NCBI GenBank assembly: GCA_050949315.1
Contig: JBMNFL010000001.1
Location: 901,888-965,887 of the forward strand
Length of the DNA stretch: 64,000 nucleotides
Reading direction: 5' to 3'
Source of the DNA: Bacilli bacterium
Lineage (GTDB): Bacteria > Bacillota_I > Bacilli_A > RFN20 > UBA1709
Shown: positions 1 to 64,000 of the stretch, piece after piece
Layout of the letters: every line of letters begins with the position of its first letter
How positions within the stretch are numbered: the first letter of the stretch is position 1
The notes under the pieces: generated by a model
Told to the model about the DNA's origin: nothing
The model's input: the letters and a program-made list of their open reading frames with translations, nothing else
Database searches by the model: none
Made by a program: the position numbers and the translations under genes

Positions 1-336
1 TATAACCATAAAGTTGCCGGCTTAGGAACTGTCGTTGGTTGGTTTTCCACGCCGACTGGTTTCTTTATCATCGTCGTCTTACCCTGTGTGGCCTTCTTAG
101 TTTATGAAATTTATCATTTTGTCAAGACTTTGACTGCTTATAATAAAGAGAAAAATAAAGGGGCCAGTAAGGAAGTTGAAACTGAACAACTGGTGGCCCT
201 TAGAAAAGAGGCGCTGGAGGATCTAGTTAAATCTGGAGTCTTGAGTACTGAAGAGGCTGAAACAAAATTGAAGGAATATCAAGATAGTTTAAGTCAGACT
301 GAAGTTGAAGAAGTCAAAGAAGAAAATAAAGAATAA
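1..336 (+). CDS. 3' end of a gene running off the window start. It is a C-terminal fragment with one predicted TM helix followed by a charged E/K-rich tail. Function unknown.
   Basis: The frame is open from nt 1 (YNHKVAGLGTVVGWFSTPTGFFIIVVLPCVAFLVYEIY...) to the stop at 334-336. The listed 88..336 ORF is only its internal Met. Hydrophobic segment then ...EKNKGASKEVETEQL...EEVKEENKE. It loosely resembles the C-terminal TM-plus-tail of the SipW at 3703..4314. Confidence 0.4.
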   Translation, partial: YNHKVAGLGTVVGWFSTPTGFFIIVVLPCVAFLVYEIYHFVKTLTAYNKEKNKGASKEVETEQLVALRKEALEDLVKSGVLSTEEAETKLKEYQDSLSQTEVEEVKEENKE

Positions 337-353
337 CAAGAAAGGGTAAGCAA

Positions 354-2003
354 TTGCCCTTTCTAAATGAAGGGGTTGGTCTAATGGACGGTATTAATAG
401 ATTCGCACAATATTTCATGGATTTTTGTTCTAATGTTTGGGAACAAATTAAGAGTTTTTTTGTTGCCTTTTATAATATTGTAGCGGATGTCTTAGTTCGC
501 AATCACATTTCTAATTTTCGTATAATCGGGGAATATGCTGATAAGTTCACCGTTTTATCTTGGATTTTATTTGTGTTTATTGAAGCGCTTATTTGCGCCT
601 TTTTAGTTTTATTAGTTTGGAAGATTGTCCAATTATTGAGTCGTTGGCTCAAGTTTAGACGCAAAGAAGTTGACAAAGAAGATCTTCTAATTGAAATCGC
701 CAAATTAAAAACGCAAGTAGTCAAAGTTACTAGAGAAAAGGATCGCATTCTTTCTTTACAACTCGGCAGTGGGGGAGGACTTGTCGATACTGAGAGTTTA
801 AATCTTGGTCCTAGTTTAGTTCCCTCAACAGCCCTAGACACGATTCCGGATACTACAGAAATTGTTAGCACCACTGAAAGCAAGGATGAATTAGCGCAGG
901 TTGTTAGCGATTCGCGCTTCTCAAAACTAATTTTAGTTGATGAAAAATATAAAAATGGTAATTATGTTGTGACCATGACGGCGGAGGATATGGTTGGTTT
1001 ACCAGAACTGGTTGCCCGCTTTGTCAACTATTCAGCCTCACAACACAAGTTATTCTATACCCCTAAGACCATTTCTAAATATGTGGCGGGGTTAGCTACT
1101 TCTAAGATTATTATTCTTGAAGGTATCTCGGGTACAGGTAAAACCTCTTTACCCTATGCCTTCTCCCGTTTCCTTAAGAATCAAGCGGTTATTGTTTCTG
1201 TTCAGCCTTCTTGGCGTGATCGGACTGAGATTTTAGGTTATCTTAACGAATTCACTAAGAAATTTAATGAGACCGATTTCTTAAAAGCCGTTTATGAGGT
1301 TTCTTATCGTGAGGATGTTAACACTATCGTGCTTGATGAATTGAATTTAGCCCGTATTGAGTATTATTTCGCTGAGTTCCTTTCGGTGATGGAAATGCCG
1401 GATATCTCTGAGTGGAAGCTAGATTTAGTACCCACTCAACTACCTGGAGATCCCAAGCACTTAAATGGTGGCAAACTTTTAATTCCCCAAAATGTTTGGT
1501 ATGTAGGAACGGCTAACCGTGATGACTCCACCTTTACGATTACCGATAAGGTCTATGATAGAGCCATCACCATCTATCTTAATGAGAGAGCGAAATACTT
1601 TGATGCGCCCTATACTGAGCCGGTTAATATCTCCTATGATTATTTAGAAAAGCTCTTTAGTATGGCGGCTGAGAAACATCCGATTTCTTTAAAGGCTCTT
1701 CAAAATCTTGATAAGATTGATGTCTTTATTCAGGATAATTTCAAGATTGCTTTTGGTAACCGTATTCTCAAACAGATTAGAATCTTTGTTCCTGTCTATG
1801 TTGCCTGTGGCAATACCGAGACTGAGGGACTTGACTTTATGATCTGTACCAAAATCCTTAAAAAGTTTGAGGCCTTAAACCTTCCGTTCTTACGCAAAGA
1901 GTTAGAAGAGTTAATTTCCTTAATTCAAAAATTATTTGGCAAAGACGCCTTCACCGAATCAATTGCCTATCTGCGCGATTTATTGAAGATGGCGGGCGCT
2001 TAG
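354..2003 (+). CDS. Membrane-anchored AAA+ NTPase of the McrB/AAA_5 type
   Basis: Walker A GISGTGKT at nt 1122-1145. hhhhDE-type Walker B IVLDELNLAR. Sensor-like VGTANRDDSTF. N-terminal hydrophobic helix VLSWILFVFIEALICAFLVLLVW, then a coiled-coil linker. The start may be the ATG at 384, which has a GAAGGGG Shine-Dalgarno. Confidence 0.7.
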   Translation: MPFLNEGVGLMDGINRFAQYFMDFCSNVWEQIKSFFVAFYNIVADVLVRNHISNFRIIGEYADKFTVLSWILFVFIEALICAFLVLLVWKIVQLLSRWLKFRRKEVDKEDLLIEIAKLKTQVVKVTREKDRILSLQLGSGGGLVDTESLNLGPSLVPSTALDTIPDTTEIVSTTESKDELAQVVSDSRFSKLILVDEKYKNGNYVVTMTAEDMVGLPELVARFVNYSASQHKLFYTPKTISKYVAGLATSKIIILEGISGTGKTSLPYAFSRFLKNQAVIVSVQPSWRDRTEILGYLNEFTKKFNETDFLKAVYEVSYREDVNTIVLDELNLARIEYYFAEFLSVMEMPDISEWKLDLVPTQLPGDPKHLNGGKLLIPQNVWYVGTANRDDSTFTITDKVYDRAITIYLNERAKYFDAPYTEPVNISYDYLEKLFSMAAEKHPISLKALQNLDKIDVFIQDNFKIAFGNRILKQIRIFVPVYVACGNTETEGLDFMICTKILKKFEALNLPFLRKELEELISLIQKLFGKDAFTESIAYLRDLLKMAGA

Positions 2004-2018
2004 TTGGGGTGCGTTTAA

Positions 2019-3713
2019 ATGGCAAAGGCAAAGACCAATTATGAGAAACGCTTTTATCAACGCATCTTAAAAGCTATCAATAGAGAAGACGCCAAAGGTT
2101 TTTATAAAGAATTTAATAATGCGATTAAAAGTGGCAAAATGACCATTAGCCAGATGCGGACCAAGAGTCAGCTTTCTTTTGATGCGACTTGGATCAATGT
2201 TATTACCAGTTACTTACCATATCTAGAGAAGATTGTTCGCAATCCTAGGATCTATATGGAAGCCATCGAGATGGTAACACCAATTCAATCAGCCAAGAAA
2301 ATCACCGCTCGTTCCGTTCAGCATCTTTCAGCCAATGTGCAAAATGTTCAAGAGATTCGTAGTGATGGAACCATCGTTCCTTCTAAGGTGTTATCCACCA
2401 TCTACGAAGACACGATGAATATCTATGAAAACCGCTTTATTATGACACTTATTTCTAAACTGGCGGCTTTTGTGGAAGTGCGTTATGAGCAAATTGCTGA
2501 AAAAACGGAGTCCTATCAAACCGATTATTTAAGAGTTCAAGATGTCTTTAAGTGGCGAAACTATGATATTGAAGCCAATATTGATTTAAAGGTTAAAGAA
2601 CAGGTTGAGGATGAAGAAAGTCAAAAGAATTTAGAACTCGTCGAGGATATCAGAACCATCCGTAGTTATGTACGGGGTTTTATGCAGTCGGCTTTCTATC
2701 AAACCATGAAGGAAAGTCGGGCGCGAGCCGTTAATCCGCCGATTCTAAGGACCAATATCATTGTTAAGTCAGTTGAATATAATAGTTGTTTAAAATTATG
2801 GCAGTTCTTAGATTCCTATCGCCAACTTGGGGTCAGTGTTGGTGTCTTTGATAAGGAACTGGATTTTGATGAAGACTTTGTCAATAAGGTCAGCGATATG
2901 TTAATGCTGAATTATTCTTTAATCACCGAGAATCAAGCTGATCGTGAAGACACTTATAATCTTTTGCCCTATAAAAAGCGTAGAGAAAAAGAAATACGCT
3001 TTAGTAAGACCGAATTAGTTGTTGAGGAAATGCTGGATGAGGATGCCGATATTAAAGCCGTTCCCCCTACTATTTCCGAATACTACTATCAAAGGATGAA
3101 GCAGATTTCAAAGACCAACTTCACTAGACAAGTGAATTCCGGTATTTCTTATAATCGTTCCTTTTTAAATATTTATAAGAAAATGTTAAAAATTGAAAAT
3201 GGTGTGCAAAAAGAAATTCTACAAGGTCTTGAAAAAAGATTACGTAAAAGATATCCAACTAAGATAAAATCCGCCGCCAAGGTCACTTTTTTGAAAAGAG
3301 TTCGCTCAATTTATAAATCGGTGATTTTAATTAAGAAAGCCGACTTAGAAAGCGCGGAGGCGAAGTTAAGAAAAGCCGAAGCCGATCTTGAGAAAAACAT
3401 GGCTTTAATTAAACCTGAAACCAAAGCTTTCCGCAAGAAAGAGCGGGAAAAAGCGGCGCGCCGGGCTAGAAAGAAAGCTCGGGCCAAGGGCTTACCAGTA
3501 CCGAAGATGAAAGATTTAATTAAAGAGGAAGAAGAAGAGCCAATCATTGATCTTCCCGAAGTTGACGATGAAGATCTTTCTGAAAGCGAATTATTAGCTA
3601 GTGAGGATGAAGTCGTTAAAAAGCCCGTAAAAAAGGCGGTAAAGAAAGGCGAACCGGAGCCGATTGATGTCGTCATTGTTAAAGCTAATGAGGATGAAGA
3701 GGATGAAGAGTAA
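2019..3713 (+). CDS. Partner protein of the AAA_5 NTPase. Soluble 564-aa protein with an extremely charged K/E/A-rich C-terminal tail. Possibly McrC/DUF2357-like, which I cannot verify.
   Basis: Starts 16 nt after the NTPase stop with a GGGGTG Shine-Dalgarno. No TM segment and no recognisable PD-(D/E)xK nuclease motif. The C-terminal ~130 aa is low complexity (KAEADLEK...KKEREKAARRARKKARAKG...EEEEEP...EDEEDEE). Confidence 0.6.
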   Translation: MAKAKTNYEKRFYQRILKAINREDAKGFYKEFNNAIKSGKMTISQMRTKSQLSFDATWINVITSYLPYLEKIVRNPRIYMEAIEMVTPIQSAKKITARSVQHLSANVQNVQEIRSDGTIVPSKVLSTIYEDTMNIYENRFIMTLISKLAAFVEVRYEQIAEKTESYQTDYLRVQDVFKWRNYDIEANIDLKVKEQVEDEESQKNLELVEDIRTIRSYVRGFMQSAFYQTMKESRARAVNPPILRTNIIVKSVEYNSCLKLWQFLDSYRQLGVSVGVFDKELDFDEDFVNKVSDMLMLNYSLITENQADREDTYNLLPYKKRREKEIRFSKTELVVEEMLDEDADIKAVPPTISEYYYQRMKQISKTNFTRQVNSGISYNRSFLNIYKKMLKIENGVQKEILQGLEKRLRKRYPTKIKSAAKVTFLKRVRSIYKSVILIKKADLESAEAKLRKAEADLEKNMALIKPETKAFRKKEREKAARRARKKARAKGLPVPKMKDLIKEEEEEPIIDLPEVDDEDLSESELLASEDEVVKKPVKKAVKKGEPEPIDVVIVKANEDEEDEE

Positions 3714-4314
3714 GAAGGGCAAGTATCTCAAAAGAATCGCTTTAGTTCTTCTTGAATTACTCATCCTTTATATTGTTATTAAAGTCGTTATTGGGGTGGC
3801 GACAAATAGTCCAGTAAATGTCTTTAATCACTATGTCTTCGTTGTTAAGACGGAGTCGATGCAAGACTTTATTAACCCGGGGGATATCGTTTTTATCCAA
3901 AAGTGTCAGATTGATAAGGCGCAAATAGGCGATGTCATCTCCTTTACTTGTATTAACCCCACTCAAACTATTTATGGTAGTAACATCATCCATCGCGTAG
4001 TTGATAGAGAAGTTGTTGATGGCCTTATAAGACTAACAACTAAAGGCGATGCCAATGTTATTATTGATGAATACCAAGTTACTGGGGCCAACTTTGTCGG
4101 CCGAGTTACCCTAGTATCCCCCTTCCTAGGCCGCGTCTTTAATCTATTTGTCAGTACTTACCTTTCTTTATATCTAATTGTTCTTGTTCTACTTTTATTT
4201 GTTATTGTCAGTGTGATTAAACGTATGATCAAGTTAGTAAAAGAAGAGCATAGACAAAAGGAAAAAGAGAAAATCAAAGAAGAAATTCTAGCCGAAAAAA
4301 GAAGAGGAGAATAG
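3703..4314 (+). CDS. sipW: Signal peptidase I, SipW (archaeal/ER) type, with a C-terminal TM anchor and charged tail
   Basis: Has the S26B boxes TESMQD (catalytic Ser), GDIVF, IIHRV (His) and TKGDANVIID. There is an N-terminal signal-anchor and a C-terminal TM. The ORF track starts at 3664. The ATG at 3703 (MKSKKGKYLKRIAL) has a GAGGA Shine-Dalgarno inside the upstream gene's ...EDEEDEE tail, and overlaps the upstream stop by 11 nt. Confidence 0.8.
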   Translation: MKSKKGKYLKRIALVLLELLILYIVIKVVIGVATNSPVNVFNHYVFVVKTESMQDFINPGDIVFIQKCQIDKAQIGDVISFTCINPTQTIYGSNIIHRVVDREVVDGLIRLTTKGDANVIIDEYQVTGANFVGRVTLVSPFLGRVFNLFVSTYLSLYLIVLVLLLFVIVSVIKRMIKLVKEEHRQKEKEKIKEEILAEKRRGE

Positions 4315-4317
4315 AGC

Positions 4318-6861
4318 ATGAAAAAAAGGAGCATCTTTATCTTTCTAGCAGTTTCCATTATTCTTTCCTTATTCATCAGCATAATTTATATCGTTAAAGC
4401 CTCTTCAATTGTTGAAGCTAAAGCCCACAGCAACGTGCATAGTGTGGCTACAGAAACCGCGGCTTACTTAGATAACAATGTGCAGAATACTCATGATGAT
4501 ATTGCTTTTTATATTGAAAATTCTACGAAAGAAAAAGGTGAACTGGTCAGTGAGCTCTATTCTAAATATAGTAGTCGTTTTATCGGCTTTGGTTATTGTG
4601 AGGGCATAAGCGGCGAAGATCCTAAACTCGTTTCTTATGCGGGCAAGGATGATTATGAGTTATTTGCTTTTAACTTTTCCCATTCGGAGCGCTTTTTCGC
4701 CCAGCAATGTGCCATAACTAATTTATCAAGATTCTTTGATAATCTAACGGATGAGCAAAATGAAGTGGTCATCTTCTATCATTTTGACGATTATTTTGCC
4801 TTTCAGCCCTTTTCGGCTTATGAGACGATGTTGAGCAGTGCTTATCCTGAGGGCACTAGATATCTTGTTAGCACAGGGGATGGCTTAATCTTAGCCAATT
4901 CTTTCAGTGACGATATGTCGATGAGCAGCATTTTTAGAATGTCAGTTGATCCCTTCCCTGGTTTTGTTGAGGATATCTTAGCAGGTGAGGGTCAATCTAA
5001 AATAATGAAACTCAATAAAGGCTTATCACATTTAGTTACTGTTTCCACTTGTTTAGAAGATTTTAATGATGATGGTGTTTATATCTTTGTCATCGTCGAT
5101 AATATTTATATCACTAATTTCTTGAATTCACTGCTTATCATCACCGCGATTTACAATGCCTTCTTTATTGTGATCAATGTTGGGATGGCGCTAACCATGT
5201 ATTTTACTAAGCGCAGCAGTCGGGACTTAATTATTCCCTTTTCCTATGAAGATCATTATGTTTTACTGGTCGGTGAAGATGGTAAGATTATAAGTAAAAA
5301 CAAGCGTTTTAGCAAATCAAAGTATAATTGTGGCAATCTACTAAGAACAGGGGTTGTTGAACTTAAGGAGCAAACAACTGAAGAATTAAAGAACTTATTA
5401 GAAACAGCTTCTTCTTTGACTTTGCGTTATGTCTTTGATGATAAGATTGAAGATATCAATTTCTTGATTTTAAATTCAAAGATCGGCTATCAATTAATTG
5501 CCGAAGCCTATGATGATGCTTATATAGCTCGTGATAGGAAGGGTAGCAGAAGAGGGGTTAGTATTGATTATGCTTATCAAGATGATTTTTACGATATTTT
5601 AAATAGAAAAGCGCTATTAGAACGTTTGAAGGATACAATTGCCAACAAGAAGAAATATTTAAATGTTTATCTTGTTTGTTGCTCCTTGAAAAATCACGAT
5701 GAAATTACGCGTTTATATGGTCAGCATATTCACGAGATGATTAATACAGAAGTTATTAATCGCTTGAAGAAGTCTTTAGATGGTAATGAGATCTACTCTA
5801 TCAATGACAATTTCTGTGCTTTCTTTGTTCATTTAAAGGATAACTTCAATGATTTAAGAAGACAGATGGAAGTTATTAATAAAGAGCAAAGACATCCTAT
5901 CAGTATCTATTCCAGTGATTCAATAGTTGAGCCCTATTTCGGTATTTATCCTCTTTCTTTAATTGAGGCCAATGAAGATCCAACGCCAAGAGGTATTATC
6001 AATAAGGCGATAATTGCCTATAACCGGGCTAAACAGAGTAAGGATCAAAACTATTATTTATACGATATCAGTTCCGAGTCTTTGCTCGAACGTGAGCAAA
6101 TAGTAGCGGATGATATTAAAAAAGGTATTGAAAACAATGAGTTTGAGACCCACTTCCAACCAGTTTACAATTTAAAAGAAGATCGGGTATCGGGCTTTGA
6201 ATGTCTGTTAAGATGGAATAATGACAAATACCGTTTTGAGTCGCCGTATGAATATATCAAAGTTGCCGAGCATGCGGGCTATATCCACGATATTGGTATT
6301 TTTACTTTCCGCAAGGCCTTGGAGTTACTTAAAGAGTTAAATAGAGATGATATTCGAGTATCGGTTAACGTTTCGCTTGCTCAATTTATGCAGGCTGGCT
6401 TTACCACGGATGTTATTAATCTTTTTAAGGAATATGATGTTCCTTATTCCAGTGTGGCGATGGAAATCACTGAGACTTTCTTTGCCGAGTCTATTCAAGA
6501 AATTACTGATAAATTAGAATATATTCGTTCCTTTGGCATTAAAATTTATCTAGATGACTTTGGGACGGGCTACTCATCTTTGCTTTATTTAGCAGAGTTC
6601 CCAGTGGATGTTATTAAGATTGATAAAGAATTTACCAATCAAATTAAAGCTAATGAAAGTGTAAGAACAATTATGTCTTATTTAATTGGTATGGCTAATG
6701 CCATAGGTTTAGATGTGGTGGCTGAGGGTGTAGAAACCGACTATCAGCTCAAGTTCTATGAACGCCAGAAATGCAATTATATACAAGGCTTTTATTTCTC
6801 TAAACCGCTACCAGTGTCTGAGGTCCAAAAGGCCTTAGAAATCAAAAGGAGTGATGTCTAA
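4318..6861 (+). CDS. Membrane sensor protein (two TM segments flanking a ~250-aa extracytoplasmic domain) with a degenerate GGDEF domain and an EAL domain. Probable c-di-GMP phosphodiesterase.
   Basis: EAL-domain signatures are present: FQPVYNL, GFECLLRW (ECL variant of EAL), NVSLAQF, EITE, YLDDFGTGYSSL, EGVET, QGFYFSKP. The GGDEF position reads SINDNFCAF, which is degenerate. It starts 4 nt after the sipW stop with a GAGGAG Shine-Dalgarno. Confidence 0.8.
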   Translation: MKKRSIFIFLAVSIILSLFISIIYIVKASSIVEAKAHSNVHSVATETAAYLDNNVQNTHDDIAFYIENSTKEKGELVSELYSKYSSRFIGFGYCEGISGEDPKLVSYAGKDDYELFAFNFSHSERFFAQQCAITNLSRFFDNLTDEQNEVVIFYHFDDYFAFQPFSAYETMLSSAYPEGTRYLVSTGDGLILANSFSDDMSMSSIFRMSVDPFPGFVEDILAGEGQSKIMKLNKGLSHLVTVSTCLEDFNDDGVYIFVIVDNIYITNFLNSLLIITAIYNAFFIVINVGMALTMYFTKRSSRDLIIPFSYEDHYVLLVGEDGKIISKNKRFSKSKYNCGNLLRTGVVELKEQTTEELKNLLETASSLTLRYVFDDKIEDINFLILNSKIGYQLIAEAYDDAYIARDRKGSRRGVSIDYAYQDDFYDILNRKALLERLKDTIANKKKYLNVYLVCCSLKNHDEITRLYGQHIHEMINTEVINRLKKSLDGNEIYSINDNFCAFFVHLKDNFNDLRRQMEVINKEQRHPISIYSSDSIVEPYFGIYPLSLIEANEDPTPRGIINKAIIAYNRAKQSKDQNYYLYDISSESLLEREQIVADDIKKGIENNEFETHFQPVYNLKEDRVSGFECLLRWNNDKYRFESPYEYIKVAEHAGYIHDIGIFTFRKALELLKELNRDDIRVSVNVSLAQFMQAGFTTDVINLFKEYDVPYSSVAMEITETFFAESIQEITDKLEYIRSFGIKIYLDDFGTGYSSLLYLAEFPVDVIKIDKEFTNQIKANESVRTIMSYLIGMANAIGLDVVAEGVETDYQLKFYERQKCNYIQGFYFSKPLPVSEVQKALEIKRSDV

Positions 6862-8324
6862 TGATATTAGCAAGAACAGCAAGTACTAGTGATCCAGTCT
6901 TTACGGGTTTGATCATTATTGTGATAATTGGCCTAAGTGTTTTACTACTTTGGTCCATTATCCGCGAAATGAAAAAAAGAAAAAAAGAACGGGAACAACC
7001 AAAAAAGACCCCAGGTTTAATGTCCTTATCCCATTTGACGGAGTCTTTAAACGAATTTGTTCGGGTTTATCACCTTTCTAAGAAGGCGACAATTTTTGTC
7101 TTTTCCTTTGCTAATGCCAATGAACTAGCCGAGTCGTTTGGTCGTCGAACCGAGATGATTTTAAAAGATAAGGTTCTCCAGAATGTGATAAAAATTCTCC
7201 CTAGAAACGCGGTTTTAGCTGAATACAGGAACGAAAGCGATAGTTACGCTTTACTATTAAGAGGCGATTTTCCTGAAGACAAACTCTTAAGTTTTGCTAA
7301 CTACCTAGTCAGCGTTATTGAAACTCCTGTTGCGGTTCCTAACCTTGAGATTGAAATTTCCTATTCAGCTTATTTAGGTATTGTCTATTATCCAACTCAT
7401 GCCATTTCGGTTACTGATTTGTTAAACAAGGCCGATGTCGCTCTTTATATGAACCAGAAGAGCCCTAACACCAAATACACGGTTTATTCTTCCTCTTTCG
7501 CGGTTACCGAAGAAGAGAATCTTGTTTACTATAACCAAATCAAAGCCGCCATTAAAAACAAAGAATTTGAACTTTATTATCAACCAATTTGTGAATGTAA
7601 AACCCAAAACATTGTTGGTTTTGAAGCCTTGATTCGCTGGAAACATCCAGAATTAGGCATATTAAATCCAGCCAAATTCCTTTCTGTTTTAGAGAATTCT
7701 GGGGATATAAACTGGATTGGCAAATGGAGCATGCATGTTATCTGTGCTTACTATAATGAACAGCGCGCTCTTTTCAAAGAACATAATGTTTTCTTCTCAG
7801 TAAACCTTTCAGTTAAGCAATTGCTCAATGAGAACTTGGTCAATGATTTTGCCGCTATTCTCAATCAATATCATGTGCCTACTGACGCAATTTGTTTTGA
7901 AATTGAAGAATATGCCCTTTATGAACGTTATCCTGTCATTCAAACAACGATTCGAGAATTAGGAGAGAAAGGTTTCAAACTCGCTATTGATCACTTTGGT
8001 TTAGATTCTAATAACATCAAGAAATTAGAATCACAAGAACCCTATATGATTAAACTTGTAGCAAAAGACACCTTGGAAGCCCAAGACTCCTTTGTTGGGT
8101 CGCGTGTTTTCGAGATTTTAATTGATACCTGTAAAAAGCGAAATATTAAAATTTCCTCTTTAATGGTTGAAAATCAAGATGATATCAAAAAACTTGAAGA
8201 AAGCGGTTTTGATTATCAGCAAGGCTATTTTATTGCTGAGCCGATGAGTGCTAAAGACAATGCTGAATTCTTTTCCGCCAGCTTTCGCCTAAAAGAAGAT
8301 GAAAGCAAGAAAAAGGAAGAATAA
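6861..8324 (+). CDS. Membrane protein with a degenerate GGDEF and a partly degenerate EAL domain. Likely a catalytically inactive c-di-GMP-binding protein.
   Basis: The EAL motif is intact (GFEALIRWKHPELG). DHFGLDSNN replaces DDFGTGYSS and VENQDD replaces EGVET. An ATGA overlap with the upstream stop at 6859-6863 indicates translational coupling. N-terminal TM IIIVIIGLSVLLLWSII. Confidence 0.7.
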   Translation: MILARTASTSDPVFTGLIIIVIIGLSVLLLWSIIREMKKRKKEREQPKKTPGLMSLSHLTESLNEFVRVYHLSKKATIFVFSFANANELAESFGRRTEMILKDKVLQNVIKILPRNAVLAEYRNESDSYALLLRGDFPEDKLLSFANYLVSVIETPVAVPNLEIEISYSAYLGIVYYPTHAISVTDLLNKADVALYMNQKSPNTKYTVYSSSFAVTEEENLVYYNQIKAAIKNKEFELYYQPICECKTQNIVGFEALIRWKHPELGILNPAKFLSVLENSGDINWIGKWSMHVICAYYNEQRALFKEHNVFFSVNLSVKQLLNENLVNDFAAILNQYHVPTDAICFEIEEYALYERYPVIQTTIRELGEKGFKLAIDHFGLDSNNIKKLESQEPYMIKLVAKDTLEAQDSFVGSRVFEILIDTCKKRNIKISSLMVENQDDIKKLEESGFDYQQGYFIAEPMSAKDNAEFFSASFRLKEDESKKKEE

Positions 8325-8367
8325 AAAGAAAAAAGGCAAAAAATGCTGACTTTTTCCAAAAATTAAG

Positions 8368-8396
8368 TTGCAACCAAGAAATATTCGTTCTATAAT
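8368..8396 (+). promoter_or_regulatory. Sigma-A-type promoter for the cold-shock gene, followed by a long 5' UTR
   Basis: TTGCAA (8368-8373), a 17-nt spacer, then TATAAT (8391-8396). The ~55-nt leader before csp is typical of csp genes. Confidence 0.6.
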
Positions 8397-8450
8397 AACT
8401 TTGCATTTAGAAATAGATGCATAGTCTAAAAATGACGGAAGGAAGTAAAA

Positions 8451-8648
8451 ATGAAGGGCGCAATTAAGATGTTTAGTAAAGAAAAGGGCTTCGGCTTTAT
8501 TCGCACCGAAGAGGGCAAGGATGTCTTTTTCCACTACTCCGAACTACAAATGGAAGGCTTTAAGACCGCTGAAGTTGGCGAAGAGGTTGAATTTGATGTT
8601 CAAGAATCGGACAGAGGTCCTAGAGCTGCTAATATTCGCAAGTTATAG
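8451..8648 (+). CDS. Cold-shock protein (CspA family)
   Basis: Contains KGFGFI and VFFHYS, the RNP1/RNP2-like motifs of the CSD. 65 aa. Confidence 0.9.
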   Translation: MKGAIKMFSKEKGFGFIRTEEGKDVFFHYSELQMEGFKTAEVGEEVEFDVQESDRGPRAANIRKL

Positions 8649-8659
8649 TAGCTAGTGAG

Positions 8660-8684
8660 AAAACCACGAAAGTGGTTTTTTTGT
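8660..8684 (+). terminator. Rho-independent terminator after csp
   Basis: Stem AAACCAC, loop GAAA, stem GTGGTTT, then TTTTTTG. Confidence 0.75.
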
Positions 8685-8728
8685 TTCTCATAAAGTAGTA
8701 TAATACCTAAGAGGTTAGGAGGGGTTCT

Positions 8729-9832
8729 ATGCCATTAACAGCGGGAATAGTTGGTTTGCCAAATGTTGGAAAATCCACCCTTTTTAATGCCATTACTTCT
8801 TCAAGTGTTATCGCTGAAAACTATCCTTTTGCTACTATTACGCCTAATACGGGGATCGTTGAAGTTAAAGATTATCGTCTAAACTTTTTGACTAAACTTT
8901 TTAAATCGGCGAAGACGATAGCCGCCACTTTTGAATTTCGGGATATTGCTGGCTTAGTAAAAGGGGCTTCTAAGGGTGAGGGGTTAGGCAATCAGTTTTT
9001 AGCTAATATTCGCGAGACTGATGCCATTTGTCATGTGGTTCGTTGTTTTGAAAATGCGGCCATTATTCATGTTGATGGCAGCATTGATCCTCTTAGAGAT
9101 GTAGAGACAATTGATATTGAGTTAATTATGGCGGATTTAGAAAGTGTTGAGAAACGTTTGAGTCGGATTGAAACTAAGGCCCGCCTTCAAAAAGAGGGAG
9201 AGGCGCTTATTGAATATAACCTTTTAAGTAAGATAAAAGAGAAACTATTAAAAATGCAACCAGCTCGCAGTCTACCTTTTAGCGAAGCGGAGGCAAGTCT
9301 GATGCGCTCCTTTCAACTCTTAACCGCAAAACCTGTTATTTTGATTGCTAACCTAGGGGAAGAAGATATTGTTAATCCTAAGGCCAATAAATATTATCAA
9401 GTTTTAGAAAGTGTCGCTCAGAAAGAAGGGGCTGAATTAGTAGCTATCTGTGCCCAAGTAGAAGCGGATATAGTTTCTCTTAGTCCAGAAGATAAGGATA
9501 CGTTTTTAAAAGAACTTGGCTTGCAAGAGAGCGGCCTTGATAAACTCACGCATGCTGCTTATAGTCTATTGGGTTTAAAGACTTTCTTTACCGTTGGGTC
9601 AAAAGAGAGTAGGGCCTGGACTTTTAAAAGTGGAAGTAAGGCTCCTGTTTGCGCAGGCATTGTCCATTCAGATTTTGAACGTGGTTTTATTAAAGCCGAG
9701 ATTTATAGTTTTGAAGATTTAGTAAAATACGGCAGTGAGCAAGCCGTTAAAGATAAAGGACGATTAAGAATAGAAGGGAAGGATTATATCGTTCAAGATG
9801 GCGATATTGTCCATTTTAGGTTTAATGTGTAA
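8729..9832 (+). CDS. ychF: Ribosome-binding ATPase YchF/Ola1
   Basis: GIVGLPNVGKSTLFNAIT G1 motif. C-terminal TGS-like region. 367 aa. Confidence 0.9.
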   Translation: MPLTAGIVGLPNVGKSTLFNAITSSSVIAENYPFATITPNTGIVEVKDYRLNFLTKLFKSAKTIAATFEFRDIAGLVKGASKGEGLGNQFLANIRETDAICHVVRCFENAAIIHVDGSIDPLRDVETIDIELIMADLESVEKRLSRIETKARLQKEGEALIEYNLLSKIKEKLLKMQPARSLPFSEAEASLMRSFQLLTAKPVILIANLGEEDIVNPKANKYYQVLESVAQKEGAELVAICAQVEADIVSLSPEDKDTFLKELGLQESGLDKLTHAAYSLLGLKTFFTVGSKESRAWTFKSGSKAPVCAGIVHSDFERGFIKAEIYSFEDLVKYGSEQAVKDKGRLRIEGKDYIVQDGDIVHFRFNV

Positions 9833-10722
9833 TGAAAAGAAAAGTAGGTTTAGTTTTAGGTGGAGGCGGCGCTAAAGGCGCCTATCAAGTCGGCGTTTAT
9901 AAGGCTTTACGCGATCATGGGCTTATCGATGAAATAAAGGCTATTTCTGGCACTTCAATCGGTGCGCTAAACTTAGCCCTTTTAGCCTTGCAAGAAGTTG
10001 ATCAAGCTGCGGAGATTTGGCTCAGCCTTACCAAGAGAAAAGTTTTGACTCTTAAGCATTGGAAAGAGTATTTAGATTTCAAGAATTTTAGTGTTCTTTC
10101 GCGTAAGGGAATGCTAGAAATTTTTAGTAGTGAAATTGATTTTAAACGCGTCAGTGATTGTAAGATTCCACTTTATGTCTGTGCCACTAATCTTAGAGAT
10201 AATGTTGGTGAAACCTTTAAATTAAATGGGCTCAGTGAAGAAGAGATTATTGATCGTCTTTCCGCTTCTAGCGCTATCCCCACCGTTTTCCCCAACGTTG
10301 AGATCAATGGCATCCGTTATATGGATGGCTATCTGTATGATAATGTGCCGATTAATAGTCTAGTGGTAAATGAAGGTTGCAATTTTTTATATGTTGTTCC
10401 CTTAAGCGCCTTTCATTTTCCTAAGCCTGAAGATTACCCTAATCAAACTCTAATTGTCTTTGATGAACCGGCTTTTGATGACTTAAAACTCTGGGATGGG
10501 ACTTTGAGTTTTGGCCATGCTGTTGCTAAGTACCGCTTAGAATTAGGTTATGACAATGCGATGCGTCTTATTAATTATTTAAGACAAAAAGGGCTTATTT
10601 ATAAGACTAGAAAAGAGAAGGTTAGACGCCTATTTTCTGTCCTTACCAGGCGAACAAAAAAGCTTAAAAAATATTATTCTGTCAGTGGTTTAGATCCCGT
10701 GATTAAAGAGGAAAAAGAATAG
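9832..10722 (+). CDS. Patatin-like phospholipase
   Basis: GGGGAKG oxyanion motif, GTSIG nucleophile elbow, DGY Asp motif. ATGA overlap with the ychF stop. Confidence 0.8.
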   Translation: MKRKVGLVLGGGGAKGAYQVGVYKALRDHGLIDEIKAISGTSIGALNLALLALQEVDQAAEIWLSLTKRKVLTLKHWKEYLDFKNFSVLSRKGMLEIFSSEIDFKRVSDCKIPLYVCATNLRDNVGETFKLNGLSEEEIIDRLSASSAIPTVFPNVEINGIRYMDGYLYDNVPINSLVVNEGCNFLYVVPLSAFHFPKPEDYPNQTLIVFDEPAFDDLKLWDGTLSFGHAVAKYRLELGYDNAMRLINYLRQKGLIYKTRKEKVRRLFSVLTRRTKKLKKYYSVSGLDPVIKEEKE

Positions 10723-11529
10723 ATGGATTGGATAGAATTTTTAAAATACATCCTATTAGGAATTGTACAAGGAGCCTGTGAAATTTTACCGATTTCTTCT
10801 AGTGGGCATTTGGTTTTAGCATATGCCCTTTTGGGCTTTGAAGAAGTTAATTTAGCCTTCTCAGTTTTCTTACATTTTGCTTCTTTAATTGCGGCTTTAA
10901 TCTTTTTAAGAAAACAAGTTTGGCGTATTTTAAAAGGCAGCGCACTTTACCTTTTTAAAAAGGATCAAGAACAGAAAAACAATTTTCACTATCTTTTACT
11001 TTTAATTATAAGTACAGCTGTCACGGCTGTTATCGGCCTTATATTTAAAGATCAAATGGCCAAACTTAGTTCAGTTGCTTTTGTTGGTATAGCCTTGATA
11101 ATAAACGGATTTTGGATTTTAATTTTCGATCATTTAAAGGGGGAAAGAAGAATAGATGATCTTCCCTTGTGGAAAGCTTTAATAATTGGCCTTGGGCAGG
11201 GGGTAGGCGTTTTACCAGGCATCTCTCGCAGTGGAGCAACTATAGGCACATCTATCTGTGTTGGACTCAAAAAAGAAGATGCCGCCGAATACGCTTTCTT
11301 ACTATTTCTTCCTATAACTTTAGGAGCCACTATTTTAGAGGTTCAAGATTTATTGACCGTTGATAAAAATTTAATTCCGGCGTATATTGCAGGTTTTGTT
11401 TTAGCTTTCTTAACCACCTATTTGGCCTTGGTTTTCTTCTTAAAAATTATTCGTAAACGCCGTTTATTACCTTTCGCTATTTATTGTTTTATTGTGGGCT
11501 TAACGGCGACTCTGGTGGCTTTTTTATAA
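10723..11529 (+). CDS. uppP: Undecaprenyl-diphosphate phosphatase (UppP/BacA)
   Basis: ILPISSSGHL and GISRSGATI signature motifs. Polytopic membrane protein, 268 aa. Confidence 0.9.
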   Translation: MDWIEFLKYILLGIVQGACEILPISSSGHLVLAYALLGFEEVNLAFSVFLHFASLIAALIFLRKQVWRILKGSALYLFKKDQEQKNNFHYLLLLIISTAVTAVIGLIFKDQMAKLSSVAFVGIALIINGFWILIFDHLKGERRIDDLPLWKALIIGLGQGVGVLPGISRSGATIGTSICVGLKKEDAAEYAFLLFLPITLGATILEVQDLLTVDKNLIPAYIAGFVLAFLTTYLALVFFLKIIRKRRLLPFAIYCFIVGLTATLVAFL

Positions 11530-12040
11530 TTTTATATAAGCGCGGGTAACTTATATAGATTACAAGACAATAAACACAGGCAAAAGCTAGTGAAAACGCA
11601 AAGCGAAGGGCGATAGTCCCCACGGTTAAAGACAAAGGATAATCAAAAATCAAAGAATCTAGATAAAGGGCACAAGAATTAATGGCCGTAACACAAAGAG
11701 AAGTTGTAAAGGTAATAAGTATTACCTTTTTTAAATTGAAATTATCCTTTATTAGATATTTAGACATTAGACCGCTAAGAAAGCCCCAAAAAATGGGAGC
11801 AATCATCCAAAGAGCGGTAGTATAACTAAGACCATAAAAGAGCATTTGACTGATAAAACCAACAACCGCTCCCGCTAAAGCGCCCACCCAAGGGCCAAAT
11901 AAAAAGCCCGCTAAAAGTAAGGGTAACCCATAGATAGTAAATTTAGAAATATTAGAGCGGACACTAATAACATCTAAAATCAGTGACAGGGCCGCCATAC
12001 TAGCCGCCACCGCCATTTTATAAGTTTTTGAACTTTTCAT
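11489..12040 (-). CDS. folT: ECF-transporter substrate-specific (S) component, FolT-like (folate family)
   Basis: 183-aa protein with 5-6 TM segments typical of ECF S-components. Preceded by an AGGAGG Shine-Dalgarno and a THF-riboswitch-like leader. No adjacent ecfA/ecfT genes. Confidence 0.6.
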   Translation of the reverse strand: MKSSKTYKMAVAASMAALSLILDVISVRSNISKFTIYGLPLLLAGFLFGPWVGALAGAVVGFISQMLFYGLSYTTALWMIAPIFWGFLSGLMSKYLIKDNFNLKKVILITFTTSLCVTAINSCALYLDSLIFDYPLSLTVGTIALRFAFSLAFACVYCLVIYISYPRLYKIIKKPPESPLSPQ

Positions 12041-12044
12041 TGAA

Positions 12045-12160
12045 AAAGACCTCCTTTTAAGAGGTCCGCATAACAGCGGACGCGTTAGAAAACCGCCACT
12101 TAGTGTTCGCGCTAACGCAACTTCCCATCATTAGCTACTTTACGCTTTCTAACTACTCTG
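12045..12160 (-). promoter_or_regulatory. Probable THF (tetrahydrofolate) riboswitch with an RBS-sequestering hairpin
   Basis: The minus-strand leader reads AGAGUAGUUAG...GCGUAAAGU...UGGGAAG...UGCGUUAGCGCG...CGCGUCCGCUG. These match conserved THF-aptamer blocks (GAGUAG, GCGUUAAGU, GGGAUG, GCGCGG). The hairpin GACCUCUUAAAAGGAGGUC pairs the AGGAGG Shine-Dalgarno immediately before the ATG. A -10 TTATAAT lies at 12170-12176 (minus). Confidence 0.5.
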
Positions 12161-12244
12161 TTTTCTCTAATTATAAGGGAAGTTAGTTAAAAGTGTTACA
12201 AAAAAATAAAAATAATTTATAATAGGCACAAGGGAGAAGTAAAA

Positions 12245-12904
12245 ATGGTAACAAATGAATGGCAAGCGATTATTGATAAGGAAATCGCCCAACCTTATTT
12301 TCAAAAGTTAAAAAGTTTTATTAAAGAAGAATATGCGACCAAACGCATTTATCCTCGCGGGAAAAATATTTTTCGGGCCTTTGAGTTAACCGATTTTTCG
12401 GAAGTTAAAGTGGTGATTATCGGTCAAGATCCTTATCACAACGAAGGACAAGCTCACGGCCTTTGTTTTTCAGTGCCCGACAAGCAAGCCATTCCTCCAA
12501 GTTTGAAAAACATCTATCAAGAATTAAAGGATGACGTAGGTTGTTCAATTCCTTCTAGTGGTAATCTTGAAAAGTGGGCTAAGCAAGGAGTTTTATTGTT
12601 AAATGCGGTTTTAACTGTCGTTGCCCATCGTCCCTTATCTCATAGTAATAAGGGCTGGGAAATTTTTACCGAGAATATTATCAGAGTTTTAAACGATGAT
12701 GATAGACCGAAAGTCTTTCTTTTATGGGGCGCCTATGCGAAAAAGAAGAAACTTCTACTCACAAATCCTAGGCATTTAGTTTTAGAAGCTAATCATCCCT
12801 CCCCCTTATCGGCTTACCGAGGCTTTTTTGGTTGCAAGCACTTTTCTAAGACTAATGCTTTTTTGATAGCAAATAAACGCCAGCCAATTGATTGGCAACT
12901 TTAA
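12245..12904 (+). CDS. ung: Uracil-DNA glycosylase (family 1)
   Basis: GQDPYH water-activating motif and HPSPLS leucine-loop motif. 219 aa. Confidence 0.9.
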   Translation: MVTNEWQAIIDKEIAQPYFQKLKSFIKEEYATKRIYPRGKNIFRAFELTDFSEVKVVIIGQDPYHNEGQAHGLCFSVPDKQAIPPSLKNIYQELKDDVGCSIPSSGNLEKWAKQGVLLLNAVLTVVAHRPLSHSNKGWEIFTENIIRVLNDDDRPKVFLLWGAYAKKKKLLLTNPRHLVLEANHPSPLSAYRGFFGCKHFSKTNAFLIANKRQPIDWQL

Positions 12905-12914
12905 ACGTGTTAGA

Positions 12915-13002
12915 ATAAGCGCGGGAGCTCACGATATGGGCTGAGAGTATCGTATTTGCGATAGACCGATATACCTGATCTAGATAATGCTAGCGGAGGA
13001 AA
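12915..13002 (+). promoter_or_regulatory. TPP (thiamine pyrophosphate) riboswitch
   Basis: GGGAGCUC...GGGCUGAGAGU...ACCGAUAUACCUGAUCUAGAUAAUGCUAGCGGAGGAAAG. This contains the canonical CUGAGA and ACCUGAUCUAGAUAAUGCUAGCG THI-box blocks. The expression platform overlaps the Shine-Dalgarno of the downstream S-component gene. Confidence 0.85.
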
Positions 13003-13006
13003 GAAT

Positions 13007-13591
13007 ATGAACATCAGAATCAGACAGATGACTGAAACCGCTATTTTGATTGCTTTAGCGGTTTTATTAGATTTATTATTCAAAGCAATACCAATTTTAA
13101 AGATGCCTACCGGTGGGAGTTTTTCACTAACAATGCTACCACTTATAATTAACGGTTATCGCAACGGCCTTAAATGGGGCATAATTAGTGGTCTTGCCTA
13201 TGCTGTTATCAATTTTGCTCTTGATGGCTATTATTGGCATTGGGGTTCAATTGTTTTTGATTATCTCTTGGCCTTTGGTTTACTGGGCTTAACAGGGTTA
13301 TTTAAAAATCTTGGGCGAAGAAAACCCATCTATATTTTTGGGATTATTTTTGTTTGTTTTTTACGTTATCTTTGCCATAGTTTGAGCGGAGTTATCTTTT
13401 TTAGTTCTTATGCTGAAGATTGGTTTACTGAAAACCCAACCTCCTTTGCCTACGGCTCAGTTTTCCTTTATTCCTTTGTTATTTACAACGGTCCTTATAT
13501 GTTAGCCAACACTATTGGCTGTTTAATTGCATCTTTAGCGCTTTATCGCTTTATTTATCCAGTCAAGAAGGTGTATAATGGCAACAAGTAG
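13007..13591 (+). CDS. thiT: ECF-transporter S component of the thiamine family (ThiT-like)
   Basis: 194-aa protein with 6 TM segments. It sits immediately downstream of the TPP riboswitch. W/G-rich loops are typical of ThiT. Confidence 0.7.
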   Translation: MNIRIRQMTETAILIALAVLLDLLFKAIPILKMPTGGSFSLTMLPLIINGYRNGLKWGIISGLAYAVINFALDGYYWHWGSIVFDYLLAFGLLGLTGLFKNLGRRKPIYIFGIIFVCFLRYLCHSLSGVIFFSSYAEDWFTENPTSFAYGSVFLYSFVIYNGPYMLANTIGCLIASLALYRFIYPVKKVYNGNK

Positions 13592-13665
13592 GTGGTGTAT
13601 TTAGAAAAGTCGAGCGAAAAGGCTCATCTTCGGTCAAATGGGACTATCATGTCCAAGGAGATCAA

Positions 13666-14754
13666 GTGCCTTTTACTATAGCTGATAGTGATTATGCTTC
13701 GCCCAAGTGCATCTTAAATGCTTTAACAAAAAGAGTTAAGGCCGGGCACTTTGGCTATAGTAAAAATGGTGATGATTATTTAGAGGCGATTAAAAATTGG
13801 TATCATAAAAAGCACGCTTGTGAAATTCAAAGCAAATGGGTTCTACCCACCAGTAACGTTTTAACAGCATGTAAAATTGCTCTTGAAAGCATTGGTTACC
13901 GAGGAGACCGAGTTATTATCATGCCTCCAGTTTATAGTTCTTTTTATAATTTACTAGAAAATCTTGAACGGAAAATAGTCTGTTGTGATTTAATAAATGA
14001 TAATGAAAAATACCGAATTGATTTTGTTAAACTTGAAGAACTATTTAAGCGGGGGAATCATATCTTGCTTTTATGCAGTCCGCACAACCCAGTTGGCCGT
14101 GTCTGGCGTAGAGATGAACTTGAAAAACTATCCGAATTATGCGCTAAATATTCGGTGACAATTATAAGTGATGAGATTCATTCAGATTTCATTTTAGGTT
14201 CTAATAAATTCATATCTATGCTTGAATTTAATGAGGTACACCGCCAACTTTATGTTTTATCAGCTCCAACCAAAACCTTTAGTCTTGCCGGTTTACTCTC
14301 AGCATATCTAATTGTTCCTGATGAGAATAATCGTAACTCTTGTCAAAAGACTTTGACGCGCAATTGTTGCTCAGTTGTAAATATCCTAGCCGCAACAGCA
14401 ACTAAGGAAGCTTATACCAATCCTGAAGCCTTTGAATGGGTTCAAAAACAAAACGAGCATATCTTAAAAAATTATCAAACGGTTAAAGAATATCTAGCTA
14501 AATACTTACCTGAGGCAAAACTACCAGAGCAAGAAGGAACCTATGTTCTTTGGCTTAACTTAAAGTGTTTAGATAAATCTTCAGCAGAAATTGTTGATCT
14601 TTTAGCTAAGGGTGGGGTTTTAGTCAATTCAGGAAAAAGTTATGGGGCCGATTATGATGGTTATATTCGTTGGTGCGTTGCTTGTTCGCAAAAGCAATTA
14701 AAAGAGGGTTTAAAAAGATTTGTTCGGGTTTTAGGAGCAGGTAAAAAAAGGTAA
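13666..14754 (+). CDS. patB: PLP-dependent C-S lyase of the MalY/PatB (cystathionine beta-lyase) aminotransferase family. The called start truncates a conserved N-terminus (see findings).
   Basis: Motifs IIMPPVYSSFY, LLLCSPHNPVGRVW, SDEIHSDFIL and SAPTKTFSLAGL (PLP-Lys region). The in-frame upstream peptide FRKVERKGSSSVKWD matches the PatB N-terminal FDKREERLG..SVKWD but has no canonical start codon. Confidence 0.8.
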   Translation: MPFTIADSDYASPKCILNALTKRVKAGHFGYSKNGDDYLEAIKNWYHKKHACEIQSKWVLPTSNVLTACKIALESIGYRGDRVIIMPPVYSSFYNLLENLERKIVCCDLINDNEKYRIDFVKLEELFKRGNHILLLCSPHNPVGRVWRRDELEKLSELCAKYSVTIISDEIHSDFILGSNKFISMLEFNEVHRQLYVLSAPTKTFSLAGLLSAYLIVPDENNRNSCQKTLTRNCCSVVNILAATATKEAYTNPEAFEWVQKQNEHILKNYQTVKEYLAKYLPEAKLPEQEGTYVLWLNLKCLDKSSAEIVDLLAKGGVLVNSGKSYGADYDGYIRWCVACSQKQLKEGLKRFVRVLGAGKKR

Positions 14755-14776
14755 AGGGTTGAAAAACCCTTTATAA
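14753..14776 (+). terminator. Rho-independent terminator after patB
   Basis: Stem AAAGGGTT, loop GAAAA, stem AACCCTTT, then ATAATTTT. It overlaps the -35 of the next promoter. Confidence 0.55.
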
Positions 14777-14787
14777 TTTTGTAGAAT
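14759..14787 (+). promoter_or_regulatory. Sigma-A-type promoter for the yebC-like gene
   Basis: TTGAAA (14759-14764), a 17-nt spacer, then TAGAAT (14782-14787). Confidence 0.5.
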
Positions 14788-14814
14788 ATAAACGCCTATG
14801 AAAGGAAGGATATT

Positions 14815-15537
14815 ATGGGACGAGCGCATGAAGTTAGAAAAGCCGCGATGGCTAAAACCGCTGCTGCTAAGACCAAAGTTTATTCAAAATTTGGCAAAGA
14901 AATTTTAATAGCAGCTAAAGGCGGCGTTCCTGATCCTGAAATGAACCTCATCTTAAGAAGGGTGATTGAAAGAGCAAAGAAAGCTCAAGTACCAGCCGAT
15001 ATCATCAAAAGAGCAATTGATCGTGCTAAATCGGGGACGAGTGAGGACTATAGTGCCCAAACTTATGAAGCCTTTGGTCCAGGGGCCGCCACTTTGATTA
15101 TTGAGTGTTTGACTGATAATGTTAATCGAACGGTTAGTGATGTTCGTTCAGCGCTAACGAAGAACCAATGCAAGATGGGAGTGACCGGTAGTGTCTCACA
15201 TGGTTATGACTATGTTTCCATTGTTTCTTGTAAGGGTGTGAGCGAAGATCAGGTATTAGAAGTATTATTGATGGCGGATCTAAACATAAAGTCGGTTGAA
15301 AGCGTTGATGATGAGGTTGAAATCTATGGAGAGGCGACAGATTTATATAATATCAAGACGGCTTTAGAAGAGGCGTATCCTGATATTCAGATCGGAACCG
15401 AAGAATTGAGTTATGTTCCTATTAATGAAGAGTACACTAGTCTTGAAGGTGATGATAGAATGTATTTTGAAAGATTATTGACGATGTTAGAGGAATTAGA
15501 TGACGTGCAAGAGGTTTATCATAACGTCGAACTGTAG
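14815..15537 (+). CDS. YebC/PmpR (TACO1) family probable transcriptional regulator, YeeN-like
   Basis: N-terminal MGRAHEVRKAAMAKTAAAKTKVYSKFGKEI...GGVPDPEMNLILRRVIERAKKAQVP is typical of the family. 240 aa. Confidence 0.85.
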   Translation: MGRAHEVRKAAMAKTAAAKTKVYSKFGKEILIAAKGGVPDPEMNLILRRVIERAKKAQVPADIIKRAIDRAKSGTSEDYSAQTYEAFGPGAATLIIECLTDNVNRTVSDVRSALTKNQCKMGVTGSVSHGYDYVSIVSCKGVSEDQVLEVLLMADLNIKSVESVDDEVEIYGEATDLYNIKTALEEAYPDIQIGTEELSYVPINEEYTSLEGDDRMYFERLLTMLEELDDVQEVYHNVEL

Positions 15538-15671
15538 CAAAGCCCAAGTTAAAGAAAGGACAATTATTTGTCCAATTTTCGGTTGAACTTAGGCTAGAGG
15601 GATTTAAAATCGAAAGTTATAAATAGGTGGGCTAGCCTTCCTATTTTTATTTCATAAAGGAGGGATCTTCG

Positions 15672-16646
15672 TTGAAGAAAGTCGTCTCATTTACCAAAGT
15701 CGTTAAAGAAGAAGTCTCTCTTTACGAGGGTTGGGAAGTTGCTGATTATCGAGCTTTGTTATCAAGTTTTATTAAGATAAACGGTCATTTATTGCTGCGC
15801 AACAATGAATGGTTGATTTTTATTCGCAGTGAAAACATTAAAGTTGCTAAACTAATTATTAAGTTATTAAAAAAACTTTATCCCGAAAGTCAACAACGCA
15901 TCATTATCAGCGAGAAAAAGAAACTTCGGGTAAATAGTGATAACAAGGTTGTTAATATTGAGGTGCAAAATGGAGTCAAAGAAATTCTAAAAGAATTAGC
16001 GATTTATAGTGAAGAAAAGGGTTTTACCCTTTTACCAGCCATGTCTTATTTTAAAAACATGGAGATGCGGAAAGCTTATTTAGCAGGAGCCTTTCTTGCT
16101 AGTGGGAGTGTAAATTCTCCGCAAACCAAAAATTATCATTTAGAAATCGCGGTTGAGACTAAGACGTTAGCGACTTACCTTCAAAGGTTATTGAAAAAGT
16201 TCTATCTGGAAGCCAAACTCATCAAAAGACGCAAACAAATTGTGGTCTATCTTAAGAAGAGTGATCAAATAGCTGATTTTTTGAAGATGATTGGCGCTTG
16301 GAATAGTTTGCTTCATTACGAAGGAATAAGGATCCAACGCGATCAGTATAACTCGCTTAATCGCCTTTATAACTGTGAGATTGCTAATGAAAGGCGGGCT
16401 TTAGAAAAAGGCAATGAGCAGGCCGCTTTGATTGACTGGTATGCCAGCAAAATTGGTTTAGAAAAATTAGATCCCCCTTTAAGAATAGTAGCGGAAGCTA
16501 GACTTAGTAATCCTGATGCCACCTATTTAGAGTTAACCGATTACATTCGGAAAAATAAAGGTGTTAGCTTATCAAAATCCGGCTTGTCTTACCGTTTAAC
16601 TAAATTAATCAATGAATTAGAGACACTGAAAGGAATAAGAAAATGA
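15672..16646 (+). CDS. whiA: DNA-binding protein WhiA
   Basis: N-terminal FTKVVKEEVS, a LAGLIDADG-like core (YLAGAFLASGSV) and a C-terminal HTH. TTG start with an AAGGAGGG Shine-Dalgarno. Confidence 0.85.
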   Translation: MKKVVSFTKVVKEEVSLYEGWEVADYRALLSSFIKINGHLLLRNNEWLIFIRSENIKVAKLIIKLLKKLYPESQQRIIISEKKKLRVNSDNKVVNIEVQNGVKEILKELAIYSEEKGFTLLPAMSYFKNMEMRKAYLAGAFLASGSVNSPQTKNYHLEIAVETKTLATYLQRLLKKFYLEAKLIKRRKQIVVYLKKSDQIADFLKMIGAWNSLLHYEGIRIQRDQYNSLNRLYNCEIANERRALEKGNEQAALIDWYASKIGLEKLDPPLRIVAEARLSNPDATYLELTDYIRKNKGVSLSKSGLSYRLTKLINELETLKGIRK

Positions 16647-16855
16647 AAAAAACAGTTGAACAAATCTTTGGAGAAAGAGTTAGAAGTTTAAGAATGATTG
16701 CTAAAATTTCACAAGAAGAATTAGCCTTTCGGGCGGATTTGAATCGCAACTATATCTCTGATATAGAATGTGGTCGTCGCAATGTTTCTTTAAAGTCCAT
16801 TGAGAAAATCGCTAAAGGGCTAAACGTCAGTATTGACGCTTTGTTTATTGAGTAA
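16643..16855 (+). CDS. XRE-family helix-turn-helix transcriptional regulator (70 aa)
   Basis: LRMIAKISQEELAFRADLNRNYISDIECGRRNVSLKSIEKIAKGLNV is a Cro/C1-type HTH. ATGA overlap with the whiA stop. Confidence 0.75.
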   Translation: MKKTVEQIFGERVRSLRMIAKISQEELAFRADLNRNYISDIECGRRNVSLKSIEKIAKGLNVSIDALFIE

Positions 16856-16870
16856 AAGGAGTTGATATTG

Positions 16871-17950
16871 ATGGATGAAAAGATGATTGAAAGATTGGAA
16901 ACAATTCTCAAACGGTCAATATATTTAGAAAAAATGATGCAACTACCAAGTGTGGCTGAAGATTTTCAGCGTTATAAACTCTACGCTAAAGAACACACTA
17001 ATCTTGAAGAAATTGCTAGTGCTTATAAGAAATATAAAGAGGCCTGTCAAGCTAGAGAGGATGCTTTAATATTAGAAAAGGATAACGATCCTGCCATTTC
17101 TAAACTAGCGAAAGAAGAACTGGAAAAAGCGGAAGAAAAAGTAGCTAAATTAACCGAAGAACTTCAATTTTTACTGCTTCCTAAAGACCCCAATGATGAG
17201 AAGAATATCATTATGGAAATTCGTGGGGCAGCTGGCGGGGATGAAGGTAATATTTTCGCAGGCGATCTATTAAGGATGTATGGCAAGTATTGTGATGCCA
17301 AAGGCTGGCATTATGAGATGGTTGATTATAATGAAAGTGCCGCTGGGGGTTTTGCTTTCGTTTCGATAATGATTAAAGGTAAGCGCGTTTATTCTGAGTT
17401 AAAGTATGAATCCGGGGCCCATCGAGTTCAAAGGGTACCAAAGACCGAGGCTTCTGGTCGTATCCATACTTCAACAGCGACGGTGATCGTCATGCCTGAA
17501 GCCGATGAAGTCGATGTTCAAATTAATCCAGCGGAATTACAAATTGACACTTATCGTGCTAGTGGAGCGGGTGGGCAACATATCAATAAAACTGATTCAG
17601 CTGTTCGTATAACCCACATTCCTAGTGGAATAGTCGTAACTTGTCAAGATGGCCGCTCCCAAATTGAAAACCGTGAGAAGGCCATGGCTGTTTTAAGGAC
17701 ACGCCTTTACGATAAGATGAAAGAAGAGGATGAATTAGCTAGGGGAGCTGAGCGACGTTCCAAGATTGGAACAGGCGATCGCAGTGAAAAGATTAGAACA
17801 TATAATTATCCTCAAAATCGGGTAACCGATCATCGAATTGGTTTAAGTTTGCAACAATTGGATCGCATAATGGAAGGGGATCTTTCTACTCTATTAAGTG
17901 CTCTAATTAATGAGGACCAAAGACGCAAACTTCTGGGGCAAAGTTTATAA
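16871..17950 (+). CDS. prfA: Peptide chain release factor 1
   Basis: [20 protein letters not shown] (GGQ) and [14 protein letters not shown] (PxT tripeptide-anticodon region). The ORF track starts at TTG 16862. The ATG at 16871 lies 9 nt after an AAAGGAG Shine-Dalgarno. Confidence 0.9.
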
Positions 17951-18771
17951 TGGCAAATTATCGTGCTTTTAAAGAACACTTTATTGAGAAAGCTAAGTTA
18001 TGCAAAAAAGATGCCAATGTTTGGAAACTTCTGCTAGCAGATACTTTAGGTTGTCCTTATGACAAGGTCATTTTAAAACTTGATCAGCAGATATCAGAGT
18101 GGCAACTAGAGTGGTTAGAAATCCTTAGTGAGCGCTACTTTCAAGGCGAAGCCATTCAATACCTTTTAGGTTATTGTTATTTTTATGGTTTAAAATTCCA
18201 TGTTAATCCCAAGGTTTTGATTCCTCGTTTTGTTACTGAAGAATTGGTGGCTTGGGTTTTAGAAGATAATAAAGAAGATAGGCTCAGTTTGGTTGATGTG
18301 GGGACAGGTAGTGGGAATATCGCTCTGGCTTTGAAATCCCAACGTCCAAACTGGGAGATTAAAGGCACGGATGTTTATTCAGAGGCTTTAGAAGTTGCTA
18401 AACTCAATGCCCGCTTTTTAAGTTTAGATGTCACTTTTTTAGAAAGTGATTTTTTAAGTGCGATTGCAAAAATGGATATTGTTGTTTCTAATCCTCCTTA
18501 CATTGCCCCCAATGATCCTGAGGTTGATTTAGAGGTTTTAAACAACGAACCTAGACAGGCTTTATTTACAGAAGATGAAAAAGGTCTTGCTTCTTATGAG
18601 AGAATTTTTCAGCAATTAAAAAGTAGACCATTTAAATTGGCCTACTTTGAATTCGGTTATCGTCAAAAAGCGGATTTAGAACAACTATTAGCCACGTTTT
18701 CTTATAAACACTATGAATTTAGAAAAGATATTACAGGTAAAGATCGCTTTCTAAAAATTTATAACACCTAG
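17950..18771 (+). CDS. prmC: Release factor glutamine N5-methyltransferase PrmC/HemK
   Basis: VDVGTGSGNIAL SAM motif and VVSNPPYI (NPPY). ATGA overlap with the prfA stop. Confidence 0.85.
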   Translation: MANYRAFKEHFIEKAKLCKKDANVWKLLLADTLGCPYDKVILKLDQQISEWQLEWLEILSERYFQGEAIQYLLGYCYFYGLKFHVNPKVLIPRFVTEELVAWVLEDNKEDRLSLVDVGTGSGNIALALKSQRPNWEIKGTDVYSEALEVAKLNARFLSLDVTFLESDFLSAIAKMDIVVSNPPYIAPNDPEVDLEVLNNEPRQALFTEDEKGLASYERIFQQLKSRPFKLAYFEFGYRQKADLEQLLATFSYKHYEFRKDITGKDRFLKIYNT

Positions 18772-20426
18772 ACATTATGGAAACAACTACCACCGATAAA
18801 CTCTCTTAATAAAGAGTTACAGGGCACAAGTTCATCCTCAATATCGCCAAATAACTTGAGATACTTAATTAAGGCGTTGGCATCAATATAATATTCGCTA
18901 TCCTTACTTATGCTTTGAAGTAGAGGTAAGGCGTGTTTTTTGAGTACGCACAATTCGTAGACGAGATCGGAGTTAAAGACAAAGTCAACACCTTCTTGGT
19001 TGTCGTAAATCCAGCGGAACTCCCCTCTACGCACCGAGTTCCAGATAGCGATTGTTCTTTCGGCTGTAAAACCGCGGAAGCTATGATCGCGAACTAAACG
19101 TCTTAACTGTCTTAGTTGAGTGCTGCTGATGGGGGAGTGATTATCGATATTCAATTGAGAGTGCGGAGCGATATAGATTTTAAATTTTTGCATCCGGGGG
19201 ATAGAAACAGTTAAAGCATCGTTTAAGGCGTGGATGCCTTCAATGATAATAGGTTGACCTTCGGAGATTTTCATCTTTTTGCCGATTTCTCTTTTCCCTG
19301 TTACAAAATTAAAACTTGGAGTCTCAACTTCTTCACCGTTGATTAAAGCTACGAGATGTTGGTTAAAAAGATCAACATCAATGGTGTTGATATGTTCATA
19401 GTCAAAACTACCATCTTCATCTGGGACGAGTGAAGCGCGATCGACATAATAATCATCAATTGATAGTTTTACCGGTTTAATACCTTTGATCATCAACTGA
19501 ATGCGCAAGCGGTTGGAAAAAGTGGTTTTGCCACTAGAAGAAGGGCCGGCGATAGCAATGATTTTAATCCGATCAATATTGCGCGAGATACGATCGGCTA
19601 GAATAGACAAACTGGTGTTGTGTAAAGCCTCGCACATATTGACGAAATCAATCTTTTCGCTGTTATTGAGATTGGAATTAATTTCAGCAATGTTTTCGGC
19701 ATGACATCTGAAAGCCCATTTGCTGGCTCTTTTTAAAGTTTCGCCATAAGTGGGTTCATCGACAAAGGGCGGTATTTCTCCATTTAGTTCAGCACGGGGA
19801 TACTGCAAGACTATCCCTGGAGAATAAAGCCTTAATTTATAGTTACCTAGATAACCAGTAGAGGGAACCATGTAACTATAAAGATAATTGATATATGAGG
19901 CACATTGATAGAGGTGCACGGTTTTCTCGGGTCGATATTGCAAGATATCGATTTTGTCATACATTTTATTTTTCTCATAGATTATTCTAGCTTCTTCATT
20001 GCTTACTACCTTGCGAGTAATGGGGAGATCTAAAGAGACTAAACGTTGCATCTCTAAATCGATTTCTCTTAACATGGAAGAATTGAAACGGGTATCAGTT
20101 TCAAGAATGCGGCAAAAAATAGAACGTGAAATATGATAAGAAAATTTAATATGTAAATCAGGATAGAGATAATTGGCCGCCATGGCAAAAAGATAGCGCA
20201 GGGAACTTTCATAAATGCGCATGGCATCATCATCATTCATACGGACAAATTCGATGGTGGCATCATAATAGACTTCAAAAGTTAACTCCCGCATCCGATT
20301 GTTAACTTTGCAGGCGATAATACTATAATCGCGGGGTTGTATTAAATCTAAAACTCGGACTTTCTTTTCAAAAGTTTTTTCTTCTCCATTGAGCTTAATT
20401 GTAAACATTTTATCATTCCTTTTCAT
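18768..20426 (-). CDS. Uridine-kinase-family P-loop nucleoside kinase fused to an N-terminal ThrRS-like TGS domain
   Basis: IIAIAGPSSSGKTTFSNRL Walker A and DDYYVDR (Udk-like). N-terminal MFTIKLNGEEKTF... is TGS-like. 552 aa. Confidence 0.6.
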   Translation of the reverse strand: MKRNDKMFTIKLNGEEKTFEKKVRVLDLIQPRDYSIIACKVNNRMRELTFEVYYDATIEFVRMNDDDAMRIYESSLRYLFAMAANYLYPDLHIKFSYHISRSIFCRILETDTRFNSSMLREIDLEMQRLVSLDLPITRKVVSNEEARIIYEKNKMYDKIDILQYRPEKTVHLYQCASYINYLYSYMVPSTGYLGNYKLRLYSPGIVLQYPRAELNGEIPPFVDEPTYGETLKRASKWAFRCHAENIAEINSNLNNSEKIDFVNMCEALHNTSLSILADRISRNIDRIKIIAIAGPSSSGKTTFSNRLRIQLMIKGIKPVKLSIDDYYVDRASLVPDEDGSFDYEHINTIDVDLFNQHLVALINGEEVETPSFNFVTGKREIGKKMKISEGQPIIIEGIHALNDALTVSIPRMQKFKIYIAPHSQLNIDNHSPISSTQLRQLRRLVRDHSFRGFTAERTIAIWNSVRRGEFRWIYDNQEGVDFVFNSDLVYELCVLKKHALPLLQSISKDSEYYIDANALIKYLKLFGDIEDELVPCNSLLREFIGGSCFHNV

Positions 20427-20526
20427 TCGGCATTTATTTTATAATAGATGGAATAAAAAGGCAACATTTTAAAATTGTTTTCAAGCTTCCACAATTTCTA
20501 GTATAATCTAGACCAGGAGTGATCAA

Positions 20527-21168
20527 ATGAACTACGATTACATTTTATGGGATTGGAATGGCACAATTATCGATGATCGCCAGTTGTGTTTAGATATTCT
20601 TAACTACATGCTTGTAGAACATGGTGTAAAGCCGGTGACCATGGCTCAGTATCAAAACTTTTTTGGTTTCCCAGTCATTGATTACTACCGTAAAGCCGGT
20701 TTTGATTTTAGCCGTTATAGTTATGACAGTCTAGCCCAGGAGTTTATTGAGCTCTACCAAAAGCGCAGTTTGAAAGTTGGACTGGTAAAAGACAGTTTAG
20801 AAACGATAAAAGAACTTCATAAGCGAGGCTATAAGCAAATTGTTTTCTCAGCTTCCGAAATCAACAATCTCAATGAACAAATTGATAGTTATCAATTACG
20901 GGGTTATTTTAAAGAGGCTCTTGGTATTTCCAATATTCATGCTAAAAGTAAATTAGACTTGGGTCTTAATTGGTTAGATGGCCTTAAAAATAAAAAACCT
21001 CGTTTATTAATGATTGGGGATTCCATTCATGATTACGAGGTTGCACAGGCCCTAGGGGCTGATTGTGTTTTGATTAGTATGGGCTCGCATCAAAGCACTA
21101 AGCGCCTAGAAGAAACAGGAGCTCAAGTTTTTACTTCTGCTAAGCAAGTATTGACTTTTTTAATTTAA
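20527..21168 (+). CDS. HAD-superfamily hydrolase (phosphatase)
   Basis: Motif I ILWDWNGTIID (DxN variant) and motif IV MIGDSIHDYEVAQALGAD. Confidence 0.7.
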   Translation: MNYDYILWDWNGTIIDDRQLCLDILNYMLVEHGVKPVTMAQYQNFFGFPVIDYYRKAGFDFSRYSYDSLAQEFIELYQKRSLKVGLVKDSLETIKELHKRGYKQIVFSASEINNLNEQIDSYQLRGYFKEALGISNIHAKSKLDLGLNWLDGLKNKKPRLLMIGDSIHDYEVAQALGADCVLISMGSHQSTKRLEETGAQVFTSAKQVLTFLI

Positions 21169-22190
21169 AATTTTAAAAATTCAATCGTTCCCTTACCATC
21201 CCGATAACAAATGCGGGAATAGCTACCATTGACTAGGGTAATACTGGGTGGAACGTGACCGACATCAACATCATAGAGAACGGGAACGCCCAAATCTTTT
21301 AATTGTCGAGTCAAAGCCTCTTCATATGAAAAGTCATAAAGAGCCTCTCTTTGCAAGGGGCGACCTATAACAAGACCTTTACAGTATTTAAACCAGCCGG
21401 CATTTTTAAGTTGCCATAAAGCGCGACAGGTATCAAGTACTGAAAGATCATAAGTTTCAAGGAACCAGATAATGCCTTCATCTTTGTAACGTTCAACAAA
21501 ATCAGCGACTTTGTCATATTTAGTGCCAATTAGAGTTAATAAAACATCAAGACAGCCGCCGATTAAGCGCCCTTCAAGGCTAATGGAGCGTTTTTTATCT
21601 AAGCTTTTCCATTCACTTTTTTGATCCGCGTTGATGGAGTCAAGAAAATGTCCGCTTTGTTGGCGTAAATCCTCGCTTTGATAATAGTCAAAACTATGTT
21701 GTAAGCGAATCTTGCCAGTAATAAAATCATAGGTTTGCTTAACAAAGTCATCCCATTTAAGGCAACCAAATTCTGGGAAGTGTGGGCCATAAAAAGCCGG
21801 AATGTCGGCGAGTACTGGTAGTAGAAAAGAAAGGTTGGTATTATCGGAGTAGCCTAAAAGGAATTTAGGATGAGGCGCTTTTTTGATAACTTCAAAGTCC
21901 AAGTAATCGAGAATTTCATTCATGAGTTCGCCACCAGATACTGAAAAAATAAAATCAATGTCTTCGTCCAGCCAAGCCCGCATAAAATCATCGGCTCGTT
22001 CTTTAGGTGGTGCACTTTCTACGCGCATTGAACGAAAGGCTAGTGGTGAAACTTGGATGTTATAGCCAAGTTGTTCAAAGTGTTTAATCGCCTGTTCTAG
22101 ACGACTTTTGTAAGGCTCGTCTTGACAGCCAAAAGATGGAGCAATAAGGGCAATTTTAGATTTTGGTTTTAAAAAAGAAAGTTTACGCAT
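21165..22190 (-). CDS. LD-carboxypeptidase (peptidase S66, LdcA/MccF family)
   Basis: KIALIAPSFG, LLGYSDNT (nucleophilic Ser), and a His/Glu region near DVDVGH. Confidence 0.75.
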   Translation of the reverse strand: MRKLSFLKPKSKIALIAPSFGCQDEPYKSRLEQAIKHFEQLGYNIQVSPLAFRSMRVESAPPKERADDFMRAWLDEDIDFIFSVSGGELMNEILDYLDFEVIKKAPHPKFLLGYSDNTNLSFLLPVLADIPAFYGPHFPEFGCLKWDDFVKQTYDFITGKIRLQHSFDYYQSEDLRQQSGHFLDSINADQKSEWKSLDKKRSISLEGRLIGGCLDVLLTLIGTKYDKVADFVERYKDEGIIWFLETYDLSVLDTCRALWQLKNAGWFKYCKGLVIGRPLQREALYDFSYEEALTRQLKDLGVPVLYDVDVGHVPPSITLVNGSYSRICYRDGKGTIEFLKF

Positions 22191-22227
22191 AATATCACCT
22201 CATTATAATCATAACAAAAAAGGCCAA

Positions 22228-22256
22228 AGAAAAACACCGGAGAGCGGTGTTATTTG
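22228..22256 (-). terminator. Rho-independent terminator downstream of the minus-strand tRNA pair
   Basis: On the minus strand: ACACCGCUCUCCGGUGU hairpin followed by UUUUUCUUUGG. Confidence 0.7.
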
Positions 22257-22260
22257 TTTC

Positions 22261-22336
22261 TGGTGGGAGCTAAGGGGATCGAACCCATGACCTTCTGTAC
22301 GTCAAACAGATGCTCTCCCAGCTGAGCTAAACTCCC
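22261..22336 (-). tRNA. tRNA-Val (anticodon GAC)
   Basis: Manual fold of GGGAGUU-UA-GCUC...GAGC-A-UCUGU-UUGACGU-ACAGA...UUCGAUC...AGCUCCC-A-CCA. CCA is encoded. One U-U mismatch in the T-stem. Confidence 0.8.
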
Positions 22337-22344
22337 AGAAAAAG

Positions 22345-22420
22345 TGGAGCCGGCTACCGGATTCGAACCAGCGACCCACTGATTACGATTCAGTAGCTCT
22401 ACCAACTGAGCTAAGCCGGC
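22345..22420 (-). tRNA. tRNA-Thr (anticodon CGU)
   Basis: GCCGGCU-UA-GCUCAGUUGGUAGAGC-U-ACUGA-AUCGUAA-UCAGU-GGGUC-GCUGG-UUCGAAU-CCGGU-AGCCGGC-U-CCA. Confidence 0.85.
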
Positions 22421-22595
22421 CTGTAAAAGCATAGTCATTCTATCTAATTTTTTGACAAAATGCAAGTGCTTTTTAGGATTGCCAAAACCAGAAATTGAAA
22501 AAGTATAGGTATTTTTGCTAAAAACTGCTTTTTCATATTCACAATTGCCACGATTTTTGCTAAGATATAAATAGCACGAGAGCGGGGGTAAAAGA

Positions 22596-23348
22596 ATGCT
22601 TCTTAGTTGGTTTTCCGAAGCTATTGAGAGAATAAACTATCCAGATTTAATAGTTTCTTTTGTCATGATTTTAATCCTAAGTTTCTTCTGTTTTAAGAAT
22701 ACAAACAACAGAAAAGTTTTTGCTTTGTTGCTGGTTATTTATGTATTAATGGTCATAGTTGCCATCTTAGATTATGGTATATCTTACACGGTTTTGGAGG
22801 TCGCTTTAATCATCGCGGCGGCCAGTTATGTTTCCTTGTCTTTCTCAGATCTTGGCCCTTTCTTCAGTCGCAAACCTAGGCGTAAAAAAGTTGAACCTCT
22901 TCCGGAGGAGACAATAGAGCAACTTATTGAAATTATCAATGAAACTGTCATGCTCTTATCAGAAACGAAAACAGGAGCAATTATTACCTTTGAAAAAAAT
23001 GAAGACCTTAGTGAATATATAAACATGGGTGACGCAGTTGATGCCCCAGTAACCTCAGAATTACTAAGAACCATCTTTTATGAAGGGACTCCACTTCATG
23101 ATGGAGCGGTTATCATAAGGGATGGTAAGATAGCGGCGGCCTCAGTTTATTATACGCCAACAACTAGACCACTAAACGGGAAGTATGGTGCTCGGCATCG
23201 AGCCGCCATCGGCTTTAGTGAAGTTCATCGTTCAATCACAGTGGTTGTCAGCGAGGAAACGGGGCGAATTTCCTTTGCTGTAGAAGGCGAATTGATTTCT
23301 GTCTCACGGGACAGTTTTAAAAGACGGCTGATTGAGTACTTAAGCTAA
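22596..23348 (+). CDS. cdaA: Diadenylate cyclase CdaA (c-di-AMP synthase) with N-terminal TM segments
   Basis: DisA_N signatures DGAVII and RHRAAIG. 250 aa with 2-3 N-terminal TM helices. No cdaR or glmM follows. Confidence 0.85.
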   Translation: MLLSWFSEAIERINYPDLIVSFVMILILSFFCFKNTNNRKVFALLLVIYVLMVIVAILDYGISYTVLEVALIIAAASYVSLSFSDLGPFFSRKPRRKKVEPLPEETIEQLIEIINETVMLLSETKTGAIITFEKNEDLSEYINMGDAVDAPVTSELLRTIFYEGTPLHDGAVIIRDGKIAAASVYYTPTTRPLNGKYGARHRAAIGFSEVHRSITVVVSEETGRISFAVEGELISVSRDSFKRRLIEYLS

Positions 23349-23421
23349 GAAGGGAGCACGCCCTTCTTTTTGATATTTTGAAGATTTGCTAAGATTATGA
23401 AAAATAAAAGGAGGTAATAAA

Positions 23422-24927
23422 ATGGCAAAATACACTGAAAAAACATCACACACTTTTAATGAGTATCTTCTTATTCCAGGTTATTCTTCTGAAGAATGTA
23501 TACCCGCGAATGTTTCTTTAAGAACACCTCTGGTGCGTTTTAAAAAAGGAAAAGAACCAGCATTACACTTGAATGTTCCTTTAGTCTCAGCCATTATGCA
23601 GGCGGTTTCTGATGATCGTTTAGCCGCAGCTTTAGCTAAAGAGGGTGGCATATCTTTTATTTATGCTTCCCAGTCAATAGAGGATGAGGCTGCTATGATT
23701 AGACGTGTTAAAAAACATAAGGCTGGTTTTGTTCGCAGCGACTCAAATATCCGTCCTGACCAAAGTTTAAAGGATGTTCTCGCTTTAAAAGCTAGAACGG
23801 GTCATTCCACTATTGCTGTTACGGATGATGGTAGTCCAGACGGTGTTTTGCTCGGTTTAATTACTGATCGTGATTATCGTTTAACTCGTACTAGTCCCGA
23901 AGCTAAAGTTTCAAGTTTTATGACGCCTTTTGAGCGCTTGATTTGTGGTCGTGAAGGCATTTCTCTAAGTGCAGCGATAGACCTTATTTGGGAGAAAAAG
24001 TTAAATACTTTACCAATTGTTGATGAGAATAATCGTCTTTGTAATATGGTCTTCCGTAAAGATTATGAAGCTCATAAAGCTCACCCCAATGAGCTTTTAG
24101 ATAGCAACAAGCGTTTTCTAGTTGGCGCGGGTATTAATACTCGGGATTATGAGGAGCGTGTTCCAGCCTTGCTTGAGGCGGGGGCTGACATACTTTGTAT
24201 CGATTCTTCTGATGGTTTTTCCTTTTGGCAGGAAAAGACAATTAAATGGATTAGAAAAAAATATGGCAATAAAGTTAAGGTTGGCGCCGGCAATATTATC
24301 GATAGAAAAGGCTTCCGTTTTCTAGCCGATTGCGGTGCTGATTTTGTCAAGGTTGGTATCGGCGGCGGCTCAATTTGTATAACTAGAGAAACTAAAGGAA
24401 TTGGTCGGGGGCAAGCTACGGCATTGATAGATGTTTGTGCCGAAAGAGATCTTTATTTCCAAGAGACGGGTATTTATATTCCTGTTTGTTCAGATGGCGG
24501 CATTGTTCACGATCATCACATTACTCTAGCATTAGCCATGGGGGCCGACTTTGTTATGCTCGGTCGTTATTTTGCCCGTTTTGATGAGTCACCATCGCGG
24601 AAGATCAGTATGGGTGGTCGTTATTATAAGGAGTATTGGGGCGAGGGTTCAGCAAGGGCGAGAAACTGGCAACGCTACGATTTAGGTGGCGATCAAAAAC
24701 TCTCTTTTGAAGAGGGTGTCGATTCTTATGTTCCCTATGCTGGAAGTCTTAAATACAACGTGGGATTAACTCTTGCTAAGGTTAAATCTACGATGTGCAA
24801 CTGTGGCGCTTTAAGTATTCCTGAATTACAAGAAAAAGCAGTTCTCACTCTTGTTTCCGCTACTAGTATTGTGGAGGGTGGGGCCCATGATGTTGTGTGT
24901 AAAGAAGATATTAGCAAAACAGAATAA
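23422..24927 (+). CDS. guaB: IMP dehydrogenase family protein with a CBS pair
   Basis: Catalytic-loop [12 protein letters not shown] (Cys) and [12 protein letters not shown]-like insert at 100-230 aa. 501 aa. Confidence 0.8.
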
Positions 24928-24939
24928 GGGGTTTAGAGA

Positions 24940-25917
24940 ATGTATAGCAAACGTCCTTTGGACTTAGTAAGAATTGTTAATGAAGAACAGGCGCAGGCTT
25001 TCCTAACTACGCAAAGCGAGATTTTAAAAAAGCAGATAGGCGAACAAAAAGTTTTACTAGCCTTATCGGGTGGTGTTGATTCGGCGGTAGTGGCGGTATG
25101 GCTTTCAAAAATTATTAAACAAAATCTGATTTGCATTCATGTTAATAATGGCCTTCTACGGCAAGGCGAGAGCGAAGGTGTAGTAGAACTTTTTAAGGAC
25201 GAATTAAAAATAAATTTGCTGTCTGTTGATGCTAGCCAGCGTTTCTTAAAGTTATTAGAAGGAGTTTCTGATCCCGAAGAGAAACGTAAAATTATTGGGG
25301 AGACTTTTATTAAAGTTTTTCAGGAAGAAAGTAGTAAATTAAAAAACATTAACTTCTTAGCTCAAGGGACAATTTATCCCGATATTTTAGAAAGCGCGAA
25401 CGTTAAGGCTCATCACAATGTTGGCGGCTTACCAGAAGAGCTTGGTTTTCAACTGATTGAACCTTTAAAGTTTTTGTATAAAGATGAGGTTCGTCTGTTA
25501 GGCAAGGTTTTAGGCTTGCCAGACTCTTTGATTCATCGGCAACCCTTTCCTGGACCTGGTCTTGCAGTTCGCTGCTTAGGCGAGATTACACCTGAACGTT
25601 TAGAGATTGTTAGGAAATCCGATGCTATTTTGCGAGAAGAAATCGCTAACTATAAAATAGATACCAAAATTTGGCAATACTTTACAGTTGTTCCTAATTT
25701 CAAATCAACGGGTGTTGTTGATGGTCAAAGAAGTTATGCCTATCCTGTAATCATTCGAGCGGTCAATAGTGTTGATGCTATGAGTGCGGAAGTCTACGAG
25801 TTACCTTATGAACTCCTTCATAAATTGACCGAACGGATTACTAAGGAAGTAAAAAACGTCAACCGCGTTCTTTATGACTTAACTCCTAAACCTGTAGGAA
25901 CGATTGAATGGGAGTAG
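24940..25917 (+). CDS. guaA: GMP synthase ATP-pyrophosphatase (PP-loop) subunit. This is the GuaA C-terminal half as a stand-alone protein, without a glutamine amidotransferase domain.
   Basis: LALSGGVDSAV PP-loop. C-terminal dimerisation domain ending YDLTPKPVGTIEWE. 325 aa. Confidence 0.75.
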   Translation: MYSKRPLDLVRIVNEEQAQAFLTTQSEILKKQIGEQKVLLALSGGVDSAVVAVWLSKIIKQNLICIHVNNGLLRQGESEGVVELFKDELKINLLSVDASQRFLKLLEGVSDPEEKRKIIGETFIKVFQEESSKLKNINFLAQGTIYPDILESANVKAHHNVGGLPEELGFQLIEPLKFLYKDEVRLLGKVLGLPDSLIHRQPFPGPGLAVRCLGEITPERLEIVRKSDAILREEIANYKIDTKIWQYFTVVPNFKSTGVVDGQRSYAYPVIIRAVNSVDAMSAEVYELPYELLHKLTERITKEVKNVNRVLYDLTPKPVGTIEWE

Positions 25918-26009
25918 TAATAACACGAGGAATATAAAAATAGAAGAATATTTCAAACTCCATTACATGTGATATAGGGATTTGGCTTAACATTCAATAA
26001 ATTAAAACA

Positions 26010-26042
26010 AAAAAGGTGGTCGAAAGTTTGACCACCTTTTAA
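26010..26042. terminator. Bidirectional rho-independent terminator between guaA (+) and mscS (-)
   Basis: AAAAAAGGTGGTC, loop GAAAGTT, TGACCACCTTTTAAA. There is an A-run on one side and a T-run on the other. Confidence 0.75.
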
Positions 26043-26060
26043 ACTTTAACAAGCTGGAGT

Positions 26061-27098
26061 TTATTTATCGTCATCCATAATATGTTTAGACAATTCTTTT
26101 TGTTCATCAACGAAAACATTAGTTGAACCTTTTCTAACGCCTTTCGCCTCAAAGGTTTGGGGCTCATTGACAATGATTTGCGGCAGGGCGATATAGATTT
26201 TGTTTTCATCGAAGATAAGTTTTATCTCACGATTTAAATCACGGACCAGTTGGTAACGATCGTTTTCATCACAACGGGCGATTAAACGAATAAAAACACC
26301 TTTATCGGCTAATTTGCTAACACCTTTATAGAAAGGTCCTTCAACGATAGAAGGCAGCCGATTTTTAATGCGTTCTAAATTTTCCGAAATGACTTTTTCG
26401 ACCCGTTCTAAAGACTCACCATATTCAATGGCCACATCGCAGATAGCAAGTGACAAATCACTGGTCATGTTGATCATTCTGCGAATGTCAGAGTTGTTGA
26501 TTACTTGGATATCACCACCAACATCAATAATTTTGGTGGTTCTAACCCCGATTTCTTGAACCGTGCCTCTAAAACCATCGATAACCACAACATCACCGAC
26601 ATCAAAGTTTTGTTCAAAGACGATGAAAAGTCCGCTGATGACATCTTCAATTAAGGGTTGGGCCCCAAGACCAATGATGAGTCCGAGAATACCAACACTA
26701 GCAATCAGCGCTGCCGTATCAACGCCCCAGAGTTTAAGAATCCAAATAATTAAAACAATAACCGCCAAATATTTAATAAGACTTTTAACAAGATCCAAAA
26801 CTGATTTTCGTCTGGTTAGTCGTTTCTCTAAAAGACTGAGTAAGAAACGCAGTATTTTAGAAAGTCCCAAGATGACAATAATAAGAAGTAGTGTTGTTAT
26901 AAGGGTGGGGAAGCGGTTTTTAAAGAATAGGCCAATTGAATTTAAGGCGTCTAAACTTGCCCCTAGATAAGATGTTTCGCCAAAAATTAACGGGGCCAAC
27001 AAAACAAACAAAACAAAGAGCCCACAGATGGCAAAGAAGATAGCTTTAGAGATAAAGCGTTTATCTTTGCAGCGACATGATTTTTTTTCTTTTTCCAT
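26061..27098 (-). CDS. Small-conductance mechanosensitive channel (MscS family)
   Basis: Three N-terminal TM helices, then the MscS beta-domain motif DVGDVVVIDGFRGTVQEIGVRTTKII. The ORF track starts at TTG 27113. The ATG at 27098 (MEKEKK...) has a GGAGG Shine-Dalgarno and lies 17 nt after the stop of the giant repeat gene. Confidence 0.8.
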   Translation of the reverse strand: MEKEKKSCRCKDKRFISKAIFFAICGLFVLFVLLAPLIFGETSYLGASLDALNSIGLFFKNRFPTLITTLLLIIVILGLSKILRFLLSLLEKRLTRRKSVLDLVKSLIKYLAVIVLIIWILKLWGVDTAALIASVGILGLIIGLGAQPLIEDVISGLFIVFEQNFDVGDVVVIDGFRGTVQEIGVRTTKIIDVGGDIQVINNSDIRRMINMTSDLSLAICDVAIEYGESLERVEKVISENLERIKNRLPSIVEGPFYKGVSKLADKGVFIRLIARCDENDRYQLVRDLNREIKLIFDENKIYIALPQIIVNEPQTFEAKGVRKGSTNVFVDEQKELSKHIMDDDK

Positions 27099-27115
27099 TT
27101 TTCTAACCTCCAATG

Positions 27116-30100
27116 TTAAAGTTCAATACTTTCTTCAAAAAGAACAGTTTCGCTGTCATCATTTTTGATACCAATAAAGCGGAATTGGTAAATATAAGGA
27201 GCGGGTGTAGGTGGGGCCGATAACACCTGCTCATCGGTTAAGATGTTGCCAACAATATTTTGGACAATAGGATTTTCAGGATCTCTAGAATCCACTAATA
27301 AAACCTTGTAACTAACATATTGTTCTTGATAGTCACTATGACTATCAACTTTATAATATTTATTAGGATCTTGAGGTTTTTCATAGATAGAGACTATAGT
27401 TATTTTTTCAGTGTGATGTTCGTTATAGTAAACAAGGCGACCATCTTTCTGAATTTCAAAACGATAGAGGCTATCTTCATTTAAAATATTGTAGTTAACT
27501 ATAATTTGTACTAACTCGCCAGATCCATCTAACATATAGGCGATATTGGCATAATCATCAGAAATTTCATTGGGGTCGCTAGTTACCGCTTCAATTGTTA
27601 GTTCACTTAAAGGTGTTGTCTCGCCAGCCGGGATTAAAAGCAGGGTGATGGGCGAGAAATTACTGGCTTCCGTTTCAATAGTGAAGTGTATTTCTTGATC
27701 ACTCATTGAAATCTCGCTTTGTTGATAACTAAAGAGACTGATAGAATCTTCGTATAAGATTGCTTGTGAATTATCGTGTTTAATTCCAATTAATTCGAAA
27801 ATATAGGAATCGGGGCTGTAGTCGTTGGGATTTAAGACTTTTTCGCCACTCCAGTTTTCACCTAGTTGAATTAAGGGTTCAGAAGAAGGACTGTGTTCTC
27901 CTGTTAGTCTAACAGCATAACTCTTATACTGATCCTGATAATCGCTATGTTCAATTTGATAATAGACATTACTATCATCTTTCTTGGTTGAGAAACTGAC
28001 ATTGGTCACTTTTTCAGTATGGGAGTCAAAACTGATTAAGACTTCATCGTTCTCTGCCTTACTTAGTTGGAAAGATAAAGGTGTATTGGGCGGTAAGGGG
28101 TAGTAAAAGCTCAGCTGCAAGAGATTATCATCGACATTAGGAACAACGGTTACGTTACAATCACCATTTACGATAGTGTTAGACTCTGAACTATCAATAT
28201 TCATTACAATCTCAGTAGCCGAAATTGTTAGAATTGATTTTAAAGGAACAAAGTCATAATAAGAGAGGTTGATAGTAAAACTAACACCATTATTGCCAAC
28301 ATTTAAATCATCAAGGCGATAACTATCAATATATATTGTTTCTTCATATAAAGGTATTTCAAAGCTATCTTCTCTACTGATGCCATAAAGCTTATAAACA
28401 TATTGCCAAGCAGGGAAACTATCAAGTTGAATTACCTGCTCATCGCTGATCGAACCTTCTATGGATAAGGGATAGGTTTGGGGAGTAGCTCCGGCTTCAT
28501 TGACTATGCTAGTCAAAGTAGCAGTGTAGCCTTGATAAGAATTATTATAATCACTGGTACTGATTTGATAATAGAAGTTTTCATTATCGCCGGTTTTACG
28601 GTAAAAAGTTGCCGTGGTGTCTTTTTCGGTTCTAAAACTCAATTCATAGAGTATAGTTGAACCTCTTTGTAAGATAAAGTTATATTCGCTATCTGCCTGT
28701 AAGTAATACTGGAATTCTAGGGTAACAAGATCATCTTGAATATTAGGTGAGATACTCAGACGGTTATCCTCATTAAAAAGGGTATTATCTTCAGGACTAT
28801 CAATGTTAAAGACACTTTCAAATCCTTCCCCAGTTAATCTTGCCACCATTGGTTCGAAATCTTGATAGGGCGGCACATCGATGATGAGATAAGCATCGCT
28901 TGAAGTGATACTTAGCATCTTGGCCCTTATTGGCATAAATAAAACTTGTTCAAGTAGTAGCAGTTCATCTTGTAGGTTGTCTCTTAGGCGCCCAAAGAGT
29001 TTAAAGTTGTATTGAGGGGCGTTAAAGGTTGTTAGACTCAAAGCTTGTTCAGTATGGACGTTAGAACTAGTAAGTGTGAAATTTTCAATGTAAGGTGTAC
29101 CAGTTGTAACTTCGCTTATTTGTACGCGATAATCAAGAAATCTTTGCTGATAATCACTGGATTCAATTTGATAATAGAAGTTATCGTTATTGCTTGTTTT
29201 ACGGTAGAATTCCACAGAAGTTTCTTTTTCGCTTCTAAAATTCTTTTGATATAAAAGCTCGTTACCGCGTTTTAAGCGGAAAGTATAATTAGTGTCGGCA
29301 GTTAAACCAAAGAAACTGACATTTACAGTCAGAAGATTGTTTTCGCCAGGCGGATTTAGACTTATTGAAGCAAAGCTATTCGAAACTTGAGGCTGGTTAA
29401 GATTGTTAAGGGCAATCGTTTTTTCTTCGCTTCCTTTAAGCAAACTAAAAATAAGCGGGGCAAAGTTTTCCCTAGACAAATCTAGAGTTGTAGATAAGGA
29501 GAAATCATTATAAGTGAAATCTTGAGCAATTACCTTATCAATATTTACCGTTTCTCTTAGTAGTTCAAATTCATCGCCACTATCACGCAGAGTAGCATGG
29601 AGACTGATTTCATATTGCCAAGCATTATAGATAGTAAGGTCAATTTTTTGTTCATCAGTAATTGAACCGCTAACATCTAAATAATGTTCAGTTTGACTAC
29701 TGGCAGTTTCTGTTAGTTTAACTTTATATCCCGCATATCTTTCTTGATAGTCGCTAAGGTCAAATTGATAATAGAAATAGTTATTATCACCACTTTTATG
29801 ATAAAGGTTAACACTTGTTGTTTTTTCAGTTCTGATATCCCGTTCTAGAATCACACGATTTTGTTTAGTTAATTTAAAGTGGTAGAGTGCATCAGGTGTT
29901 AAATTCTCACAACTAAATTGGATTAAAATCTTATTTTCTTGAGTATTGACATGCAGGAAAACCCAAGAATTTTGGGTACTATATTCAGTTACATTAAGAT
30001 TTTCAATGTCAAAGTGTTCATTTAAATTCTCACCACTTAAGTCAAGGCTTAAAGTTGCGAAAGTATCACAGGGAAGTTCAAAAGAAAGTTGCAAGTCTTG

Positions 30101-31393
30101 ATCATTTATTTCTAAATAGACGAGTCGACCTTGATCAAAGGTTAATAGTTCTTCATAAAGGCTAATCTCACGTTCGTAAGTTTGACCAAAGCCATGCACA
30201 TAACTAAGTCCAATTAAGACAAAACGATATTGACTCTCGTCATAGTCAGCAAGCGTAATCTTTTGCTCGCTAAAGATATCGCCAACAAGAGGAAGTTCAT
30301 AATCTTGTTCGTCAACCAAACTGACAAGTTTTACCTTGTAAGCATGGAAACGTTTACGATAATCACTCATTGAAATTTGGTAATATAGATCAGGGTCATT
30401 ATCCTTATAATGGAACTCAACCTTTAATTGTTTTTCGGTATGGAAGGTTTCCTGATAGAATTTGCGTTTGTTTCTCTGAACTTGGAATTTATAGACGGAA
30501 TCTTCTTGTAAATTGTTATAGTAAAGATTTAAAAGCAAACGATTTTCGCTAGCTAAAGGGCAGACTTCTAGAGAACTGTTTTCTTGTGAGAAACTCTGTT
30601 CTTCATTGCTTTCAACTTGGAAAGTACTAAAGATATTACCGGCTTGATCAATTAAATCAAGACTTAAAGTTTTGAAATTTGAATTAGCAAGTTCAAAGGT
30701 GAAACTTAAATCTTTATCGGTAATTTCTAGATTACTGACGTGATAATTACCTGTTTGCACTTGCTCCTCATAGATGGTTGTGCCACCCAAATTCCCTTTG
30801 TCAATGACTTTAAAAGTATAAAGGTTGTTAGCTTCCAGCCCAGTATAAAAACAATAAAAATTAACGGTTTCTAAATCGGTTTCTGTACGCACATTATCTA
30901 AAAGAGTGTAAAAAGAATCACTGCTTTCAAAAGAAGTGATGGCCGTTTCTTTTTTGTGATAATCATTACCAAAAGAAATAAGCAAATTAGGATTCTCATA
31001 GTAATCCATTTCTAGATTAATTTGATATTCGTTAAGTGAGAGTTCACTAAAAACTTTTTTAATTTGAGGCGAGTTTAAAGCGGTAACAGCAGCTGTGGAT
31101 ACGACAACCGAAGCCACAGCAGCGTAGGAAACTAATTTACTGATGCCACTTGCTCCGGCTTCGTGAGCCTTGGCACCTCTTATGCCACCGCCTCTTCTAT
31201 GGGTTTTCTTACTAAAAAGTTCGCTGTTTTCTTCATCTGTTTCTTTGCGATTTCGTTCATGTGAAGAACGATATTCTCTTTTCGAACGAAAATTATTTTC
31301 ATCACTATAATTATGTTCATGGTAAGGTCTATTTTCATAACCAAAGCGGCGATGGTCGGCTTCTTTTCGCTGGTAATTATTATTGTTTTCCAC
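27116..31393 (-). CDS. Giant (1425 aa) type-II membrane protein with ~6-7 tandem ~200-aa extracellular repeats. Function unknown.
   Basis: GTG start with a GGAGGTGG Shine-Dalgarno. Disordered R/E/N/H-rich N-terminal ~85 aa, one TM (VSYAAVASVVVSTAAVTAL), then repeats each carrying HTEK..V.FY.K..D.N.YYQ(I/F)..SDYQ..Y..Y.V.L and LSLDLS blocks. YYQ recurs at about aa 337, 541, 740, 941, 1144 and 1346. The ~570-bp DNA period shows as related antisense ORFs at 28478 and 29045. Confidence 0.8.
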   Translation of the reverse strand: MENNNNYQRKEADHRRFGYENRPYHEHNYSDENNFRSKREYRSSHERNRKETDEENSELFSKKTHRRGGGIRGAKAHEAGASGISKLVSYAAVASVVVSTAAVTALNSPQIKKVFSELSLNEYQINLEMDYYENPNLLISFGNDYHKKETAITSFESSDSFYTLLDNVRTETDLETVNFYCFYTGLEANNLYTFKVIDKGNLGGTTIYEEQVQTGNYHVSNLEITDKDLSFTFELANSNFKTLSLDLIDQAGNIFSTFQVESNEEQSFSQENSSLEVCPLASENRLLLNLYYNNLQEDSVYKFQVQRNKRKFYQETFHTEKQLKVEFHYKDNDPDLYYQISMSDYRKRFHAYKVKLVSLVDEQDYELPLVGDIFSEQKITLADYDESQYRFVLIGLSYVHGFGQTYEREISLYEELLTFDQGRLVYLEINDQDLQLSFELPCDTFATLSLDLSGENLNEHFDIENLNVTEYSTQNSWVFLHVNTQENKILIQFSCENLTPDALYHFKLTKQNRVILERDIRTEKTTSVNLYHKSGDNNYFYYQFDLSDYQERYAGYKVKLTETASSQTEHYLDVSGSITDEQKIDLTIYNAWQYEISLHATLRDSGDEFELLRETVNIDKVIAQDFTYNDFSLSTTLDLSRENFAPLIFSLLKGSEEKTIALNNLNQPQVSNSFASISLNPPGENNLLTVNVSFFGLTADTNYTFRLKRGNELLYQKNFRSEKETSVEFYRKTSNNDNFYYQIESSDYQQRFLDYRVQISEVTTGTPYIENFTLTSSNVHTEQALSLTTFNAPQYNFKLFGRLRDNLQDELLLLEQVLFMPIRAKMLSITSSDAYLIIDVPPYQDFEPMVARLTGEGFESVFNIDSPEDNTLFNEDNRLSISPNIQDDLVTLEFQYYLQADSEYNFILQRGSTILYELSFRTEKDTTATFYRKTGDNENFYYQISTSDYNNSYQGYTATLTSIVNEAGATPQTYPLSIEGSISDEQVIQLDSFPAWQYVYKLYGISREDSFEIPLYEETIYIDSYRLDDLNVGNNGVSFTINLSYYDFVPLKSILTISATEIVMNIDSSESNTIVNGDCNVTVVPNVDDNLLQLSFYYPLPPNTPLSFQLSKAENDEVLISFDSHTEKVTNVSFSTKKDDSNVYYQIEHSDYQDQYKSYAVRLTGEHSPSSEPLIQLGENWSGEKVLNPNDYSPDSYIFELIGIKHDNSQAILYEDSISLFSYQQSEISMSDQEIHFTIETEASNFSPITLLLIPAGETTPLSELTIEAVTSDPNEISDDYANIAYMLDGSGELVQIIVNYNILNEDSLYRFEIQKDGRLVYYNEHHTEKITIVSIYEKPQDPNKYYKVDSHSDYQEQYVSYKVLLVDSRDPENPIVQNIVGNILTDEQVLSAPPTPAPYIYQFRFIGIKNDDSETVLFEESIEL

Positions 31394-31425
31394 AACGCCA
31401 CCTCCAATTATTGAATAGTGAAATT

Positions 31426-31463
31426 ATTATAGCATTTAAAAAATAAACAAAGCAATTGCTTTG
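31426..31463 (-). promoter_or_regulatory. Promoter of the giant repeat gene, with a perfect 16-bp palindrome (candidate operator) overlapping the -35
   Basis: On the minus strand: TTGCTT (31450-31455), an 18-nt spacer, then TATAAT (31426-31431). The palindrome CAAAGCAATTGCTTTG is at 31448-31463. Confidence 0.45.
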
Positions 31464-31477
31464 ATACTACTTGTTAA

Positions 31478-31520
31478 TATAAAAATAAAAAAGGACCCAA
31501 GTCCTTGTAAGACCTGGGTC
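31478..31520 (-). terminator. Rho-independent terminator after the SPFH gene (minus strand)
   Basis: On the minus strand: GACCCAGGUC, loop UUACAAG, GACUUGGGUC (10-bp stem with one mismatch), followed by CUUUUUUAUUUUUAU. Confidence 0.7.
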
Positions 31521-31531
31521 AATAATTAAGA

Positions 31532-32470
31532 TTATTTCTTCTTTTCTTCTTGAGTTTTGGGCTCTTTAATAATCTCAGTAATGGAAGCAATAGTTCCGGC
31601 TAAATCTTGTAAATTAGAGGGGATAATAAGTTTGGTTGATTTACCATCCGCAACTTTTTCTAAAGCCTTGAAGCCCTCTAGAGTCATATACTCTTTAGAA
31701 GGTTTAGCTTCATTGATATAACGAATAGCATCAGCCTGAGCATGGAAGAGTTGTCTTAAGGCTTCTGCACGTCCTTCAGCCTCCGTGATGGTAGATTGTC
31801 TTGCGGCTTCGGCTTTAAGAATCATAGACTCTTTCTGACCTTGAGCAGTTAGAATAGCCGCGGTTTTTTCACCCTCGGCTCTAAGAATAGATTCTCTTCT
31901 TTCCCGTTCAGCCCGCATTTGTTTTTCCATGGCCTCTTGAATGTCTCTTGGTGGAAGAATGTTTTTCACCTCTACACGGTGAACCTTGATGCCCCAAGGA
32001 TCGGTGGCAATATCAAGAATAGAACGCATCTTGGAGTTAATGGTGTCCCTAGAAGTTAGGGTCTCATCAAGTTCCAATTCACCAATAATGTTTCTCAAAG
32101 TTGTGGCTGTAAGATTTTCAATGGCGTTCATCGGCCTTTCGACCCCGTAGCAATAGAGTTTGGGATCAGTGACAGCAAAATAAACGACCGTATCAATCTG
32201 CATGGTAACGTTATCTTTAGTGATAACAGGTTGTGGCGGGAAATCAGCGACTCTTTCTTTCAAAGAGATTTTAGCGACCACCCGGTCAAAGAAGGGCACA
32301 ATAATATTGAGTCCGCTTCCACAAACCTTAAGGAATTTTCCTAATCTTTCAACAACGATGGCTTCGCTTTGGCGAACCACGCGAATGGAAAAAAGACTTA
32401 GGGCAACGACAATAAATAGGATTACTAAAACAATAACTAAAACCGTGACATTAACTTCTGCTAAAAACAT
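31532..32470 (-). CDS. SPFH/band-7 (stomatin/prohibitin-like) membrane protein
   Basis: N-terminal TM followed by an SPFH domain (VVERLGKFLKV...GLNIIVPFFDRV...) and a C-terminal coiled coil rich in A/E/R. TAATG overlap with the nfeD stop. Confidence 0.85.
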   Translation of the reverse strand: MFLAEVNVTVLVIVLVILFIVVALSLFSIRVVRQSEAIVVERLGKFLKVCGSGLNIIVPFFDRVVAKISLKERVADFPPQPVITKDNVTMQIDTVVYFAVTDPKLYCYGVERPMNAIENLTATTLRNIIGELELDETLTSRDTINSKMRSILDIATDPWGIKVHRVEVKNILPPRDIQEAMEKQMRAERERRESILRAEGEKTAAILTAQGQKESMILKAEAARQSTITEAEGRAEALRQLFHAQADAIRYINEAKPSKEYMTLEGFKALEKVADGKSTKLIIPSNLQDLAGTIASITEIIKEPKTQEEKKK

Positions 32471-32937
32471 TAGATTTCCTCCTTTTTAACAACATAGAAT
32501 TTATTACCACTAATTTCGGTGATAATAGCAATATCACCCACATCAACTCTTTGACCCTCGCGGCAAATCAGAGTATAGATTAAGCCAGCGTATTTCCCTT
32601 CGCCATAGTTGAGATGATCGGCGGCTTTGATGACGACGACTTCCTGACCAATGGCGGCTTCAATATTGGTAGCAATACCGCGATTGCGAAGGACCTTGTT
32701 GGCCCAGCGTCCAATGGTAAATAACAAAATACAGGAAACAACAAGAAAAACCACGACTTGGATAACAATAGATTCCACCCCTACTAAAGAAAGAATAAGG
32801 GCGACGAAGGCACCAGCACTAAACCAAATACAATCTAGTTCTTGGGTGGAGAGTTCAATAACAATTGTTCCCACAATCAAAAGAATCCAAAGAATATTAA
32901 TGGCTGGTAGAATGGTTGTAAGAATCATACTCATCAC
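32470..32937 (-). CDS. NfeD-family short membrane protein (YuaF/YqeZ-like) with a C-terminal OB-fold
   Basis: N-terminal TM helices and a C-terminal beta domain ...VDVGDIAIITEISGNKFYVVK. It shows the classic nfeD-SPFH gene pairing. Confidence 0.7.
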   Translation of the reverse strand: MMSMILTTILPAINILWILLIVGTIVIELSTQELDCIWFSAGAFVALILSLVGVESIVIQVVVFLVVSCILLFTIGRWANKVLRNRGIATNIEAAIGQEVVVIKAADHLNYGEGKYAGLIYTLICREGQRVDVGDIAIITEISGNKFYVVKKEEI

Positions 32938-33059
32938 CTCAACTTAATTATAACAAGTCATAAAAGTGAGTTCAACAATCATTTAGAAGTTTATCTAAAT
33001 GTTTTTTAAAAGTTATTCAAGTGTGAAGTTGGCCTTTTATGTTATACTAAAAAAAGGAG

Positions 33060-33668
33060 ATGATTGCGATGGATGAAATCTATAAATTCATAACCAAGGT
33101 TCAAAGTATTGCCAAGATTGGCAAAGTCTTTTCTAAAGATCCCTATGCCTTAGAAAATTATGAAGAACTAGAAAAAATAAGCCGAGAAGCTTTGGAAAAT
33201 TACAGTGGTGAAAAGTTGTTGCGAGATAATATTTTTGTTCGCGATATTTATCCAACACCTAGTATTTCTTGTCGGGCGCTTATTTTGAATAGTAAGCAGG
33301 AGATTTTGCTCGTCAAGGAAGCCAAGACAAAGAACTGGTCTTTGCCAGGAGGTTGGTGCGATTTATATGAAAGTCCAAGTCAAGCCATCATCAAAGAATG
33401 CCGGCAAGAAGCCGGGGTTGATATTGAAATTTCCCGCTTATTATGTTTTACGGATCGCCGTGATTATTTGGAGCCAAATGCGGTTTCTGAGTATACTGTT
33501 TGCTTCCTTTGTCAAGTTGTTAAGGATTATCATGAGCATTGTCATGAAACCACAGATGTTAAATATTTCGCCCTAGATGCTTTGCCAGAACTTTCGCATA
33601 AGTATCGTTTAGAAGAACTTAAAAAGGCCTTAAAGGCCTATAAAACAGGGAAGGTTTATTTTAATTAA
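33060..33668 (+). CDS. NUDIX hydrolase
   Basis: Nudix box GGWCDLYESPSQAIIKECRQEAGV (GX5EX7REUXEEXGU). 202 aa. Confidence 0.8.
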   Translation: MIAMDEIYKFITKVQSIAKIGKVFSKDPYALENYEELEKISREALENYSGEKLLRDNIFVRDIYPTPSISCRALILNSKQEILLVKEAKTKNWSLPGGWCDLYESPSQAIIKECRQEAGVDIEISRLLCFTDRRDYLEPNAVSEYTVCFLCQVVKDYHEHCHETTDVKYFALDALPELSHKYRLEELKKALKAYKTGKVYFN

Positions 33669-35215
33669 TTAGTCTTTTTATTAAATCTTAGGTATTTGAA
33701 TAAAGGTCGCATATGTTTATACATTGGTCTATAAACATTTTTAAATAATTTATCATAGAGGCGCGCATTATCAGGATTTGGTTCAAAGCGCTTGGTATAA
33801 TGAATCATGTTTTGACAAGCTTCTTCATAACTTGCATATTCTTTCATGGCGACAAAGCCTACGATGGATGAACCCAAACCACAAGCTTCACTGGTTTGGA
33901 TTTTTTTAATAGGGAGATTGAAAATATCACAGAGGATTTGACAGATCTCATCGCTGTTACTGCCACCCCCAGAAACCACCAACTCCTTAATTGTTTGTTT
34001 TCTAGCGATTTGATTTAGGCCAGCCCTTAAGCCATAACCAATACCTTCAATCATGGCTCGATAAAGGTGATATTTGTTATGTGAAGAATTAAAACCGATA
34101 ACACTGCCACGGGCTTCGGGAATTTTTAAGGCTGGCGCCCAGAAAGGTTGTAAAACTAAACCATTAGCGCCGGGTAAGGTGTCTTTAAGATGTTCATTAA
34201 GAATTTGTTCGGTGGGACAGCCGCGTTTCAAAGCTTCCTGTGTTTCTTCATGGGCGAACTCTTTTACAAACCATGAGAGCATCCAAAAGCCCCGGAATAG
34301 TTGGACTTCTGGGGTCCAATGATTGGGAATGCTGGCTCGATAACAAGGCAAGAAAAGTTCGGGTTCAAGATAATAATCGGTGATGATTTGAACTGAAGCT
34401 GCCGTTCCACAGGAAATAGAAGCTAAACTCTTATCTAGACCTATGGTTCCTAAAGTTTCACAGGATTTATCGGCCCCAGTAGCAATTATGGGTAGACCTT
34501 CTTTTAAACCAGTTGCTTTGGCACAGTCTTTAGAGATGTAACCCAAAACTTCGCCAGGATCTTTTAAATTATGACAGCATTGGGATTCTTTAATACCAAA
34601 AATCCCGTATTTTAAAGCTCCCGGTTTGTCCCAACGATTATTCTTATAATCATAGGAAATATGGCCGACCTGAGCCGAACTTGAATCGGTCAGTTGACCA
34701 CAGAGTTTATAGATAAGATAAGTTGAAAGTAGGACATATTTTTCAGTTTTCGCCCAAATTTCTGGTTCGTTTTCAATTAGCCAGTGTGATTTACTTTGCT
34801 TGAGTAACTCTACGGTACAATCTTTCATACCAACAATAGAAAAAAGAAAATTTTGTTTGGCAGTTAAGGGTAGGGTTTCTAATTTAGCCGTGCGTAAATC
34901 TGACCACATAATACAGGGTCGTAAAGGCTTATTATTGACATCAAGGTTAACCATAGAATCATGAAAACAAGTGAGAGTGACCGCGATAATATTTTCGAAT
35001 AAATCCGGGTATTTTTCACTTAAATAGCGGCAAGCAGTAAACATATTATCAACAAACAAATCAGGATCTTGTTCAAACCACTCATCGTGAAGCGAGATAT
35101 AGGGCGGAAGTTTTATTTGTTTAATAGCAACAATTGTACCCTTTTTATCACAAAGAAGCGCTCTTGTACTTTGGGTTCCAAGATCAAAAGTAAGAATTAA
35201 GGGGTCTTTTTTCAT
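33665..35215 (-). CDS. FGGY-family carbohydrate kinase (xylulokinase/glycerol-kinase-like)
   Basis: N-terminal LTFDLGTQSTRALL (actin-fold phosphate-1) and GGGSNSD (adenosine motif). 516 aa. Confidence 0.8.
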   Translation of the reverse strand: MKKDPLILTFDLGTQSTRALLCDKKGTIVAIKQIKLPPYISLHDEWFEQDPDLFVDNMFTACRYLSEKYPDLFENIIAVTLTCFHDSMVNLDVNNKPLRPCIMWSDLRTAKLETLPLTAKQNFLFSIVGMKDCTVELLKQSKSHWLIENEPEIWAKTEKYVLLSTYLIYKLCGQLTDSSSAQVGHISYDYKNNRWDKPGALKYGIFGIKESQCCHNLKDPGEVLGYISKDCAKATGLKEGLPIIATGADKSCETLGTIGLDKSLASISCGTAASVQIITDYYLEPELFLPCYRASIPNHWTPEVQLFRGFWMLSWFVKEFAHEETQEALKRGCPTEQILNEHLKDTLPGANGLVLQPFWAPALKIPEARGSVIGFNSSHNKYHLYRAMIEGIGYGLRAGLNQIARKQTIKELVVSGGGSNSDEICQILCDIFNLPIKKIQTSEACGLGSSIVGFVAMKEYASYEEACQNMIHYTKRFEPNPDNARLYDKLFKNVYRPMYKHMRPLFKYLRFNKKTN

Positions 35216-35337
35216 TGCACAGGCCTCCTGCTTTTCTAAATGATAACATAAATGATTTTAAAATTGAGAGAAAAATTGACAGGAACTTGGTTAGCCCATA
35301 AAATAATAGAGTAAATAAGCGCTTGAGAGGGAAGAAA

Positions 35338-36231
35338 ATGCAATTATATGGCTGGAACTTTGAATTAGAAATATTGCGGTCTTTGGAAAATGTACGCAGT
35401 GATTTTTTTAATGGCCTTTTTGAAATGATAACAATGATAGGCGAGGAGACCATTTTTATTATAGTTGCTGCTCTCTTCTATTTTGTGATAGATAAGAAGT
35501 TTGGAGAAAAACTTCTTTACACTCTCTGTTTTGTCAATGCCTCAACGATGGTTATTAAGAATTTGACTAAAATCCCAAGACCCTTTGTTGCCGATAGTAG
35601 TTTACAACCAATAAGAGTAGAAACAGCAACAGGTTATTCTTTTCCTAGTGGCCACACAGCGATGGCCAGTGGCTGGCTATGTACAGTTGCTCGTTATTTT
35701 AAGAAAAAATATCTTCTTTCAATCGCTGTCATTATAAGTTTTCTTGTTGGGTTTTCTAGAGTCTATCTAGGAGTGCATTATCCGAGTGATGTTATTGCTG
35801 GTCTTATTATTGGTTTAGTTGGTGGTTTAGGTCTAGCATATCTTTTTGATGAAGCCAAAAACAAAGGACTTGTGGCCTTAGCTTCTACTTTGGTTTTTCT
35901 GCCTTTTATTCTGCATTTTAGTTTTAATCCTGATCCCCAATACGCGGATTTTTTTAAGACCTATGGTGTCATTCTTAGTTTTGGAACCGCCTTTTATTTT
36001 GAAGAACATTTTGTCAATTTTGATAACAAAGGGCCTTTGTTTAAGCGTTTGTTGCGATTGATTATTGGTATAGCTTTTGCCTTAGGTATAAAAATTGGGC
36101 TCAAGGCTTTATTTGACTTAATATCCGGTTCTTTGTTGGTAAACCAGTTTTTAGATCTTTTACGTTACTTCATTTTAGGTTTTGCCACCTTAGGGCTTTA
36201 TCCCTGGTTTTTTAAAAAACTTGGCTTCTAG
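35338..36231 (+). CDS. PAP2-family membrane phosphatase
   Basis: KIPRPF, PSGHT and SRVYLGVHYPSDV PAP2 motifs. The ORF track starts at TTG 35323. The ATG at 35338 has a GAGAGGGAAG Shine-Dalgarno. Confidence 0.8.
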   Translation: MQLYGWNFELEILRSLENVRSDFFNGLFEMITMIGEETIFIIVAALFYFVIDKKFGEKLLYTLCFVNASTMVIKNLTKIPRPFVADSSLQPIRVETATGYSFPSGHTAMASGWLCTVARYFKKKYLLSIAVIISFLVGFSRVYLGVHYPSDVIAGLIIGLVGGLGLAYLFDEAKNKGLVALASTLVFLPFILHFSFNPDPQYADFFKTYGVILSFGTAFYFEEHFVNFDNKGPLFKRLLRLIIGIAFALGIKIGLKALFDLISGSLLVNQFLDLLRYFILGFATLGLYPWFFKKLGF

Positions 36232-36289
36232 ACTTGCCTAGCCAACTATAAGTTGGTAAAATCAAGTAAATCCTAAGTGAGAAAGAAAG

Positions 36290-36450
36290 GCTGATTTTAT
36301 TTTAGAGAAGACTCGGTTGGTGTAAGAGTTGATAAAGAGGCCAAAGATGCACTCACTAGAGCCGCTAATAACGGACGTGGGGAGGCGTTAACTCTCAATG
36401 CCCAACTTTAGAGTGGAAACGTGCTAGTATAGACGCCTCTAGTGGCGCCT
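36290..36450 (+). promoter_or_regulatory. Probable T-box riboswitch (Cys specifier) leader of cysS
   Basis: Stem I carries AGAGAAG and GUUGA (GNUGA) K-turn elements. The specifier context is AAAGAUGCA (UGC followed by A). A downstream GAGUGGAAACGUG contains UGGA, which is complementary to a tRNA-Cys UCCA 3' end. The terminator-like hairpin GACGCCUCUAGUGGCGCC is followed by UUUUUAU. Confidence 0.55.
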
Positions 36451-36470
36451 TTTTATATGGAGGAAGAACA

Positions 36471-37808
36471 ATGGAACTAAAATTATTCAACAGTCTAAGT
36501 AACAAGTTAGAAGTTTTTAAACCCCTAGAAGAGGGGAAGGTTTCAATGTATGTCTGTGGACCGACTGTTTATAGTTATGCCCATATTGGCAATTTACGGC
36601 CGGTAGTTACTTTTGATATTCTTCGTCGTCTTTTAGAAGCCTTGGGTTATGAGGTTACTTACATTTCTAATATTACTGATATTGATGACAAAATTATCAA
36701 TGCCGCTTTAGAAGAAAACGTTAGTGAAACGGTGATTAGTCAAAGATATGAAGAAAATTTCTTTGATTGCTGTGAGAAAATTCATGCTCGCAGGCCCACC
36801 CATGTACCGCATGCCACTTTAACGATACCTAGGATGATTGAATTCATTCAAAAACTCTTAGATAAAGGTTATGCCTATCAAGCTGATGGTGATGTTTATT
36901 TCCGAGTTAATATGATTAAAGATTATGGAAAACTAAGCCATTTTCAGGTAGAAAATTTAAAAAGCGGGGCAAGGATTGAAGAAAATGTTAAAAAAGAAAA
37001 CGCCCTTGATTTTGCCTTGTGGAAAAAGACTGAAACAGGAATTAAATTCCCCGCCCCCTTTGGTGAAGGTCGCCCTGGTTGGCATACCGAGTGTGTTGTG
37101 ATGATCCAAGAGTATTATCCCAATGGTCGCATTGATATTCATGGCGGGGGCTTTGATTTAAAATTCCCCCATCATGAGAACGAAATTGCCCAAGCCGAAG
37201 CTTGCTTTTCTCATTCTATCGCGACTTATTGGTTACATAACGGCTTTATTAATGTTGACGATGTGAAAATGTCTAAATCTTTAGGTAATGTTTTACTTGC
37301 TAAGGACTTATTGGCAAATTATGGTGGCAACACCTTAAGAATGGCCATGATTTCCTCGCATTATCGTTCACCATTAAATATTAGTGAAGAGGTGCTAATA
37401 AGCGCCGCCACCGAAGTTAACAATATTTTAAATCCCTTAAAACAAGTGGATATTCAACTACAATTAAATAAAATCAAGGTGGATAATACGCTAAATGATG
37501 AAAATATAAAAACGAATTTTCTATCGGCTTTATGCGATGATTTAAACACCGCCAATGGCTTAAGCGTTTTATTCCAAACAATTAAAGAACTCAATCAAAT
37601 TTTGCGGCGACAGGATTATAATCGAGCCCTTGTTTTACGTAATAACATTTTAGAAATGTTAGATATTTTGGGTTTAGAATATAAGGCACCAATATTAAGT
37701 GCGAGTGATATTGAACTCTTTAAGCAGTGGAAGGCTTATCGTAAGGCCAAGGATTTTACCAAGGCTGATGAGCTTAGAACTGAACTTATCAAAAGAGGTC
37801 TTATGTAA
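36471..37808 (+). CDS. cysS: Cysteinyl-tRNA synthetase
   Basis: HIGN (YSYAHIGNLRP) and KMSKS (KMSKSLGN) class-I motifs. 445 aa. Confidence 0.9.
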   Translation: MELKLFNSLSNKLEVFKPLEEGKVSMYVCGPTVYSYAHIGNLRPVVTFDILRRLLEALGYEVTYISNITDIDDKIINAALEENVSETVISQRYEENFFDCCEKIHARRPTHVPHATLTIPRMIEFIQKLLDKGYAYQADGDVYFRVNMIKDYGKLSHFQVENLKSGARIEENVKKENALDFALWKKTETGIKFPAPFGEGRPGWHTECVVMIQEYYPNGRIDIHGGGFDLKFPHHENEIAQAEACFSHSIATYWLHNGFINVDDVKMSKSLGNVLLAKDLLANYGGNTLRMAMISSHYRSPLNISEEVLISAATEVNNILNPLKQVDIQLQLNKIKVDNTLNDENIKTNFLSALCDDLNTANGLSVLFQTIKELNQILRRQDYNRALVLRNNILEMLDILGLEYKAPILSASDIELFKQWKAYRKAKDFTKADELRTELIKRGLM

Positions 37809-38531
37809 ATGACGCAGTATATTTACGGAAAAAATGCCGTTTTAGCCCGAATTGAAAAACAGGAAGCTATTGAAGAACTTTATGTTTATGAAGGCATGAA
37901 GGATCAGCGCTTTTTAGCACGGCTTTCTGCTCTGAAATTTAAGAAAGTATCGCGCCAACAACTAGAGCAACTCTGTGGCAATCCTAATCATCAGGGCGTG
38001 GTGGCTAAAATTCAGGAGTATAAGTATGCTCCTTTAGAAGAAGTCATCGCTTTAGCTAACACTCAAGAATACCCCTTACTAGTTATGCTAGATGGCATTG
38101 AGGATCCGCATAATCTAGGAGCGATTTTAAGAACTTGTGAGGCCATTGGGGTTAAGGGAGTTATTGTGCATAAATACCACAGCGCCCCATTATCCTCAAC
38201 GGTAGCTAAAGTCTCAACTGGGGCCATTGAATATGTAAAAGTTGCTCAGGTGGCTAATTTGACCACCACGTTAAAGCGTTTAAAAAAAGAAGGCTATTGG
38301 GTGGTTGGGGCCGAAGCTAGTGGCCCATTAGATTATCGAGCCGTTGATTACAAAACCAAAATTGTTTTAGTTATCGGCAGTGAAGGTTATGGTATTGCGC
38401 CTTTAGTCTTTAAACAATGTGATTTTAAAGTTCATTTACCAATGGAAGGAAAGATTAACTCTCTTAACGCTTCTAATGCGACGGCAATTTTACTTTATGC
38501 CATCCATTCAAATCGTTATCCCATCAAATAA
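37809..38531 (+). CDS. rlmB: 23S rRNA 2'-O-methyltransferase of the SpoU/TrmH family (RlmB/YacO-like)
   Basis: SpoU motifs LDGIEDPHNLGAILRTCEA, VLVIGSEGYGI and NSLNASNATAILLY. It directly follows cysS, as in Bacillus. Confidence 0.85.
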   Translation: MTQYIYGKNAVLARIEKQEAIEELYVYEGMKDQRFLARLSALKFKKVSRQQLEQLCGNPNHQGVVAKIQEYKYAPLEEVIALANTQEYPLLVMLDGIEDPHNLGAILRTCEAIGVKGVIVHKYHSAPLSSTVAKVSTGAIEYVKVAQVANLTTTLKRLKKEGYWVVGAEASGPLDYRAVDYKTKIVLVIGSEGYGIAPLVFKQCDFKVHLPMEGKINSLNASNATAILLYAIHSNRYPIK

Positions 38532-38542
38532 ATAAAAAGGGG

Positions 38543-39124
38543 GTGAAACCTTTGACGATGTTAGTTCCTGATGATGAACTCATCGAACAAATAAGGTTTA
38601 AAAATGATTTGGCATTGGATTTGTTGTTGACTAGGTATGAAGGTTTTATAAATAGTTGGGTTGAAAAAATTTTTCTTAAGAAGAAAGATCATTTAGAACG
38701 TGAAGATATGTTACAGATTGCGCGCATCACACTTTGGGATTGTCTTAATTGTTATCAGGCAAATAAAGGCAATTTTTACGCCTATTCAAAACGCTGCGTT
38801 CGCAATGCTTTAGTAGCCCATTATCAAAATTATTTACAACAGACATCTTTTATTTCTTTGGATGATGACAAGACCCGTTTTTTAGCGGAAACTAGCCTAA
38901 AATTTACTTTAGATAATCAGCCAAAAAATCAAGAAACTAAAGAGTTGCTCGCTAAATTATTAACAAACAAAAAAATGGGGTCAATAGAAAGAGAAATATT
39001 GAAATATCGCCTGTTGGGTTATAGTTATAAAGATATCGCACAAATTTTGGGAATAACTGTTAAAAAAGTTGATAATCTTTTGGTAAAGATTAAGAAATTG
39101 GCGCGTTATCCTAAAGTAAAATAA
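38543..39124 (+). CDS. sigH: Sigma-70-family sigma factor, SigH-like
   Basis: The region-2-like DMLQIARITLWDCLNCYQ, the region-4 HTH YSYKDIAQILGITVKKVDNLLVKIKK, and its position after rlmB all match sigH of Bacillus. The start could be GTG 38543, TTG 38552 or ATG 38558. Confidence 0.7.
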   Translation: MKPLTMLVPDDELIEQIRFKNDLALDLLLTRYEGFINSWVEKIFLKKKDHLEREDMLQIARITLWDCLNCYQANKGNFYAYSKRCVRNALVAHYQNYLQQTSFISLDDDKTRFLAETSLKFTLDNQPKNQETKELLAKLLTNKKMGSIEREILKYRLLGYSYKDIAQILGITVKKVDNLLVKIKKLARYPKVK

Positions 39125-39188
39125 GTTGTCTTGTCTTATATTTATAAAAGTGTTAAATTATATTTAACTTAAAGATGGAGGACTTTTT

Positions 39189-40379
39189 ATGGATATATTT
39201 GCTAAATGCCGTGTTCCAGAAGCCGTTCACGATACTAAGAAAGCGGGAATTTATCCTTATTTTCACTATTTGAGTTCTAAGCAAGACACTGAAGTCATTA
39301 TGGAAGGTAGAAAAACCATAATGATTGGTTCTAATAATTATCTGGGTTTGACTTCCGATCCTCGCGTTATTGAAGCGGGCATGAAGGCTTTAGAAAAATA
39401 TGGCACTGGTTGTTCGGGAAGTCGTTTTCTGAACGGCACTTTAGATATTCATTTAGACTTAGAACAAGCCTTAGCTAAATTCCTTCGTAAGGAAGATGTG
39501 GTAACTTTTTCAACGGGCTTCCAATCAAATTTAGGTATTATCAGTGCGGTAGTCGGTTTTAATGATTACATTGTTTGTGATAAAGAAAATCATGCGAGTA
39601 TTTATGATGGTGCGAAGTTAAGTTACGGTAGGCTTGTTCGTTATGAACATGGCGATATGGAAGATTTAGAAGCCAAGTTGGCAGGTTTAGACTTAGAAAG
39701 ATTTGGGGCGATAATTATCACGGATGGCGTTTTTAGCATGAGTGGTGATATCGCTAAGTTGCCTGATATTTGTCGCTTAGCTAAAAAATATGGCGCCCGA
39801 GTTATGGTTGATGATGCCCATGGTCTTGGGGTGTTAGGAAAAGGAGGCCGGGGCACGGCTGAACATTTTGGCCTTGAAGAAGAAGTCGATATTATTATGG
39901 GGACTTTTTCTAAATCGCTCGCTAGTCTTGGTGGCTATATGGCGGCTAGCAAAGAACTCTGTGATTATGTCCGTCACACCTCTCGTCCTTTTATCTTTAG
40001 TGCTAGTATAACTCCGGTTTCTGTAGCTTGTGCTCGTGAGGCCTTAAGAATTATTGAGGCTGAGCCAGAAAGAGTAAAGAGACTTTTAGATCTCAGCCAA
40101 TATATGCGCGATGGTTTACGTAAAGTTGGTGTTCCTATTATTGAGGCGGAAACACCGATTGTCCCTATTTATGTTTACGATGATTTAAAGGCTTTTGAGG
40201 CTTGTAAATTGCTTTTAGAGCGTGGGGTTTATGTCAACCCTGTCGTTTCGCCAGCTACACCAGTAGGTATGGCCTTACTAAGGACCAGTTATACAGCGAC
40301 TCATACCTATGAGCAATTAGACTATGCCATTAAACAAATTAAAGAAGTTCTCGTTATTTTAGGTGTTATTAATGACTAA
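39189..40379 (+). CDS. Alpha-oxoamine synthase (PLP-dependent), serine-palmitoyltransferase-like. It is most similar to SPT rather than to KBL or BioF.
   Basis: GSNNYLGL, RFLNGT, TFSTGFQSNLGIIS, ENHASIYDG, ITDGVFSMSGDIAKL, DDAHGLGVLGKGGRG, GTFSKSLASLGGY (lysine motif of SPT-type enzymes) and RPFIFSASITP. 396 aa. Confidence 0.75.
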   Translation: MDIFAKCRVPEAVHDTKKAGIYPYFHYLSSKQDTEVIMEGRKTIMIGSNNYLGLTSDPRVIEAGMKALEKYGTGCSGSRFLNGTLDIHLDLEQALAKFLRKEDVVTFSTGFQSNLGIISAVVGFNDYIVCDKENHASIYDGAKLSYGRLVRYEHGDMEDLEAKLAGLDLERFGAIIITDGVFSMSGDIAKLPDICRLAKKYGARVMVDDAHGLGVLGKGGRGTAEHFGLEEEVDIIMGTFSKSLASLGGYMAASKELCDYVRHTSRPFIFSASITPVSVACAREALRIIEAEPERVKRLLDLSQYMRDGLRKVGVPIIEAETPIVPIYVYDDLKAFEACKLLLERGVYVNPVVSPATPVGMALLRTSYTATHTYEQLDYAIKQIKEVLVILGVIND

Positions 40380-41157
40380 AGTAGTCGTAATCACAGGGGC
40401 CACCTCAGGTATTGGTGAGGCCACGGCCCTTTTCTTAAAAGATAAAGGTTACTGCGTCTATTCTTTGGCTAGACGAGTTAAAGATATCGAGGGTATCAAC
40501 TATTTAAGCTGCGATGTTACTGATAAAGAAGCCATCGCTAAGGCATTAGCAACCATTTATCAAAAAGAGGGCTCTATTTTTGCCTTGATTAATAATGCCG
40601 GTATTGGTATTGGTGGTGCTTTTGAAACGACCGATGAAGAAGAGGTTAGAAAAATTCTAGCCGTCAATCTTGAGGGGCCTTTAAATGCCAGTCAACTAGT
40701 TATCCCCTATCTTAAAAAAAGTCAGGGAAGAATTATCAATATTGGGAGTATCGCTGGTGAAATTCCCATTCCTTTTCAAACACATTACTCCTTAACAAAA
40801 GCTGGGCTTGCAATGTTTAGTCAAACGCTAGCCTTGGAATTAAAACCATTAGGCATTAAAGTTTCCTGTGTTTTACCAGGCGATACCAAAACCTCTTTTA
40901 CTAACAATCGGGTCAAACAGATGGCTAGCGAAGATTATGGGGAAAGAATAAGTCGATCTTTAAAACGGATGGAGAAAGATGAAAAAAATGGAGTCGAGCC
41001 AATAAAGGTAAGTAAAGTAATTTATAAATGTCTAACGAAGAAAAATCCTCCAGTTAAGGTGGCCGTGGGCTTTGGTTATAAATGTATTTGTCTATTAAAT
41101 CGCTTATTGCCTACTAGATTTGTTAATTGGGTTGTATATCGTTTATATGCTAAATAA
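40363..41157 (+). CDS. Classical short-chain dehydrogenase/reductase (SDR). Candidate 3-keto-amine reductase partner of the SPT-like enzyme.
   Basis: TGATSGIGEA cofactor motif, NNAG, and the catalytic YSLTKAG (YxxxK). It overlaps the upstream gene's stop by 17 nt. 264 aa. Confidence 0.8.
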   Translation: MLLMTKVVVITGATSGIGEATALFLKDKGYCVYSLARRVKDIEGINYLSCDVTDKEAIAKALATIYQKEGSIFALINNAGIGIGGAFETTDEEEVRKILAVNLEGPLNASQLVIPYLKKSQGRIINIGSIAGEIPIPFQTHYSLTKAGLAMFSQTLALELKPLGIKVSCVLPGDTKTSFTNNRVKQMASEDYGERISRSLKRMEKDEKNGVEPIKVSKVIYKCLTKKNPPVKVAVGFGYKCICLLNRLLPTRFVNWVVYRLYAK

Positions 41158-41210
41158 GAAGCTATGCTTCTTTGCTAAATTTTAATATCTAGTTAAGCGT
41201 GCTAGATATA

Positions 41211-41240
41211 TTGACAAAAAGCTCAATTTCATGGTAATAT
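41211..41240 (+). promoter_or_regulatory. Sigma-A-type promoter for rpmG-secE-nusG
   Basis: TTGACA (41211-41216), an 18-nt spacer, then an extended -10 TGgTAATAT (41232-41240). Confidence 0.55.
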
Positions 41241-41262
41241 TAATCAGCGAGGTGGTCTTGTC

Positions 41263-41412
41263 ATGCGCGAAAAAGTGATTTTGGTTTGTAGTCAATGTCT
41301 CTCGCGGAATTATCGGGCGACACGCCAAAAATATGACAAGCAAAACCGTCTAGAAGTTATGAAGTTTTGTAAAAAGTGTAATGCTCACACTTTGCATAAA
41401 GAAAGCAAATAG
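41263..41412 (+). CDS. rpmG: 50S ribosomal protein L33. Not in the ORF track because it is only 49 aa.
   Basis: Translation is [49 protein letters not shown], with the two Cys pairs of L33. A GAGGTGG Shine-Dalgarno is upstream. Confidence 0.85.
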
Positions 41413-41423
41413 GAGAAAGAAAG

Positions 41424-41609
41424 ATGCGCAGATTTAAAAAGTATTTAATTGGTGTTTGGGATGAGGGGCATCGGGTGCGTTGGGCCAAAGGCGCTGAGTT
41501 TAAGGCCGACATTGCCACCGTTTTTGGCTACTCTATTTTCTTTTCTCTTTTCCTTTTATTAGCGGATGCTTTGGTTATTAGACTTTTACAAATCTTAAAG
41601 TTTAAATAA
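41424..41609 (+). CDS. secE: Preprotein translocase subunit SecE
   Basis: 61 aa with a single C-terminal TM. It sits between rpmG and nusG. Confidence 0.85.
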   Translation: MRRFKKYLIGVWDEGHRVRWAKGAEFKADIATVFGYSIFFSLFLLLADALVIRLLQILKFK

Positions 41610-41617
41610 GGAGTTCG

Positions 41618-42175
41618 ATGATGGAAGAACTATACAGTGAAAAACAATGGTATGTAGTTAACAGTTATTCCGGTCACGAGAATAAGGTAAAAAACAATTT
41701 GGAAAGACGTATTGAAAGCATGAATATGCAAGAGTATATCTTTCAAGTCTTGGTGGCTGAAGAAGAGGTACCTGTGATGCGGGAAGGTATGCCGACAGGT
41801 AAGATGAGAATTAAGAATATCTATCCAGGCTATGTCTTTGTCGAGATGATTATGACTGATCAAGCTTGGTTTGTTGTACGGAATACCCCTGGGGTTACGG
41901 GCTTTGTGGGCAGTAGTGGTGGGGGAACTAAACCCATACCAGTCCCCAAAGAACAGATTGATACAGTTCTGAAGAAAGTAGGAATTGTCAATAAAGATAT
42001 GTATGCTGATTACCTAGTTGGTACGGAAGTTCGGGTATTAAGAGGACCTTTAGCTGGTAGCACGGGCGTTATTGTCAGTGTCGATGCTGAAAAAGACCTG
42101 GTGTCAGTAAACGCAACCATGTTCGGTCGAGTTACCAATGTTGAATTGGACTTTGCTGATATTGAAAAAATCTAG
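41618..42175 (+). CDS. nusG: Transcription termination/antitermination factor NusG
   Basis: NGN domain (WYVVNSYSGHENKV) and KOW motif (GTEVRVLRGPLAGSTGVI). The start is more likely the second ATG at 41621. Confidence 0.9.
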   Translation: MMEELYSEKQWYVVNSYSGHENKVKNNLERRIESMNMQEYIFQVLVAEEEVPVMREGMPTGKMRIKNIYPGYVFVEMIMTDQAWFVVRNTPGVTGFVGSSGGGTKPIPVPKEQIDTVLKKVGIVNKDMYADYLVGTEVRVLRGPLAGSTGVIVSVDAEKDLVSVNATMFGRVTNVELDFADIEKI

Positions 42176-42307
42176 TCCAGCCTAGATATTTGGATCGACA
42201 TTCATAGTGCACGTGCTATGGATGTCTTTTCTTTTGTTTTTACGCGCATAAAAGACTTTAAATTTTAAAATCCACATGTATAATAGAATAAGGAAGGGAG
42301 TTGTCAG

Positions 42308-43240
42308 ATGTTTTTAGATATTAGTTCTTATATTCAAAATGAAACTGCGATGTGGGTTTTGATTGGCGTATTGGCTTTGGTTTTATTGATCTGTGTCATT
42401 AAGTGTACGGCTGATGGCATAGTCAAATGTCTTTTCAATCTGGCTTATTTTGCCCTTTTTATTGTCATGATTGCCTTTTTAGGGCCACTGGTGGCTTCTT
42501 GGTTAAAGCCTATTGGTTTTTGGGAGAATCTTTTATCAATCAATGCAAGTCTAGAATCGGCTCTGAGTTTTATTGATGCCGACCTAGCTTATTTTATTTG
42601 TGCTATTTTAATTATTTTAGTGGCCTTCATGATAATCGTCTTTATTTTAAATCGTGTTTTCCGGAAGGTTAAAAATATTAAAAACAAACAAAGTCGTTTT
42701 GTCGGCTTCATCTATGGCTTTTTCATTTTCTTTATTTTATCGGCGGCTTTTTTGGAACTTTTCACTTCGCCTTTTTTGGTAAAAGGTGGCAAACAGTTAG
42801 TTGATAAAGCCTCATATCTTAAACTTTATCATAATCATGTAACTGAACCGGTTTTTGAAATTTTTGATAAAGAAGGTGTTCCTTTTAGCGTTGATGGGGC
42901 CTTTGTTGCTGGTTATAGCGGAGCCAAGGACAATAAGAAAGTATATTTAGAGGCATTTAAGCAATATGAAACTTATATGCTGAATTCTAACGAATATGTA
43001 AAGACCTTAAAAGATGGTAGTAATTATAATGAAGAAAAAGTTAATAACGCGGCCTTAAATTATTGCCGAGTTGTTGATGTTGCCACTTGTTCCACTTCTT
43101 TTGGTTATGCTAAACTGAAGGACACCCTAAAAAATTCGGCCAATGATTGGTATGCTAAAATACCTAAGGAATTATTAAGTGGCGAAACTAAAACCCAATT
43201 AGAACAAGCTTTTAATCGTTTAGGGGTTTCTTTAGAGTAA
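42308..43240 (+). CDS. Hypothetical membrane protein with 4-5 N-terminal TM helices and a ~150-aa C-terminal soluble domain. It is inserted between nusG and rplK.
   Basis: Hydrophobic N-terminal half, then a polar domain (...YLKLYHNHVTEPVFEIFDKEGVPFSVDG...). An upstream extended -10 TGtATAAT is at 42277-42285. Confidence 0.55.
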   Translation: MFLDISSYIQNETAMWVLIGVLALVLLICVIKCTADGIVKCLFNLAYFALFIVMIAFLGPLVASWLKPIGFWENLLSINASLESALSFIDADLAYFICAILIILVAFMIIVFILNRVFRKVKNIKNKQSRFVGFIYGFFIFFILSAAFLELFTSPFLVKGGKQLVDKASYLKLYHNHVTEPVFEIFDKEGVPFSVDGAFVAGYSGAKDNKKVYLEAFKQYETYMLNSNEYVKTLKDGSNYNEEKVNNAALNYCRVVDVATCSTSFGYAKLKDTLKNSANDWYAKIPKELLSGETKTQLEQAFNRLGVSLE

Positions 43241-43270
43241 GAAATAAGTAGACAAATTCGGGAAAAGGAC

Positions 43271-43298
43271 TTGCAATATTAGTCTAATATAGTATAAT
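43271..43298 (+). promoter_or_regulatory. Sigma-A-type promoter for rplK-rplA, followed by a ~90-nt structured leader
   Basis: TTGCAA (43271-43276), a 16-nt spacer, then TATAAT (43293-43298). Confidence 0.5.
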
Positions 43299-43390
43299 TC
43301 CATATGCGTCGCTAGAGGCACGCACCTGCGTGGGAGGGTTTGATTCGCCCGTTACCACTGCACGGACAAACAAGTTAGGAGGTATGTTCC

Positions 43391-43804
43391 GTGAGTAAAA
43401 GAGTCGCAAAAGTTGTTAAACTGGAGATCTTGGGAGGACAGGCTAAGCCGGGTTCGGCTTTGGCATCCGCTGGGATTAATATGCCAAAATTTTGCTCGGC
43501 ATTTAATGACCAAACCAAAGATCGAATGGGGGAGGTTGTCCCTGTTATCATCACAGCTTATGAAGATAAGTCCTGTGATTTTGTAATTAAAACAACCCCA
43601 GCTGCCGTTTTATTGAAAAAAGCGGCCGGTATTAAAACGGCTTCTGGCCAGCCCAATACTGTCAAGGTTGGCAGTGTCACCAAAGAACAAGTTAGAAAAA
43701 TCGCCGAGTACAAAATGCCTGATTTAAATGCCAATGATATTGAGTCTGCTATCAAAATCATCGAAGGCACTGCCCGCAACATGGGAATTGAGGTCAAAGA
43801 ATAG
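43391..43804 (+). CDS. rplK: 50S ribosomal protein L11
   Basis: GTG start after an AGGAGG Shine-Dalgarno. Translation is [13 protein letters not shown]...[12 protein letters not shown]. Confidence 0.9.
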
Positions 43805-43806
43805 TT

Positions 43807-44493
43807 ATGGCTAAGCAAGGAAAGAAATATCGCGAGGCTTTAGCGAAGATTGATCCTAAGAAAGTTTATACTATCAGTGAAGCAGTGGCAGCAGTTAAAG
43901 AGGCAAAATACAGTAAATTTGATGAAACCATTTGTGTTTCCTTCCGTTTAGGTCTTGACCCTAAGCAAGCGGATCAGCAAATTAGAGGAGCCATGGTTTT
44001 ACCTAATGGAACAGGCAAAGATAAGATAGTTCTAGCTATTACCCAAAATGAAGCCGTGGCTAAAGAAGCCGGTGCTGATTTTGTTGGTGGCAAAGAGTTG
44101 TTAGCCAAAATCAAAAATGAAAACTGGTTTGGCTTTGATGTTATCGTGGCAACCCCAGATATGATGGGTGAGCTTGGTAAAATGGGTAAAATTTTAGGCC
44201 CTAAGGGTCTAATGCCCAACCCTAAAACTGGAACAGTTTCCACAGATATCGCTAAGGCGATTAGCGAGCAAAAAGCGGGTAAGGTCAATTATCGTTTAGA
44301 TCGGGAAGCCAATATGCATGTAATTTGTGGACGGACGGGTTTTGAAGATCAAAAATTAGCCGAAAACATTAAAGCAGTTTGTCAACAGATCATACGTGTT
44401 AAACCAGCAGCCTGCAAAGGCACTTATATTAAGACCTGCGTCTTATCATCAACAATGGGGCCAGCCGTAAGGATGAACCCAGAATCAGAGTAA
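43807..44493 (+). CDS. rplA: 50S ribosomal protein L1
   Basis: 228 aa. Follows rplK by 2 nt. Confidence 0.9.
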   Translation: MAKQGKKYREALAKIDPKKVYTISEAVAAVKEAKYSKFDETICVSFRLGLDPKQADQQIRGAMVLPNGTGKDKIVLAITQNEAVAKEAGADFVGGKELLAKIKNENWFGFDVIVATPDMMGELGKMGKILGPKGLMPNPKTGTVSTDIAKAISEQKAGKVNYRLDREANMHVICGRTGFEDQKLAENIKAVCQQIIRVKPAACKGTYIKTCVLSSTMGPAVRMNPESE

Positions 44494-44559
44494 ACTTGAA
44501 TCTTTAAGTTGACTCTGCTAGAATTAGTTAGTCATCAATATACCAAAGACAGTAACGGC

Positions 44560-44646
44560 CGTTTAGGCTTAATCAGGTTACCGAGGTGTGCAAGATGCGT
44601 ATTTCATTTATGCGCTTAAACCCACACATCTCATGTGGGTTTTTAA
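44560..44646 (+). promoter_or_regulatory. rplJ (L10) leader with a terminator-like attenuator hairpin
   Basis: ~200-nt untranslated leader before rplJ. The hairpin CCCACA, loop CAUCUCA, UGUGGG is followed by UUUUU at 44640-44645, consistent with the Firmicutes L10-leader autoregulatory element. Confidence 0.5.
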
Positions 44647-44700
44647 TTAAAAGGTATATTGTTGCCTATAGATTATTGCAACAAGGAGGTGCAAAAAAGA

Positions 44701-45201
44701 ATGAACAAAGCGATTGTTGCCGAAAAGGAAGCGACGATTCAAGAGATTGTTGAAGCCATAAAGGCTGCTAAGTCAGTCTCGATTGTCGAATATCGTGGCT
44801 TGACAGTAAACAAACTCGAGGGATTGCGTCGCGATTTGCGCAAGGAGGAATGTGAACTAAAAGTTTACAAAAACACCCTTGTTCATAAAGCGGCCGATCA
44901 ATTGGGTTATGAAGCTCTTAAAATTCACCTTGTCGGACCTAACGCCTTTGTCTTCTCTAGGAAAGACGAAGTCAGCGCGCCCAAAATTCTAGCCAAATTT
45001 GCTAGGCGCAATGAGAAATTAGTTTTAAAAGGTGGCATCATTGATGGCAAAGTTATTGATGCCAATGAATTAAAAGTCGTCTCAACCTTACCAAACAAGG
45101 AAGGAATGTTATCCATGTTGCTCAGTTGCTTAACCGCCCCAATTCGCGGTTTTGCCTGTGCTGTTAAAGCCATTGCTGACAAAATGGAAACCCAAAATTA
45201 A
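44701..45201 (+). CDS. rplJ: 50S ribosomal protein L10
   Basis: The ORF track extends 5' to 44659. The ATG at 44701 (MNKAIVAEKE...) follows a CAAGGAGGTG Shine-Dalgarno. Confidence 0.9.
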   Translation: MNKAIVAEKEATIQEIVEAIKAAKSVSIVEYRGLTVNKLEGLRRDLRKEECELKVYKNTLVHKAADQLGYEALKIHLVGPNAFVFSRKDEVSAPKILAKFARRNEKLVLKGGIIDGKVIDANELKVVSTLPNKEGMLSMLLSCLTAPIRGFACAVKAIADKMETQN

Positions 45202-45222
45202 TTAAAGAGGAGGAAAATTATT

Positions 45223-45600
45223 ATGGCAAAAATTGCAAATGCTGACATCATTGCCAGCCTAAAAGAAATGTCAATCTTAGAATTAAATGAATTAGTTAAA
45301 GCTATTGAAGAAGAATTCGGTGTTACAGCGGCAGCTCCCGTGGCGGTCGCAGCAGCAGCGCCTGCTGAGGAAGCCGTGGCTACTGGTCCTAGTGAGGTTG
45401 CTGTTTGGTTAAACAATGTTGGGCAAACCAAAGTTGCCGTTATCAAGGTTGTTCAATCAGTTACCGGTTTAGGTTTATTGGATGCTAAGAAATTAGTTGA
45501 CAAAGCTCCCTGCGCTATTAAAGAAAAAATTGCGCCAACCGAGGCTGATGAAATCAAGGCCAAACTTATTGATGCCGGCGCTGAAGTTGAGATTAAGTAA
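45223..45600 (+). CDS. rplL: 50S ribosomal protein L7/L12
   Basis: N-terminal dimerisation helix, an Ala-rich hinge ([15 protein letters not shown]) and a C-terminal domain. Confidence 0.9.
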
Positions 45601-45611
45601 TTAAAAAAGTA

Positions 45612-45646
45612 GAAACCCGCGCCTTTTAATCAAGCGGGTTTTTTAC
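45612..45646 (+). terminator. Rho-independent terminator after rplL
   Basis: Stem AACCCGC, loop, stem GCGGGTT, then TTTTT. Confidence 0.7.
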
Positions 45647-45664
45647 TGATTTTAGGAGCAGGTT

Positions 45665-46264
45665 ATGGGGCAGTATTTTGATAATGATCCAAATTTAAAA
45701 AGCGAAAAATTTAACATAAAATACTATGTTAATAATCAAGAATTGCTTTTTAAAAGCGATAGAGGTGTCTTTTCAAAAAGAACCGTAGATTTCGGTACAA
45801 AAACGATGTTGGAATACCTGTTAAAACAGCCGCTTTCAGGTCGAGGTGTAGACCTTGGTTGTGGCTTAGGAATAATCGGTATTACGCTGTCTTTATTTAA
45901 GGATGTTACTATCGATATGGTCGACATTAATAAACGCGCGGTTTTGTTAGCGAAAGAAAATGCCAAACAATACAACATTGACAAAAGTTTGATTTTAGAG
46001 AGCGATGGTTTAAAGGCCTTAACTCAAAAAAACTATGACTTTATTTTGACCAATCCGCCGATTCGTGCCGGAAAAGCCACAGTCTATTCCTTTTTCACAG
46101 AAGCCTATGAATACTTAAAAACTGGCGGTTTTTTACTAGTGGTCATTCAAAAGAAACAAGGAGCCCCAAGTGCCAAAAACAAAATTCTTGAACTTTTTGG
46201 CAATTGTCAAATAGTAGACCGGAAAAAAGGATATCATCTTTTAAAAGCATTTAAAGAAGTTTAA
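45665..46264 (+). CDS. Class I SAM-dependent methyltransferase (YbxB/RsmC-like small rRNA methyltransferase)
   Basis: VDLGCGLGIIG SAM motif and ILTNPPIRAGK (NPPI). It lies between rplL and rpoB, as ybxB does in Bacillus. Confidence 0.75.
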   Translation: MGQYFDNDPNLKSEKFNIKYYVNNQELLFKSDRGVFSKRTVDFGTKTMLEYLLKQPLSGRGVDLGCGLGIIGITLSLFKDVTIDMVDINKRAVLLAKENAKQYNIDKSLILESDGLKALTQKNYDFILTNPPIRAGKATVYSFFTEAYEYLKTGGFLLVVIQKKQGAPSAKNKILELFGNCQIVDRKKGYHLLKAFKEV

Positions 46265-46311
46265 AAAAGCCAGACTTTCACATCAATTATTGGAAAAGTG
46301 TAAAAAAAGAC

Positions 46312-46340
46312 TTGCAAAGCAATTGTTAAATTGCTATAAT
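46312..46340 (+). promoter_or_regulatory. Consensus sigma-A promoter for rpoBC
   Basis: TTGCAA (46312-46317), a 17-nt spacer, then TATAAT (46335-46340). Confidence 0.6.
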
Positions 46341-46425
46341 GCACAATTGCCTTTATATGCACTTTTTTCATTTAAAAAAAGATTTGCTAAAGCAAAAGAA
46401 GTCAAATTCGAAGGAGTGAAAGCTA

Positions 46426-49400
46426 GTGGTTAAAAAAAATCAGCCTATACCTAGTGAAACAAAGAGAATAGATTTCTCAAAGATTAGCGGCACTTTAGAG
46501 TTACCATATTTGGTGAGAATTCAAACTGATTCTTTCAGAAATTTTGTTGAAGAGGGAATTGTTGAGGTGTTCAACGATATTTATCCCATAGTTGCACCTA
46601 GTGGAAACATTGAATTAAATTACTTAGACTCGCATTTTGAGGAACCAAAATATTCAATTGAAGAATGTAAAGATCGTGATATGACCTATGCCAAACCCTT
46701 AAAGGTTCGCTTAGGTCTGTTTGATAATTCTGAACACGGAGAGATTAAAGTCAGTGAAGTTTTTATGGGAGATTTTCCCTGGATGACCGATAGTGGCACT
46801 TTCATTATCAATGGTGCTGAAAGAGTCATCGTTTCACAATTAGTTAGATCACCCGGTGTTTATTTTAGCAAAGAAAGAGACAAATCTGGTAAATTCGTTT
46901 TTGGTGGCGATATTATTCCAGGGCGTGGGACTTGGTTACAATTTGAGACCGACGCTAAAGGTTTAATCAATGTAAGAATTGATCGAAATCGTAAGGTTTC
47001 AGCAACTACTTTGTTAAGAGCTTTGGGGTTGACTGGTGATGTCAAAGATTTGTTTGGTGATTGTGAACAATTAAGACAGACGATTGAAAAAGATAATACG
47101 ATGAGCGAAATGCTTGATCGTGAAGATATTATTCGGGCAGCGATGATTGAAATCTACAACCGCTTGCGCCCAGGCGAGCCCGCAACTGAGGAAGGAGCAA
47201 GAACTCTCCTTTTCCAGAAGTTTTTTGATGCTCGTCGCTATGATTTAGCTAAGGCTGGGCGCTTTAAATTCAAAAAGAAACTAGGTCTTTACAACCGTTT
47301 ACTTGATCGTGTTTTGGCTGAAGACTTATGTGATGAAAATGGTGAACCTATTTATCGGGCAGGCACCCATATTGGTAAAGAAGAGTTGGCTGATTTAAGA
47401 GAGCGAAAAGTCTTCGAAAAAGGCGCACATAATCTAGAGTTACAGACTAATACAGCAATTGAAGATGGTGATACCAGTTGTCGGACCATTGTTCAAAAAA
47501 TTCTAGTTTATAGCGATGAATCTCGTGAAAAAGTTCTTCCAATCATTGGAACTGATTTGACGATTGAAAAACGCTGTTTAACTATAGCAGATATCATCGC
47601 GGCTTTTTCCTATTACGTCAACATCATTGAGGGTATTGGTGATACAGATGACATTGATCATCTTGGGAATAGACGCGTTAAGACCGTTGGTGAACTATTG
47701 CAAAATCAATTTAGAATTGGCCTTTCTCGGATGGAAAGAAGCGTTAAAGAAAGAATGACAATTGCGGAAAGTGATAAAATTACCGCTCAAAATTTAACCA
47801 ACATTCGCCCTTTAACTTCCTCTATTAAGGAGTTTTTCTCTAGTTCTCAATTATCACAATTTATGGATCAGACTAATCCTTTAGCTGAACTTACTAATAA
47901 ACGTCGGCTTTCGGCTCTAGGGCCTGGGGGCTTATCGCGTGAGCGCGCAGGGATGGAAGTTCGTGACGTTCACTCCAGTCACTATGGGCGGATTTGTCCA
48001 ATTGAAACGCCCGATGGTCCCAACATTGGTTTAATTAACAATCTTGCGACTTATGCTCGAGTAAATGAATATGGTTTTCTTGAAACCCCCTATCGTAAGG
48101 TCGTAAAACAAGATGACAAATATGTGGTATTAGAAGAAGAAATAAGATATCTTTCGGCTGACGATGAATATGATAAGTATATCGCTCAAGCCAATGTGCG
48201 TTTAGATGCTGATCATTCCATTGCTGATGAGGTAGTAGTTGTTCGTCATAAAGGCGAAAACATGATGGCGCCTAGAGAGATCGTTGATTTTGTTGACGTT
48301 TCTCCTAAGCAAATTGTTTCTGTAGCCGCCGCTTGTATTCCCTTCTTAGAAAACGATGATGCCAAACGTGCCCTTATGGGGGCAAACATGCAGCGGCAAG
48401 CCGTTCCTTTACTGAAGCCTGAAGCGCCTTTTGTTGGTACGGGTATTGAAGCCAAGATAGCCCATGACTCGGGTTTAGCGGTGATCGCCAAAGATGATGG
48501 CTTGGTCACTTATGTTGATTCAAAGAAAATTATCGTTCAAGAAAGTGGGGGCACACGCGAGTATCGTCTTAGCAAGTTTGCCCGCAGCAATCAAGGCACA
48601 GCCATCAACCAGACGCCTATTGTTAAAAGAGGCCAGAAAATACGGGCTCGGGAAGTTATTGCTGATGGTCCTGCTATGGAAAATGGCGAACTAGCGCTCG
48701 GTCAAAACGTCACCATCGCTTTTATGACTTGGGATGGTTATAACTATGAAGATGCGGTCATCATGTCTGAACGCATGGTTAAGGATGATATTTATACTTC
48801 CATCCATATTGAAGAATATGATGTCGAATGTCGTGATACTAAACTGGGACCTGAAGAAATAACTAGGGATATTCCCAATATTTCGGAAGATTCAATGACC
48901 CAACTTGATGAACGCGGCATTGTTATTCCGGGGGCGGAAGTTAAAGAAGGCGACATTTTAGTCGGTAAGATTACCCCTAAAGGTCAAAGTGAACCGACCC
49001 CTGAAGAAAAACTTTTGATGGCTATCTTTGGTGACAAAACTAAAGATGGCAAAGATAACTCTTTGAGAGTTCCTCATGGCGGGGCGGGAATTATTTTGGA
49101 TGTTAAGGTTTTCTCGCGCTCTAAAGGTGATGAGTTACCACCAGGGGTTAACGAAGTTGTTAGAGTTTTCATTGTTCAGAAAAGAAAGATTTCTGAAGGC
49201 GATAAAATGGCTGGTCGTCATGGTAACAAAGGTGTTATCAGTCGGATTTTGCCAGTTGAAGATATGCCATATCTAGCGGATGGTACGCCAATTGACATCA
49301 TGCTCAATCCTTTAGGTGTCCCCAGCCGGATGAATATTGGTCAAGTTCTTGAAGTGCACTTGGGTGTTGCTGCCAAAAAACTAGGTCTAAAAGTAGCATC

Positions 49401-50016
49401 TTCTGTCTTTGATGGTTGCACTAATGAAGAACTACTTGATTTTATGGAAAAAGCCCAACTAGAAAAAGATGGTAAAGTTGTTCTTTATGATGGACGTACA
49501 GGGGAACCTTTTGATGAAAGGATTACCGTTGGAATCATGTATATGATTAAGCTTGCCCACATGGTTGATGATAAATTGCATGCCCGGGCTGTTGGTCCTT
49601 ATTCTTTGGTAACTCAGCAACCATTAGGAGGTAAGGCGCAAAATGGTGGTCAACGTTTTGGCGAAATGGAAGTTTGGGCCTTGGAAGCCTATGGTGCCGC
49701 CCATACATTACAAGAAATTTTAACGGTCAAATCGGATGATATGATCGGTCGTGGTAAGACCTATGAAGCGATTACTAAGGGAAACATTATTCCAGATCCT
49801 GGTATTCCCGAATCCTTTAGAGTCTTACAAAAAGAATTACAAGCTTTAGCAATTGATGTGAAGATTTTAGATAAAGACGGTCAAGAAATTGACATGAAAG
49901 AAATGGTCAAACATCGCGACCGCGAAGAAAGGCGCATCAGCGATTATGCGCGTGAGGTTGTCAGTGATTTCCGCTACGAGAGTAGTGAACAAGTCAATGA
50001 TGACTTGGTAGAATAG
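46426..50016 (+). CDS. rpoB: DNA-directed RNA polymerase beta subunit
   Basis: 1196 aa, intact. GTG start after a GAAGGAG Shine-Dalgarno. Conserved blocks throughout, for example NMQRQAVPL. Confidence 0.95.
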
Positions 50017-50029
50017 GGGGTGTAGGGTA

Positions 50030-53000
50030 ATGTTTGATGTTAATCGTTTCGCCGCCATTCAGGTTGGCTTAGCATCGCCAGAAAAAATCCGTGAGTGGTC
50101 CCATGGGGAAGTAACTAAACCCGAAACCATCAATTATCGCAGCCAAAAACCCGAAAGAGATGGGTTATTCTGTGAGAGAATTTTTGGACCTAGTCGCGAC
50201 TATGAATGTTACTGTGGTAAGTATAAGAAAATGTACTATCGGGGTTTTATTTGTGAAAAGTGTGGTGTGGAAATAACCACCAAGTCTGTAAGACGGGAAA
50301 GAATGGGGCATATTGATTTAGCGGCACCAGTCGCTCATATTTGGTATTTAAAGGGCATCCCTTCTAGAATGGCTCAAGTCCTCAATGTTTCACCTAAAGA
50401 TTTAGAGGAGGTCATTTACTTTATTTCCCGCATTTGTTTAAATCCTGGAACCACCAAGTACTTATCATACCGCGAGATTTTAGATGAGCGTAAAGCTCGT
50501 GAGAGTTTTTGTATGATTGTTGAAGAAATTCAAAACACTCTTGCCGAAGACGACCCTGATTATGCTCGTTGCAGCGAGATGATTTTAAAGATGAAAAATC
50601 TTAAAGAAACCTTTGATTTTTATAGTGTTTCCAATTTTATTAATAAATATACTGGGGCAGAATTTGGCGTTGGAGCTGAAGCGGTCCAAAGACTTTTAAG
50701 AGAAGTTGATATTGAAAAAGAATTCCAACAGGCCCAAGAAGAGTATCGAGAAACCCAAGGAACCAAGAATCCCAAAAGAGCGAAATTAATCAAAAGGCTT
50801 GAGGTTCTTGATGCTTTTAGACAGTCAGAAAACAAACCTGAATGGATGGTTCTCGATGTCTTGCCAGTTTTACCACCGGAGTTAAGACCGATGCTACCTT
50901 TGGATGGTGGACGCTTTGCTGCCTCCGATATGAATGATCTCTATCGGCGGGTAATTTCGCGTAATCTTCGTTTGAAGAAACTTTTAGAAATCAAAGCACC
51001 ATCAGTCATTTTGATGAATGAAAAGCGAATGTTACAAGAAGCCGTTGATGCCTTAATTGATAATGGGCGTAGGGCGAAGGCTGTAACTGGACCCAGTGGC
51101 CGGCAATTAAAATCCTTGTCGCATAGTCTCAAGGGAAAACAAGGACGCTTCCGTCAAAATTTACTCGGCAAACGGGTGGATTATTCAGGACGTTCTGTCA
51201 TCGTCGTTGGTCCAGATCTTAAGATGGATCAATGCGGGATTCCTCGTGAGATGGCGATTCAACTATTTAAACCTTTTATCGTCTGTAAGATGATTAAGCA
51301 GGGTTTAGCTTTGAGTAGTAAGAATGCTGATAGATTGATTGAAAGATATGATGACCGCATCTGGGGTGTTTTAGATGAGGTTATCATTGATCATCCCGTT
51401 TTACTAAACCGGGCACCAACTCTACACCGCTTAGGTATTCAAGCTTTTGAACCCAAACTAGTGGATGGTCGAGCCATTCGTTTACACCCCTTAGTCTGTG
51501 CGGCTTTCAACGCTGACTTTGATGGTGACCAGATGGCCGTCCACGTTCCCTTAAGCAACGAGGCGATTTGGGAAGCGCGTAATTTAATGCTTGGTGCTAA
51601 CAATATTTTGGGTCCTAAGGATGGTAAGCCCATCGTTACCCCTTCGCAAGATATGGTTTTAGGTAACTATTACCTTACTAGTGAAGAAACCGCTGAGGGT
51701 TTTCAAAAGCAGGCGGAACAAGCGCGCAAATGGCATAATGTTAAGAAAGCCGAGAGATATGAACTTTATGCCCAATGTGAAGGCAAGGTTTTTGGTTCCC
51801 CAGAAGAAGCAATAATGGCCTGTCAAACTAAACAAATTCATATTCAAAACCGCATTGCTATCCGTGCAAGCGCGATGCATAAAACAACTTTTAGTGAAGA
51901 GCAGAAAAAATGTTATCTTGTCACTACGGTTGGCAAGTTGATTTTTAATCAAATTTTCCCTGAAGATTTCCCTTACATCAATTGTACCGATACTGCTAAT
52001 ATCCAGGCGACTCCTGATTATTTCTTCCTAAGACCGGGAGAAAACATCAAGGATTGTATTGCTAAAATGCCGCTTAATAGTCCTTTCAAGAAAAAGGAAC
52101 TTGGCAAGGTTATCAATGCTTTCTTTGGTCGTTATGGAACGCAGGCAACTTCTAAGATGTTAGATATGCTTAAAGATCAAGGCTTCAAATATGCCACTTT
52201 TGCAGCAGTCACGGTTTCTTTGTCGGATATTGTTGTCATGGAAAAGAAGGAAATCTTTGATGCGGCAGAAAAAGAAATCGCTGAATACACCGAATATTAC
52301 AATGATGGTTTATTGACCGATGATGAACGCCATAATCAGGTAATTAAAATTTGGTCTCGGGTTAAAGATAATCTTACAGAAGAACTTTACGATAAGTTTG
52401 CTGAAAATAAACGCAACCCCATCTTCATGATGGCTGATTCGGGAGCGCGTGGTGACAAATCCAACTTCGCTCAATTAGCAGGTATGCGTGGCCTTATGAA
52501 CAACCCGACAGGAGAAATTATTGAATTACCAATCAAATCTTCTTTCCGGGAAGGTCTTAATGTTTCAGAATACTTTATTTCAACTCACGGTGCCCGTAAG
52601 GGTGGAGCGGATACCGCTCTTAAAACCGCGGAGTCTGGTTACTTAACTAGGCGTTTAGTCGACGTCGCTCATGATGTCATTGTCCGCGAAGAGGATTGTC
52701 ATACTGATCATGGAACAATGGTTTCTAAGATTGTTGATTCCTTTGATGGTTCCATTATTGAAGAATTCCGCGATCGTTTGATTGGCCGTTATGCCATGCA
52801 TGATATTATCAGTCCCAAAACCAAAGAAGTGTTGGTGGCGGCGAATGAGATGATTAACGAAGCTGAAGCCGATGCCATTATTGATTCAGGCTTAGAAAGC
52901 GTGGAGATTAGGACGCTCTTTTCCTGCAAAACTAAAGAAGGCGTTTGTAAGATGTGTTATGGTCGCAATTTGGCGACCGGTCGTCCCGTTGAAATTGGTG

Positions 53001-53890
53001 AAGCGGTTGGCGTTATGGCGGCCCAGTCCATCGGTGAACCAGGAACTCAATTAACCTTAAGAACTTTCCACACCGGTGGTGTGGCGGGTGGTAGTGATAT
53101 CACACGTGGTCTACCAAGAGTTCAAGAACTTTTTGAAGCAAGAAATCCCAAAGGCGAAGCTTTAATCACCGAAATTAGTGGTGAAGTTGCTTCAATTGAG
53201 GAAAAAGAGCCAGGTCGCTCCGAAGTGACAATTAAGAATGATTTTGAGGAAAAGAAATATTTGACACCTTTTAATGCTAAACTGAAGGTCGCTCAAAAAG
53301 ATAAGGTTCAAAGTGGTCAAATGTTGACCGAAGGAGCAATCAATCCCAAACAGTTACTGGATGTTACTGATGTTACGACCGTTGAGAATTACCTTCTCAA
53401 AGAAGTTCAAAAAGTTTATCGTCCTGTTCAGGGTATTGAAATTGCCGATAAGCATATTGAAGTTATTATTCGTCAGATGTTTAGAAAAGTTTCCATCATC
53501 GATGGAGGCGATACCAATCTTTTGCCAGGACGTAGAGTTAGCTTAAGGAAATTTACGGAAGCGAATAGAAAGATTTTACTAGAAGGTAAAAGACCAGCAG
53601 TGGCTCGTCCCATCATTCTTGGCATTACCAAGGCCTCATTAGAAACAGATTCCTTCCTTTCAGCGGCTTCTTTCCAAGAAACCACCAGAGTCTTAGCTGA
53701 TGCTACCACGAAAGGTAAAACTGATTATCTGCATGGTCTTAAGGAAAACGTTATTATTGGTAAGTTAATTCCGGCTGGCACTGGCTTATGTCGCAACCGG
53801 CGTTTTGCCACTGAAGGCTTTGATGAAGACGGGAATCCTATCCCTGTTGTCAAAGAAAAAGTTGAGGACGAAGAAATAGAAACTGAATAG
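50030..53890 (+). CDS. rpoC: DNA-directed RNA polymerase beta' subunit
   Basis: 1286 aa, intact. Zn-finger [18 protein letters not shown] and catalytic [12 protein letters not shown]. Confidence 0.95.
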
Positions 53891-53895
53891 TTAAT

Positions 53896-53925
53896 AGGGC
53901 TCACAAAAAGTGAACCCTTTATCTT
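53896..53925 (+). terminator. Rho-independent terminator after rpoC
   Basis: Stem GGGCTCAC, loop AAAAA, stem GTGAACCC, then TTTATCTT. Confidence 0.6.
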
Positions 53926-53991
53926 GAAATATCCTTTGATTATGGCATAAAATAAAATAAAGCATTACTATAAAAGGGGAGAAAATCAAAG

Positions 53992-55173
53992 ATGCCCAAA
54001 AAACTCAGAGTCTTAGAAGGCATGGATGTCTATTTACCAGACACTGATGGGGTAATCAACGCCTTACATAATTATAGTTTGAACCTCTATAAAAGAGTTG
54101 ATTTAACTGTCATGGCCCCTAAGCATCGCGGTCATATTGATAATCAAGCGTACAGAATTATTCGCTGTCGTTCTTTGCGTGTGCCTATTATCGATAATTA
54201 TTATGGTTTACCAAGTAGAGATAGCAAGTTTAAACAAAGGCTTTTGCGAGAAGATTACGATATCATTCATATTCATTCACCTTTTGCCATGTTGCGTTTT
54301 GGACTTAAACTTGCTAGGAAAAAGGGCATTCCTATCGTCGCTACTTTTCATAGTGATATGCGCACAATTTTTAAAAGCATGTTCTTCTTTAATTGGATTG
54401 TTAATGCTTTGGTCAATAGGATAGGCAAACTTTATAATCAAGTAGATGAAGTCTTCTGTATTTCCTCTTTAGTTGAAGAGCAATTGCGCTCTTATGGCTA
54501 TACAGGCAAGGTTACTTATTTACCTTATGGTACTGATTTTGCGCGTTCAAATAAAGTAGAAGAACTTTGGGAAGAAGGCAATCAAAAATTCGATCTTGAG
54601 AATGAAGAAACGCTCTTTATTTTTGTTGGTAGAATCATGAAATTAAAAAGGATTGATTTCATCCTTGAAAGTTTAAAAATTGTCAAGGAAAATGGCTACA
54701 AATTTAAATTCAAAATTGTAGGAAAAGGCCCTGAAACTCGTATTTTAAAAAGAAAAGTTAAAGAGTTAAAATTAGAGAATGAAGTTTGCTTCCTTGGTTT
54801 CATTCCGCGTGAAGATTTTCCAGCCCTTTATGCACGCGGCGATCTACTTTTATTTCCCTCTTTATATGACAATTTCGGTCTTGTTAAAGTGGAAGCTGCC
54901 GCCTTTGCTACCGCGGGTTTATTTATTGAAAATTCCTGTGCTGGCGATGGGATAATTGATGGAGTTAATGGCTACTTAGCCGCTAACAATCCTGAGGCTT
55001 TTGCTAGTAAAATTATAGAAGCAATTAAGGATAAAGAAAAACTTCGACAGGTGGGTTTAAAAGCCTGGGAAGATGTTTATATTTCTTGGGATGAATGTTC
55101 GCAACAATTATTAAAGCGACTTGAGGCCATTGTTTTAGATAAGAAAGCTCAAAAGGAAAAGGTGTCCGCGTGA
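53992..55173 (+). CDS. GT4-family glycosyltransferase, likely a glycolipid (glycosyl-diacylglycerol) synthase
   Basis: GT-B C-terminal domain carrying the E-X7-E-like motif (GLVKVEAAAFATAGL). 393 aa. Confidence 0.75.
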   Translation: MPKKLRVLEGMDVYLPDTDGVINALHNYSLNLYKRVDLTVMAPKHRGHIDNQAYRIIRCRSLRVPIIDNYYGLPSRDSKFKQRLLREDYDIIHIHSPFAMLRFGLKLARKKGIPIVATFHSDMRTIFKSMFFFNWIVNALVNRIGKLYNQVDEVFCISSLVEEQLRSYGYTGKVTYLPYGTDFARSNKVEELWEEGNQKFDLENEETLFIFVGRIMKLKRIDFILESLKIVKENGYKFKFKIVGKGPETRILKRKVKELKLENEVCFLGFIPREDFPALYARGDLLLFPSLYDNFGLVKVEAAAFATAGLFIENSCAGDGIIDGVNGYLAANNPEAFASKIIEAIKDKEKLRQVGLKAWEDVYISWDECSQQLLKRLEAIVLDKKAQKEKVSA

Positions 55174-55181
55174 CACCTTTC

Positions 55182-55412
55182 TTATTTAACAACTTCGACT
55201 CCGCAAACGCCAGGGACTTCATCCATGAGAATCATTTCGATGCCGCCATAGACGGTACTATCTTGTAGGGGGCAATCAACACAGGCACCTTTCATTCGAA
55301 TTTTAACGATGCCATCCTGATAACTGACAAATTCACAATCGCCACCTTCCCTTTGGATAAAGGGCCGGATTTTATCTAAAACTTCCTTAATTTGTTCTTC
55401 AATATTTTCCAT
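55182..55412 (-). CDS. NifU-like (Nfu) Fe-S cluster protein
   Basis: GACVDCP CxxC motif and the IRPFIQREGGDCEFV NifU C-terminal signature. 76 aa. Confidence 0.75.
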   Translation of the reverse strand: MENIEEQIKEVLDKIRPFIQREGGDCEFVSYQDGIVKIRMKGACVDCPLQDSTVYGGIEMILMDEVPGVCGVEVVK

Positions 55413-55491
55413 AATACACCTCTATTAGTTTGTGTAGTCAGTATAGCATCTTGCACTAATTTCGTAAAGAAATTATAATCAAGAAAACACG

Positions 55492-57141
55492 ATGGGGGAT
55501 TCAATGGCCAGAATTTATCGAACAGGAGAAATCATTTACGGGATAGTTACCGGTTTTCAGCCTTATGGGGCTTTTGTCGAATTAAAGGATGGTGGCACGG
55601 GTTTAGTACACATCTCTGAGATCTCGGCGGACTATGTTCGTAATATTGAGGATTATCTTAAATTAGGCGAGGAGACACTTTTTTATGTCATTGATTATGA
55701 TGAAGAACGCGCCCACGCCCGTTTAAGCTTAAAGCGTTTAAGAAAAGAGGGAAGAAATAAAAGAAAGGCCGCCTTGTTTAAACGCAATAAGAAAGAACTA
55801 GATAAAAACAAGGATCTTTTCCCCTTTATTTCCGAAATAGTAGATGAAATTTTAAAGAAAGAACAGGCTCAAAAAATGTTAAGTATTGATAAAAATTATT
55901 GTTTAAGAGATTTCGATTATCAAAATTATCAAAGTGAAATTGATAGGGTCGATGAATTAATTCGTAAGCGAACAGGACTTGGTGGGGATTTTTTAGGTTT
56001 CTTAGATTATGCCCATACTTTTGATGATAAAGAACTTTTAAGAATCCTGCGTTTAGCAGAAGAAATTCGTGGCAAATACGACACCTTTGTTGTCTGTGGT
56101 ATCGGGGGTTCTTATCTAGGGGCAAAAGCAGGCATTGAAATGCTTAAAACACCTAATTTTACTAATGATATAGAACTATTATTTTTAGGCAACACCTTTT
56201 CTTCTGACTATACGAAAAACCTTTTAGAATATTTAGAGAGCCGTGATTTTGCTATCAATGTTATCTCTAAGAGTGGCTCAACCTTAGAAACCGCCATCGG
56301 CTTTCGTTTCCTAAGGGAGTTGCTAATCAAAAAATATGGCAAAGAAGAGAGTAGAAGACGCATTTTTATCACTACTGATAGTGAAAAAGGCGAGTTGCGA
56401 ACTTTAAGCAACAGGGAAGGTTACACTTCTTTTGTAATACCCGATAATATTCAAGGTCGTTACTCGGTTTTCACTCCCGTCGGTCTTTTTCCTTTAGCAA
56501 TAGCAGGTGTAGATATCGCTAGTTTGTTACAGGGAGTAAGAAAAGCGATGCTTGATCTTGAAAGTAAAAGTGTCCAAGAAAATGCTGCTTATCAGTACGC
56601 TCTTTTAAGAAGAGAGTTAGCAAAAGAAAAAACGGTTGAACTTTTCGTCAGTTATGAACCCACTTTACTTTATTTTGCTGAATGGTGGAAACAACTATTT
56701 GGAGAGTCAGAAGGTAAAGAAGGAAAGGGTCTTTTCCCAGCCAGTGCTATCTATTCAACTGACTTACATTCTCTAGGACAATTTGTTCAAGATGGTAAAA
56801 AAACATTATTTGAAACCATGCTTTTATTTGATGAAAGCGCAGAGTTAGCTATTCCCGAACTGTCTGATGGTCAAAGTGTATTAGATAGACTTGAAGGAAG
56901 GGACTTAAGTTTTCTTAATAAAATTGTCAGCAAGGCGACTATTAAGGCCCATAATTTAGGGGGAGTTCCTATTATTTTACTGCGTTATCCCAAACGTGAT
57001 GCCTTCGGCTTTGGTTACCTTTGTTATTTCTTTATGTTTAGTATTGTAGCTTCCGCTTATCTAATTGGGGTCAATCCCTGTGATCAGGAAGCGGTTGAGG
57101 TCTATAAAAAAGAAATAAAGAAGTTATTAAGTGAAGATTAA
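55492..57141 (+). CDS. pgi: Glucose-6-phosphate isomerase with an in-frame N-terminal S1 RNA-binding domain (YugI/GSP13-like)
   Basis: aa 1-100: GEIIYGIVTGFQPYGAFVELKDGGTGLVHISEIS is an S1 domain. From about aa 135: LRDF...GGDFLGFLD...FVVCGIGGSYLGAKA...ISKSGSTLET...YFAEWWKQLFGESEGK is a full bacterial PGI. There is no stop codon between the two parts. Confidence 0.85.
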   Translation: MGDSMARIYRTGEIIYGIVTGFQPYGAFVELKDGGTGLVHISEISADYVRNIEDYLKLGEETLFYVIDYDEERAHARLSLKRLRKEGRNKRKAALFKRNKKELDKNKDLFPFISEIVDEILKKEQAQKMLSIDKNYCLRDFDYQNYQSEIDRVDELIRKRTGLGGDFLGFLDYAHTFDDKELLRILRLAEEIRGKYDTFVVCGIGGSYLGAKAGIEMLKTPNFTNDIELLFLGNTFSSDYTKNLLEYLESRDFAINVISKSGSTLETAIGFRFLRELLIKKYGKEESRRRIFITTDSEKGELRTLSNREGYTSFVIPDNIQGRYSVFTPVGLFPLAIAGVDIASLLQGVRKAMLDLESKSVQENAAYQYALLRRELAKEKTVELFVSYEPTLLYFAEWWKQLFGESEGKEGKGLFPASAIYSTDLHSLGQFVQDGKKTLFETMLLFDESAELAIPELSDGQSVLDRLEGRDLSFLNKIVSKATIKAHNLGGVPIILLRYPKRDAFGFGYLCYFFMFSIVASAYLIGVNPCDQEAVEVYKKEIKKLLSED

Positions 57142-57164
57142 AATAAAAAAAATTCCTGACTGAT

Positions 57165-57890
57165 TTAGGAATTTTTTATTTTGTCTTGAAGTTTTTTATA
57201 AGTTTTTTCATCAAACCACGAAGCTTTTAAAGGACAGATTGAGATATAACCATTGGCAAAAGCATAGACATCACTATCTTCGGGGGCATCTTTAAAATCT
57301 TCATGGCGATCGGTATAGTATTTACCATCTTTTTCCCAATAATAGAAACCATCGGCTTTTCTAAATTCTTTACAAAGCCTTAAGCCCTTAGATTTATTGA
57401 ATTTTTTCAAGGGGAAATTAATATTTAGACACCAAGAAGTACTTAAAAGTTGATGTTTAAAAACATACTCTATTACGGTTTTAACTTCTTTTTTAACGAT
57501 ATCAAAATGCTCATAATCGGTAGAGATAGCCATACTTGGCAGAGAGTGATTTAAACCTTCAATGGCGGCGGCGACCGTACCAGAATAAAGACTATCATAA
57601 GAAATATTAGGACCATTATTACAACCACTGACTAGCAAGTCAAATTTCACATCAAAGATTTGGGTTGCTAATAAGATGACATCAACTGGTGTCCCATCAA
57701 TAGAGTAAGTATAATCATCGTGTTTAGTTACTGTAAAGCCCCGATTTAAAGAAAAATGGGTACCAACACCACTTTGTTGCGAAAAGGGGGCAATTAAATA
57801 GACAGTGCCAAAATCCTTGAGTATTTCCTGTAAAATTTTAATTCCTGTGGCGTTATAACCATCATCATTTGTTAATAAGATATTCATCAT
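57165..57890 (-). CDS. surE: 5'/3'-nucleotidase SurE
   Basis: N-terminal MNILLTNDDGYNATGI SurE signature. 241 aa. Confidence 0.85.
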   Translation of the reverse strand: MMNILLTNDDGYNATGIKILQEILKDFGTVYLIAPFSQQSGVGTHFSLNRGFTVTKHDDYTYSIDGTPVDVILLATQIFDVKFDLLVSGCNNGPNISYDSLYSGTVAAAIEGLNHSLPSMAISTDYEHFDIVKKEVKTVIEYVFKHQLLSTSWCLNINFPLKKFNKSKGLRLCKEFRKADGFYYWEKDGKYYTDRHEDFKDAPEDSDVYAFANGYISICPLKASWFDEKTYKKLQDKIKNS

Positions 57891-57910
57891 TTACTCCGTT
57901 TTTTAAAAAA

Positions 57911-57986
57911 TGGCTGGGGCACCTGGATTCGAACCGGGGAAATGGTAGAGTCAGAGTCTACTGCCTTACCGCTTGGCTATGCCCCA
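57911..57986 (-). tRNA. tRNA-Gln (anticodon CUG)
   Basis: UGGGGCAU-A-GCCAAGCGGUAAGGC-A-GUAGA-CUCUGAC-UCUAC...UUCGAAU...GUGCCCCA-G-CCA. It has the bacterial tRNA-Gln U1-A72 pair and G73. One C-A mismatch in the T-stem. Confidence 0.75.
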
Positions 57987-58060
57987 AAACAACAACATTA
58001 TGGTAGCATAAATAAAAGTGTTTGGAAAGATAAAACAATCTCGCTATCGAAATAACGATC

Positions 58061-59002
58061 TTAATTGTCAAGACATATGTTACACTTTGAGAAATATTCT
58101 GTTACAACTTGATTAGGGCTTTTAAAGTTAAGACATGTTTTAGCTGTATTGTTATATCGCTGCTCGTGTTTAGCTACTTGTTGTCTAAGTTCTTTCTCGC
58201 TAATAAAGATTTTTCGCCCATACAGAATTTTTCCATCTTCTCTATGACTTCTTTCAACTTTTCCGTTCTGCCACGGTGAATAAGGTCTCGTCCTTTTTAA
58301 TTTTATTCCTAACTTATTGGCCATCAGTTCAAATATACTCGTTTTATTAGTACGATCATCATCATTTACAAATTCGGCTCCGTTGTCCACTTGTATCATA
58401 TTAATTGGAAATCCCATGGCTTTTTCTAGGCTTTTAAGATATTTTGTCGTTTCGTACGTACTCTTCTCTTTGACTATACAGAGAATTCTTTTGCGACTAA
58501 ACTCATCAATTCCAGTGATTTGATAATATCTGTCTCCATATGTTGGGAATTTTATGCATTCAAGGGGAACATACTTTATATCTATCTGCACCTTGTCTCC
58601 AGGATATTTTCCGTCCAATCTTTCGTATTTTGTATAACTCTTACGATGAATTTCCGGGGTTTTATAACCCTTTTTTCGTATTTGTCGACACATACTCCCA
58701 AAACTTCTTTTATACCCTTTTTGACAACATCGAACATATACTTCTGCCAATCCATAAACACCATTTCTTCTTAACATTCGCTTAATTAGCGACAGCTCAT
58801 CATCTGTATGAGCATTTGGACTAGTCAGGGGTCTTCTTGAGCGTAAGGCAAGACTTCTGATGTCCCCATCATATTTGTTTAATTGCCTATAAACAAACTG
58901 ACGGTTGGTGTGATAACGCCTTGCGGCTCTTGTTACACCATTTTTGAGCGCATATTCACACATTTTCTGGCGAAAGCGCATTTCTTCGGTTATACTAGTC
59001 AT
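58061..59002 (-). CDS. DDE transposase with an rve (integrase-core) domain and an N-terminal HTH, as a single ORF (IS481-family-like)
   Basis: The catalytic residues fall in VQIDIKYV (D), IQVDNGAEF (D) and PYSPWQNGKVERSHR (E). 313 aa. Confidence 0.85.
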   Translation of the reverse strand: MTSITEEMRFRQKMCEYALKNGVTRAARRYHTNRQFVYRQLNKYDGDIRSLALRSRRPLTSPNAHTDDELSLIKRMLRRNGVYGLAEVYVRCCQKGYKRSFGSMCRQIRKKGYKTPEIHRKSYTKYERLDGKYPGDKVQIDIKYVPLECIKFPTYGDRYYQITGIDEFSRKRILCIVKEKSTYETTKYLKSLEKAMGFPINMIQVDNGAEFVNDDDRTNKTSIFELMANKLGIKLKRTRPYSPWQNGKVERSHREDGKILYGRKIFISEKELRQQVAKHEQRYNNTAKTCLNFKSPNQVVTEYFSKCNICLDN

Positions 59003-59095
59003 GAGAGAGCTCCTTTCGGTACCTTTTTTTGGATAAACTTATTGTACCAGAGTCTCTCTCTTTTTTTATTTATTTCTGTAACATATGTTTTATCA
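58066..59095 (-). mobile_element. Insertion sequence (~1.03 kb, IS481-like) bounded by imperfect ~19-bp inverted repeats
   Basis: Left TGTCAAGACATATGTTACA (58066-58084) and the reverse complement of right TTTATCACA... give tgataaaACATATGTTACA (59077-59095), with a perfect 12-bp core ACATATGTTACA. The exact termini are uncertain because the transposase stop at 58061 sits at the edge. No clear target-site duplication. Confidence 0.6.
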
Positions 59096-59367
59096 CACTA
59101 CAATATTGATAAAAAACACAAAGCAGGTTTTTAGTCAAAAACCTATATAATATTTTTTTAAAGAAATAATGGTGCGGAGCTTTAATCTAAGATTGGTTTA
59201 TTATTAATATAAGATTTATTTGAAGTGGTTGAGAAAATCCACTCTTAAATAGTTATTTGAATTTTGATAATATAATGTTAAAATACTAGTAGTTAGTAAA
59301 AGAGTAATAAATTCGGTGCGCTTTACAACTATGCCGACAATTACATATATAGTACATTCAAAGAAAG

Positions 59368-62300
59368 GTGAAGTTTGTGGAATACGATATTTTGATATCC
59401 GTAATATTGTATATTTGTGGCTGTTTTTACTTGTTTTTTGGCGTGTATGCGATAATTTCTAATGTAAAAAGTTGGACCAACAGATTATTTTTATTTTTAA
59501 CGCTCTCTATGATGGTTTGGTCAATTACCTATTCCATTGTGATTTCGGCTCCAACAGAAGAATTCGGAGGTCTTTGGCAGTCCCTATCTATTTTCGGTAG
59601 AGGCACATTTTATTGTTTGTTACTCCACTTTGTATTATTGCTGACAAAAGTTTATGACCGTTTAAAAAACAAGAGGTTTATTGTCTTCCTAATCTATTTA
59701 CCAGCGGCGATAAATATAATTCTTTTTGCCCCTTACGGGCTTATGGCAAAGGAAATATATCACTTAGTACCGAGCAAATTCGGCTGGATAAATGTAACAC
59801 CAACAAATTTTGGAAGCATTTGGCTTTTTTTATACGTCCTCATTTATTCAATCATTTCTATTATATTAATTGTTCATTGGTGGAAAAGACTTGAATCTGG
59901 TACTATTCTAAAACGAAATGCAACGTATTTTCTAATATCAATACTATTTTCTTTTTTTGTTGGAATTTTAATAGATGCTTTACCTGATATTTTTGGAGAA
60001 GCCGTTTTTCCAAAAATTTCTATTTTATTTTTTGTTGGTCCTATAATGTTGTTATTTTTATCATTGAAAAATTTTGGAATACTTCTCGAAAAAAGCAGAG
60101 CGATAGTTCTATTACCCAAATCCAATCACGATTTAAACCAAGATAGAACGCGCCTGTTCCATGTGACTGCAATATTGTTTATGGTGGGTGGAATAGCATC
60201 CTTTTTGCTAGGATATTTTGGCATGGGAAGACCGTTAGAACGGGAGCTTTTAATCTCCGCGCTTATTTTTTCAACGGGTATATTTTTAATGTTCTTGCCT
60301 TCTATAACGAAAAAACATTCCATACAAAATGTTATTTTCTTTTTAATATGTTCGGCAGGTATGTTGTTTTTCATGTTAGTAACCAAGGATACAGCGGCAT
60401 TAACGATATGGGCGGTATATATAATCTTTCTTTTAGTTACCGTTATCTTGGGAAGCAAACGCCACGCGCTTATCTTTGCTATATTTTGCATCGCGCTTCA
60501 GATTCTTTTTTGGATATTTATACCAGAAGTCACTGTTGTTGTTAATGTAAACGAGTATGTAACTAGAATTTTTATTATTTTCCTTTCGTTTTTCGTTGTG
60601 AGATATTTGACAAATGAATATGCTTCAAAGATGAGCGGATATCAAAAATTTGCCGAAGAACATGAAATACTCGAAAGAATCTCCACCAACTTCATTTCGA
60701 TTAACAGTGAAAATGCCCACGAGAAAATTGATGAAATGTTTAAAATGTCGGCGGAAGTGCTTGATTTTGATCAAGGATACTTGATTGAATTTAACGCTGA
60801 TTATAAAAAAGCCAATGTTTTAAATGCGTACACAAAATACGGAGCTGTTAAAACGGAGAGTAAGGAAGTTGAAACCGCAGCTTTTCCTATGGCCAAAATG
60901 ATAATTAATCAAAAACAGCCCATAGGATATACGGATACTACAAGTATCTCCTTTCAGGAAAACAAAGAGGAAAGAGACTTCTTTTTATCAAGAGGAATTT
61001 TGTCTTATTATGCCTTACCAATAGCAATTGAGGATGAAGTAATCGGAATGCTGGTTGTTGAAAATCGTAAAAAAGTTGATTCAAGAGTTTGGGAGAATCA
61101 AATAAATTTTTTAGGTATAATAGCCAATATGTTGGCGGATGCAAAGAAAAAGATCATGTATGAGCAACAACTATATGATAACGCTTATTATGATGAACTC
61201 ACAAAACTGCCTAATAGAAACATGTTGATAAAGAAACTAGAACAAAGCATAAACAACAAGAAAAAATCAGAAAAAGTAGCCGTTTTATATATTGAAATTG
61301 AAAATCTAAGAATGATAAATGATACCTTTGGTCATATAGTAGGGGATAAGATGGTAACAAAATCGGCCTCAATTCTCAAAGATTTGTTGGATGAATGTTG
61401 TTATCTCTCAAGAATAGAAAATGGGGCTTTTGTTATTGTTGTTTCTAATATGAAAAATGTTAAACAAATAGAAGATTTTATCGAGAAAATAACAAATGCC
61501 TTCTCTGTTCCTATCATATCTACTGGAGGAAAAGGAACATTATTTATTGCGATTGTCATCGGTGTTTCCATTTATCCTGATAACGGGAATAATGTAGACA
61601 CTTTATTGCAAAATGCGGATTTAGCAGGATATGAAGCTAGATATGCGGACCACAAAGTCGTTTTCTGTTCAGACCAATTGACAAACCGTATTGCCGAAAC
61701 CACTTTATTCACGAATAAGCTTTTTACAGCGCTACAGAATGAAGAGTTTTTCTTGGAGTTTCAACCTTTGATTAGTAGTAAAACGGATAAAACAGCCGGT
61801 GTTGAAGCCCTACTTAGATGGAATTATGATGATAACAAAAGAATACCTCCAGATGTATTTGTTCCTATTCTTGAGAAAACAGGCCTAATTCATGATGTAG
61901 GACTTTGGGTGCTTGAACAAGCGCTTAAAGAACACAAAAGGCTTGTCTCTAAGGGCTTTCCTCCTCTTCGCTTTTCTGTAAACTTGTCAATTGTTCAATT
62001 TAGAGAGGAAAATTTTGTTCTTGAAATTACAAAAATAATAGAGGAAAGCAAAGTAGACCCGAAGTATATTGAGTTAGAAATTACTGAAAGCTTTTTGTCC
62101 ATTAATTTCGCGGATACGATTGAGAAGTTATCTAAATTGAAAGAGTTTGGTGTAAGTATTGCCATCGATGATTTTGGCAAGGGATATTCATCATTACACC
62201 GTTTAGAACTAGTGCCTTTTGATAGAATAAAGATAGATAAAAGCATTGTAGACGATATCATTTCAGAAAAGAAAAAAGCCGTTGTTGTTAAAACAATAGT

Positions 62301-62463
62301 TTCCCTTGCTAGAGCTCTTATGGCCAATATCACCGCTGAAGGAGTGGAAACAAAAGAGCAGTTAGATTTCTTGAAAGATATGGATTGTGATGAGATACAA
62401 GGATATTATTATTATAAACCTTTACCTATAGAGGCCTTAGAAAAATTCCTTAAAAATGAATGA
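59368..62463 (+). CDS. Large membrane signalling protein with an N-terminal multi-TM (7TM-receptor-like) region, a GAF-like region, a degenerate GGDEF domain and an EAL domain. Probable c-di-GMP phosphodiesterase.
   Basis: About 10 TM helices in aa 1-400. The GGDEF position reads RIENGAFVIVV, which is degenerate. The EAL domain is intact: FQPLIS, GVEALLRW, NLSIVQF, EITE, IDDFGKGYSSL, EGVET, QGYYYYKP. The start is more likely GTG 59377, 8 nt after an AAGAAAGG Shine-Dalgarno. Confidence 0.85.
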   Translation: MKFVEYDILISVILYICGCFYLFFGVYAIISNVKSWTNRLFLFLTLSMMVWSITYSIVISAPTEEFGGLWQSLSIFGRGTFYCLLLHFVLLLTKVYDRLKNKRFIVFLIYLPAAINIILFAPYGLMAKEIYHLVPSKFGWINVTPTNFGSIWLFLYVLIYSIISIILIVHWWKRLESGTILKRNATYFLISILFSFFVGILIDALPDIFGEAVFPKISILFFVGPIMLLFLSLKNFGILLEKSRAIVLLPKSNHDLNQDRTRLFHVTAILFMVGGIASFLLGYFGMGRPLERELLISALIFSTGIFLMFLPSITKKHSIQNVIFFLICSAGMLFFMLVTKDTAALTIWAVYIIFLLVTVILGSKRHALIFAIFCIALQILFWIFIPEVTVVVNVNEYVTRIFIIFLSFFVVRYLTNEYASKMSGYQKFAEEHEILERISTNFISINSENAHEKIDEMFKMSAEVLDFDQGYLIEFNADYKKANVLNAYTKYGAVKTESKEVETAAFPMAKMIINQKQPIGYTDTTSISFQENKEERDFFLSRGILSYYALPIAIEDEVIGMLVVENRKKVDSRVWENQINFLGIIANMLADAKKKIMYEQQLYDNAYYDELTKLPNRNMLIKKLEQSINNKKKSEKVAVLYIEIENLRMINDTFGHIVGDKMVTKSASILKDLLDECCYLSRIENGAFVIVVSNMKNVKQIEDFIEKITNAFSVPIISTGGKGTLFIAIVIGVSIYPDNGNNVDTLLQNADLAGYEARYADHKVVFCSDQLTNRIAETTLFTNKLFTALQNEEFFLEFQPLISSKTDKTAGVEALLRWNYDDNKRIPPDVFVPILEKTGLIHDVGLWVLEQALKEHKRLVSKGFPPLRFSVNLSIVQFREENFVLEITKIIEESKVDPKYIELEITESFLSINFADTIEKLSKLKEFGVSIAIDDFGKGYSSLHRLELVPFDRIKIDKSIVDDIISEKKKAVVVKTIVSLARALMANITAEGVETKEQLDFLKDMDCDEIQGYYYYKPLPIEALEKFLKNE

Positions 62464-62506
62464 TGAATAGAACGTTAAATTGTTCTAAAGTGTGTTTCAT
62501 AACAAA

Positions 62507-62556
62507 AGCTCCCTTATCATAGTACCGTTTTGGATCCAAATTGAGGGAGCAGTTTC
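62507..62556 (-). terminator. Terminator-like hairpin between the GGDEF-EAL gene (+) and tRNA-Gly (-), stronger on the minus strand
   Basis: AGCTCCCT ... AGGGAGC encloses an inner palindrome TTGGATCCAA. On the minus strand the 3' arm is followed by UUUUGUU. Confidence 0.45.
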
Positions 62557-62564
62557 ATTTTAAG

Positions 62565-62638
62565 TGGAGCATGTGACGGGAATCGAACCCGCATAACCAG
62601 CTTGGGAAGCTGGGGTTCTACCACTGAACTACACATGC
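62565..62638 (-). tRNA. tRNA-Gly (anticodon CCC)
   Basis: GCAUGUG-UA-GUUCAGUGGUAGAAC-C-CCAGC-UUCCCAA-GCUGG-UUAU-GCGGG-UUCGAUU-CCCGU-CACAUGC-U-CCA. Confidence 0.8.
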
Positions 62639-62771
62639 ATCGCATGATTAAATTAAACTATTCCATCTAAAATGTCAATTAAGGAAAGCAGGGAAACGTT
62701 TTTTATTGTTGACTAAAAAGCGTGAAAAGTGGTATATTTTATTAGCGTTAGTGAATGATGTGATTCTCTAG

Positions 62772-62847
62772 GGATGCTTAGCTCAGTTGGGAGAGCACTG
62801 CCCTTACAAGGCAGGGGTCGGGGGTTCAAGCCCCTCAGTATCCACCA
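62772..62847 (+). tRNA. tRNA-Val (anticodon UAC)
   Basis: GGAUGCU-UA-GCUCAGUUGGGAGAGC-A-CUGCC-CUUACAA-GGCAG-GGGUC-GGGGG-UUCAAGC-CCCUC-AGUAUCC-A-CCA. Confidence 0.9.
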
Positions 62848-62866
62848 TTCCTAATTAGATACCTGT

Positions 62867-62951
62867 GGGGGGATAGCGAAGTGGCCAAACGCAGATGACT
62901 GTAAATCATTTCCCATCGGGTTCGGCAGTTCAAATCTGTCTCCCCCCACCA
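62867..62951 (+). tRNA. tRNA-Tyr (anticodon GUA), with a long variable arm
   Basis: GGGGGGA-UA-GCG...GAUGA-CUGUAAA-UCAUU, variable arm UCCCAUCGGGUUCGGC, AGUUCAAAUCUGUC-UCCCCCC-A-CCA. Confidence 0.9.
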
Positions 62952-62974
62952 TGTTTATCAATTATTGAGTCTGT

Positions 62975-63050
62975 TGGGGTGTAGCCAAGGGGTAAGGCAA
63001 CAGACTTTGACTCTGTCATTCCGCTGGTTCGAATCCAGCCACCCCAGCCA
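62975..63050 (+). tRNA. tRNA-Gln (anticodon UUG)
   Basis: UGGGGUG-UA-GCCAAGGGGUAAGGC-A-ACAGA-CUUUGAC-UCUGU...GCUGG-UUCGAAU-CCAGC-CACCCCA-G-CCA. U1-A72, G73. Confidence 0.9.
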
Positions 63051-63052
63051 AA

Positions 63053-63128
63053 GACCCGCTAGCTCAGTCGGTAGAGCACTTGACTTTTAATCAAGGGGTC
63101 TGGGGTTCGAATCCCCAGCGGGTCACCA
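63053..63128 (+). tRNA. tRNA-Lys (anticodon UUU)
   Basis: GACCCGC-UA-GCUCAGUCGGUAGAGC-A-CUUGA-CUUUUAA-UCAAG-GGGUC-UGGGG-UUCGAAU-CCCCA-GCGGGUC-A-CCA. Confidence 0.9.
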
Positions 63129-63135
63129 TGTTTTT

Positions 63136-63224
63136 GCCCAGGTGGCGGAATAGGTAGACGCACAGGACTTAAAATCCTGCGGCTAGCGATAGCCATACCG
63201 GTTCGATTCCGGTTCTGGGCACCA
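63136..63224 (+). tRNA. tRNA-Leu (anticodon UAA), with a long variable arm
   Basis: GCCCAGG-UG-GCGGAAUAGGUAGACGC-A-CAGGA-CUUAAAA-UCCUG, variable arm CGGCUAGCGAUAGCCAUA, CCGGUUCGAUUCCGG-UUCUGGGC-A-CCA. Confidence 0.9.
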
Positions 63225-63234
63225 AAAAGAAAAA

Positions 63235-63268
63235 GAGGCATTCTGATTGCAGAATGTCTTTTGTTTTT
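63235..63268 (+). terminator. Rho-independent terminator after the five-tRNA cluster
   Basis: Stem AGGCATTCTG, loop ATTG, stem CAGAATGTCT, then TTTGTTTTT. Confidence 0.7.
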
Positions 63269-63296
63269 CGAAGCAAAGAAAAAGTCTAGAATCGCT

Positions 63297-63560
63297 CTAG
63301 ACTAATTTCATATCTTTCAGTACATTTTTAAGACCAATCAAGGCCGCATGTTCGTCTTTTCCATCAACCACTAAACTGAAGGTTTCTTGATTACGAATTA
63401 CTAAAGCCATGACATTCATAATTGACTTTAAGTCCACCTCTTCGCTTGAGTATTCAAGGCGAATGTTAGACTCGTATTTATTGGCTTCGTTTACCAAAGA
63501 AGCGCTGGCGCGCGATGATAAGCCGTTGATTGATTTGAGTGTGAATTCTTCTCTTTGCAT
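63297..63560 (-). CDS. HPr-family phosphocarrier-like protein lacking the His15 phosphorylation site (Crh-like)
   Basis: Aligns to HPr: GLSSRASAS in place of GLHARPA (His15 -> Ser), with the conserved regulatory-Ser region KSIMNVMAL (Ser46). The ORF track starts at 63584. The internal ATG at 63560 (MQREEFTLKS...) gives an 87-aa HPr-length product. Confidence 0.7.
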   Translation of the reverse strand: MQREEFTLKSINGLSSRASASLVNEANKYESNIRLEYSSEEVDLKSIMNVMALVIRNQETFSLVVDGKDEHAALIGLKNVLKDMKLV

Positions 63561-63648
63561 CGCTTCTTCATCCCTACTTTCCATCTCTAATTATAAAAGA
63601 TTGGGGTGGGAAAGCAAGATAAAAGAACAAGAAAGCGTTTTCAAGTTG

Positions 63649-64000
63649 CTAAAGCAATTTTTTGAGAAGTTTTAATTTCTTTTCCGTATATTTGGGATAG
63701 CGCAATTTGATATCCATATTGTGTTTATAGACTATTCCTTTATAGTGAGTGAAGGCATCAAAGGTGCGTTTGCCATGATAACAACCCATCCCCGAAAGAC
63801 CAACCCCACCAAAGGGAAGATGTTCAGTAGCGACATGCATTAAGGTATCATTGACACAACCGCCACCAAAAGAGAGTTCTTTTAAAATATAATCGGCTTT
63901 ATTCTTGTCTTGGGTAAAGATGTAACAAGCTAAGGGTTTAGCACCGCCATTGACCTTGCGAGCTAAAGCTAAACCTTCTTCAAAGTTTTTGATCCTTATA
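63649..64000 (-). CDS. 3' portion of an aldehyde dehydrogenase (ALDH superfamily) gene that continues past the window end
   Basis: The C-terminal ALDH signature ...HLPFGGVGLSGMGCYHGKRTFDAFTHYK is followed by a stop at 63649-63651. The frame stays open to nt 64000. Confidence 0.7.
   Translation of the reverse strand, partial: IRIKNFEEGLALARKVNGGAKPLACYIFTQDKNKADYILKELSFGGGCVNDTLMHVATEHLPFGGVGLSGMGCYHGKRTFDAFTHYKGIVYKHNMDIKLRYPKYTEKKLKLLKKLL

Follow-up and report, generated by a model that had tools for sequence, protein, structure and literature searches.

Two adjacent genes at positions 384 to 3713 of the window (the whole 64,000-nucleotide stretch of the Bacilli contig that was analysed) probably form a CoCoPALM-type module, that is, a McrBC restriction GTPase pair which has been re-used for the cell surface. 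Since the partner of the GTPase is nuclease-less, and the pair belongs to a conserved operon with SipW signal peptidases, fibre-like subunits and c-di-GMP phosphodiesterases, we read it as a cell-surface assembly module and not as one of DNA restriction. The CoCoPALM class was named in one paragraph of Bell et al. 2024 (PMC11090510), with the fuller analysis deferred; because the class is already named, the inference of an envelope role in the original prediction was right, yet not unprecedented. The features of the operon in the window, all on the forward strand, are as follows.

1..336, + strand: 3' end of SipW-type signal peptidase no. 1, with a C-terminal TM helix and a K/E-rich cytoplasmic tail of about 70 aa
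384..2003, + strand: McrB-like NxD-type GTPase, 539 aa (alternative TTG start at 354, 549 aa)
549..638, + strand: TM helix of the GTPase, aa ~56-85, then the basic stretch RWLKFRRKEVDK (Kyte-Doolittle 19-residue window peak 2.91)
651..758, + strand: short coiled coil of the GTPase, aa ~90-125, from heptad a/d hydrophobic occupancy in 16 homologues
1122..1145, + strand: Walker A GISGTGKT, aa 247-254, invariant in 16 homologues
1326..1340, + strand: Walker B IVLDE, aa 315-319, with L317, D318 and E319 invariant in 16 homologues; aligns to the McrB Walker B
1515..1526, + strand: shortened McrB signature N378-R-D380-D381 (NxD then D), invariant in 16 homologues; aligns to McrB MNTADR
2019..3713, + strand: McrC-derived nuclease-less partner, 564 aa; DUF2357 present, no nuclease family match
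2028..2522, + strand: DUF2357 / McrC N-terminal domain of the partner, aa 4-168, with invariant YENRF (aa 136-140) and R155
3072..3488, + strand: long helices of the partner, aa 352-490, a coiled-coil-like arm (AlphaFold2 secondary structure)
3489..3710, + strand: mostly disordered K/E/D-rich tail of the partner, aa 491-564 (pLDDT <50 at 510-516 and 518-564)
3703..4314, + strand: SipW-type signal peptidase no. 2, 203 aa (TIGR02228 E=7.5e-19, 68.1 bits, cutoff 51.85)
4318..6861, + strand: EAL1, membrane sensor with degenerate GGDEF and EAL, 847 aa (Pfam EAL 1.1e-63, GGDEF 3.9e-6)
6861..8324, + strand: EAL2, TM helix with degenerate GGDEF and EAL, 487 aa (Pfam EAL 3.9e-54)

The open reading frames of 549 and 564 aa described earlier are both present (354-2003 from TTG, and 2019-3713), while the start of the first at 354 was not upheld, as ATG 384, giving 539 aa, is more likely. 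A Shine-Dalgarno-like GAAGGGG lies 8 nt upstream of this ATG, the homologues in our alignment start at the equivalent Met, and in a near-identical strain the GTPase is annotated at 539 aa. The two genes are 15 nt apart, where 16 nt had been given.

The N-terminal 170 aa of the GTPase, which match no Pfam domain, run from a conserved aromatic segment through its one TM helix and the short coiled coil into a variable linker; the AAA+ GTPase domain follows. In contrast to canonical McrB, a DNA-binding (modified-base reader) domain is absent from this N-terminus. The TM helix is the sole hydrophobic segment of the protein by Kyte-Doolittle, and due to the basic stretch that follows it the GTPase domain is predicted, by the positive-inside rule, to be cytoplasmic. 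The coiled coil spans about five heptads with a hydrophobic a/d occupancy of 0.64 vs 0.23 elsewhere, and E95, K98, L101, E118, K119 and I122 are invariant in the 16 homologues; with the hydropathy peak of 2.9, this bears out the N-terminal TM helix and the coiled-coil linker of the original prediction.

The McrB-type P-loop and Walker B noted earlier are also real, being kept in 16 homologues and backed by E. coli McrB (6hz4), which matches the GTPase by phmmer with E=4.9e-4 over aa 221-396. Kinship with McrB is thereby confirmed, whereas the assignment to Pfam AAA_5 is not, since it remains sub-threshold (18.2 bits vs a cutoff of 22). The AAA+ domain has 63% mean column identity in the 16-homologue alignment and is 40-47% identical to long TM-less relatives, and among 150 family representatives N-x-D-[DE]-S is kept in 142; a TM helix precedes the P-loop in 84 of them. 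The 539-aa protein is thus an NxD-clade McrB-like GTPase in which the N-terminal DNA reader is swapped for a TM helix and a short coiled coil.

In McrBC, the McrB hexamer is plugged by the N-terminal domain of McrC, a domain that also stimulates GTP hydrolysis. The partner at our locus carries this domain (Pfam DUF2357, E=1.7e-7, above the cutoff), and its invariant columns are D55, P121, L125, Y136-E-N-R-F140, R155, P241, I242 and T245; past aa 155 no conserved D, E or K is present in the homologue alignment. No nuclease family matched the partner in Pfam, NCBIfam, PADLOC or PDB sequences, a search of PDB sequences with the partner profile returned matches of coiled-coil type only, and the protein does not model confidently as a McrC-type PD-(D/E)xK nuclease, in agreement with the earlier view that it has no recognisable nuclease. 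AlphaFold2 places an uninterrupted 74-residue helix at aa 417-490, and the highly charged K/E/A tail is there as described (19% E, 18% K and 11% A over aa 430-564). This tail differs among homologues in length and sequence; the homologues are 445-998 aa long and cover just 44-90% of the query. The partner thus retains the McrC N-terminal domain alone, with the nuclease swapped for long helices and a charged tail, so that the proposal of a nuclease-less partner was correct, but the partner is no unrelated adaptor, because DUF2357, missed at that time, marks a McrC derivative. The pair is not a canonical McrBC restriction module, as had been suggested, for it has neither a PD-(D/E)xK nuclease in the partner nor an N-terminal DNA-binding domain.

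The pair lies between two SipW-type signal peptidases. The first has 254 aa in full and starts upstream of the window (full gene L001:7554-8318), scores 57.7 bits on TIGR02228 (cutoff 51.85) and E=1.5e-24 on NF046067, and its catalytic motifs SDSM, SHRI and KGD are readable; in the second, ESM, IHRV and KGD are readable, and it has a TM helix near each end (N-terminal, aa 7-38; C-terminal, aa 144-180) as well as a charged tail in the cytoplasm. Over the loci of our synteny survey, the cytoplasmic tails of the two peptidases have median lengths of 44 and 35 aa with about 50% charged residues. The translational coupling of the pair to SipW and two EAL genes is confirmed, as the ATG of SipW no. 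2 at 3703 gives an 11-nt overlap with the partner stop, EAL1 begins 3 nt past the SipW no. 2 stop and EAL2 overlaps EAL1 by 1 nt. The scan for promoters and terminators was uninformative, since its counts were the same as in shuffled sequence.

EAL1 is likely an active c-di-GMP phosphodiesterase because of its ECL motif and canonical DDFGTG, while EAL2, where DHFGLD stands in place of DDFGTG, is probably inactive as an enzyme and may act as a c-di-GMP receptor; DDFGxG is missing from the short EAL paralogue in 30 of 31 loci. Pairing an apparently active with a degenerate EAL protein recalls the c-di-GMP receptor logic of LapD and FimX. The conservation of such a pair is one reason to consider, as a possible though doubtful alternative, a regulatory checkpoint in which a membrane-bound nucleotide switch senses the state of the cell, or c-di-GMP via the degenerate EAL, and permits or blocks SipW activity or expression of the operon, with no mechanical work on the subunits. 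Known SipW-dependent fibres do without an NTPase (PMC9245690), and the shortened NxD motif is predicted, in the part of Bell et al. that treats it, to change the hydrolysis rate (PMC11090510). However, McrB-family proteins are hexameric AAA+ mechano-enzymes, and the very strong conservation of the entire AAA+ domain, together with that of the YENRF plug motif, argues for a full catalytic cycle. Such a checkpoint overlaps with our preferred reading of an assembly module, and computation hardly separates the two.

The synteny survey covered 84 loci. In 72 of the 76 where the downstream flank is long enough, the partner adjoins the GTPase. Upstream, 62 of 63 loci have a SipW gene whose end is under 400 nt away, and on the downstream side a further SipW is present within 5 kb in 63 of 66. 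Of the 34 loci where both flanks reach 8 kb, 24 contain EAL genes, and distant versions, whose partners share about 23-30% identity, still adjoin EAL or GGDEF genes. A search of species-representative genomes gave at least 537 matching stretches. The operon is a single, closely packed one, and its order of AWFS subunits, SipW no. 1, GTPase, partner, SipW no. 2 and two EALs is kept in Acholeplasma-like wall-less Bacilli; GTPases from Acholeplasma, Paracholeplasma, Anaeroplasmataceae and Izemoplasmatales share about 50% identity along 98% of the length. Acholeplasma laidlawii has the same layout, in which the SipW genes number three and the small secreted paralogues seven or more. The pair appears to be vertically conserved. 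Its linkage with sipW and EAL genes, which the original prediction had seen at this one locus, recurs across the survey, where the pair is not confined to restriction or defence islands, and this synteny supports a role in envelope, secretion or signalling.

These data also bear on anti-phage or anti-plasmid defence, which would make the pair a membrane-associated McrBC/CoCoNuT-like sensor with a non-nuclease effector, e.g., shutdown of the membrane or of secretion via the signal peptidases (abortive infection). Descent from type IV restriction speaks for it, as do the match of the GTPase domain to the PADLOC candidate PDC-M26A (3.5e-37), the sister CoCoNuT clade, predicted to be defensive in the section of PMC11090510 that describes it, and a prophage-like element directly upstream in this strain. 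On the other hand, the PDC-M26A match is limited to the GTPase core, where aa 185-348 align with positions 268-431 of the 724 in the profile, neither the partner nor SipW has a PADLOC match, and searches of the operon with Pfam, PADLOC and NCBIfam turned up no effector, be it a nuclease, HEPN or another, the neighbours being SipW, EAL and secreted beta-sandwich proteins only. Gene order and sequence are kept throughout a lineage of order level (about 50% identity), in contrast to defence islands, which are patchy and move fast, and the downstream neighbours are housekeeping genes (CSD, YchF, UppP, UDG, ECF transporters). Since the neighbours are housekeeping or secretion genes and synteny is lineage-wide, a defence-island context was rejected as the main reading, and we regard a defence function as unlikely.

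The Acholeplasma-like lineage has no cell wall, which may be counted in favour of a role in cell division or membrane architecture, while the coiled coil of FtsB lies on the opposite side of the membrane from that predicted for the GTPase. Although FtsB-like homology of the N-terminal module is reported by Bell et al. in their paragraph on the class (PMC11090510), and the GTPase gene behaves like a core gene, it is highly improbable that an FtsB-like TM helix and coiled coil recruit the GTPase to the division site with the SipW link being secondary, because the GTPase N-terminus has no FtsB or DivIC match with Pfam HMMs even at E<=10, its coiled coil is predicted to be cytoplasmic, opposite to FtsB, and the genes invariably found beside it encode signal peptidases and secreted proteins, with no division genes among them.

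For the assembly module, which we prefer, the candidate substrates are small secreted proteins in which A-W-F-S-M-N is invariant where signal peptidase is predicted to cut, and in which a C-terminal EGxD is conserved. Their genes lie upstream of window position 1, with no further ones within the window. Structure prediction gives them an all-beta fold (pTM 0.76) in which the N-terminal strand is disordered; Foldseek gave nothing against structures at E<=0.001, and the subunit profile had no match to PDB sequences. One A. laidlawii paralogue reaches 18.1 bits on the SipW-cognate signal model TIGR04088 (cutoff 19), and PF12389 (TasA/camelysin) matches the signal region only, with E~0.05. Giant neighbouring proteins (2476 aa in A. 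laidlawii, 5667 aa in L085) were considered as parts of the system and left out, because their signal peptides are of the ordinary kind and lack the AWFS motif.

From this architecture we infer a mechanism in which a GTPase ring would sit beneath the membrane, tethered via its TM helices and coiled-coil stalks, with the partner as its activator. The ring would be joined to the peptidases by the partner's K/E-rich helices together with the charged cytoplasmic tails of both SipWs, and the contacts between coiled coils and SipW tails are purely conjectural. GTP hydrolysis may then gate or drive cleavage of the subunits by SipW, and the cut would free their conserved N-terminal strand (WFSMN...) and thereby allow polymerisation of a surface fibre by donor strand exchange, while c-di-GMP might tune the output through the active and degenerate EAL pair. 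The small secreted proteins would accordingly be fibre subunits cleaved by SipW, with the GTPase presumably required. As we know of no need for cytoplasmic NTP hydrolysis in fibres of the TasA type or the thread type, such a role of the GTPase would be without precedent. To go one step further, and only tentatively, the McrB-like ring and McrC-derived plug could be the GTP-driven, membrane-anchored AAA+ motor of a new pilus machine, which, controlled by c-di-GMP, acts via SipW peptidases to build (and perhaps anchor or retract) a donor-strand fibre on wall-less cells; if true, this would be a mechanism distinct from the type IV/Tad, chaperone-usher, sortase and TasA pathways.

If this holds, a McrBC restriction motor has been rebuilt as a membrane machine for surface fibres, an unusual adoption of a defence system, and there is a new pilus route in which GTP hydrolysis in the cytoplasm is coupled to a Sec/SipW-dependent substrate. 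Acholeplasma-, Izemoplasma- and Anaeroplasma-like bacteria, many MAGs from gut and rumen among them, seem to have the operon as a core trait, and therefore it could account for attachment and biofilm formation of wall-less cells, and for their retained c-di-GMP signalling genes. Since A. laidlawii is culturable and has the full locus, the module is directly testable.

Among known systems, the ATPases of type IV pili and Tad (PilB, TadA) are a functional analogy only, since in them, as is proposed for our locus, a hexameric NTPase in the cytoplasm is linked across the membrane to the assembly of a surface filament, often under c-di-GMP control; their PilT/VirB11 class and the AAA+ McrB clade are unrelated folds, their substrates have class III signal peptides and not the Sec/SPase I type of the locus subunits, and a PilC-type platform protein is absent at the locus. 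With B. subtilis tapA-sipW-tasA and the archaeal bundling pili and threads, the locus has in common a dedicated archaeal-type (Ser/His) signal peptidase in the operon beside its substrates (putative here), with TIGR02228 above cutoff for both SipW paralogues, all-beta subunits with a free N-terminal strand (predicted here), and a motif straddling the cleavage site (predicted T-x-A|W-F-S at the locus, T-W-A|A-F-N-D in TasA). Sequence and fold comparison of the locus subunits with the TasA family stays below significance, by PF12389, TIGR04088 (in one paralogue) and Foldseek alike, and the differences are that those systems have no NTPase, while each locus here has two or three SipW paralogues and the hosts are wall-less.

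With canonical McrBC (E. coli 6hz4; T. gammatolerans 6ut5) the locus shares the AAA+ GTPase core, Walker A and B, the N..D signature loop, the McrC N-terminal plug domain in the partner and the gene order B then C. It differs in the TM helix and coiled coil in place of the N-terminal DNA-binding domain, in the NxD-D signature where McrBC has NxxD, in a partner without the PD-(D/E)xK nuclease and in its position outside a defence island. CoCoNuT, as far as described in the relevant section of PMC11090510, has in common the NxD GTPase clade, coiled coils on both subunits and a McrC homologue often without an active nuclease; CoCoNuTs are, however, always accompanied by HEPN or another nuclease nearby and are cytoplasmic, whereas our locus has no nuclease at all, a TM-anchored GTPase and secretion genes as neighbours. 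PADLOC PDC-M26 is not present as a full system, since subunit A matches via the GTPase core only and the partner has zero matches.

The CoCoPALM class, within the one paragraph devoted to it (PMC11090510), is in no conflict with our locus: common to both are the NxD-type McrB-like GTPase, whose shortened signature has as a rule D or E after it (N378-R-D380-D381-S being invariant in our 16 homologues), the TM and coiled-coil module fused to its N-terminus (the published FtsB homology was not recovered with HMMER), the adjacent DUF2357 McrC homologue with coiled-coil or charged helices, and signal-peptidase-family genes nearby, which are here the SipW genes of the survey. Our literature search found nothing on CoCoPALM follow-up, experiments, Acholeplasma pili or c-di-GMP, and the supplement text of the eLife paper gave no hit for CoCoPALM. 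Beyond the published paragraph, this analysis adds the two SipW paralogues with charged tails that flank the pair, a putative subunit family defined by the AWFS motif, a conserved pair of apparently active and degenerate EAL proteins, and the spread of the system over the whole Acholeplasma lineage.

The window begins inside the gene of a SipW-type signal peptidase (SipW1), whose complete form of 254 aa is found in a metagenome copy of the same genome (L001:7554-8318). The ORF listing confirms the original prediction of a P-loop NTPase with a downstream partner, as a co-directional pair of genes (354-2003 and 2019-3713), and directly after this pair, without gaps, come the genes of a second SipW-type peptidase (SipW2) and of two EAL proteins:

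354-2003, likely start 384, same strand as the partner gene: GTPase gene (McrB-like)
2019-3713, same strand as the GTPase gene: partner gene (McrC-derived)
3703-4314: SipW2 gene
4318-6861: long EAL gene
6861-8324: short EAL gene

The most likely start of the GTPase is ATG 384, giving 539 aa: GAAGGGG lies 8 nt upstream, the equivalent Met is the first residue in every homologue, and gene calling in a strain of 97% identity also gave 539 aa. The predicted gene pair stands, with its likely start moved from 354 and a gap to the partner gene of 15 nt instead of 16. The genes are closely packed, and the partner stop overlaps the next ATG, that of SipW2, by 11 nt. In another metagenome copy of the same strain (L002), the GTPase gene is broken into ORFs of 375 and 196 aa (L002:8337-9985) and the second EAL gene into ORFs of 185 and 308 aa (L002:14843-16307), owing either to frameshifts that made them pseudogenes or to errors in the assembly.

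A single hydrophobic segment of the GTPase (aa ~56-85) reaches 2.9 on the Kyte-Doolittle scale, and as the basic stretch RWLKFRRKE comes after it, the remainder is predicted to be cytoplasmic; together with the heptad pattern of aa 90-125 (hydrophobic a/d occupancy 0.64 vs 0.23 elsewhere), this bears out the proposed membrane tether and coiled coil. The C-terminal ~370 aa match the AAA+ domain of E. coli McrB (6hz4, E=4.9e-4), with both Walker motifs (A, GISGTGKT; B, LDE) and the signature loop inside the match; the Pfam AAA_5 match is sub-threshold only. The signature loop, N378-R-D380-D381, is invariant among 16 aligned homologues, and N-x-D-[DE]-S is present in 142 of 150 family representatives; it is the variant "NxD, usually followed by D or E", which serves as the criterion for a major non-canonical McrB branch in the text of Bell et al. 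(PMC11090510). When 1.84 billion representatives were scanned in full with HMMER, 731 clusters came out at E<=1e-30, and a TM helix precedes the P-loop in 84 of the top 150 relatives. Identity to Acholeplasma laidlawii, A. hippikon and many Acholeplasmataceae MAGs is ~50-55% over 98% of the length, an unusually high conservation. One Acholeplasmataceae genome has two GTPase copies ~10 kb apart (L061 and L077, both on contig DIER01000016.1), the second with no partner gene detectable beside it; two further loci (L079, L080) gave no partner at the phmmer threshold.

That the partner is without a nuclease was predicted correctly, as an alignment of 44 sequences contains nothing like a D...(D/E)xK triad, but its relation to McrC had been missed: the N-terminal domain of McrC, DUF2357, covers aa 4-168 (E=1.7e-7, better than the Pfam cutoff). 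Invariant residues of the same alignment are confined to the first ~250 aa (D55, P121, L125, Y136-E-N-R-F140, R155, P241, I242, T245). The AlphaFold2 model (pLDDT 78), a check that the original prediction had called for, shows an alpha/beta region to ~aa 320, long helices at 352-490, one of them of 74 residues, and then a disordered tail. The partner is therefore a McrC derivative: the domain that plugs the ring and stimulates the GTPase has been retained, whereas the nuclease is gone. The charged tail was also found as described (aa 430-564: 19% E, 18% K, 11% A), and its length is highly variable, with homologues of 445 to 998 aa. In A. laidlawii, the partner (L004:9552-11885, 777 aa) has a much longer K/E coiled coil, and its end is formed by a pair of short helix-extension-helix repeats of Rho_N/SAP-like type, for which the Pfam Rho_N match is no more than faint; as these repeats are missing from the window's partner, the tail is a variable module.

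A pattern scan with one genome per species returned at least 537 matching stretches, of which the best 80 belong to Acholeplasma, Paracholeplasma, Anaeroplasmataceae, Izemoplasmatales, Mariniplasma, Peloplasma and Coproplasma, together with loosely labelled Bacilli and Clostridia MAGs. Gene order was surveyed by ORF calling and phmmer at 84 loci, and the neighbourhood proposed for the pair is indeed conserved:

Neighbours of the GTPase gene (denominators are loci with enough flank)
Partner adjacent to the GTPase: 72/76 loci
SipW ending <400 nt upstream: 62/63 loci
Second SipW within 5 kb downstream: 63/66 loci
EAL genes present: 24/34 loci with 8 kb on both sides

The window's own genome was recovered in several metagenomes (L001-L003), with the order two paralogous secreted proteins, SipW1, GTPase, partner, SipW2, EAL, EAL and then housekeeping genes. 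A. laidlawii has the same core, with two GGDEF-EAL genes upstream, three SipW-type peptidases and a set of seven or more small proteins, with x-A-W-[FL]-[ST] at the end of their signal peptides. Three distant versions (partners of ~23-30% identity) adjoin EAL or GGDEF genes, small ORFs and giant surface proteins. The locus is associated with SipW, secreted subunits and c-di-GMP genes, a context that supports the predicted envelope, secretion or signalling role over DNA restriction and, as conserved gene order, marks an envelope operon passed on by vertical descent rather than a defence island. Giant secreted proteins beside the operon (2476 aa, L004:15394 onward; 5667 aa, L085:11473 onward; 2615 aa, L086:1-3512), some with Flg_new-type repeats, occur in several genomes; their signal peptides are ordinary and lack the AWFS motif, and they may be adhesins. 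The sole defence-database match, PADLOC PDC-M26A (3.5e-37), is limited to the GTPase core, and PADLOC gave no match for the partner.

Both SipW proteins carry the Ser/His/Asp motifs of archaeal-type SPase I, and in both the last TM helix leads into a charged cytoplasmic tail of ~30-70 aa (window 1-336 and 4150-4314; L004-L084), with medians across loci of 44 and 35 aa and about 50% charged residues; the SipW1 tail has a weak SHOCT-like Pfam match. As these tails, the K/E helices of the partner and the coiled coil of the GTPase all lie on the cytoplasmic face, charged helices may form a network that links the peptidases to the GTPase ring. The long EAL protein (847 aa) combines a membrane sensor region with the motifs ECL and canonical DDFGTG, and DDFGxG is kept in 20/31 loci; the short one (487 aa; DHFGLD in the window) is without DDFGxG in 30/31. 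This conserved pair would fit an active phosphodiesterase and a possible c-di-GMP receptor, and since neither has a GGDEF motif, c-di-GMP must come from elsewhere in the genome.

The small secreted proteins encoded upstream of SipW1 have only 24 database relatives, which points to a fast-evolving family. Two motifs are kept: A-W-F-S-M-N, which is invariant and lies where signal peptidase is predicted to cut, and EGxD in the C-terminal part. Their profile matches an A. laidlawii paralogue with an hhalign probability of 91.8%. The AlphaFold2 model is all-beta (pTM 0.76, first 37 residues disordered); Foldseek found nothing significant in the PDB, and the Pfam TasA/camelysin and NCBIfam SipW-cognate models gave sub-threshold matches only, so the proteins are not assigned to TasA. 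We take them to be SipW substrates and, plausibly, fibre subunits. A membrane-anchored protein without the AWFS motif is encoded ahead of the subunit genes (L088:1366-2133; L004:4407-5123), and the versions of the window's lineage and of A. laidlawii are related (BLASTP E=2e-7). Like the subunits, it has a C-terminal W-x-D-G motif, and it could serve the fibre as base or membrane anchor.

In the window's strain, the first subunit gene (L001:5313-5800) is cut exactly at the A-W-F-S codons, ~2.2 kb upstream of position 1; the intact version (compare L088:2156-2917) reads ...ACTTATGCTTGGTTCTCAATGAAC and the window's strain ...AGTACCTTTTTCTCAATGAAC. The cut is due to an inserted element, which encodes phage-like proteins and a pair of large serine recombinases. 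No insertion is present in a related strain with 97% identity over the shared pilin-to-GTPase stretch, where the gene is whole and includes the signal peptide. The element may be a prophage that interrupts a gene as skin and SPbeta do; the insertion may also reflect a phage silencing a surface structure used as its receptor.

To hypothesize, a membrane-tethered GTPase ring would be activated by the McrC-derived plug and would then gate or power SipW-dependent fibre assembly. We consider this mechanism as a whole moderately probable, and its specific contacts less so. It would be a striking re-use of a restriction motor, testable in A. laidlawii.

The idea is already in print. As described in the text of Bell, Sahakyan, Makarova, Wolf and Koonin (eLife 2024, PMC11090510), a large NxD GTPase clade is fused to an FtsB-like TM and coiled-coil module and associated with signal-peptidase-family genes, with coiled coils on McrB and McrC homologues alike; it was named CoCoPALM and deferred to a future paper, and in the literature searched we found no later publication using this name. 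Of the four defining features, three were looked for and found in the locus; FtsB homology of the GTPase N-terminus was not reproduced with HMMER. Unlike canonical McrBC, the locus has neither a nuclease nor a DNA reader, and unlike CoCoNuT it has no tandem nuclease. It is a member of a class already named, but never characterised.

What the first reader, a model, noticed from the sequence alone, without database searches (positions are those of the whole stretch)
27116..31393. Giant type-II membrane protein built from ~6-7 tandem ~200-aa extracellular repeats of an undescribed domain
Seen: the 1425-aa ORF has a GTG start, a disordered R/E/N/H-rich cytoplasmic N-terminus (~85 aa), a single TM, and then an ectodomain made of near-periodic ~200-aa units. 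Each unit carries an HTEK..V.FY.K..D.N.YYQ(I/F)..SDYQ..Y..Y.V.L block and an L(S/T)LDLS block. YYQ recurs at about aa 337, 541, 740, 941, 1144 and 1346. The DNA period of ~570-600 bp is strong enough to generate homologous antisense ORFs. No sortase LPXTG motif, no classical signal peptide and no known adhesin motif is recognisable. Inference: this is a surface-exposed repeat protein, either a sensor or adhesin, or a stalk or ruler, of a family I cannot name. Each unit probably comprises two beta-sandwich domains.
Basis: seen in the sequence. Interest (0 to 1): 0.7.

Follow-up and report, generated by a model that had tools for sequence, protein, structure and literature searches.

The report
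FN3-repeat membrane protein paired with MscS
The giant ORF is a real membrane-anchored surface protein built from 13 very divergent fibronectin-III-like modules, and it belongs to an unnamed family whose genes almost always sit next to one particular mechanosensitive (MscS-type) channel gene, which suggests these bacterial channels have a dedicated partner protein.

Summary
ORF 27116..31393 (-) encodes 1425 aa: a basic polar tail, one TM helix, one orphan module and six ~200-aa units that are 24-34% identical. The YYQ positions are exactly as reported.

The gene has its own promoter-like site and RBS and is followed 17 nt later by a 4-TM MscS-family channel gene, then a terminator. Every distant relative with readable flanks has the same neighbour. 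Starting from the channel, 57 of 80 metagenomic loci carry a tail+TM+FN3-like gene directly adjacent (46 upstream, 11 downstream). None of 461 other ORFs there, and none of 2,651 control ORFs, match.

The cytoplasmic tails share an enriched E-[F/Y]-[N/R/Q/K] motif. Strain alleles differ by a 137-substitution tract confined to this gene (dN/dS 0.12).

Best reading: a surface-exposed accessory partner of an MscS-like channel. The linkage is shown; physical coupling is inferred. No such partner turned up in the literature searched.

The parts
27116..31393 (-). Gene for the 1425-aa single-pass FN3-repeat protein (stop TAA at 27118..27116). Equals NCBI MGI6378281.1, 'hypothetical protein [Bacilli bacterium]'.
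   Evidence: dN/dS 0.12 between alleles
31399..31405 (-). Ribosome-binding site GGAGGTG, 5 nt upstream of the GTG start.
   Evidence: read from the sequence
31426..31434 (-). Promoter-like extended -10 element, TGcTATAAT. Inferred; the consensus scan did not list it because the -35 is weak.
   Evidence: read from the sequence
31494..31520 (-). Intrinsic-terminator-like hairpin (12-bp stem plus T-run) ending the upstream NfeD-SPFH operon. It separates that operon from the giant gene.
31142..31393 (-). Cytoplasmic N-terminal tail, aa 1-84. It is polar (R/E/N/H-rich, pI 9.3) and holds one canonical E-Y-R motif (aa 40-42, in KREYRSS) plus degenerate copies (NNYQ, HNYS, NNFR).
31076..31141 (-). Single transmembrane helix, aa ~85-106 (SKLVSYAAVASVVVSTAAVTAL). 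It is rich in small residues, with K/R on the N-terminal side, consistent with N-in topology.
30761..31075 (-). Membrane-proximal orphan module A, aa 107-211 (FN3-like, no B partner).
30149..30760 (-). Repeat unit 1, aa 212-415: module A plus module B.
29552..30148 (-). Repeat unit 2, aa 416-614. This is the unit modelled (pLDDT 86, two beta-sandwiches).
28949..29551 (-). Repeat unit 3, aa 615-815.
28340..28948 (-). Repeat unit 4, aa 816-1018.
27734..28339 (-). Repeat unit 5, aa 1019-1220.
27119..27733 (-). Repeat unit 6, aa 1221-1425 (C-terminus; no anchor motif).
27107..27111 (-). RBS GGAGG for the MscS gene. It starts 4 nt after the giant gene's stop codon and lies 8 nt before the ATG at 27098.
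   Evidence: read from the sequence
26061..27098 (-). Partner gene: a 345-aa MscS-family channel. It has the MscS core (aa 72-318, E 5e-41 to T. tengcongensis MscS 3UDC) plus an extra N-terminal TM helix (TM0, ~aa 15-39) and a ~25-aa C-terminal extension.
26011..26040 (-). Terminator-like hairpin (11-bp stem plus T-run) after the MscS gene; end of the two-gene operon.

Best explanation
The ORF encodes a type-II single-pass membrane protein. From N to C it has an ~84-aa polar cytoplasmic tail, a TM helix rich in small residues, and an acidic ectodomain of 13 FN3-fold modules arranged A-(A-B)x6. If extended, the ectodomain would be a rod of roughly 40-50 nm (my estimate from about 3.5 nm per FN3 module).

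It is an expanded member of an unnamed family with a common plan: tail, one TM, then one to about 13 FN3-like modules. The family's genes are encoded next to, and here co-transcribed with, a distinct 4-TM subfamily of MscS mechanosensitive channels in Clostridia and Bacilli.

I therefore propose it is a dedicated accessory partner of that channel. In this model the conserved parts mediate the association: the tail with its E-[F/Y]-[N/R/Q/K] motifs and the TM helix would contact the channel's extra TM0 helix, its conserved extracellular FG loop or its cytoplasmic cage. The fast-evolving, length-variable FN3 rod would project into or through the cell envelope as a sensor or spacer that modulates where or when the channel opens.

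Shown: architecture, fold, gene pairing, motif enrichment, purifying selection.
Inferred: physical association, which parts make contact, and any effect on gating.
For: Architecture and fold:
-.

Operon structure in the window:
- A terminator follows the upstream SPFH gene.
- The giant gene has its own extended -10 element and RBS.
- A 17-nt gap containing a GGAGG separates it from the MscS ATG, and a terminator follows MscS.

Linkage starting from the repeat protein:
- The exhaustive profile search gave 10 hits. Three (P0004, P0009, P0010) look like unrelated repeat noise and one (P0002) is a fragment of this same protein.
- Of the other six, P0005's contig is too short to read. In the remaining five (P0003, P0006, P0007, P0008, P0011) the gene immediately downstream on the same strand is an MscS-family channel of 343-379 aa, while the other neighbours differ.
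- For P0008 the downstream ORF runs to the contig end and was identified as MscS by alignment, not by a Pfam call.
- The same holds in cultured Acetivibrio cellulolyticus and Clostridium yunnanense.
- These channels are orthologous: 38-74% identical and colinear, each with TM0.

Linkage starting from the channel:
- Among 80 metagenomic loci (36 clusters at 80% MscS identity), 46 have a domain-A-positive gene directly upstream (median gap 55 nt) and 11 directly downstream.
- Four loci with at least 900 nt on both sides lack an HMM hit but still have an adjacent candidate: a polar tail + one TM + beta-rich ORF in three (L113, L149, L168) and a 5'-truncated beta-rich ORF in L170.
- The other 19 loci are too short to judge.

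Specificity of the module-A HMM:
- 0 of 461 other ORFs of >=200 aa in those loci match.
- 0 of 2,651 ORFs of >=100 aa in 80 unrelated Clostridia loci match.

Conserved cytoplasmic feature:
- E[FY][NRQK] occurs 45 times in 35 non-redundant tails, against 6.7 +/- 2.5 in shuffles (0 of 1000 shuffles reach it). Ectodomains show 42 against 27.

Other:
- The gene is under purifying selection.
Against: - No direct evidence of protein-protein contact. No complex prediction was possible, and no fused (Rosetta-stone) protein appears among the 120 best MscS hits, all 318-392 aa.
- Gene adjacency can reflect co-regulation of envelope genes without physical association.
- The window protein's own tail has only one canonical motif copy.
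- The TM helices share composition, not a strict motif.
- The module-A HMM was iterated on the adjacent ORFs themselves. The controls address specificity, not independence.
- Many loci are related, so the counts are not independent events.
- Canonical MscS and MscL gate from membrane tension alone, without accessory proteins (review PMC13591265).
- No distal wall-binding or ligand-binding domain is recognisable.
Confidence: 0.55

Rival explanations
1. It is an autonomous surface protein, such as an adhesin, a spacer, a surface-coat component or a phage-receptor decoy. It shares an operon with MscS only for co-regulation with other envelope genes and has no functional coupling to the channel.
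For: - Tandem FN3/Ig-like rods are typical of Gram-positive surface proteins (general knowledge).
- The ectodomain is acidic and evolves fast, and the number of modules varies widely in the family.
- Allelic variation is concentrated in this gene, as at surface-antigen loci: 137 of 140 mismatches in 19 kb.
- Some loci carry other huge surface proteins next to the pair.
Against: - This does not explain why the pairing with one MscS subfamily survives across channels that have diverged to ~40% identity while all other neighbours change, and survives a swap in gene order.
- It does not explain why the conserved features are the cytoplasmic tail motif and the topology rather than the ectodomain.
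- There is no recognisable wall anchor or ligand-binding domain.
Confidence: 0.22
2. It is a force-transmitting tether (gating spring). The FN3 chain would link the channel to the cell wall or an external matrix so that wall strain, not only bilayer tension, opens the MscS-like channel. This is analogous to protocadherin-15 tip links acting on the TMC channel complex.
For: - It shows the same obligatory pairing as the best explanation.
- It is a single-pass protein with a chain of tandem beta-sandwich modules, a domain type that bears force in titin and fibronectin (general knowledge).
- The channel has an extra TM0 and a conserved extracellular FG loop that could receive a pull.
Against: - No second attachment point is evident. 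The C-terminus ends in an ordinary B module without LPXTG, SLH, LysM, a choline-binding domain or SH3b.
- Family members with a single A-B unit (283-287 aa) would be too short to span a Gram-positive wall.
- Length is not conserved.
Confidence: 0.1
3. It is a biogenesis, localisation or stability factor for the channel, for example targeting the heptamer to septa or poles or protecting it from proteolysis, and does not regulate gating.
For: - Conserved pairing and small intergenic gaps or overlaps are compatible with stoichiometric co-synthesis (median gap 55 nt; some overlaps of 2-16 nt).
- The cytoplasmic short linear motifs could recruit other factors.
Against: - A long, variable extracellular rod is unnecessary for a chaperone-like role.
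- Canonical MscS assembles without helpers (general knowledge).
Confidence: 0.1

Closest known systems
Fibronectin type III domain (Pfam PF00041 fn3; E-set/Ig-like beta-sandwich superfamily)
   Same: - Both modules are ~100-aa beta-sandwiches.
- Module A has the F-strand motif L-x-P/A-D-x-x-Y-x-F.
- Relatives P0003 and P0005 reach the fn3 cutoff at whole-protein level (29.1 and 25.2 bits against 25).
- UniRef labels the C. yunnanense relative 'Fibronectin type-III domain-containing protein'.
   Different: - The window protein has no fn3 hit even at E<=10.
- Module B has its own signature (TEK..V.FY.K..D.N.YYQI..SDYQ..Y..Y.V.L). It was detected only in this species and in the small Acetivibrio/C. 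yunnanense proteins.
- Sequence identity to solved FN3 domains is 7-18%.
MscK / MscM / YbiO-type MscS-like channels with large extracytoplasmic N-terminal domains (E. coli)
   Same: An MscS core is combined with extra TM helices and a large domain outside the membrane (PDB matches 7UW5 MscK and 11SM MscM; reviews). They show that MscS cores can be modulated by appended external modules.
   Different: - There the extra domain is fused in cis. From general knowledge it is mostly helical and follows a signal peptide.
- Here it is a separate polypeptide of FN3 modules on its own TM anchor, encoded by a separate gene with its own stop codon and RBS.
- No fused form appears among the 120 best channel homologues.
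Sortase-anchored Gram-positive repeat adhesins (Rib/alpha-like, SasG/Aap, Big, Cna-B, DUF11 types)
   Same: Long rods of tandem Ig-like/FN3-like modules; an acidic, fast-evolving, surface-exposed ectodomain.
   Different: - Opposite topology and anchoring: no N-terminal signal peptide and no C-terminal LPXTG. It is anchored instead by an internal N-proximal TM behind an 84-aa cytoplasmic tail.
- No Pfam hit to any of these repeat families.
- Obligatory MscS neighbour.
Single-pass partners of eukaryotic mechanosensitive channels (protocadherin-15/TMIE with TMC-1; MDFIC with PIEZO)
   Same: This is a 'works like' analogy only: a single-pass protein, in one case with a chain of tandem beta-sandwich repeats, associates with a mechanosensitive channel (papers listed, PMC9605866 and PMC12266723; otherwise general knowledge).
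   Different: There is no homology in either the channel or the partner. Association is not demonstrated here. Bacterial MS channels are considered purely force-from-lipid.

Membership tests
FN3 domain superfamily (fold level) | Seven-stranded Ig-like beta-sandwich of ~90-100 aa with FN3 topology | tested here: met
FN3 domain family (Pfam PF00041, sequence level) | Score at or above the Pfam fn3 gathering threshold | tested here: not met
   No fn3 hit for the window protein at E<=10. Among distant relatives, P0003 (29.1 bits) and P0005 (25.2 bits) pass the cutoff of 25, while P0006, P0007 and P0011 fall below it.
FN3 domain family (sequence signature) | F-strand tyrosine-corner motif L-x-P-x-T-x-Y-x-F/V | tested here: met
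   Module A has LTPDALYHF, LTADTNYTF, LQADSEYNF, LEANNLYTF and LNEDSLYRF. Module B lacks it.
Sortase-anchored Gram-positive adhesins (MSCRAMM, Rib, SasG, Cna-B, Big, DUF11) | C-terminal LPXTG-type sorting signal | tested here: not met
   A regex for [LIVSN]P.[TSA][GANS] finds nothing. The C-terminus is an ordinary B module.
Sortase-anchored Gram-positive adhesins (MSCRAMM, Rib, SasG, Cna-B, Big, DUF11) | N-terminal cleavable signal peptide | tested here: not met
   The only hydrophobic segment starts at about aa 85, after a polar tail. No dedicated signal-peptide predictor was available.
Sortase-anchored Gram-positive adhesins (MSCRAMM, Rib, SasG, Cna-B, Big, DUF11) | HMM match to a named adhesin repeat family | tested here: not met
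   Pfam gives only a sub-threshold Hom_end_hint hit, which is noise (21.5 bits against 32.1). NCBIfam gives 0 hits and PDB sequences give 0 hits.
MscS-adjacent tail+TM+FN3-like family (defined here; no public name found) | Polar cytoplasmic N-tail, one TM helix rich in small residues with K/R on its N side, then at least one FN3-like A module | tested here: met
   Window protein. The same plan appears in P0003, P0006-8, P0011 and 36 complete metagenomic ORFs.
MscS-adjacent tail+TM+FN3-like family (defined here; no public name found) | Gene directly adjacent to, and on the same strand as, a TM0-containing MscS orthologue | tested here: met
   The window has a 17-nt gap. In the family, 57 of 80 loci are positive, 4 loci with enough DNA lack an HMM hit, and 19 are too short.
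MscS-adjacent tail+TM+FN3-like family (defined here; no public name found) | E-[F/Y]-[N/R/Q/K] motifs in the cytoplasmic tail | tested here: inconclusive
   The family-wide enrichment is strong (45 against 6.7 +/- 2.5). The window tail has one canonical copy (EYR within KREYRSS) plus degenerate ones.
MscK/MscM-type MscS-like channels | Extracytoplasmic domain covalently fused to the MscS core | tested here: not met
   The two are separate ORFs with a stop codon, an RBS and an ATG between them. The 120 best channel homologues are 318-392 aa.
Accessory subunit of an ion channel (functional class) | Physical association with the channel and an effect on its gating, abundance or localisation | not testable with these tools
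   Only genomic linkage is available. Complex prediction and experiments were not possible.

The most novel reading that the evidence does not exclude
A widespread subfamily of MscS channels in Clostridia and Bacilli works as a two-component machine. A single-pass protein binds the heptameric channel through its cytoplasmic E-[F/Y]-[N/R] motifs and its TM helix, and couples it to the cell envelope through a variable chain of FN3 modules. It would be the first dedicated accessory or tether subunit of a bacterial mechanosensitive channel, and an exception to the pure force-from-lipid view of MscS gating.
Probability: 0.3. Interest if true: 0.85.

Novelty: new variant of a known kind. Interest (0 to 1): 0.62.

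Why it matters
Bacterial MscS and MscL channels are the textbook case of gating by membrane tension alone, 'without accessory proteins' (review PMC13591265). MscS homologues of Gram-positive bacteria are poorly characterised.

A partner gene that stays next to one MscS subfamily across dozens of divergent lineages, in either gene order, gives a concrete and testable hypothesis: these channels have an extracellularly exposed auxiliary subunit.

The pair also exists in cultured organisms (Acetivibrio cellulolyticus, Clostridium yunnanense), so patch-clamp, pull-down and down-shock experiments are feasible.

Separately, the protein adds a sequence family (module B, and the tail motif) that no public domain library covers.

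If the link is only co-regulation, the finding reduces to one more fast-evolving FN3-repeat surface protein.

Tried and rejected
- **Domain libraries.** Pfam, NCBIfam and PDB sequence searches of the full protein found nothing usable. The Hom_end_hint hit (21.5 bits against a cutoff of 32.1, stretched over 467 aa) was rejected as noise.
- **DNA repeats.** TRF found no DNA tandem array.
- **Word-indexed homologue search.** It returned only a 97% allele.
- **Genome-contig scans.** The scan with the whole protein found no relative.
- **Synteny via IMPDH.** Eighty loci at 74-78% identity were too distant. None has the giant gene, MscS or SPFH nearby. They were reused as a negative control.
- **AFDB Foldseek library.** Not available.
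- **Rosetta-stone fusion of MscS with FN3 repeats.** None among the 120 listed hits. The remaining ~2,650 hits were not visible.
- **Strictly conserved TM motif.** Rejected. Only the composition is shared.
- **Repeat-number variation among strains.** All full-length alleles seen are 1425 aa. The fragmented copy in L176 sits on a contig with indels in neighbouring genes too, so I treat it as sequencing error.
- **Link to the upstream NfeD-SPFH operon.** Rejected as part of the system. A strong terminator separates them and the pairing is absent from all other loci.
- **Hits P0004, P0009 and P0010.** Judged unrelated repeat proteins: they have signal peptides and BACON- or FN3-like low-complexity repeats.
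- **Literature.** Five full-text searches found no description of such a pair.

Full report
**1. Observation**

The ORF is as described.
- It spans 27116..31393 (-), 1425 aa, with a GTG start.
- The GTG sits 5 nt after GGAGGTG, and database entries use the same start.
- YY[QK] lies at aa 337, 541, 740, 941, 1144 and 1346. The TEK block lies at 318, 521, 720, 921, 1125 and 1327.
- There is one hydrophobic helix, at about aa 85-106.

Cutting at these landmarks gives six units of 199-205 aa, 24-34% identical pairwise. A half-unit (aa 107-211) aligns only with the first ~100 aa of each unit. Protein autocorrelation peaks at lags of about 201-205, 400-406 and 603-607, with z of 3.3-6.2.

Three details needed correcting.
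- L[ST]LDL is present in only two units.
- The period is about 603 bp, not 570-600 bp.
- DNA periodicity is weak: 32% against 29% identity, with no TRF array.

The antisense 'ORFs' are open stretches of 75 codons or fewer. Three share similarity, as a mirror of the conserved sense block.

**2. What the repeat is**

No Pfam, NCBIfam or PDB-sequence match exists.

The ectodomain is therefore A-(A-B)x6, 13 FN3-fold modules. It is very acidic (net charge -117, pI 4.3). The tail has pI 9.3, and there is no LPXTG. Charge distribution supports N-in/C-out topology.

The 'undescribed domain' is a known fold with orphan-level sequence divergence.

**3. Rarity and relatives**

A profile of the six units was searched exhaustively against 1.84 billion representative proteins. 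It found 10 hits.
- One is a fragment of the same protein.
- Three look like unrelated repeat proteins.
- Six are true distant relatives: P0003 (1480 aa), P0005-8 (468-604 aa) and P0011 (287 aa). Five of them show a polar tail, one TM and tandem FN3-like A modules. P0005 shows only the A modules, with no TM detected.

Module B was found only in the window species and in P0011. P0011 is from Clostridium yunnanense. An Acetivibrio cellulolyticus protein (WP_010244360, 283 aa) has the same single A-B unit. The window protein thus looks like a six-fold expansion of that unit.

All database names are 'hypothetical protein', apart from one automatic 'FN3 domain-containing' label.

The window matches an NCBI MAG labelled 'Bacilli bacterium'. 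Its IMPDH is only 74-78% identical to the nearest species representatives, which are uncultured Clostridia from herbivore guts. The lineage is therefore poorly sampled.

**4. Context: the main result**

In the window:
- A strong terminator (31520..31494) ends the upstream NfeD-SPFH operon.
- An extended -10-like TGcTATAAT and an RBS precede the giant gene.
- Its stop codon is followed after 17 nt, which include a GGAGG, by the ATG of a 345-aa MscS-family gene (26061..27098).
- A terminator follows that gene at 26040..26011.

All five distant relatives with enough downstream DNA have an MscS gene of 343-379 aa immediately downstream on the same strand. Their other neighbours differ. These channels are orthologues: 38-74% identical and colinear. 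Each has an extra N-terminal TM0, an invariant FG in the first external loop, and a conserved C-terminal extension. The MscS core matches T. tengcongensis MscS at E 5e-41.

I then started from the channel instead. A metagenome scan returned 80 loci, which form 36 clusters at 80% channel identity. I searched them with a module-A HMM iterated from the window's units.
- 46 loci have a positive gene directly upstream (median gap 55 nt).
- 11 have one directly downstream.
- 4 loci with at least 900 nt on both sides have no HMM hit but still have an adjacent candidate: a tail+TM+beta-rich ORF in three and a 5'-truncated beta-rich ORF in the fourth.
- 19 loci are too short to judge.

The HMM is specific. 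None of the 461 other ORFs of >=200 aa in these loci match. None of 2,651 ORFs of >=100 aa in 80 unrelated Clostridia loci match.

**5. Conserved parts of the partner**

Ectodomains vary from 1 to about 13 modules and are barely alignable. Three things recur:
- the topology;
- a TM helix rich in small residues, with K/R on its N side;
- a short cytoplasmic motif, E-[F/Y]-[N/R/Q/K]. It occurs 45 times in 35 non-redundant tails, against 6.7 +/- 2.5 in composition-preserving shuffles (0 of 1000 shuffles reach it). Ectodomains show 42 against 27.

The window tail has one canonical copy and several degenerate ones. Conservation on the cytoplasmic and membrane side, with variability outside, fits a protein that docks on a conserved membrane partner while its exposed part diversifies.

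**6. Population data**

The window allele is identical in several metagenomes. Another strain (L001/L002) differs at 140 positions in 19,091 bp. Of these, 137 lie inside this gene, all between codons 164 and 1111. For this gene dS is 0.114, dN is 0.0136 and dN/dS is 0.12.

This is a localised recombinant tract in a gene under purifying selection. The full-length alleles seen are all 1425 aa, so there is no repeat-number variation.

**7. Interpretation**

Best explanation (confidence 0.55): a surface-exposed accessory partner of a TM0-type MscS channel.

Rivals:
- an autonomous surface protein that is merely co-regulated (0.22);
- a true force-transmitting tether (0.10). This is weakened by the lack of any distal anchor and by the one-unit family members;
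- an assembly or localisation factor (0.10).

Five full-text literature searches found no description of such a pair. A 2026 review restates that bacterial MscS and MscL activation needs no accessory proteins. A literature search with these tools cannot prove novelty.

**8. Verdict**

'Undescribed domain' holds only at sequence level.

The added value is the conserved FN3-repeat/MscS gene pair and the tail motif. Physical coupling remains an inference.

Noticed in passing
window 28061..30904 (codons 164-1111 of the giant gene), compared with L001 and L002: Between two strains, 137 of the 140 mismatches in 19,091 aligned bases fall inside this one gene. The flanks are essentially identical (3 mismatches in 14.8 kb). 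This looks like a localised recombination or allele-replacement tract. dN/dS is 0.12. A third, more divergent 1425-aa allele (P0140) also exists.
   Followed up: partly
window 31142..31393 (-), and the tails of partner proteins in L099-L171, P0003 and P0006-8: The cytoplasmic tails of the family carry repeated acidic-aromatic motifs, E-[F/Y]-[N/R/Q/K] (for example SEFN, SEYN, AEYNR, ETFRS). They are about 7-fold enriched over shuffles. The binding partner is unknown.
   Followed up: partly
window 31532..32937 (-): An NfeD-like gene (32470..32937) overlaps an SPFH/Band-7 (stomatin-like) gene (31532..32470), forming a separate operon just upstream that ends in a strong terminator. This adjacency to the MscS pair is seen only in this species.
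   Followed up: partly
L172:207-8931 (Acetivibrio cellulolyticus JH556653.1) and L084:2344-10838 (Clostridium yunnanense): In these cultured species the small partner + MscS pair is preceded by a 1,885-1,976-aa surface protein (Flg_new, MBG_2, CarboxypepD_reg and Big domains). It is followed by a 264-293-aa ORF, which in A. cellulolyticus is a second, truncated-looking MscS-like protein (weak MS_channel_2nd hit; no Pfam hit for the C. yunnanense one). This suggests a larger envelope locus.
   Followed up: no
L093:2-5980, L113:3109-7884, L120:3157-7968, L122:1-3885: In some loci the gene upstream of MscS is a different giant protein: beta-helix-like repeats, C-terminal TM helices and a duplicated cytoplasmic domain ending in a motif resembling ribosomal protein uL15. 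In L120 and L122 the FN3-like partner lies downstream of MscS instead. L113 has only an unconfirmed downstream TM-containing candidate, and L093 has too little downstream DNA.
   Followed up: no
window 24940..25917 (+): The GMP synthase gene encodes only the ATP-pyrophosphatase/C-terminal part (325 aa: PP-loop + GMP_synt_C) with no glutamine-amidotransferase domain. This implies a split GuaA. The same arrangement occurs in several related Clostridia loci.
   Followed up: no
window 4318..8324 (+) and 59368..62463 (+): There are three c-di-GMP turnover proteins: GGDEF-EAL, EAL-only, and a 1031-aa 7TM-GGDEF-EAL. The last lies in a low-GC stretch (33-34%) next to an rve-family integrase/transposase gene (58061..59002, -).
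   Followed up: no
window 354..3713 (+): A 549-aa ORF with no Pfam hit is followed by a 564-aa DUF2357 protein. This could be a restriction or defence-type pair.
   Followed up: no
window 12072..12162 (-), 12911..13019 (+), 44525..44654 (+): A THF riboswitch, a TPP riboswitch and the ribosomal L10 leader are detected above Rfam gathering scores. There is a tRNA cluster at 62568..63221.
   Followed up: no
whole window, compared with L003-L082: The taxonomic labels conflict. NCBI calls the MAG 'Bacilli bacterium', but its IMPDH is closest (74-78%) to uncultured Clostridia/Oscillospiraceae MAGs from herbivore guts. No synteny survives beyond IMPDH-GuaA.
   Followed up: partly

Follow-up and report, generated by a model that had tools for sequence, protein, structure and literature searches.

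A serine palmitoyltransferase-like synthase and a KdsR-like reductase form a candidate sphingoid-base operon in uncultured Bacillota

The window analyzed here, a 64,000-nucleotide stretch of DNA from an uncultured, low-GC Bacilli bacterium of Gram-positive type, contains a translationally coupled two-gene operon that probably makes a sphingoid long-chain base. The first gene (39189..40379, forward strand) encodes a 396-aa PLP-dependent alpha-oxoamine synthase (AOS) resembling serine palmitoyltransferase (SPT), and the second (40372..41157, forward strand) encodes a 261-aa classical SDR resembling 3-ketodihydrosphingosine reductase (KdsR). Judged from their sequences, the two enzymes resemble those that open the sphingolipid pathway and would most likely convert serine and a long-chain acyl thioester to 3-ketosphinganine and then to sphinganine. 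A preliminary description of this DNA had proposed an SPT followed by a 3-ketodihydrosphingosine (KDS) reductase; this reading is supported, and every check suggested there that could be run fell on the side of SPT and KDS reductase.

The gene order around the pair is cysS, SpoU/TrmH methylase, sigH-like, AOS, SDR, rpmG, secE, nusG, CvpA-like, rplK, rplA, rplJ, rplL, methyltransferase, rpoB, and rpoC. Open reading frames at 39189..40379 (+, 396 aa) and 40363..41157 (+, 264 aa from a GTG) are present as first described, and they do overlap. However, on six metagenome contigs gene callers place the SDR start at the ATG at 40372 (261 aa), and the overlap is therefore 8 nt (ATGACTAA) rather than 17 nt; the same 8-nt overlap occurs in L007, an 80% relative. 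A GGAGG ribosome-binding site (39177-39181, +) is located 7 nt ahead of the AOS ATG within a 64-nt intergenic leader (39125..39188, +), which contains no Rfam match, terminator-like site, or riboswitch and folds no better than shuffled sequences (z -0.4). A weak 7-bp hairpin lies directly 3' of the SDR stop and is followed by a T-rich stretch (41156..41172, +). The terminator scan did not call this hairpin, which is at best a leaky terminator, and the 56-nt stretch after the SDR also folds no better than shuffles (-8.9 kcal/mol, z -0.5). A regulatory RNA or terminator flanking the pair was rejected because of the absence of Rfam matches and the unexceptional folds. The end of the AOS-SDR unit is likely marked by a promoter-like site (41211..41240, +; TTGACA and TAATAT separated by 18 nt, with a TG; 10 of 12 matches in a consensus scan) ahead of rpmG (41263-41412, +).

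The upstream neighbor (38543..39124, +), which is not part of the module, encodes a divergent sigma-70 family factor with Sigma70_r2 and r4_2 matches. Its earlier label of sigH fits the position, given the synteny cysS-trmH-sig-...-rpmG-secE-nusG, but the protein scores about 49 bits on SigH models with cut-offs of 208-294, and gene position is the only argument for this identity. The pair indeed interrupts the conserved sigH-rpmG block, as had been pointed out, but this arrangement was found in this organism only; the closest relatives carry their pairs elsewhere, and the placement is a one-species peculiarity without evident functional meaning. Arrival of the pair between sigH and rpmG by recent horizontal transfer is unsupported, since both genes have GC and GC3 values native to this DNA and no flanking repeat or integrase is present. 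A metagenome scan for relatives of the sigH-like gene, by which the insertion might be dated, returned the same organism only.

The AOS matches Pfam Aminotran_1_2 (PF00155) with 207 bits, and its top NCBIfam family is the Bacteroidota serine palmitoyltransferase SerpalmtaseCFB (NF047600), with 541 bits; KBL is 136 bits lower (405 bits) and BioF 165 bits lower. The SPT score falls short of the NF047600 equivalog cut-off of 640 bits, as do those of other Bacillota members (506-556 bits), and the AOS also misses both KBL equivalog cut-offs (405 vs 460 and 336 vs 493 bits). Seven other members of the clade, from Bacillota or other phyla, gave the same SPT-first ranking (425-570 bits). In this comparison a Bacteroidaceae orthologue scored above the NF047600 cut-off (663 bits), and a Smithellaceae outgroup sequence was correctly assigned to BioF. 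The best solved structure in a PDB search was Sphingobacterium multivorum SPT (SmSPT; 436 bits), followed by KBL and Sphingomonas SPT at about 300, SulA at 229-230, and CqsA at 118 bits. The AF2 model of the AOS (pLDDT 89) superimposes on SmSPT 8GUH with a TM score of 0.95 and an rmsd of 1.7 Å.

The phylogeny points in the same direction. An NJ tree was scored by bootstrap on bipartitions, with ALAS, CqsA, and SulA compared by score outside the tree. An SPT-like group that includes the characterized S. multivorum and S. wittichii SPTs, and with which the AOS groups, was split with 93% bootstrap from KBL enzymes of E. coli, Thermus, and Caldisericota. The Bacillota AOS clade received 77% support (98% for its core), and its position as sister to the Bacteroidota SPT clade only 57%. 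One published observation speaks against the assignment: an SPT-like homologue from Nostoc made no KDS, although that protein did not cluster with SPTs (PMC8895605). The motifs reported earlier, RFLNGT, TFSTGF...NLGIIS, RPFIFSASITP, and the SPT-type lysine motif GTFSKSLASLGGY, were all confirmed in the translation; the last contains GTFSKS with the Schiff-base Lys242 (codon 39912-39914). The contrast that had been drawn with related enzymes is correct for E. coli KBL (GTLGKA) but not for BioF, where E. coli has TFGKGF; TLSKA is of the Thermus KBL/BioF type. NCBIfam, PDB, tree, and active-site comparisons thus agree in supporting an SPT-like AOS rather than KBL, BioF, ALAS, CqsA, or SulA; the CqsA, ALAS, and BioF identities were rejected on family and structure scores.

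The active-site comparison covered 19 SmSPT positions. The window AOS has the SmSPT residue at 16 of them, including the GTFSKS lysine and Ala272, and the same 16 are retained in 17-18 of 18 Bacillota sequences compared. The contacts of PLP and of the L-serine external aldimine, SmSPT Asn52, Tyr54, Gly80, Ser81, His138, Ser185, Asp210, His213, Thr241, Ser243, and Lys244, together with the conserved arginine, are unchanged in the window and in 18/18. The corresponding site of the window AOS includes Asn49, Ser78, His135, Asp208, His211, Lys242, Ala272, and Arg365, the last of which aligns with the conserved SPT arginine. The differences from SmSPT are Ala79 to Ser76, Ser53 to Asn50, and Met271 to Ile, of which the first two are near the substrate.

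The SDR matches Pfam adh_short (160 bits) and carries the TGATSGIGEA and YSLTK (YxxxK) motifs noted previously. Its top NCBIfam family is the Bacteroidota KdsR (NF049977; 234.7 bits, with the next family at 186.9), and the match is full-length, joining residues 4-262 to positions 2-267 of the 267 in the model. KdsR is likewise the top family for 9/9 other diverse AOS-linked SDRs (195-291 bits); all these scores, including that of the window protein, are below the equivalog cut-off of 400 bits, and the lead of KdsR over the generic PRK06179 subfamily is only 10-50 bits. Across 40 homologues there is no variation at T8, G9, G13, I14, G15, N75, A76, G77, N99, S126, Y139, or K143, and the protein has an Asn99/Ser126/Tyr139/Lys143 catalytic tetrad, a TGATSGIG NAD(P) motif, and an NNAG motif. 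The Arg34-Arg35 pair after strand β2, the NADP(H)-type signature of classical SDRs, hints that the enzyme may use NADPH. The AF2 model (pLDDT 92) has a TM score of 0.92 to 17beta-HSD1 and contains a C-terminal helical extension resembling those of lipid/steroid SDRs. The curated Bacteroidota KdsR family is therefore the closest to this protein, in agreement with the proposed KDS reductase and not with a threonine dehydrogenase. SDR substrate specificity is poorly predicted from sequence, and several unrelated SDRs reduce 3-keto bases (PMC11211663).

The predicted reaction sequence has two steps. The AOS would hold PLP on Lys242 and bind L-serine as an external aldimine, with His135 stacking on the PLP ring and anchoring the carboxylate, and with Asn49, Gly77-Ser78, Thr239, and Ser241 providing the water network around the hydroxymethyl group. 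Condensation of serine with a long-chain acyl thioester and loss of CO2 would then give 3-ketodihydrosphingosine; in Bacillota the acyl group would more plausibly come from acyl-ACP than from acyl-CoA. The SDR, with NADPH and Tyr139/Lys143/Ser126/Asn99, would reduce the C3 ketone to yield sphinganine. The base may be carried on to ceramide or complex sphingolipids, for which the N-acylation and head-group steps would need genes elsewhere in the genome; the scanned ORFs of the 64-kb window yielded no recognizable ceramide synthase, head-group enzyme, CerR, or dedicated ACP, and none of these was conserved within 6 kb of the AOS in 57 Bacillota loci.

The pair is present in many uncultured gut and digester Firmicutes, and identity across classes is high (58-80%). 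Of the 57 Bacillota loci, whose flanking genes are wholly different, 40 have an SDR orthologue adjoining the AOS, and this retention in unrelated contexts indicates a self-contained cassette. The adjacent SDR is missing for about a quarter of Bacillota AOS genes. When genes within 6 kb of the AOS were clustered over the 57 loci, the only recurrent neighbors were the SDR (40) and a MarR gene (11, in one sub-lineage), with DegV (2/57), PAP2 (1/57), and MMPL (0/57) sporadic at most; no ceramide synthase, ACP, or acyl ligase was conserved within this distance. A TetR-MMPL arrangement was seen beside the cassette in two loci only (L090 and L091). Some cassette protein clusters contain about 900-1800 member sequences in gut metagenomes, and a search for cultured carriers returned named carriers that are all MAGs. 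Current annotation calls the two proteins merely 'aminotransferase' and 'SDR oxidoreductase'.

The strongest alternative, which we consider unlikely, is that the same condensation and reduction use another amino acid or acyl chain: alanine or glycine, for example, would lead to bases of the 1-deoxy type, and the acyl chain might be of medium length or branched. Instead of a precursor of membrane sphingolipids, the pair would then make a non-canonical long-chain amino alcohol, either free or acting as a signaling or antimicrobial lipid. The sub-cut-off equivalog scores of both proteins are compatible with this, as are the lack of a linked ceramide synthase in the window and around the AOS in the 57 loci and the export or regulatory genes that adjoin some relatives (TetR-MMPL; MarR at 11 loci). 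SmSPT itself accepts alanine and glycine at low efficiency, and its residue 79, replaced by Ser76 in the window AOS, reaches the side chain of the substrate via water w3 (PMC10196870). However, serine, threonine, and alanine all occur at position 79 within the SPT clade, and a bona fide, characterized SPT, that of S. wittichii, carries Thr at SmSPT position 79 and Asn at position 53. The residues of the serine hydroxyl and carboxylate network are all kept, and the high conservation across classes together with native composition suggests a core lipid role.

A threonine/glycine module, in which the AOS is a KBL and the SDR a threonine 3-dehydrogenase (TDH), is highly improbable and was rejected on family scores, motif, and tree. 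KBL and SPT are closely related, the AOS still scores 405 bits on the KBL model against its cut-off of 460, and E. coli has the classical kbl-tdh gene pair. The 136-bit preference for SPT, the 93% split from E. coli, Thermus, and Caldisericota KBL, and the presence of GTFSKS rather than GTLGKA nevertheless all oppose a KBL identity. Five alignment columns are uniform within the SPT references and within the KBL references but differ between the two sets; at each of them the window AOS has the SPT residue. Known TDHs, about 310-340 aa long, are zinc MDR enzymes or epimerase-like SDRs of the extended type, whereas the window SDR is a classical 261-aa protein with no TDH family among the best 25 of its 215 NCBIfam matches. 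The combination that the preliminary description had named as telling against its own proposal, an AOS clustering with KBL beside an SDR with a TDH role, was thus not observed.

That description had also raised sulfonolipid or quorum-signal chemistry for the pair, and both can be set aside. Sulfonolipid (capnine) synthesis would require the AOS to act as a SulA/CapB-type cysteate acyl-ACP transferase and the SDR to reduce 3-ketocapnine; it uses the same kinds of gene and the same chemistry, and KDSR-like SDRs do reduce 3-ketocapnine (PMC11211663). This assignment is nonetheless very doubtful. SulA Lys281, which is alanine in SPT and is the proposed discriminator between the two enzymes (PMC9304779), corresponds to Ala272 in the window AOS and to alanine in 18/18 Bacillota sequences compared; SulA structures score 229-230 bits against 436 for SmSPT; and no cysteate synthase was found in the window or the AOS neighborhoods. 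A CqsA/LqsA-like synthase of an alpha-hydroxyketone or amino-ketone autoinducer with a tailoring reductase, which AOS family membership would allow, is scarcely credible given a CqsA model score of 203 bits against a cut-off of 428, the weakest structure match of the named AOS classes (118 bits), and the absence of an adjacent cognate sensor kinase.

Firmicutes are, to our knowledge, not normally counted among sphingolipid producers. Reviews list none apart from old Mycoplasma reports (PMC10626005), a search of a limited set of papers for a described Firmicutes/Bacillota SPT found none, and Bacteroidota are at present credited with making the sphingolipids of the gut, which affect host immunity and lipid metabolism (e.g., PMC10865984, PMC9278070). 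It is quite possible, if short of probable, that uncultured monoderm Bacillota widely synthesize sphingoid bases, and perhaps sphingolipids, de novo by means of a compact, relocatable spt-kdsR cassette. Its carriers would include very abundant Oscillospiraceae and other Clostridia of gut and rumen, along with Mollicutes-related Bacilli (Izemoplasmatales, Xianfuyuplasma). Anaerobic production of bacterial sphingolipids in gut ecosystems would then not be confined to Bacteroidota, and an SPT-KdsR cassette conserved across many uncultured Bacillota would enlarge the set of candidate producers. The cassette would also caution against 'spt' counts derived from broad orthologous groups such as COG0156 (10.1101/2021.12.01.470820), and its two genes make a simple construct with which the proposal can be tested directly.

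Among known systems, E. coli Kbl-Tdh likewise places an AOS beside a dehydrogenase, but that AOS shares 37% identity with the window protein, has another lysine motif, and falls in another clade, and E. coli Tdh is a 341-aa zinc MDR enzyme. The sulfonolipid enzymes SulA/CapB and ketocapnine reductase of Alistipes and Chryseobacterium follow a parallel two-step logic with KDSR-like SDR reductases (PMC11211663); the window AOS lacks their discriminating lysine and is much less similar to them. The Caulobacter/Proteobacteria ceramide pathway (Spt, bCerS, CerR, a dedicated ACP, and an ACP synthetase) shares an SPT-type AOS first step and, like the window pair, has its genes clustered. There, however, 3-KDS is acylated first and then reduced by the epimerase-like CerR (PMC11087976, PMC10865984), whereas the partner in the window is a KdsR-like classical SDR with no linked bCerS or ACP.

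The closest parallels are in Bacteroidota. Their SPTs (S. multivorum SPT, PDB 3A2B/8GUH; B. thetaiotaomicron BT_0870; NF047600) are likewise soluble homodimer-type AOS enzymes of about 395 aa, with 52-54% identity to the window AOS and with GTFSKS, 16/19 contact residues, and the fold (TM 0.95) in common. The window AOS differs in belonging to a separate, well-supported Bacillota clade scoring below the family cut-off (541 < 640 bits), in the Ala79 to Ser, Ser53 to Asn, and Met271 to Ile substitutions, and in its host, a monoderm-type Bacilli MAG. Bacteroides BT_0972/KdsR (NF049977; PMC9278070) belongs to the classical SDRs as well, at about 265 aa, and shares YxxxK and a Gly-rich motif with the window SDR; compared through the NF049977 model, the cassette SDRs match at 195-291 bits against the cut-off of 400, with the window SDR matching over the full length. 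Bacteroidaceae spt loci are without an adjacent SDR, and Bacteroides kdsR is unlinked to spt (BT_0972 vs BT_0870), whereas in the window the synthase and reductase share an operon, and this adjacency gives independent genomic support to the KdsR-type assignment.

A PLP-dependent alpha-oxoamine synthase gene (AOS; 39189-40379, +; 396 aa) and a short-chain dehydrogenase gene (SDR) ending at 41157 (+) lie as a pair where the preliminary description placed them, with small corrections. The longest SDR ORF does run from a GTG at 40363 and encode 264 aa, but in six metagenome contigs with the identical locus the gene was independently called from ATG 40372 (261 aa), with AGGTG located 6-7 nt before it. 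From this ATG the SDR start codon and AOS stop overlap as ATGACTAA, which reduces the proposed 17-nt overlap to 8 nt; the same 8-nt overlap is present in L007, the locus of an 80%-identical relative. The AOS start is preceded at 7 nt by GGAGG, and the stretch between the sigma factor gene and the AOS has neither a terminator nor a riboswitch, nor any RNA structure beyond chance. Only a weak 7-bp hairpin is located 3' of the SDR, and rpmG is preceded by a good promoter-like site (TTGACA, 18 nt, TAATAT). The pair is native in composition (GC z +0.8 and -0.1; GC3 z -0.6 for both genes; window GC 37.8%).

The genes run in the order cysS, SpoU/TrmH methylase, sigma factor, AOS, SDR, rpmG, secE, nusG, CvpA-like, rplK, rplA, L10 leader (44525-44654, +, preceding rplJ), rplJ, rplL, methyltransferase, rpoB, and rpoC. 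The cysS-to-rpoC order is the Bacillus-type arrangement of the B. subtilis map, relative to which the AOS-SDR pair and the CvpA-like gene are two extras; the pair falls inside the sigH-rpmG-secE-nusG block and is absent from the Bacillus arrangement, as first noticed. The sigma factor in the sigH position (38543-39124, +) is very divergent, scoring about 49 bits on SigH models with cut-offs of 208-294, and has the lowest GC among the window genes (0.316, z -2.2). The other insertion in this block, which otherwise resembles that of Bacillus from sigH to rpoC, encodes a 310-aa CvpA/Colicin_V-domain membrane protein between nusG and rplK (42308-43240, +). Larger CvpA-domain proteins are encoded immediately 3' of the AOS at two homologous loci (L014, L017), with no detectable similarity to the window protein.

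Among NCBIfam models, the AOS scored 541 bits on Bacteroidota serine palmitoyltransferase (SPT; NF047600), below its curated equivalog cut-off of 640, followed by Betaproteobacterial SPT (410 bits, cut-off 500), 2-amino-3-ketobutyrate CoA ligase (KBL; 405, cut-off 460), BioF (376, cut-off 426.45), and ALAS (263, cut-off 338.55). This ranking was calibrated with a Bacteroidaceae MAG orthologue, which at 663 bits exceeded the SPT cut-off, four other Bacillota members, which scored 506-556 bits on SPT with a margin over KBL/BioF likewise of 120-160 bits, and a Smithellaceae outgroup, correctly assigned to BioF (468 vs 426). Comparison with solved structures gave 436 bits for Sphingobacterium multivorum SPT (SmSPT), about 300 for Thermus KBL/BioF, 292-300 for Sphingomonas SPTs, and 260-291 for other KBLs (Coxiella, E. 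coli, Cupriavidus, 7V58). The AlphaFold model (pLDDT 89) superimposes on SmSPT 8GUH with a TM of 0.95 and an rmsd of 1.7 Å. Sequence identity is 52% to SmSPT and 54% to Bacteroidaceae SPT, as compared to 41% for S. wittichii SPT, 41% for Thermus KBL, 37% for E. coli KBL, and 29% for BioF. In a simple neighbour-joining tree with few references (36 sequences, 367 columns, 300 bootstraps; the K-12 record supplied E. coli KBL and BioF, and PDB alignments supplied SmSPT, S. wittichii SPT, and Thermus KBL), the Bacillota AOS sequences form one clade (77%, with a core of 15 at 98%) that is sister to the Bacteroidota SPT clade (sister relation 57%, Bacteroidota clade itself 100%), and the SPT-like group, including S. 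wittichii SPT, separates from the KBL sequences at 93%. By family score and phylogeny, the AOS is SPT-like, in keeping with its initial assignment over KBL or BioF.

The active site was compared across 18 Bacillota sequences, guided by SmSPT substrate complexes (PMC10196870). Sixteen residues are identical between SmSPT and the window AOS (SmSPT Asn52, Tyr54, Gly80, Ser81, Phe83, Leu84, His138, Ser185, Asp210, Ala212, His213, Thr241, Ser243, Lys244, Phe272, and Ala274) and are shared by 17-18 of the 18; the Arg that binds the carboxylate is likewise conserved. Three SmSPT residues are changed (Ala79 to Ser76, Ser53 to Asn50, Met271 to Ile269), but these are no argument against SPT because the characterised S. 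wittichii enzyme has Thr, Asn, and Val there.

The SDR motifs TGATSGIG and NNAG and the tetrad Asn99/Ser126/Tyr139/Lys143 are invariant across 40 homologues. An Arg after strand β2 is an NADP(H) signature in classical SDRs, and Arg34-Arg35 at this position suggests the same preference here. Among 215 NCBIfam hits, the top family was Bacteroidota 3-ketodihydrosphingosine reductase (KdsR), full length at 234.7 bits and below its curated equivalog cut-off of 400, followed by generic PRK06179 (187 bits); KdsR also ranked first for all nine cassette SDRs compared from very different Bacillota (195-291 bits). A C-terminal helical extension is present in the model (pLDDT 92), whose top structural match (TM 0.92) is human 17β-HSD1, a lipid-substrate SDR. 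By these matches the SDR is KdsR-like, in line with the 3-ketodihydrosphingosine reductase role that the initial reading envisaged.

Taken together, the pair probably directs sphinganine-type base formation: the AOS would perform an SPT-type condensation, and the SDR would reduce the 3-keto group with NADPH. The sphingoid-base reading offered initially is thus supported as far as sequence analysis allows. Caution comes from SDRs not being tightly substrate-specific (PMC11211663) and from a Nostoc protein that resembles SPT but proved inactive (PMC8895605). The main alternative, that the same chemistry acts on non-canonical substrates, is rather unlikely. A sulfonolipid module is highly improbable: the cysteate acyltransferase SulA structures scored 229-230 bits, and the window AOS has Ala272 in place of the diagnostic Lys281 that SulA enzymes carry at the SmSPT Ala274 position (PMC9304779). 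A KBL/threonine dehydrogenase module has very little to recommend it, with the AOS matching SPT at all five alignment positions that are uniform within the SPT and within the KBL references but differ between the two. Known threonine dehydrogenases are of zinc MDR or extended-SDR type, and the SDR is neither. An autoinducer module is scarcely credible, given 203 bits on the CqsA-type model (cut-off 428) and 118 bits on the CqsA structure.

Ceramide synthase, CerR, ACP, and head-group enzymes were not recognised in the 64-kb window or near the cassette at 57 Bacillota loci. A 302-aa PAP2-superfamily membrane protein encoded 3 kb upstream (35323-36231, +) also matches PAP2_3 and PAP2_C, families to which IPC and sphingomyelin synthases belong. 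The protein may be a partner with a head-group or phosphatase function, but is linked in only one of the 57 loci: at L053 (6907-7878) a homologue (27% identity, phmmer 1.7e-21) lies immediately upstream of the AOS. A GT4 glycosyltransferase (53992-55173, +), with weak best matches to membrane glycolipid synthases (GlcN-PG synthase, monoglucosyl-DAG synthase, LTA-anchor glycosyltransferases), is a further membrane-lipid gene of the window.

Because the window encodes BacA, LD-carboxypeptidase, WhiA, a c-di-AMP cyclase, and several EAL/GGDEF proteins, the host is a walled, small-genome, low-GC Bacillota organism, represented by metagenomes only. Cyclic-dinucleotide signalling is heavy for 64 kb of a ~1-Mb-scale genome, with three EAL or GGDEF-EAL proteins (4318-6861, 6861-8324, and 59368-62463, all +), one with a 7TM sensor domain, and the DAC c-di-AMP cyclase (22596-23348, +). 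IMP dehydrogenase (23422-24927) just precedes a 325-aa GMP synthase part (24940-25917, +) comprising the ATP-pyrophosphatase and C-terminal part; GuaA may be split, since no glutamine-amidotransferase domain was detected in this protein. In an unusual 549-aa protein (55492-57141, +), an S1 RNA-binding domain at the N-terminus is joined to a region resembling phosphoglucose isomerase (PGI/SIS). Upstream of an ECF S-component gene (11489-12040, -) there is a THF riboswitch (12072-12162, -), and upstream of a YuaJ-type thiamine transporter (13007-13591) a TPP riboswitch (12911-13019, +). ORFs of 1425 aa (27116-31393, -) and 549 aa (354-2003, +) have no Pfam match, the latter also no NCBIfam match. 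The window has a single obvious mobile-element gene, which encodes an integrase or transposase of the rve family (58061-59002, -), adjoins tRNA-Gln (57911-57986, -), and is probably an insertion element.

When one genome per GTDB species was scanned, 77 loci were recovered. The AOS clade occurs at 58-80% identity in MAGs that carry the labels Clostridia, Oscillospiraceae, Ruminococcaceae, Christensenella, Lachnospiraceae, Hungateiclostridiaceae, Izemoplasmatales, and Xianfuyuplasma and that derive from rumen, horse, chicken, human (Hadza, Nepal), and digester sources; all named members are MAGs, and metagenomes hold the Oscillospiraceae branch in great abundance, with 90%-identity clusters containing 934, 1032, and 1805 members. 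An SDR orthologue (36-65% identity) adjoins the AOS in 40 of 57 Bacillota loci, mostly 6-99 nt downstream and in a few cases divergent upstream. No other neighbour family recurs among the 57, except MarR at 11 loci of one Oscillospiraceae sub-lineage. Flanks are unrelated even among the closest relatives: spermidine-synthase-like and NuoE/F-like genes at L007, DegV and GGDEF at L008, HtpG and LD-carboxypeptidase at L039, and TetR-MMPL upstream at L090/L091. Because the SDR stays with the AOS while the flanking genes are unrelated, the pair is a self-contained cassette, and only the window organism has it between sigH and rpmG. At L090 and L091 (2317-8786; another 'Bacilli bacterium' MAG), a TetR regulator and a ~1190-aa MMPL-family transporter precede the cassette; MMPL transporters are lipid exporters in mycobacteria. 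At L088 and L089 (7281-8780), an SDR orthologue (55% identity) without an adjacent AOS has an alpha/beta-hydrolase gene upstream instead, next to htpG, a gene that also flanks the L039 cassette.

Ceramide phosphoglycerol lipids were reportedly found in Acholeplasma axanthum in the 1970s and, if so, are a precedent in Mollicutes-related Bacilli. No account of an SPT or a sphingolipid pathway in Firmicutes/Bacillota came up in a full-text literature search; recent papers name Bacteroidota as the gut sphingolipid producers (PMC10865984), and a review lists 'Mycoplasma spp. sphingophospholipid' after Olsen and Jantzen 2001 (PMC10626005). The enzymes themselves are ordinary; what makes the pair noteworthy is its host phylum, the fused cassette, and how widely that cassette is distributed in uncultured anaerobes. 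Bacteroidaceae SPT loci have no adjacent SDR, which agrees with the unlinked positions of BT_0870 and BT_0972.
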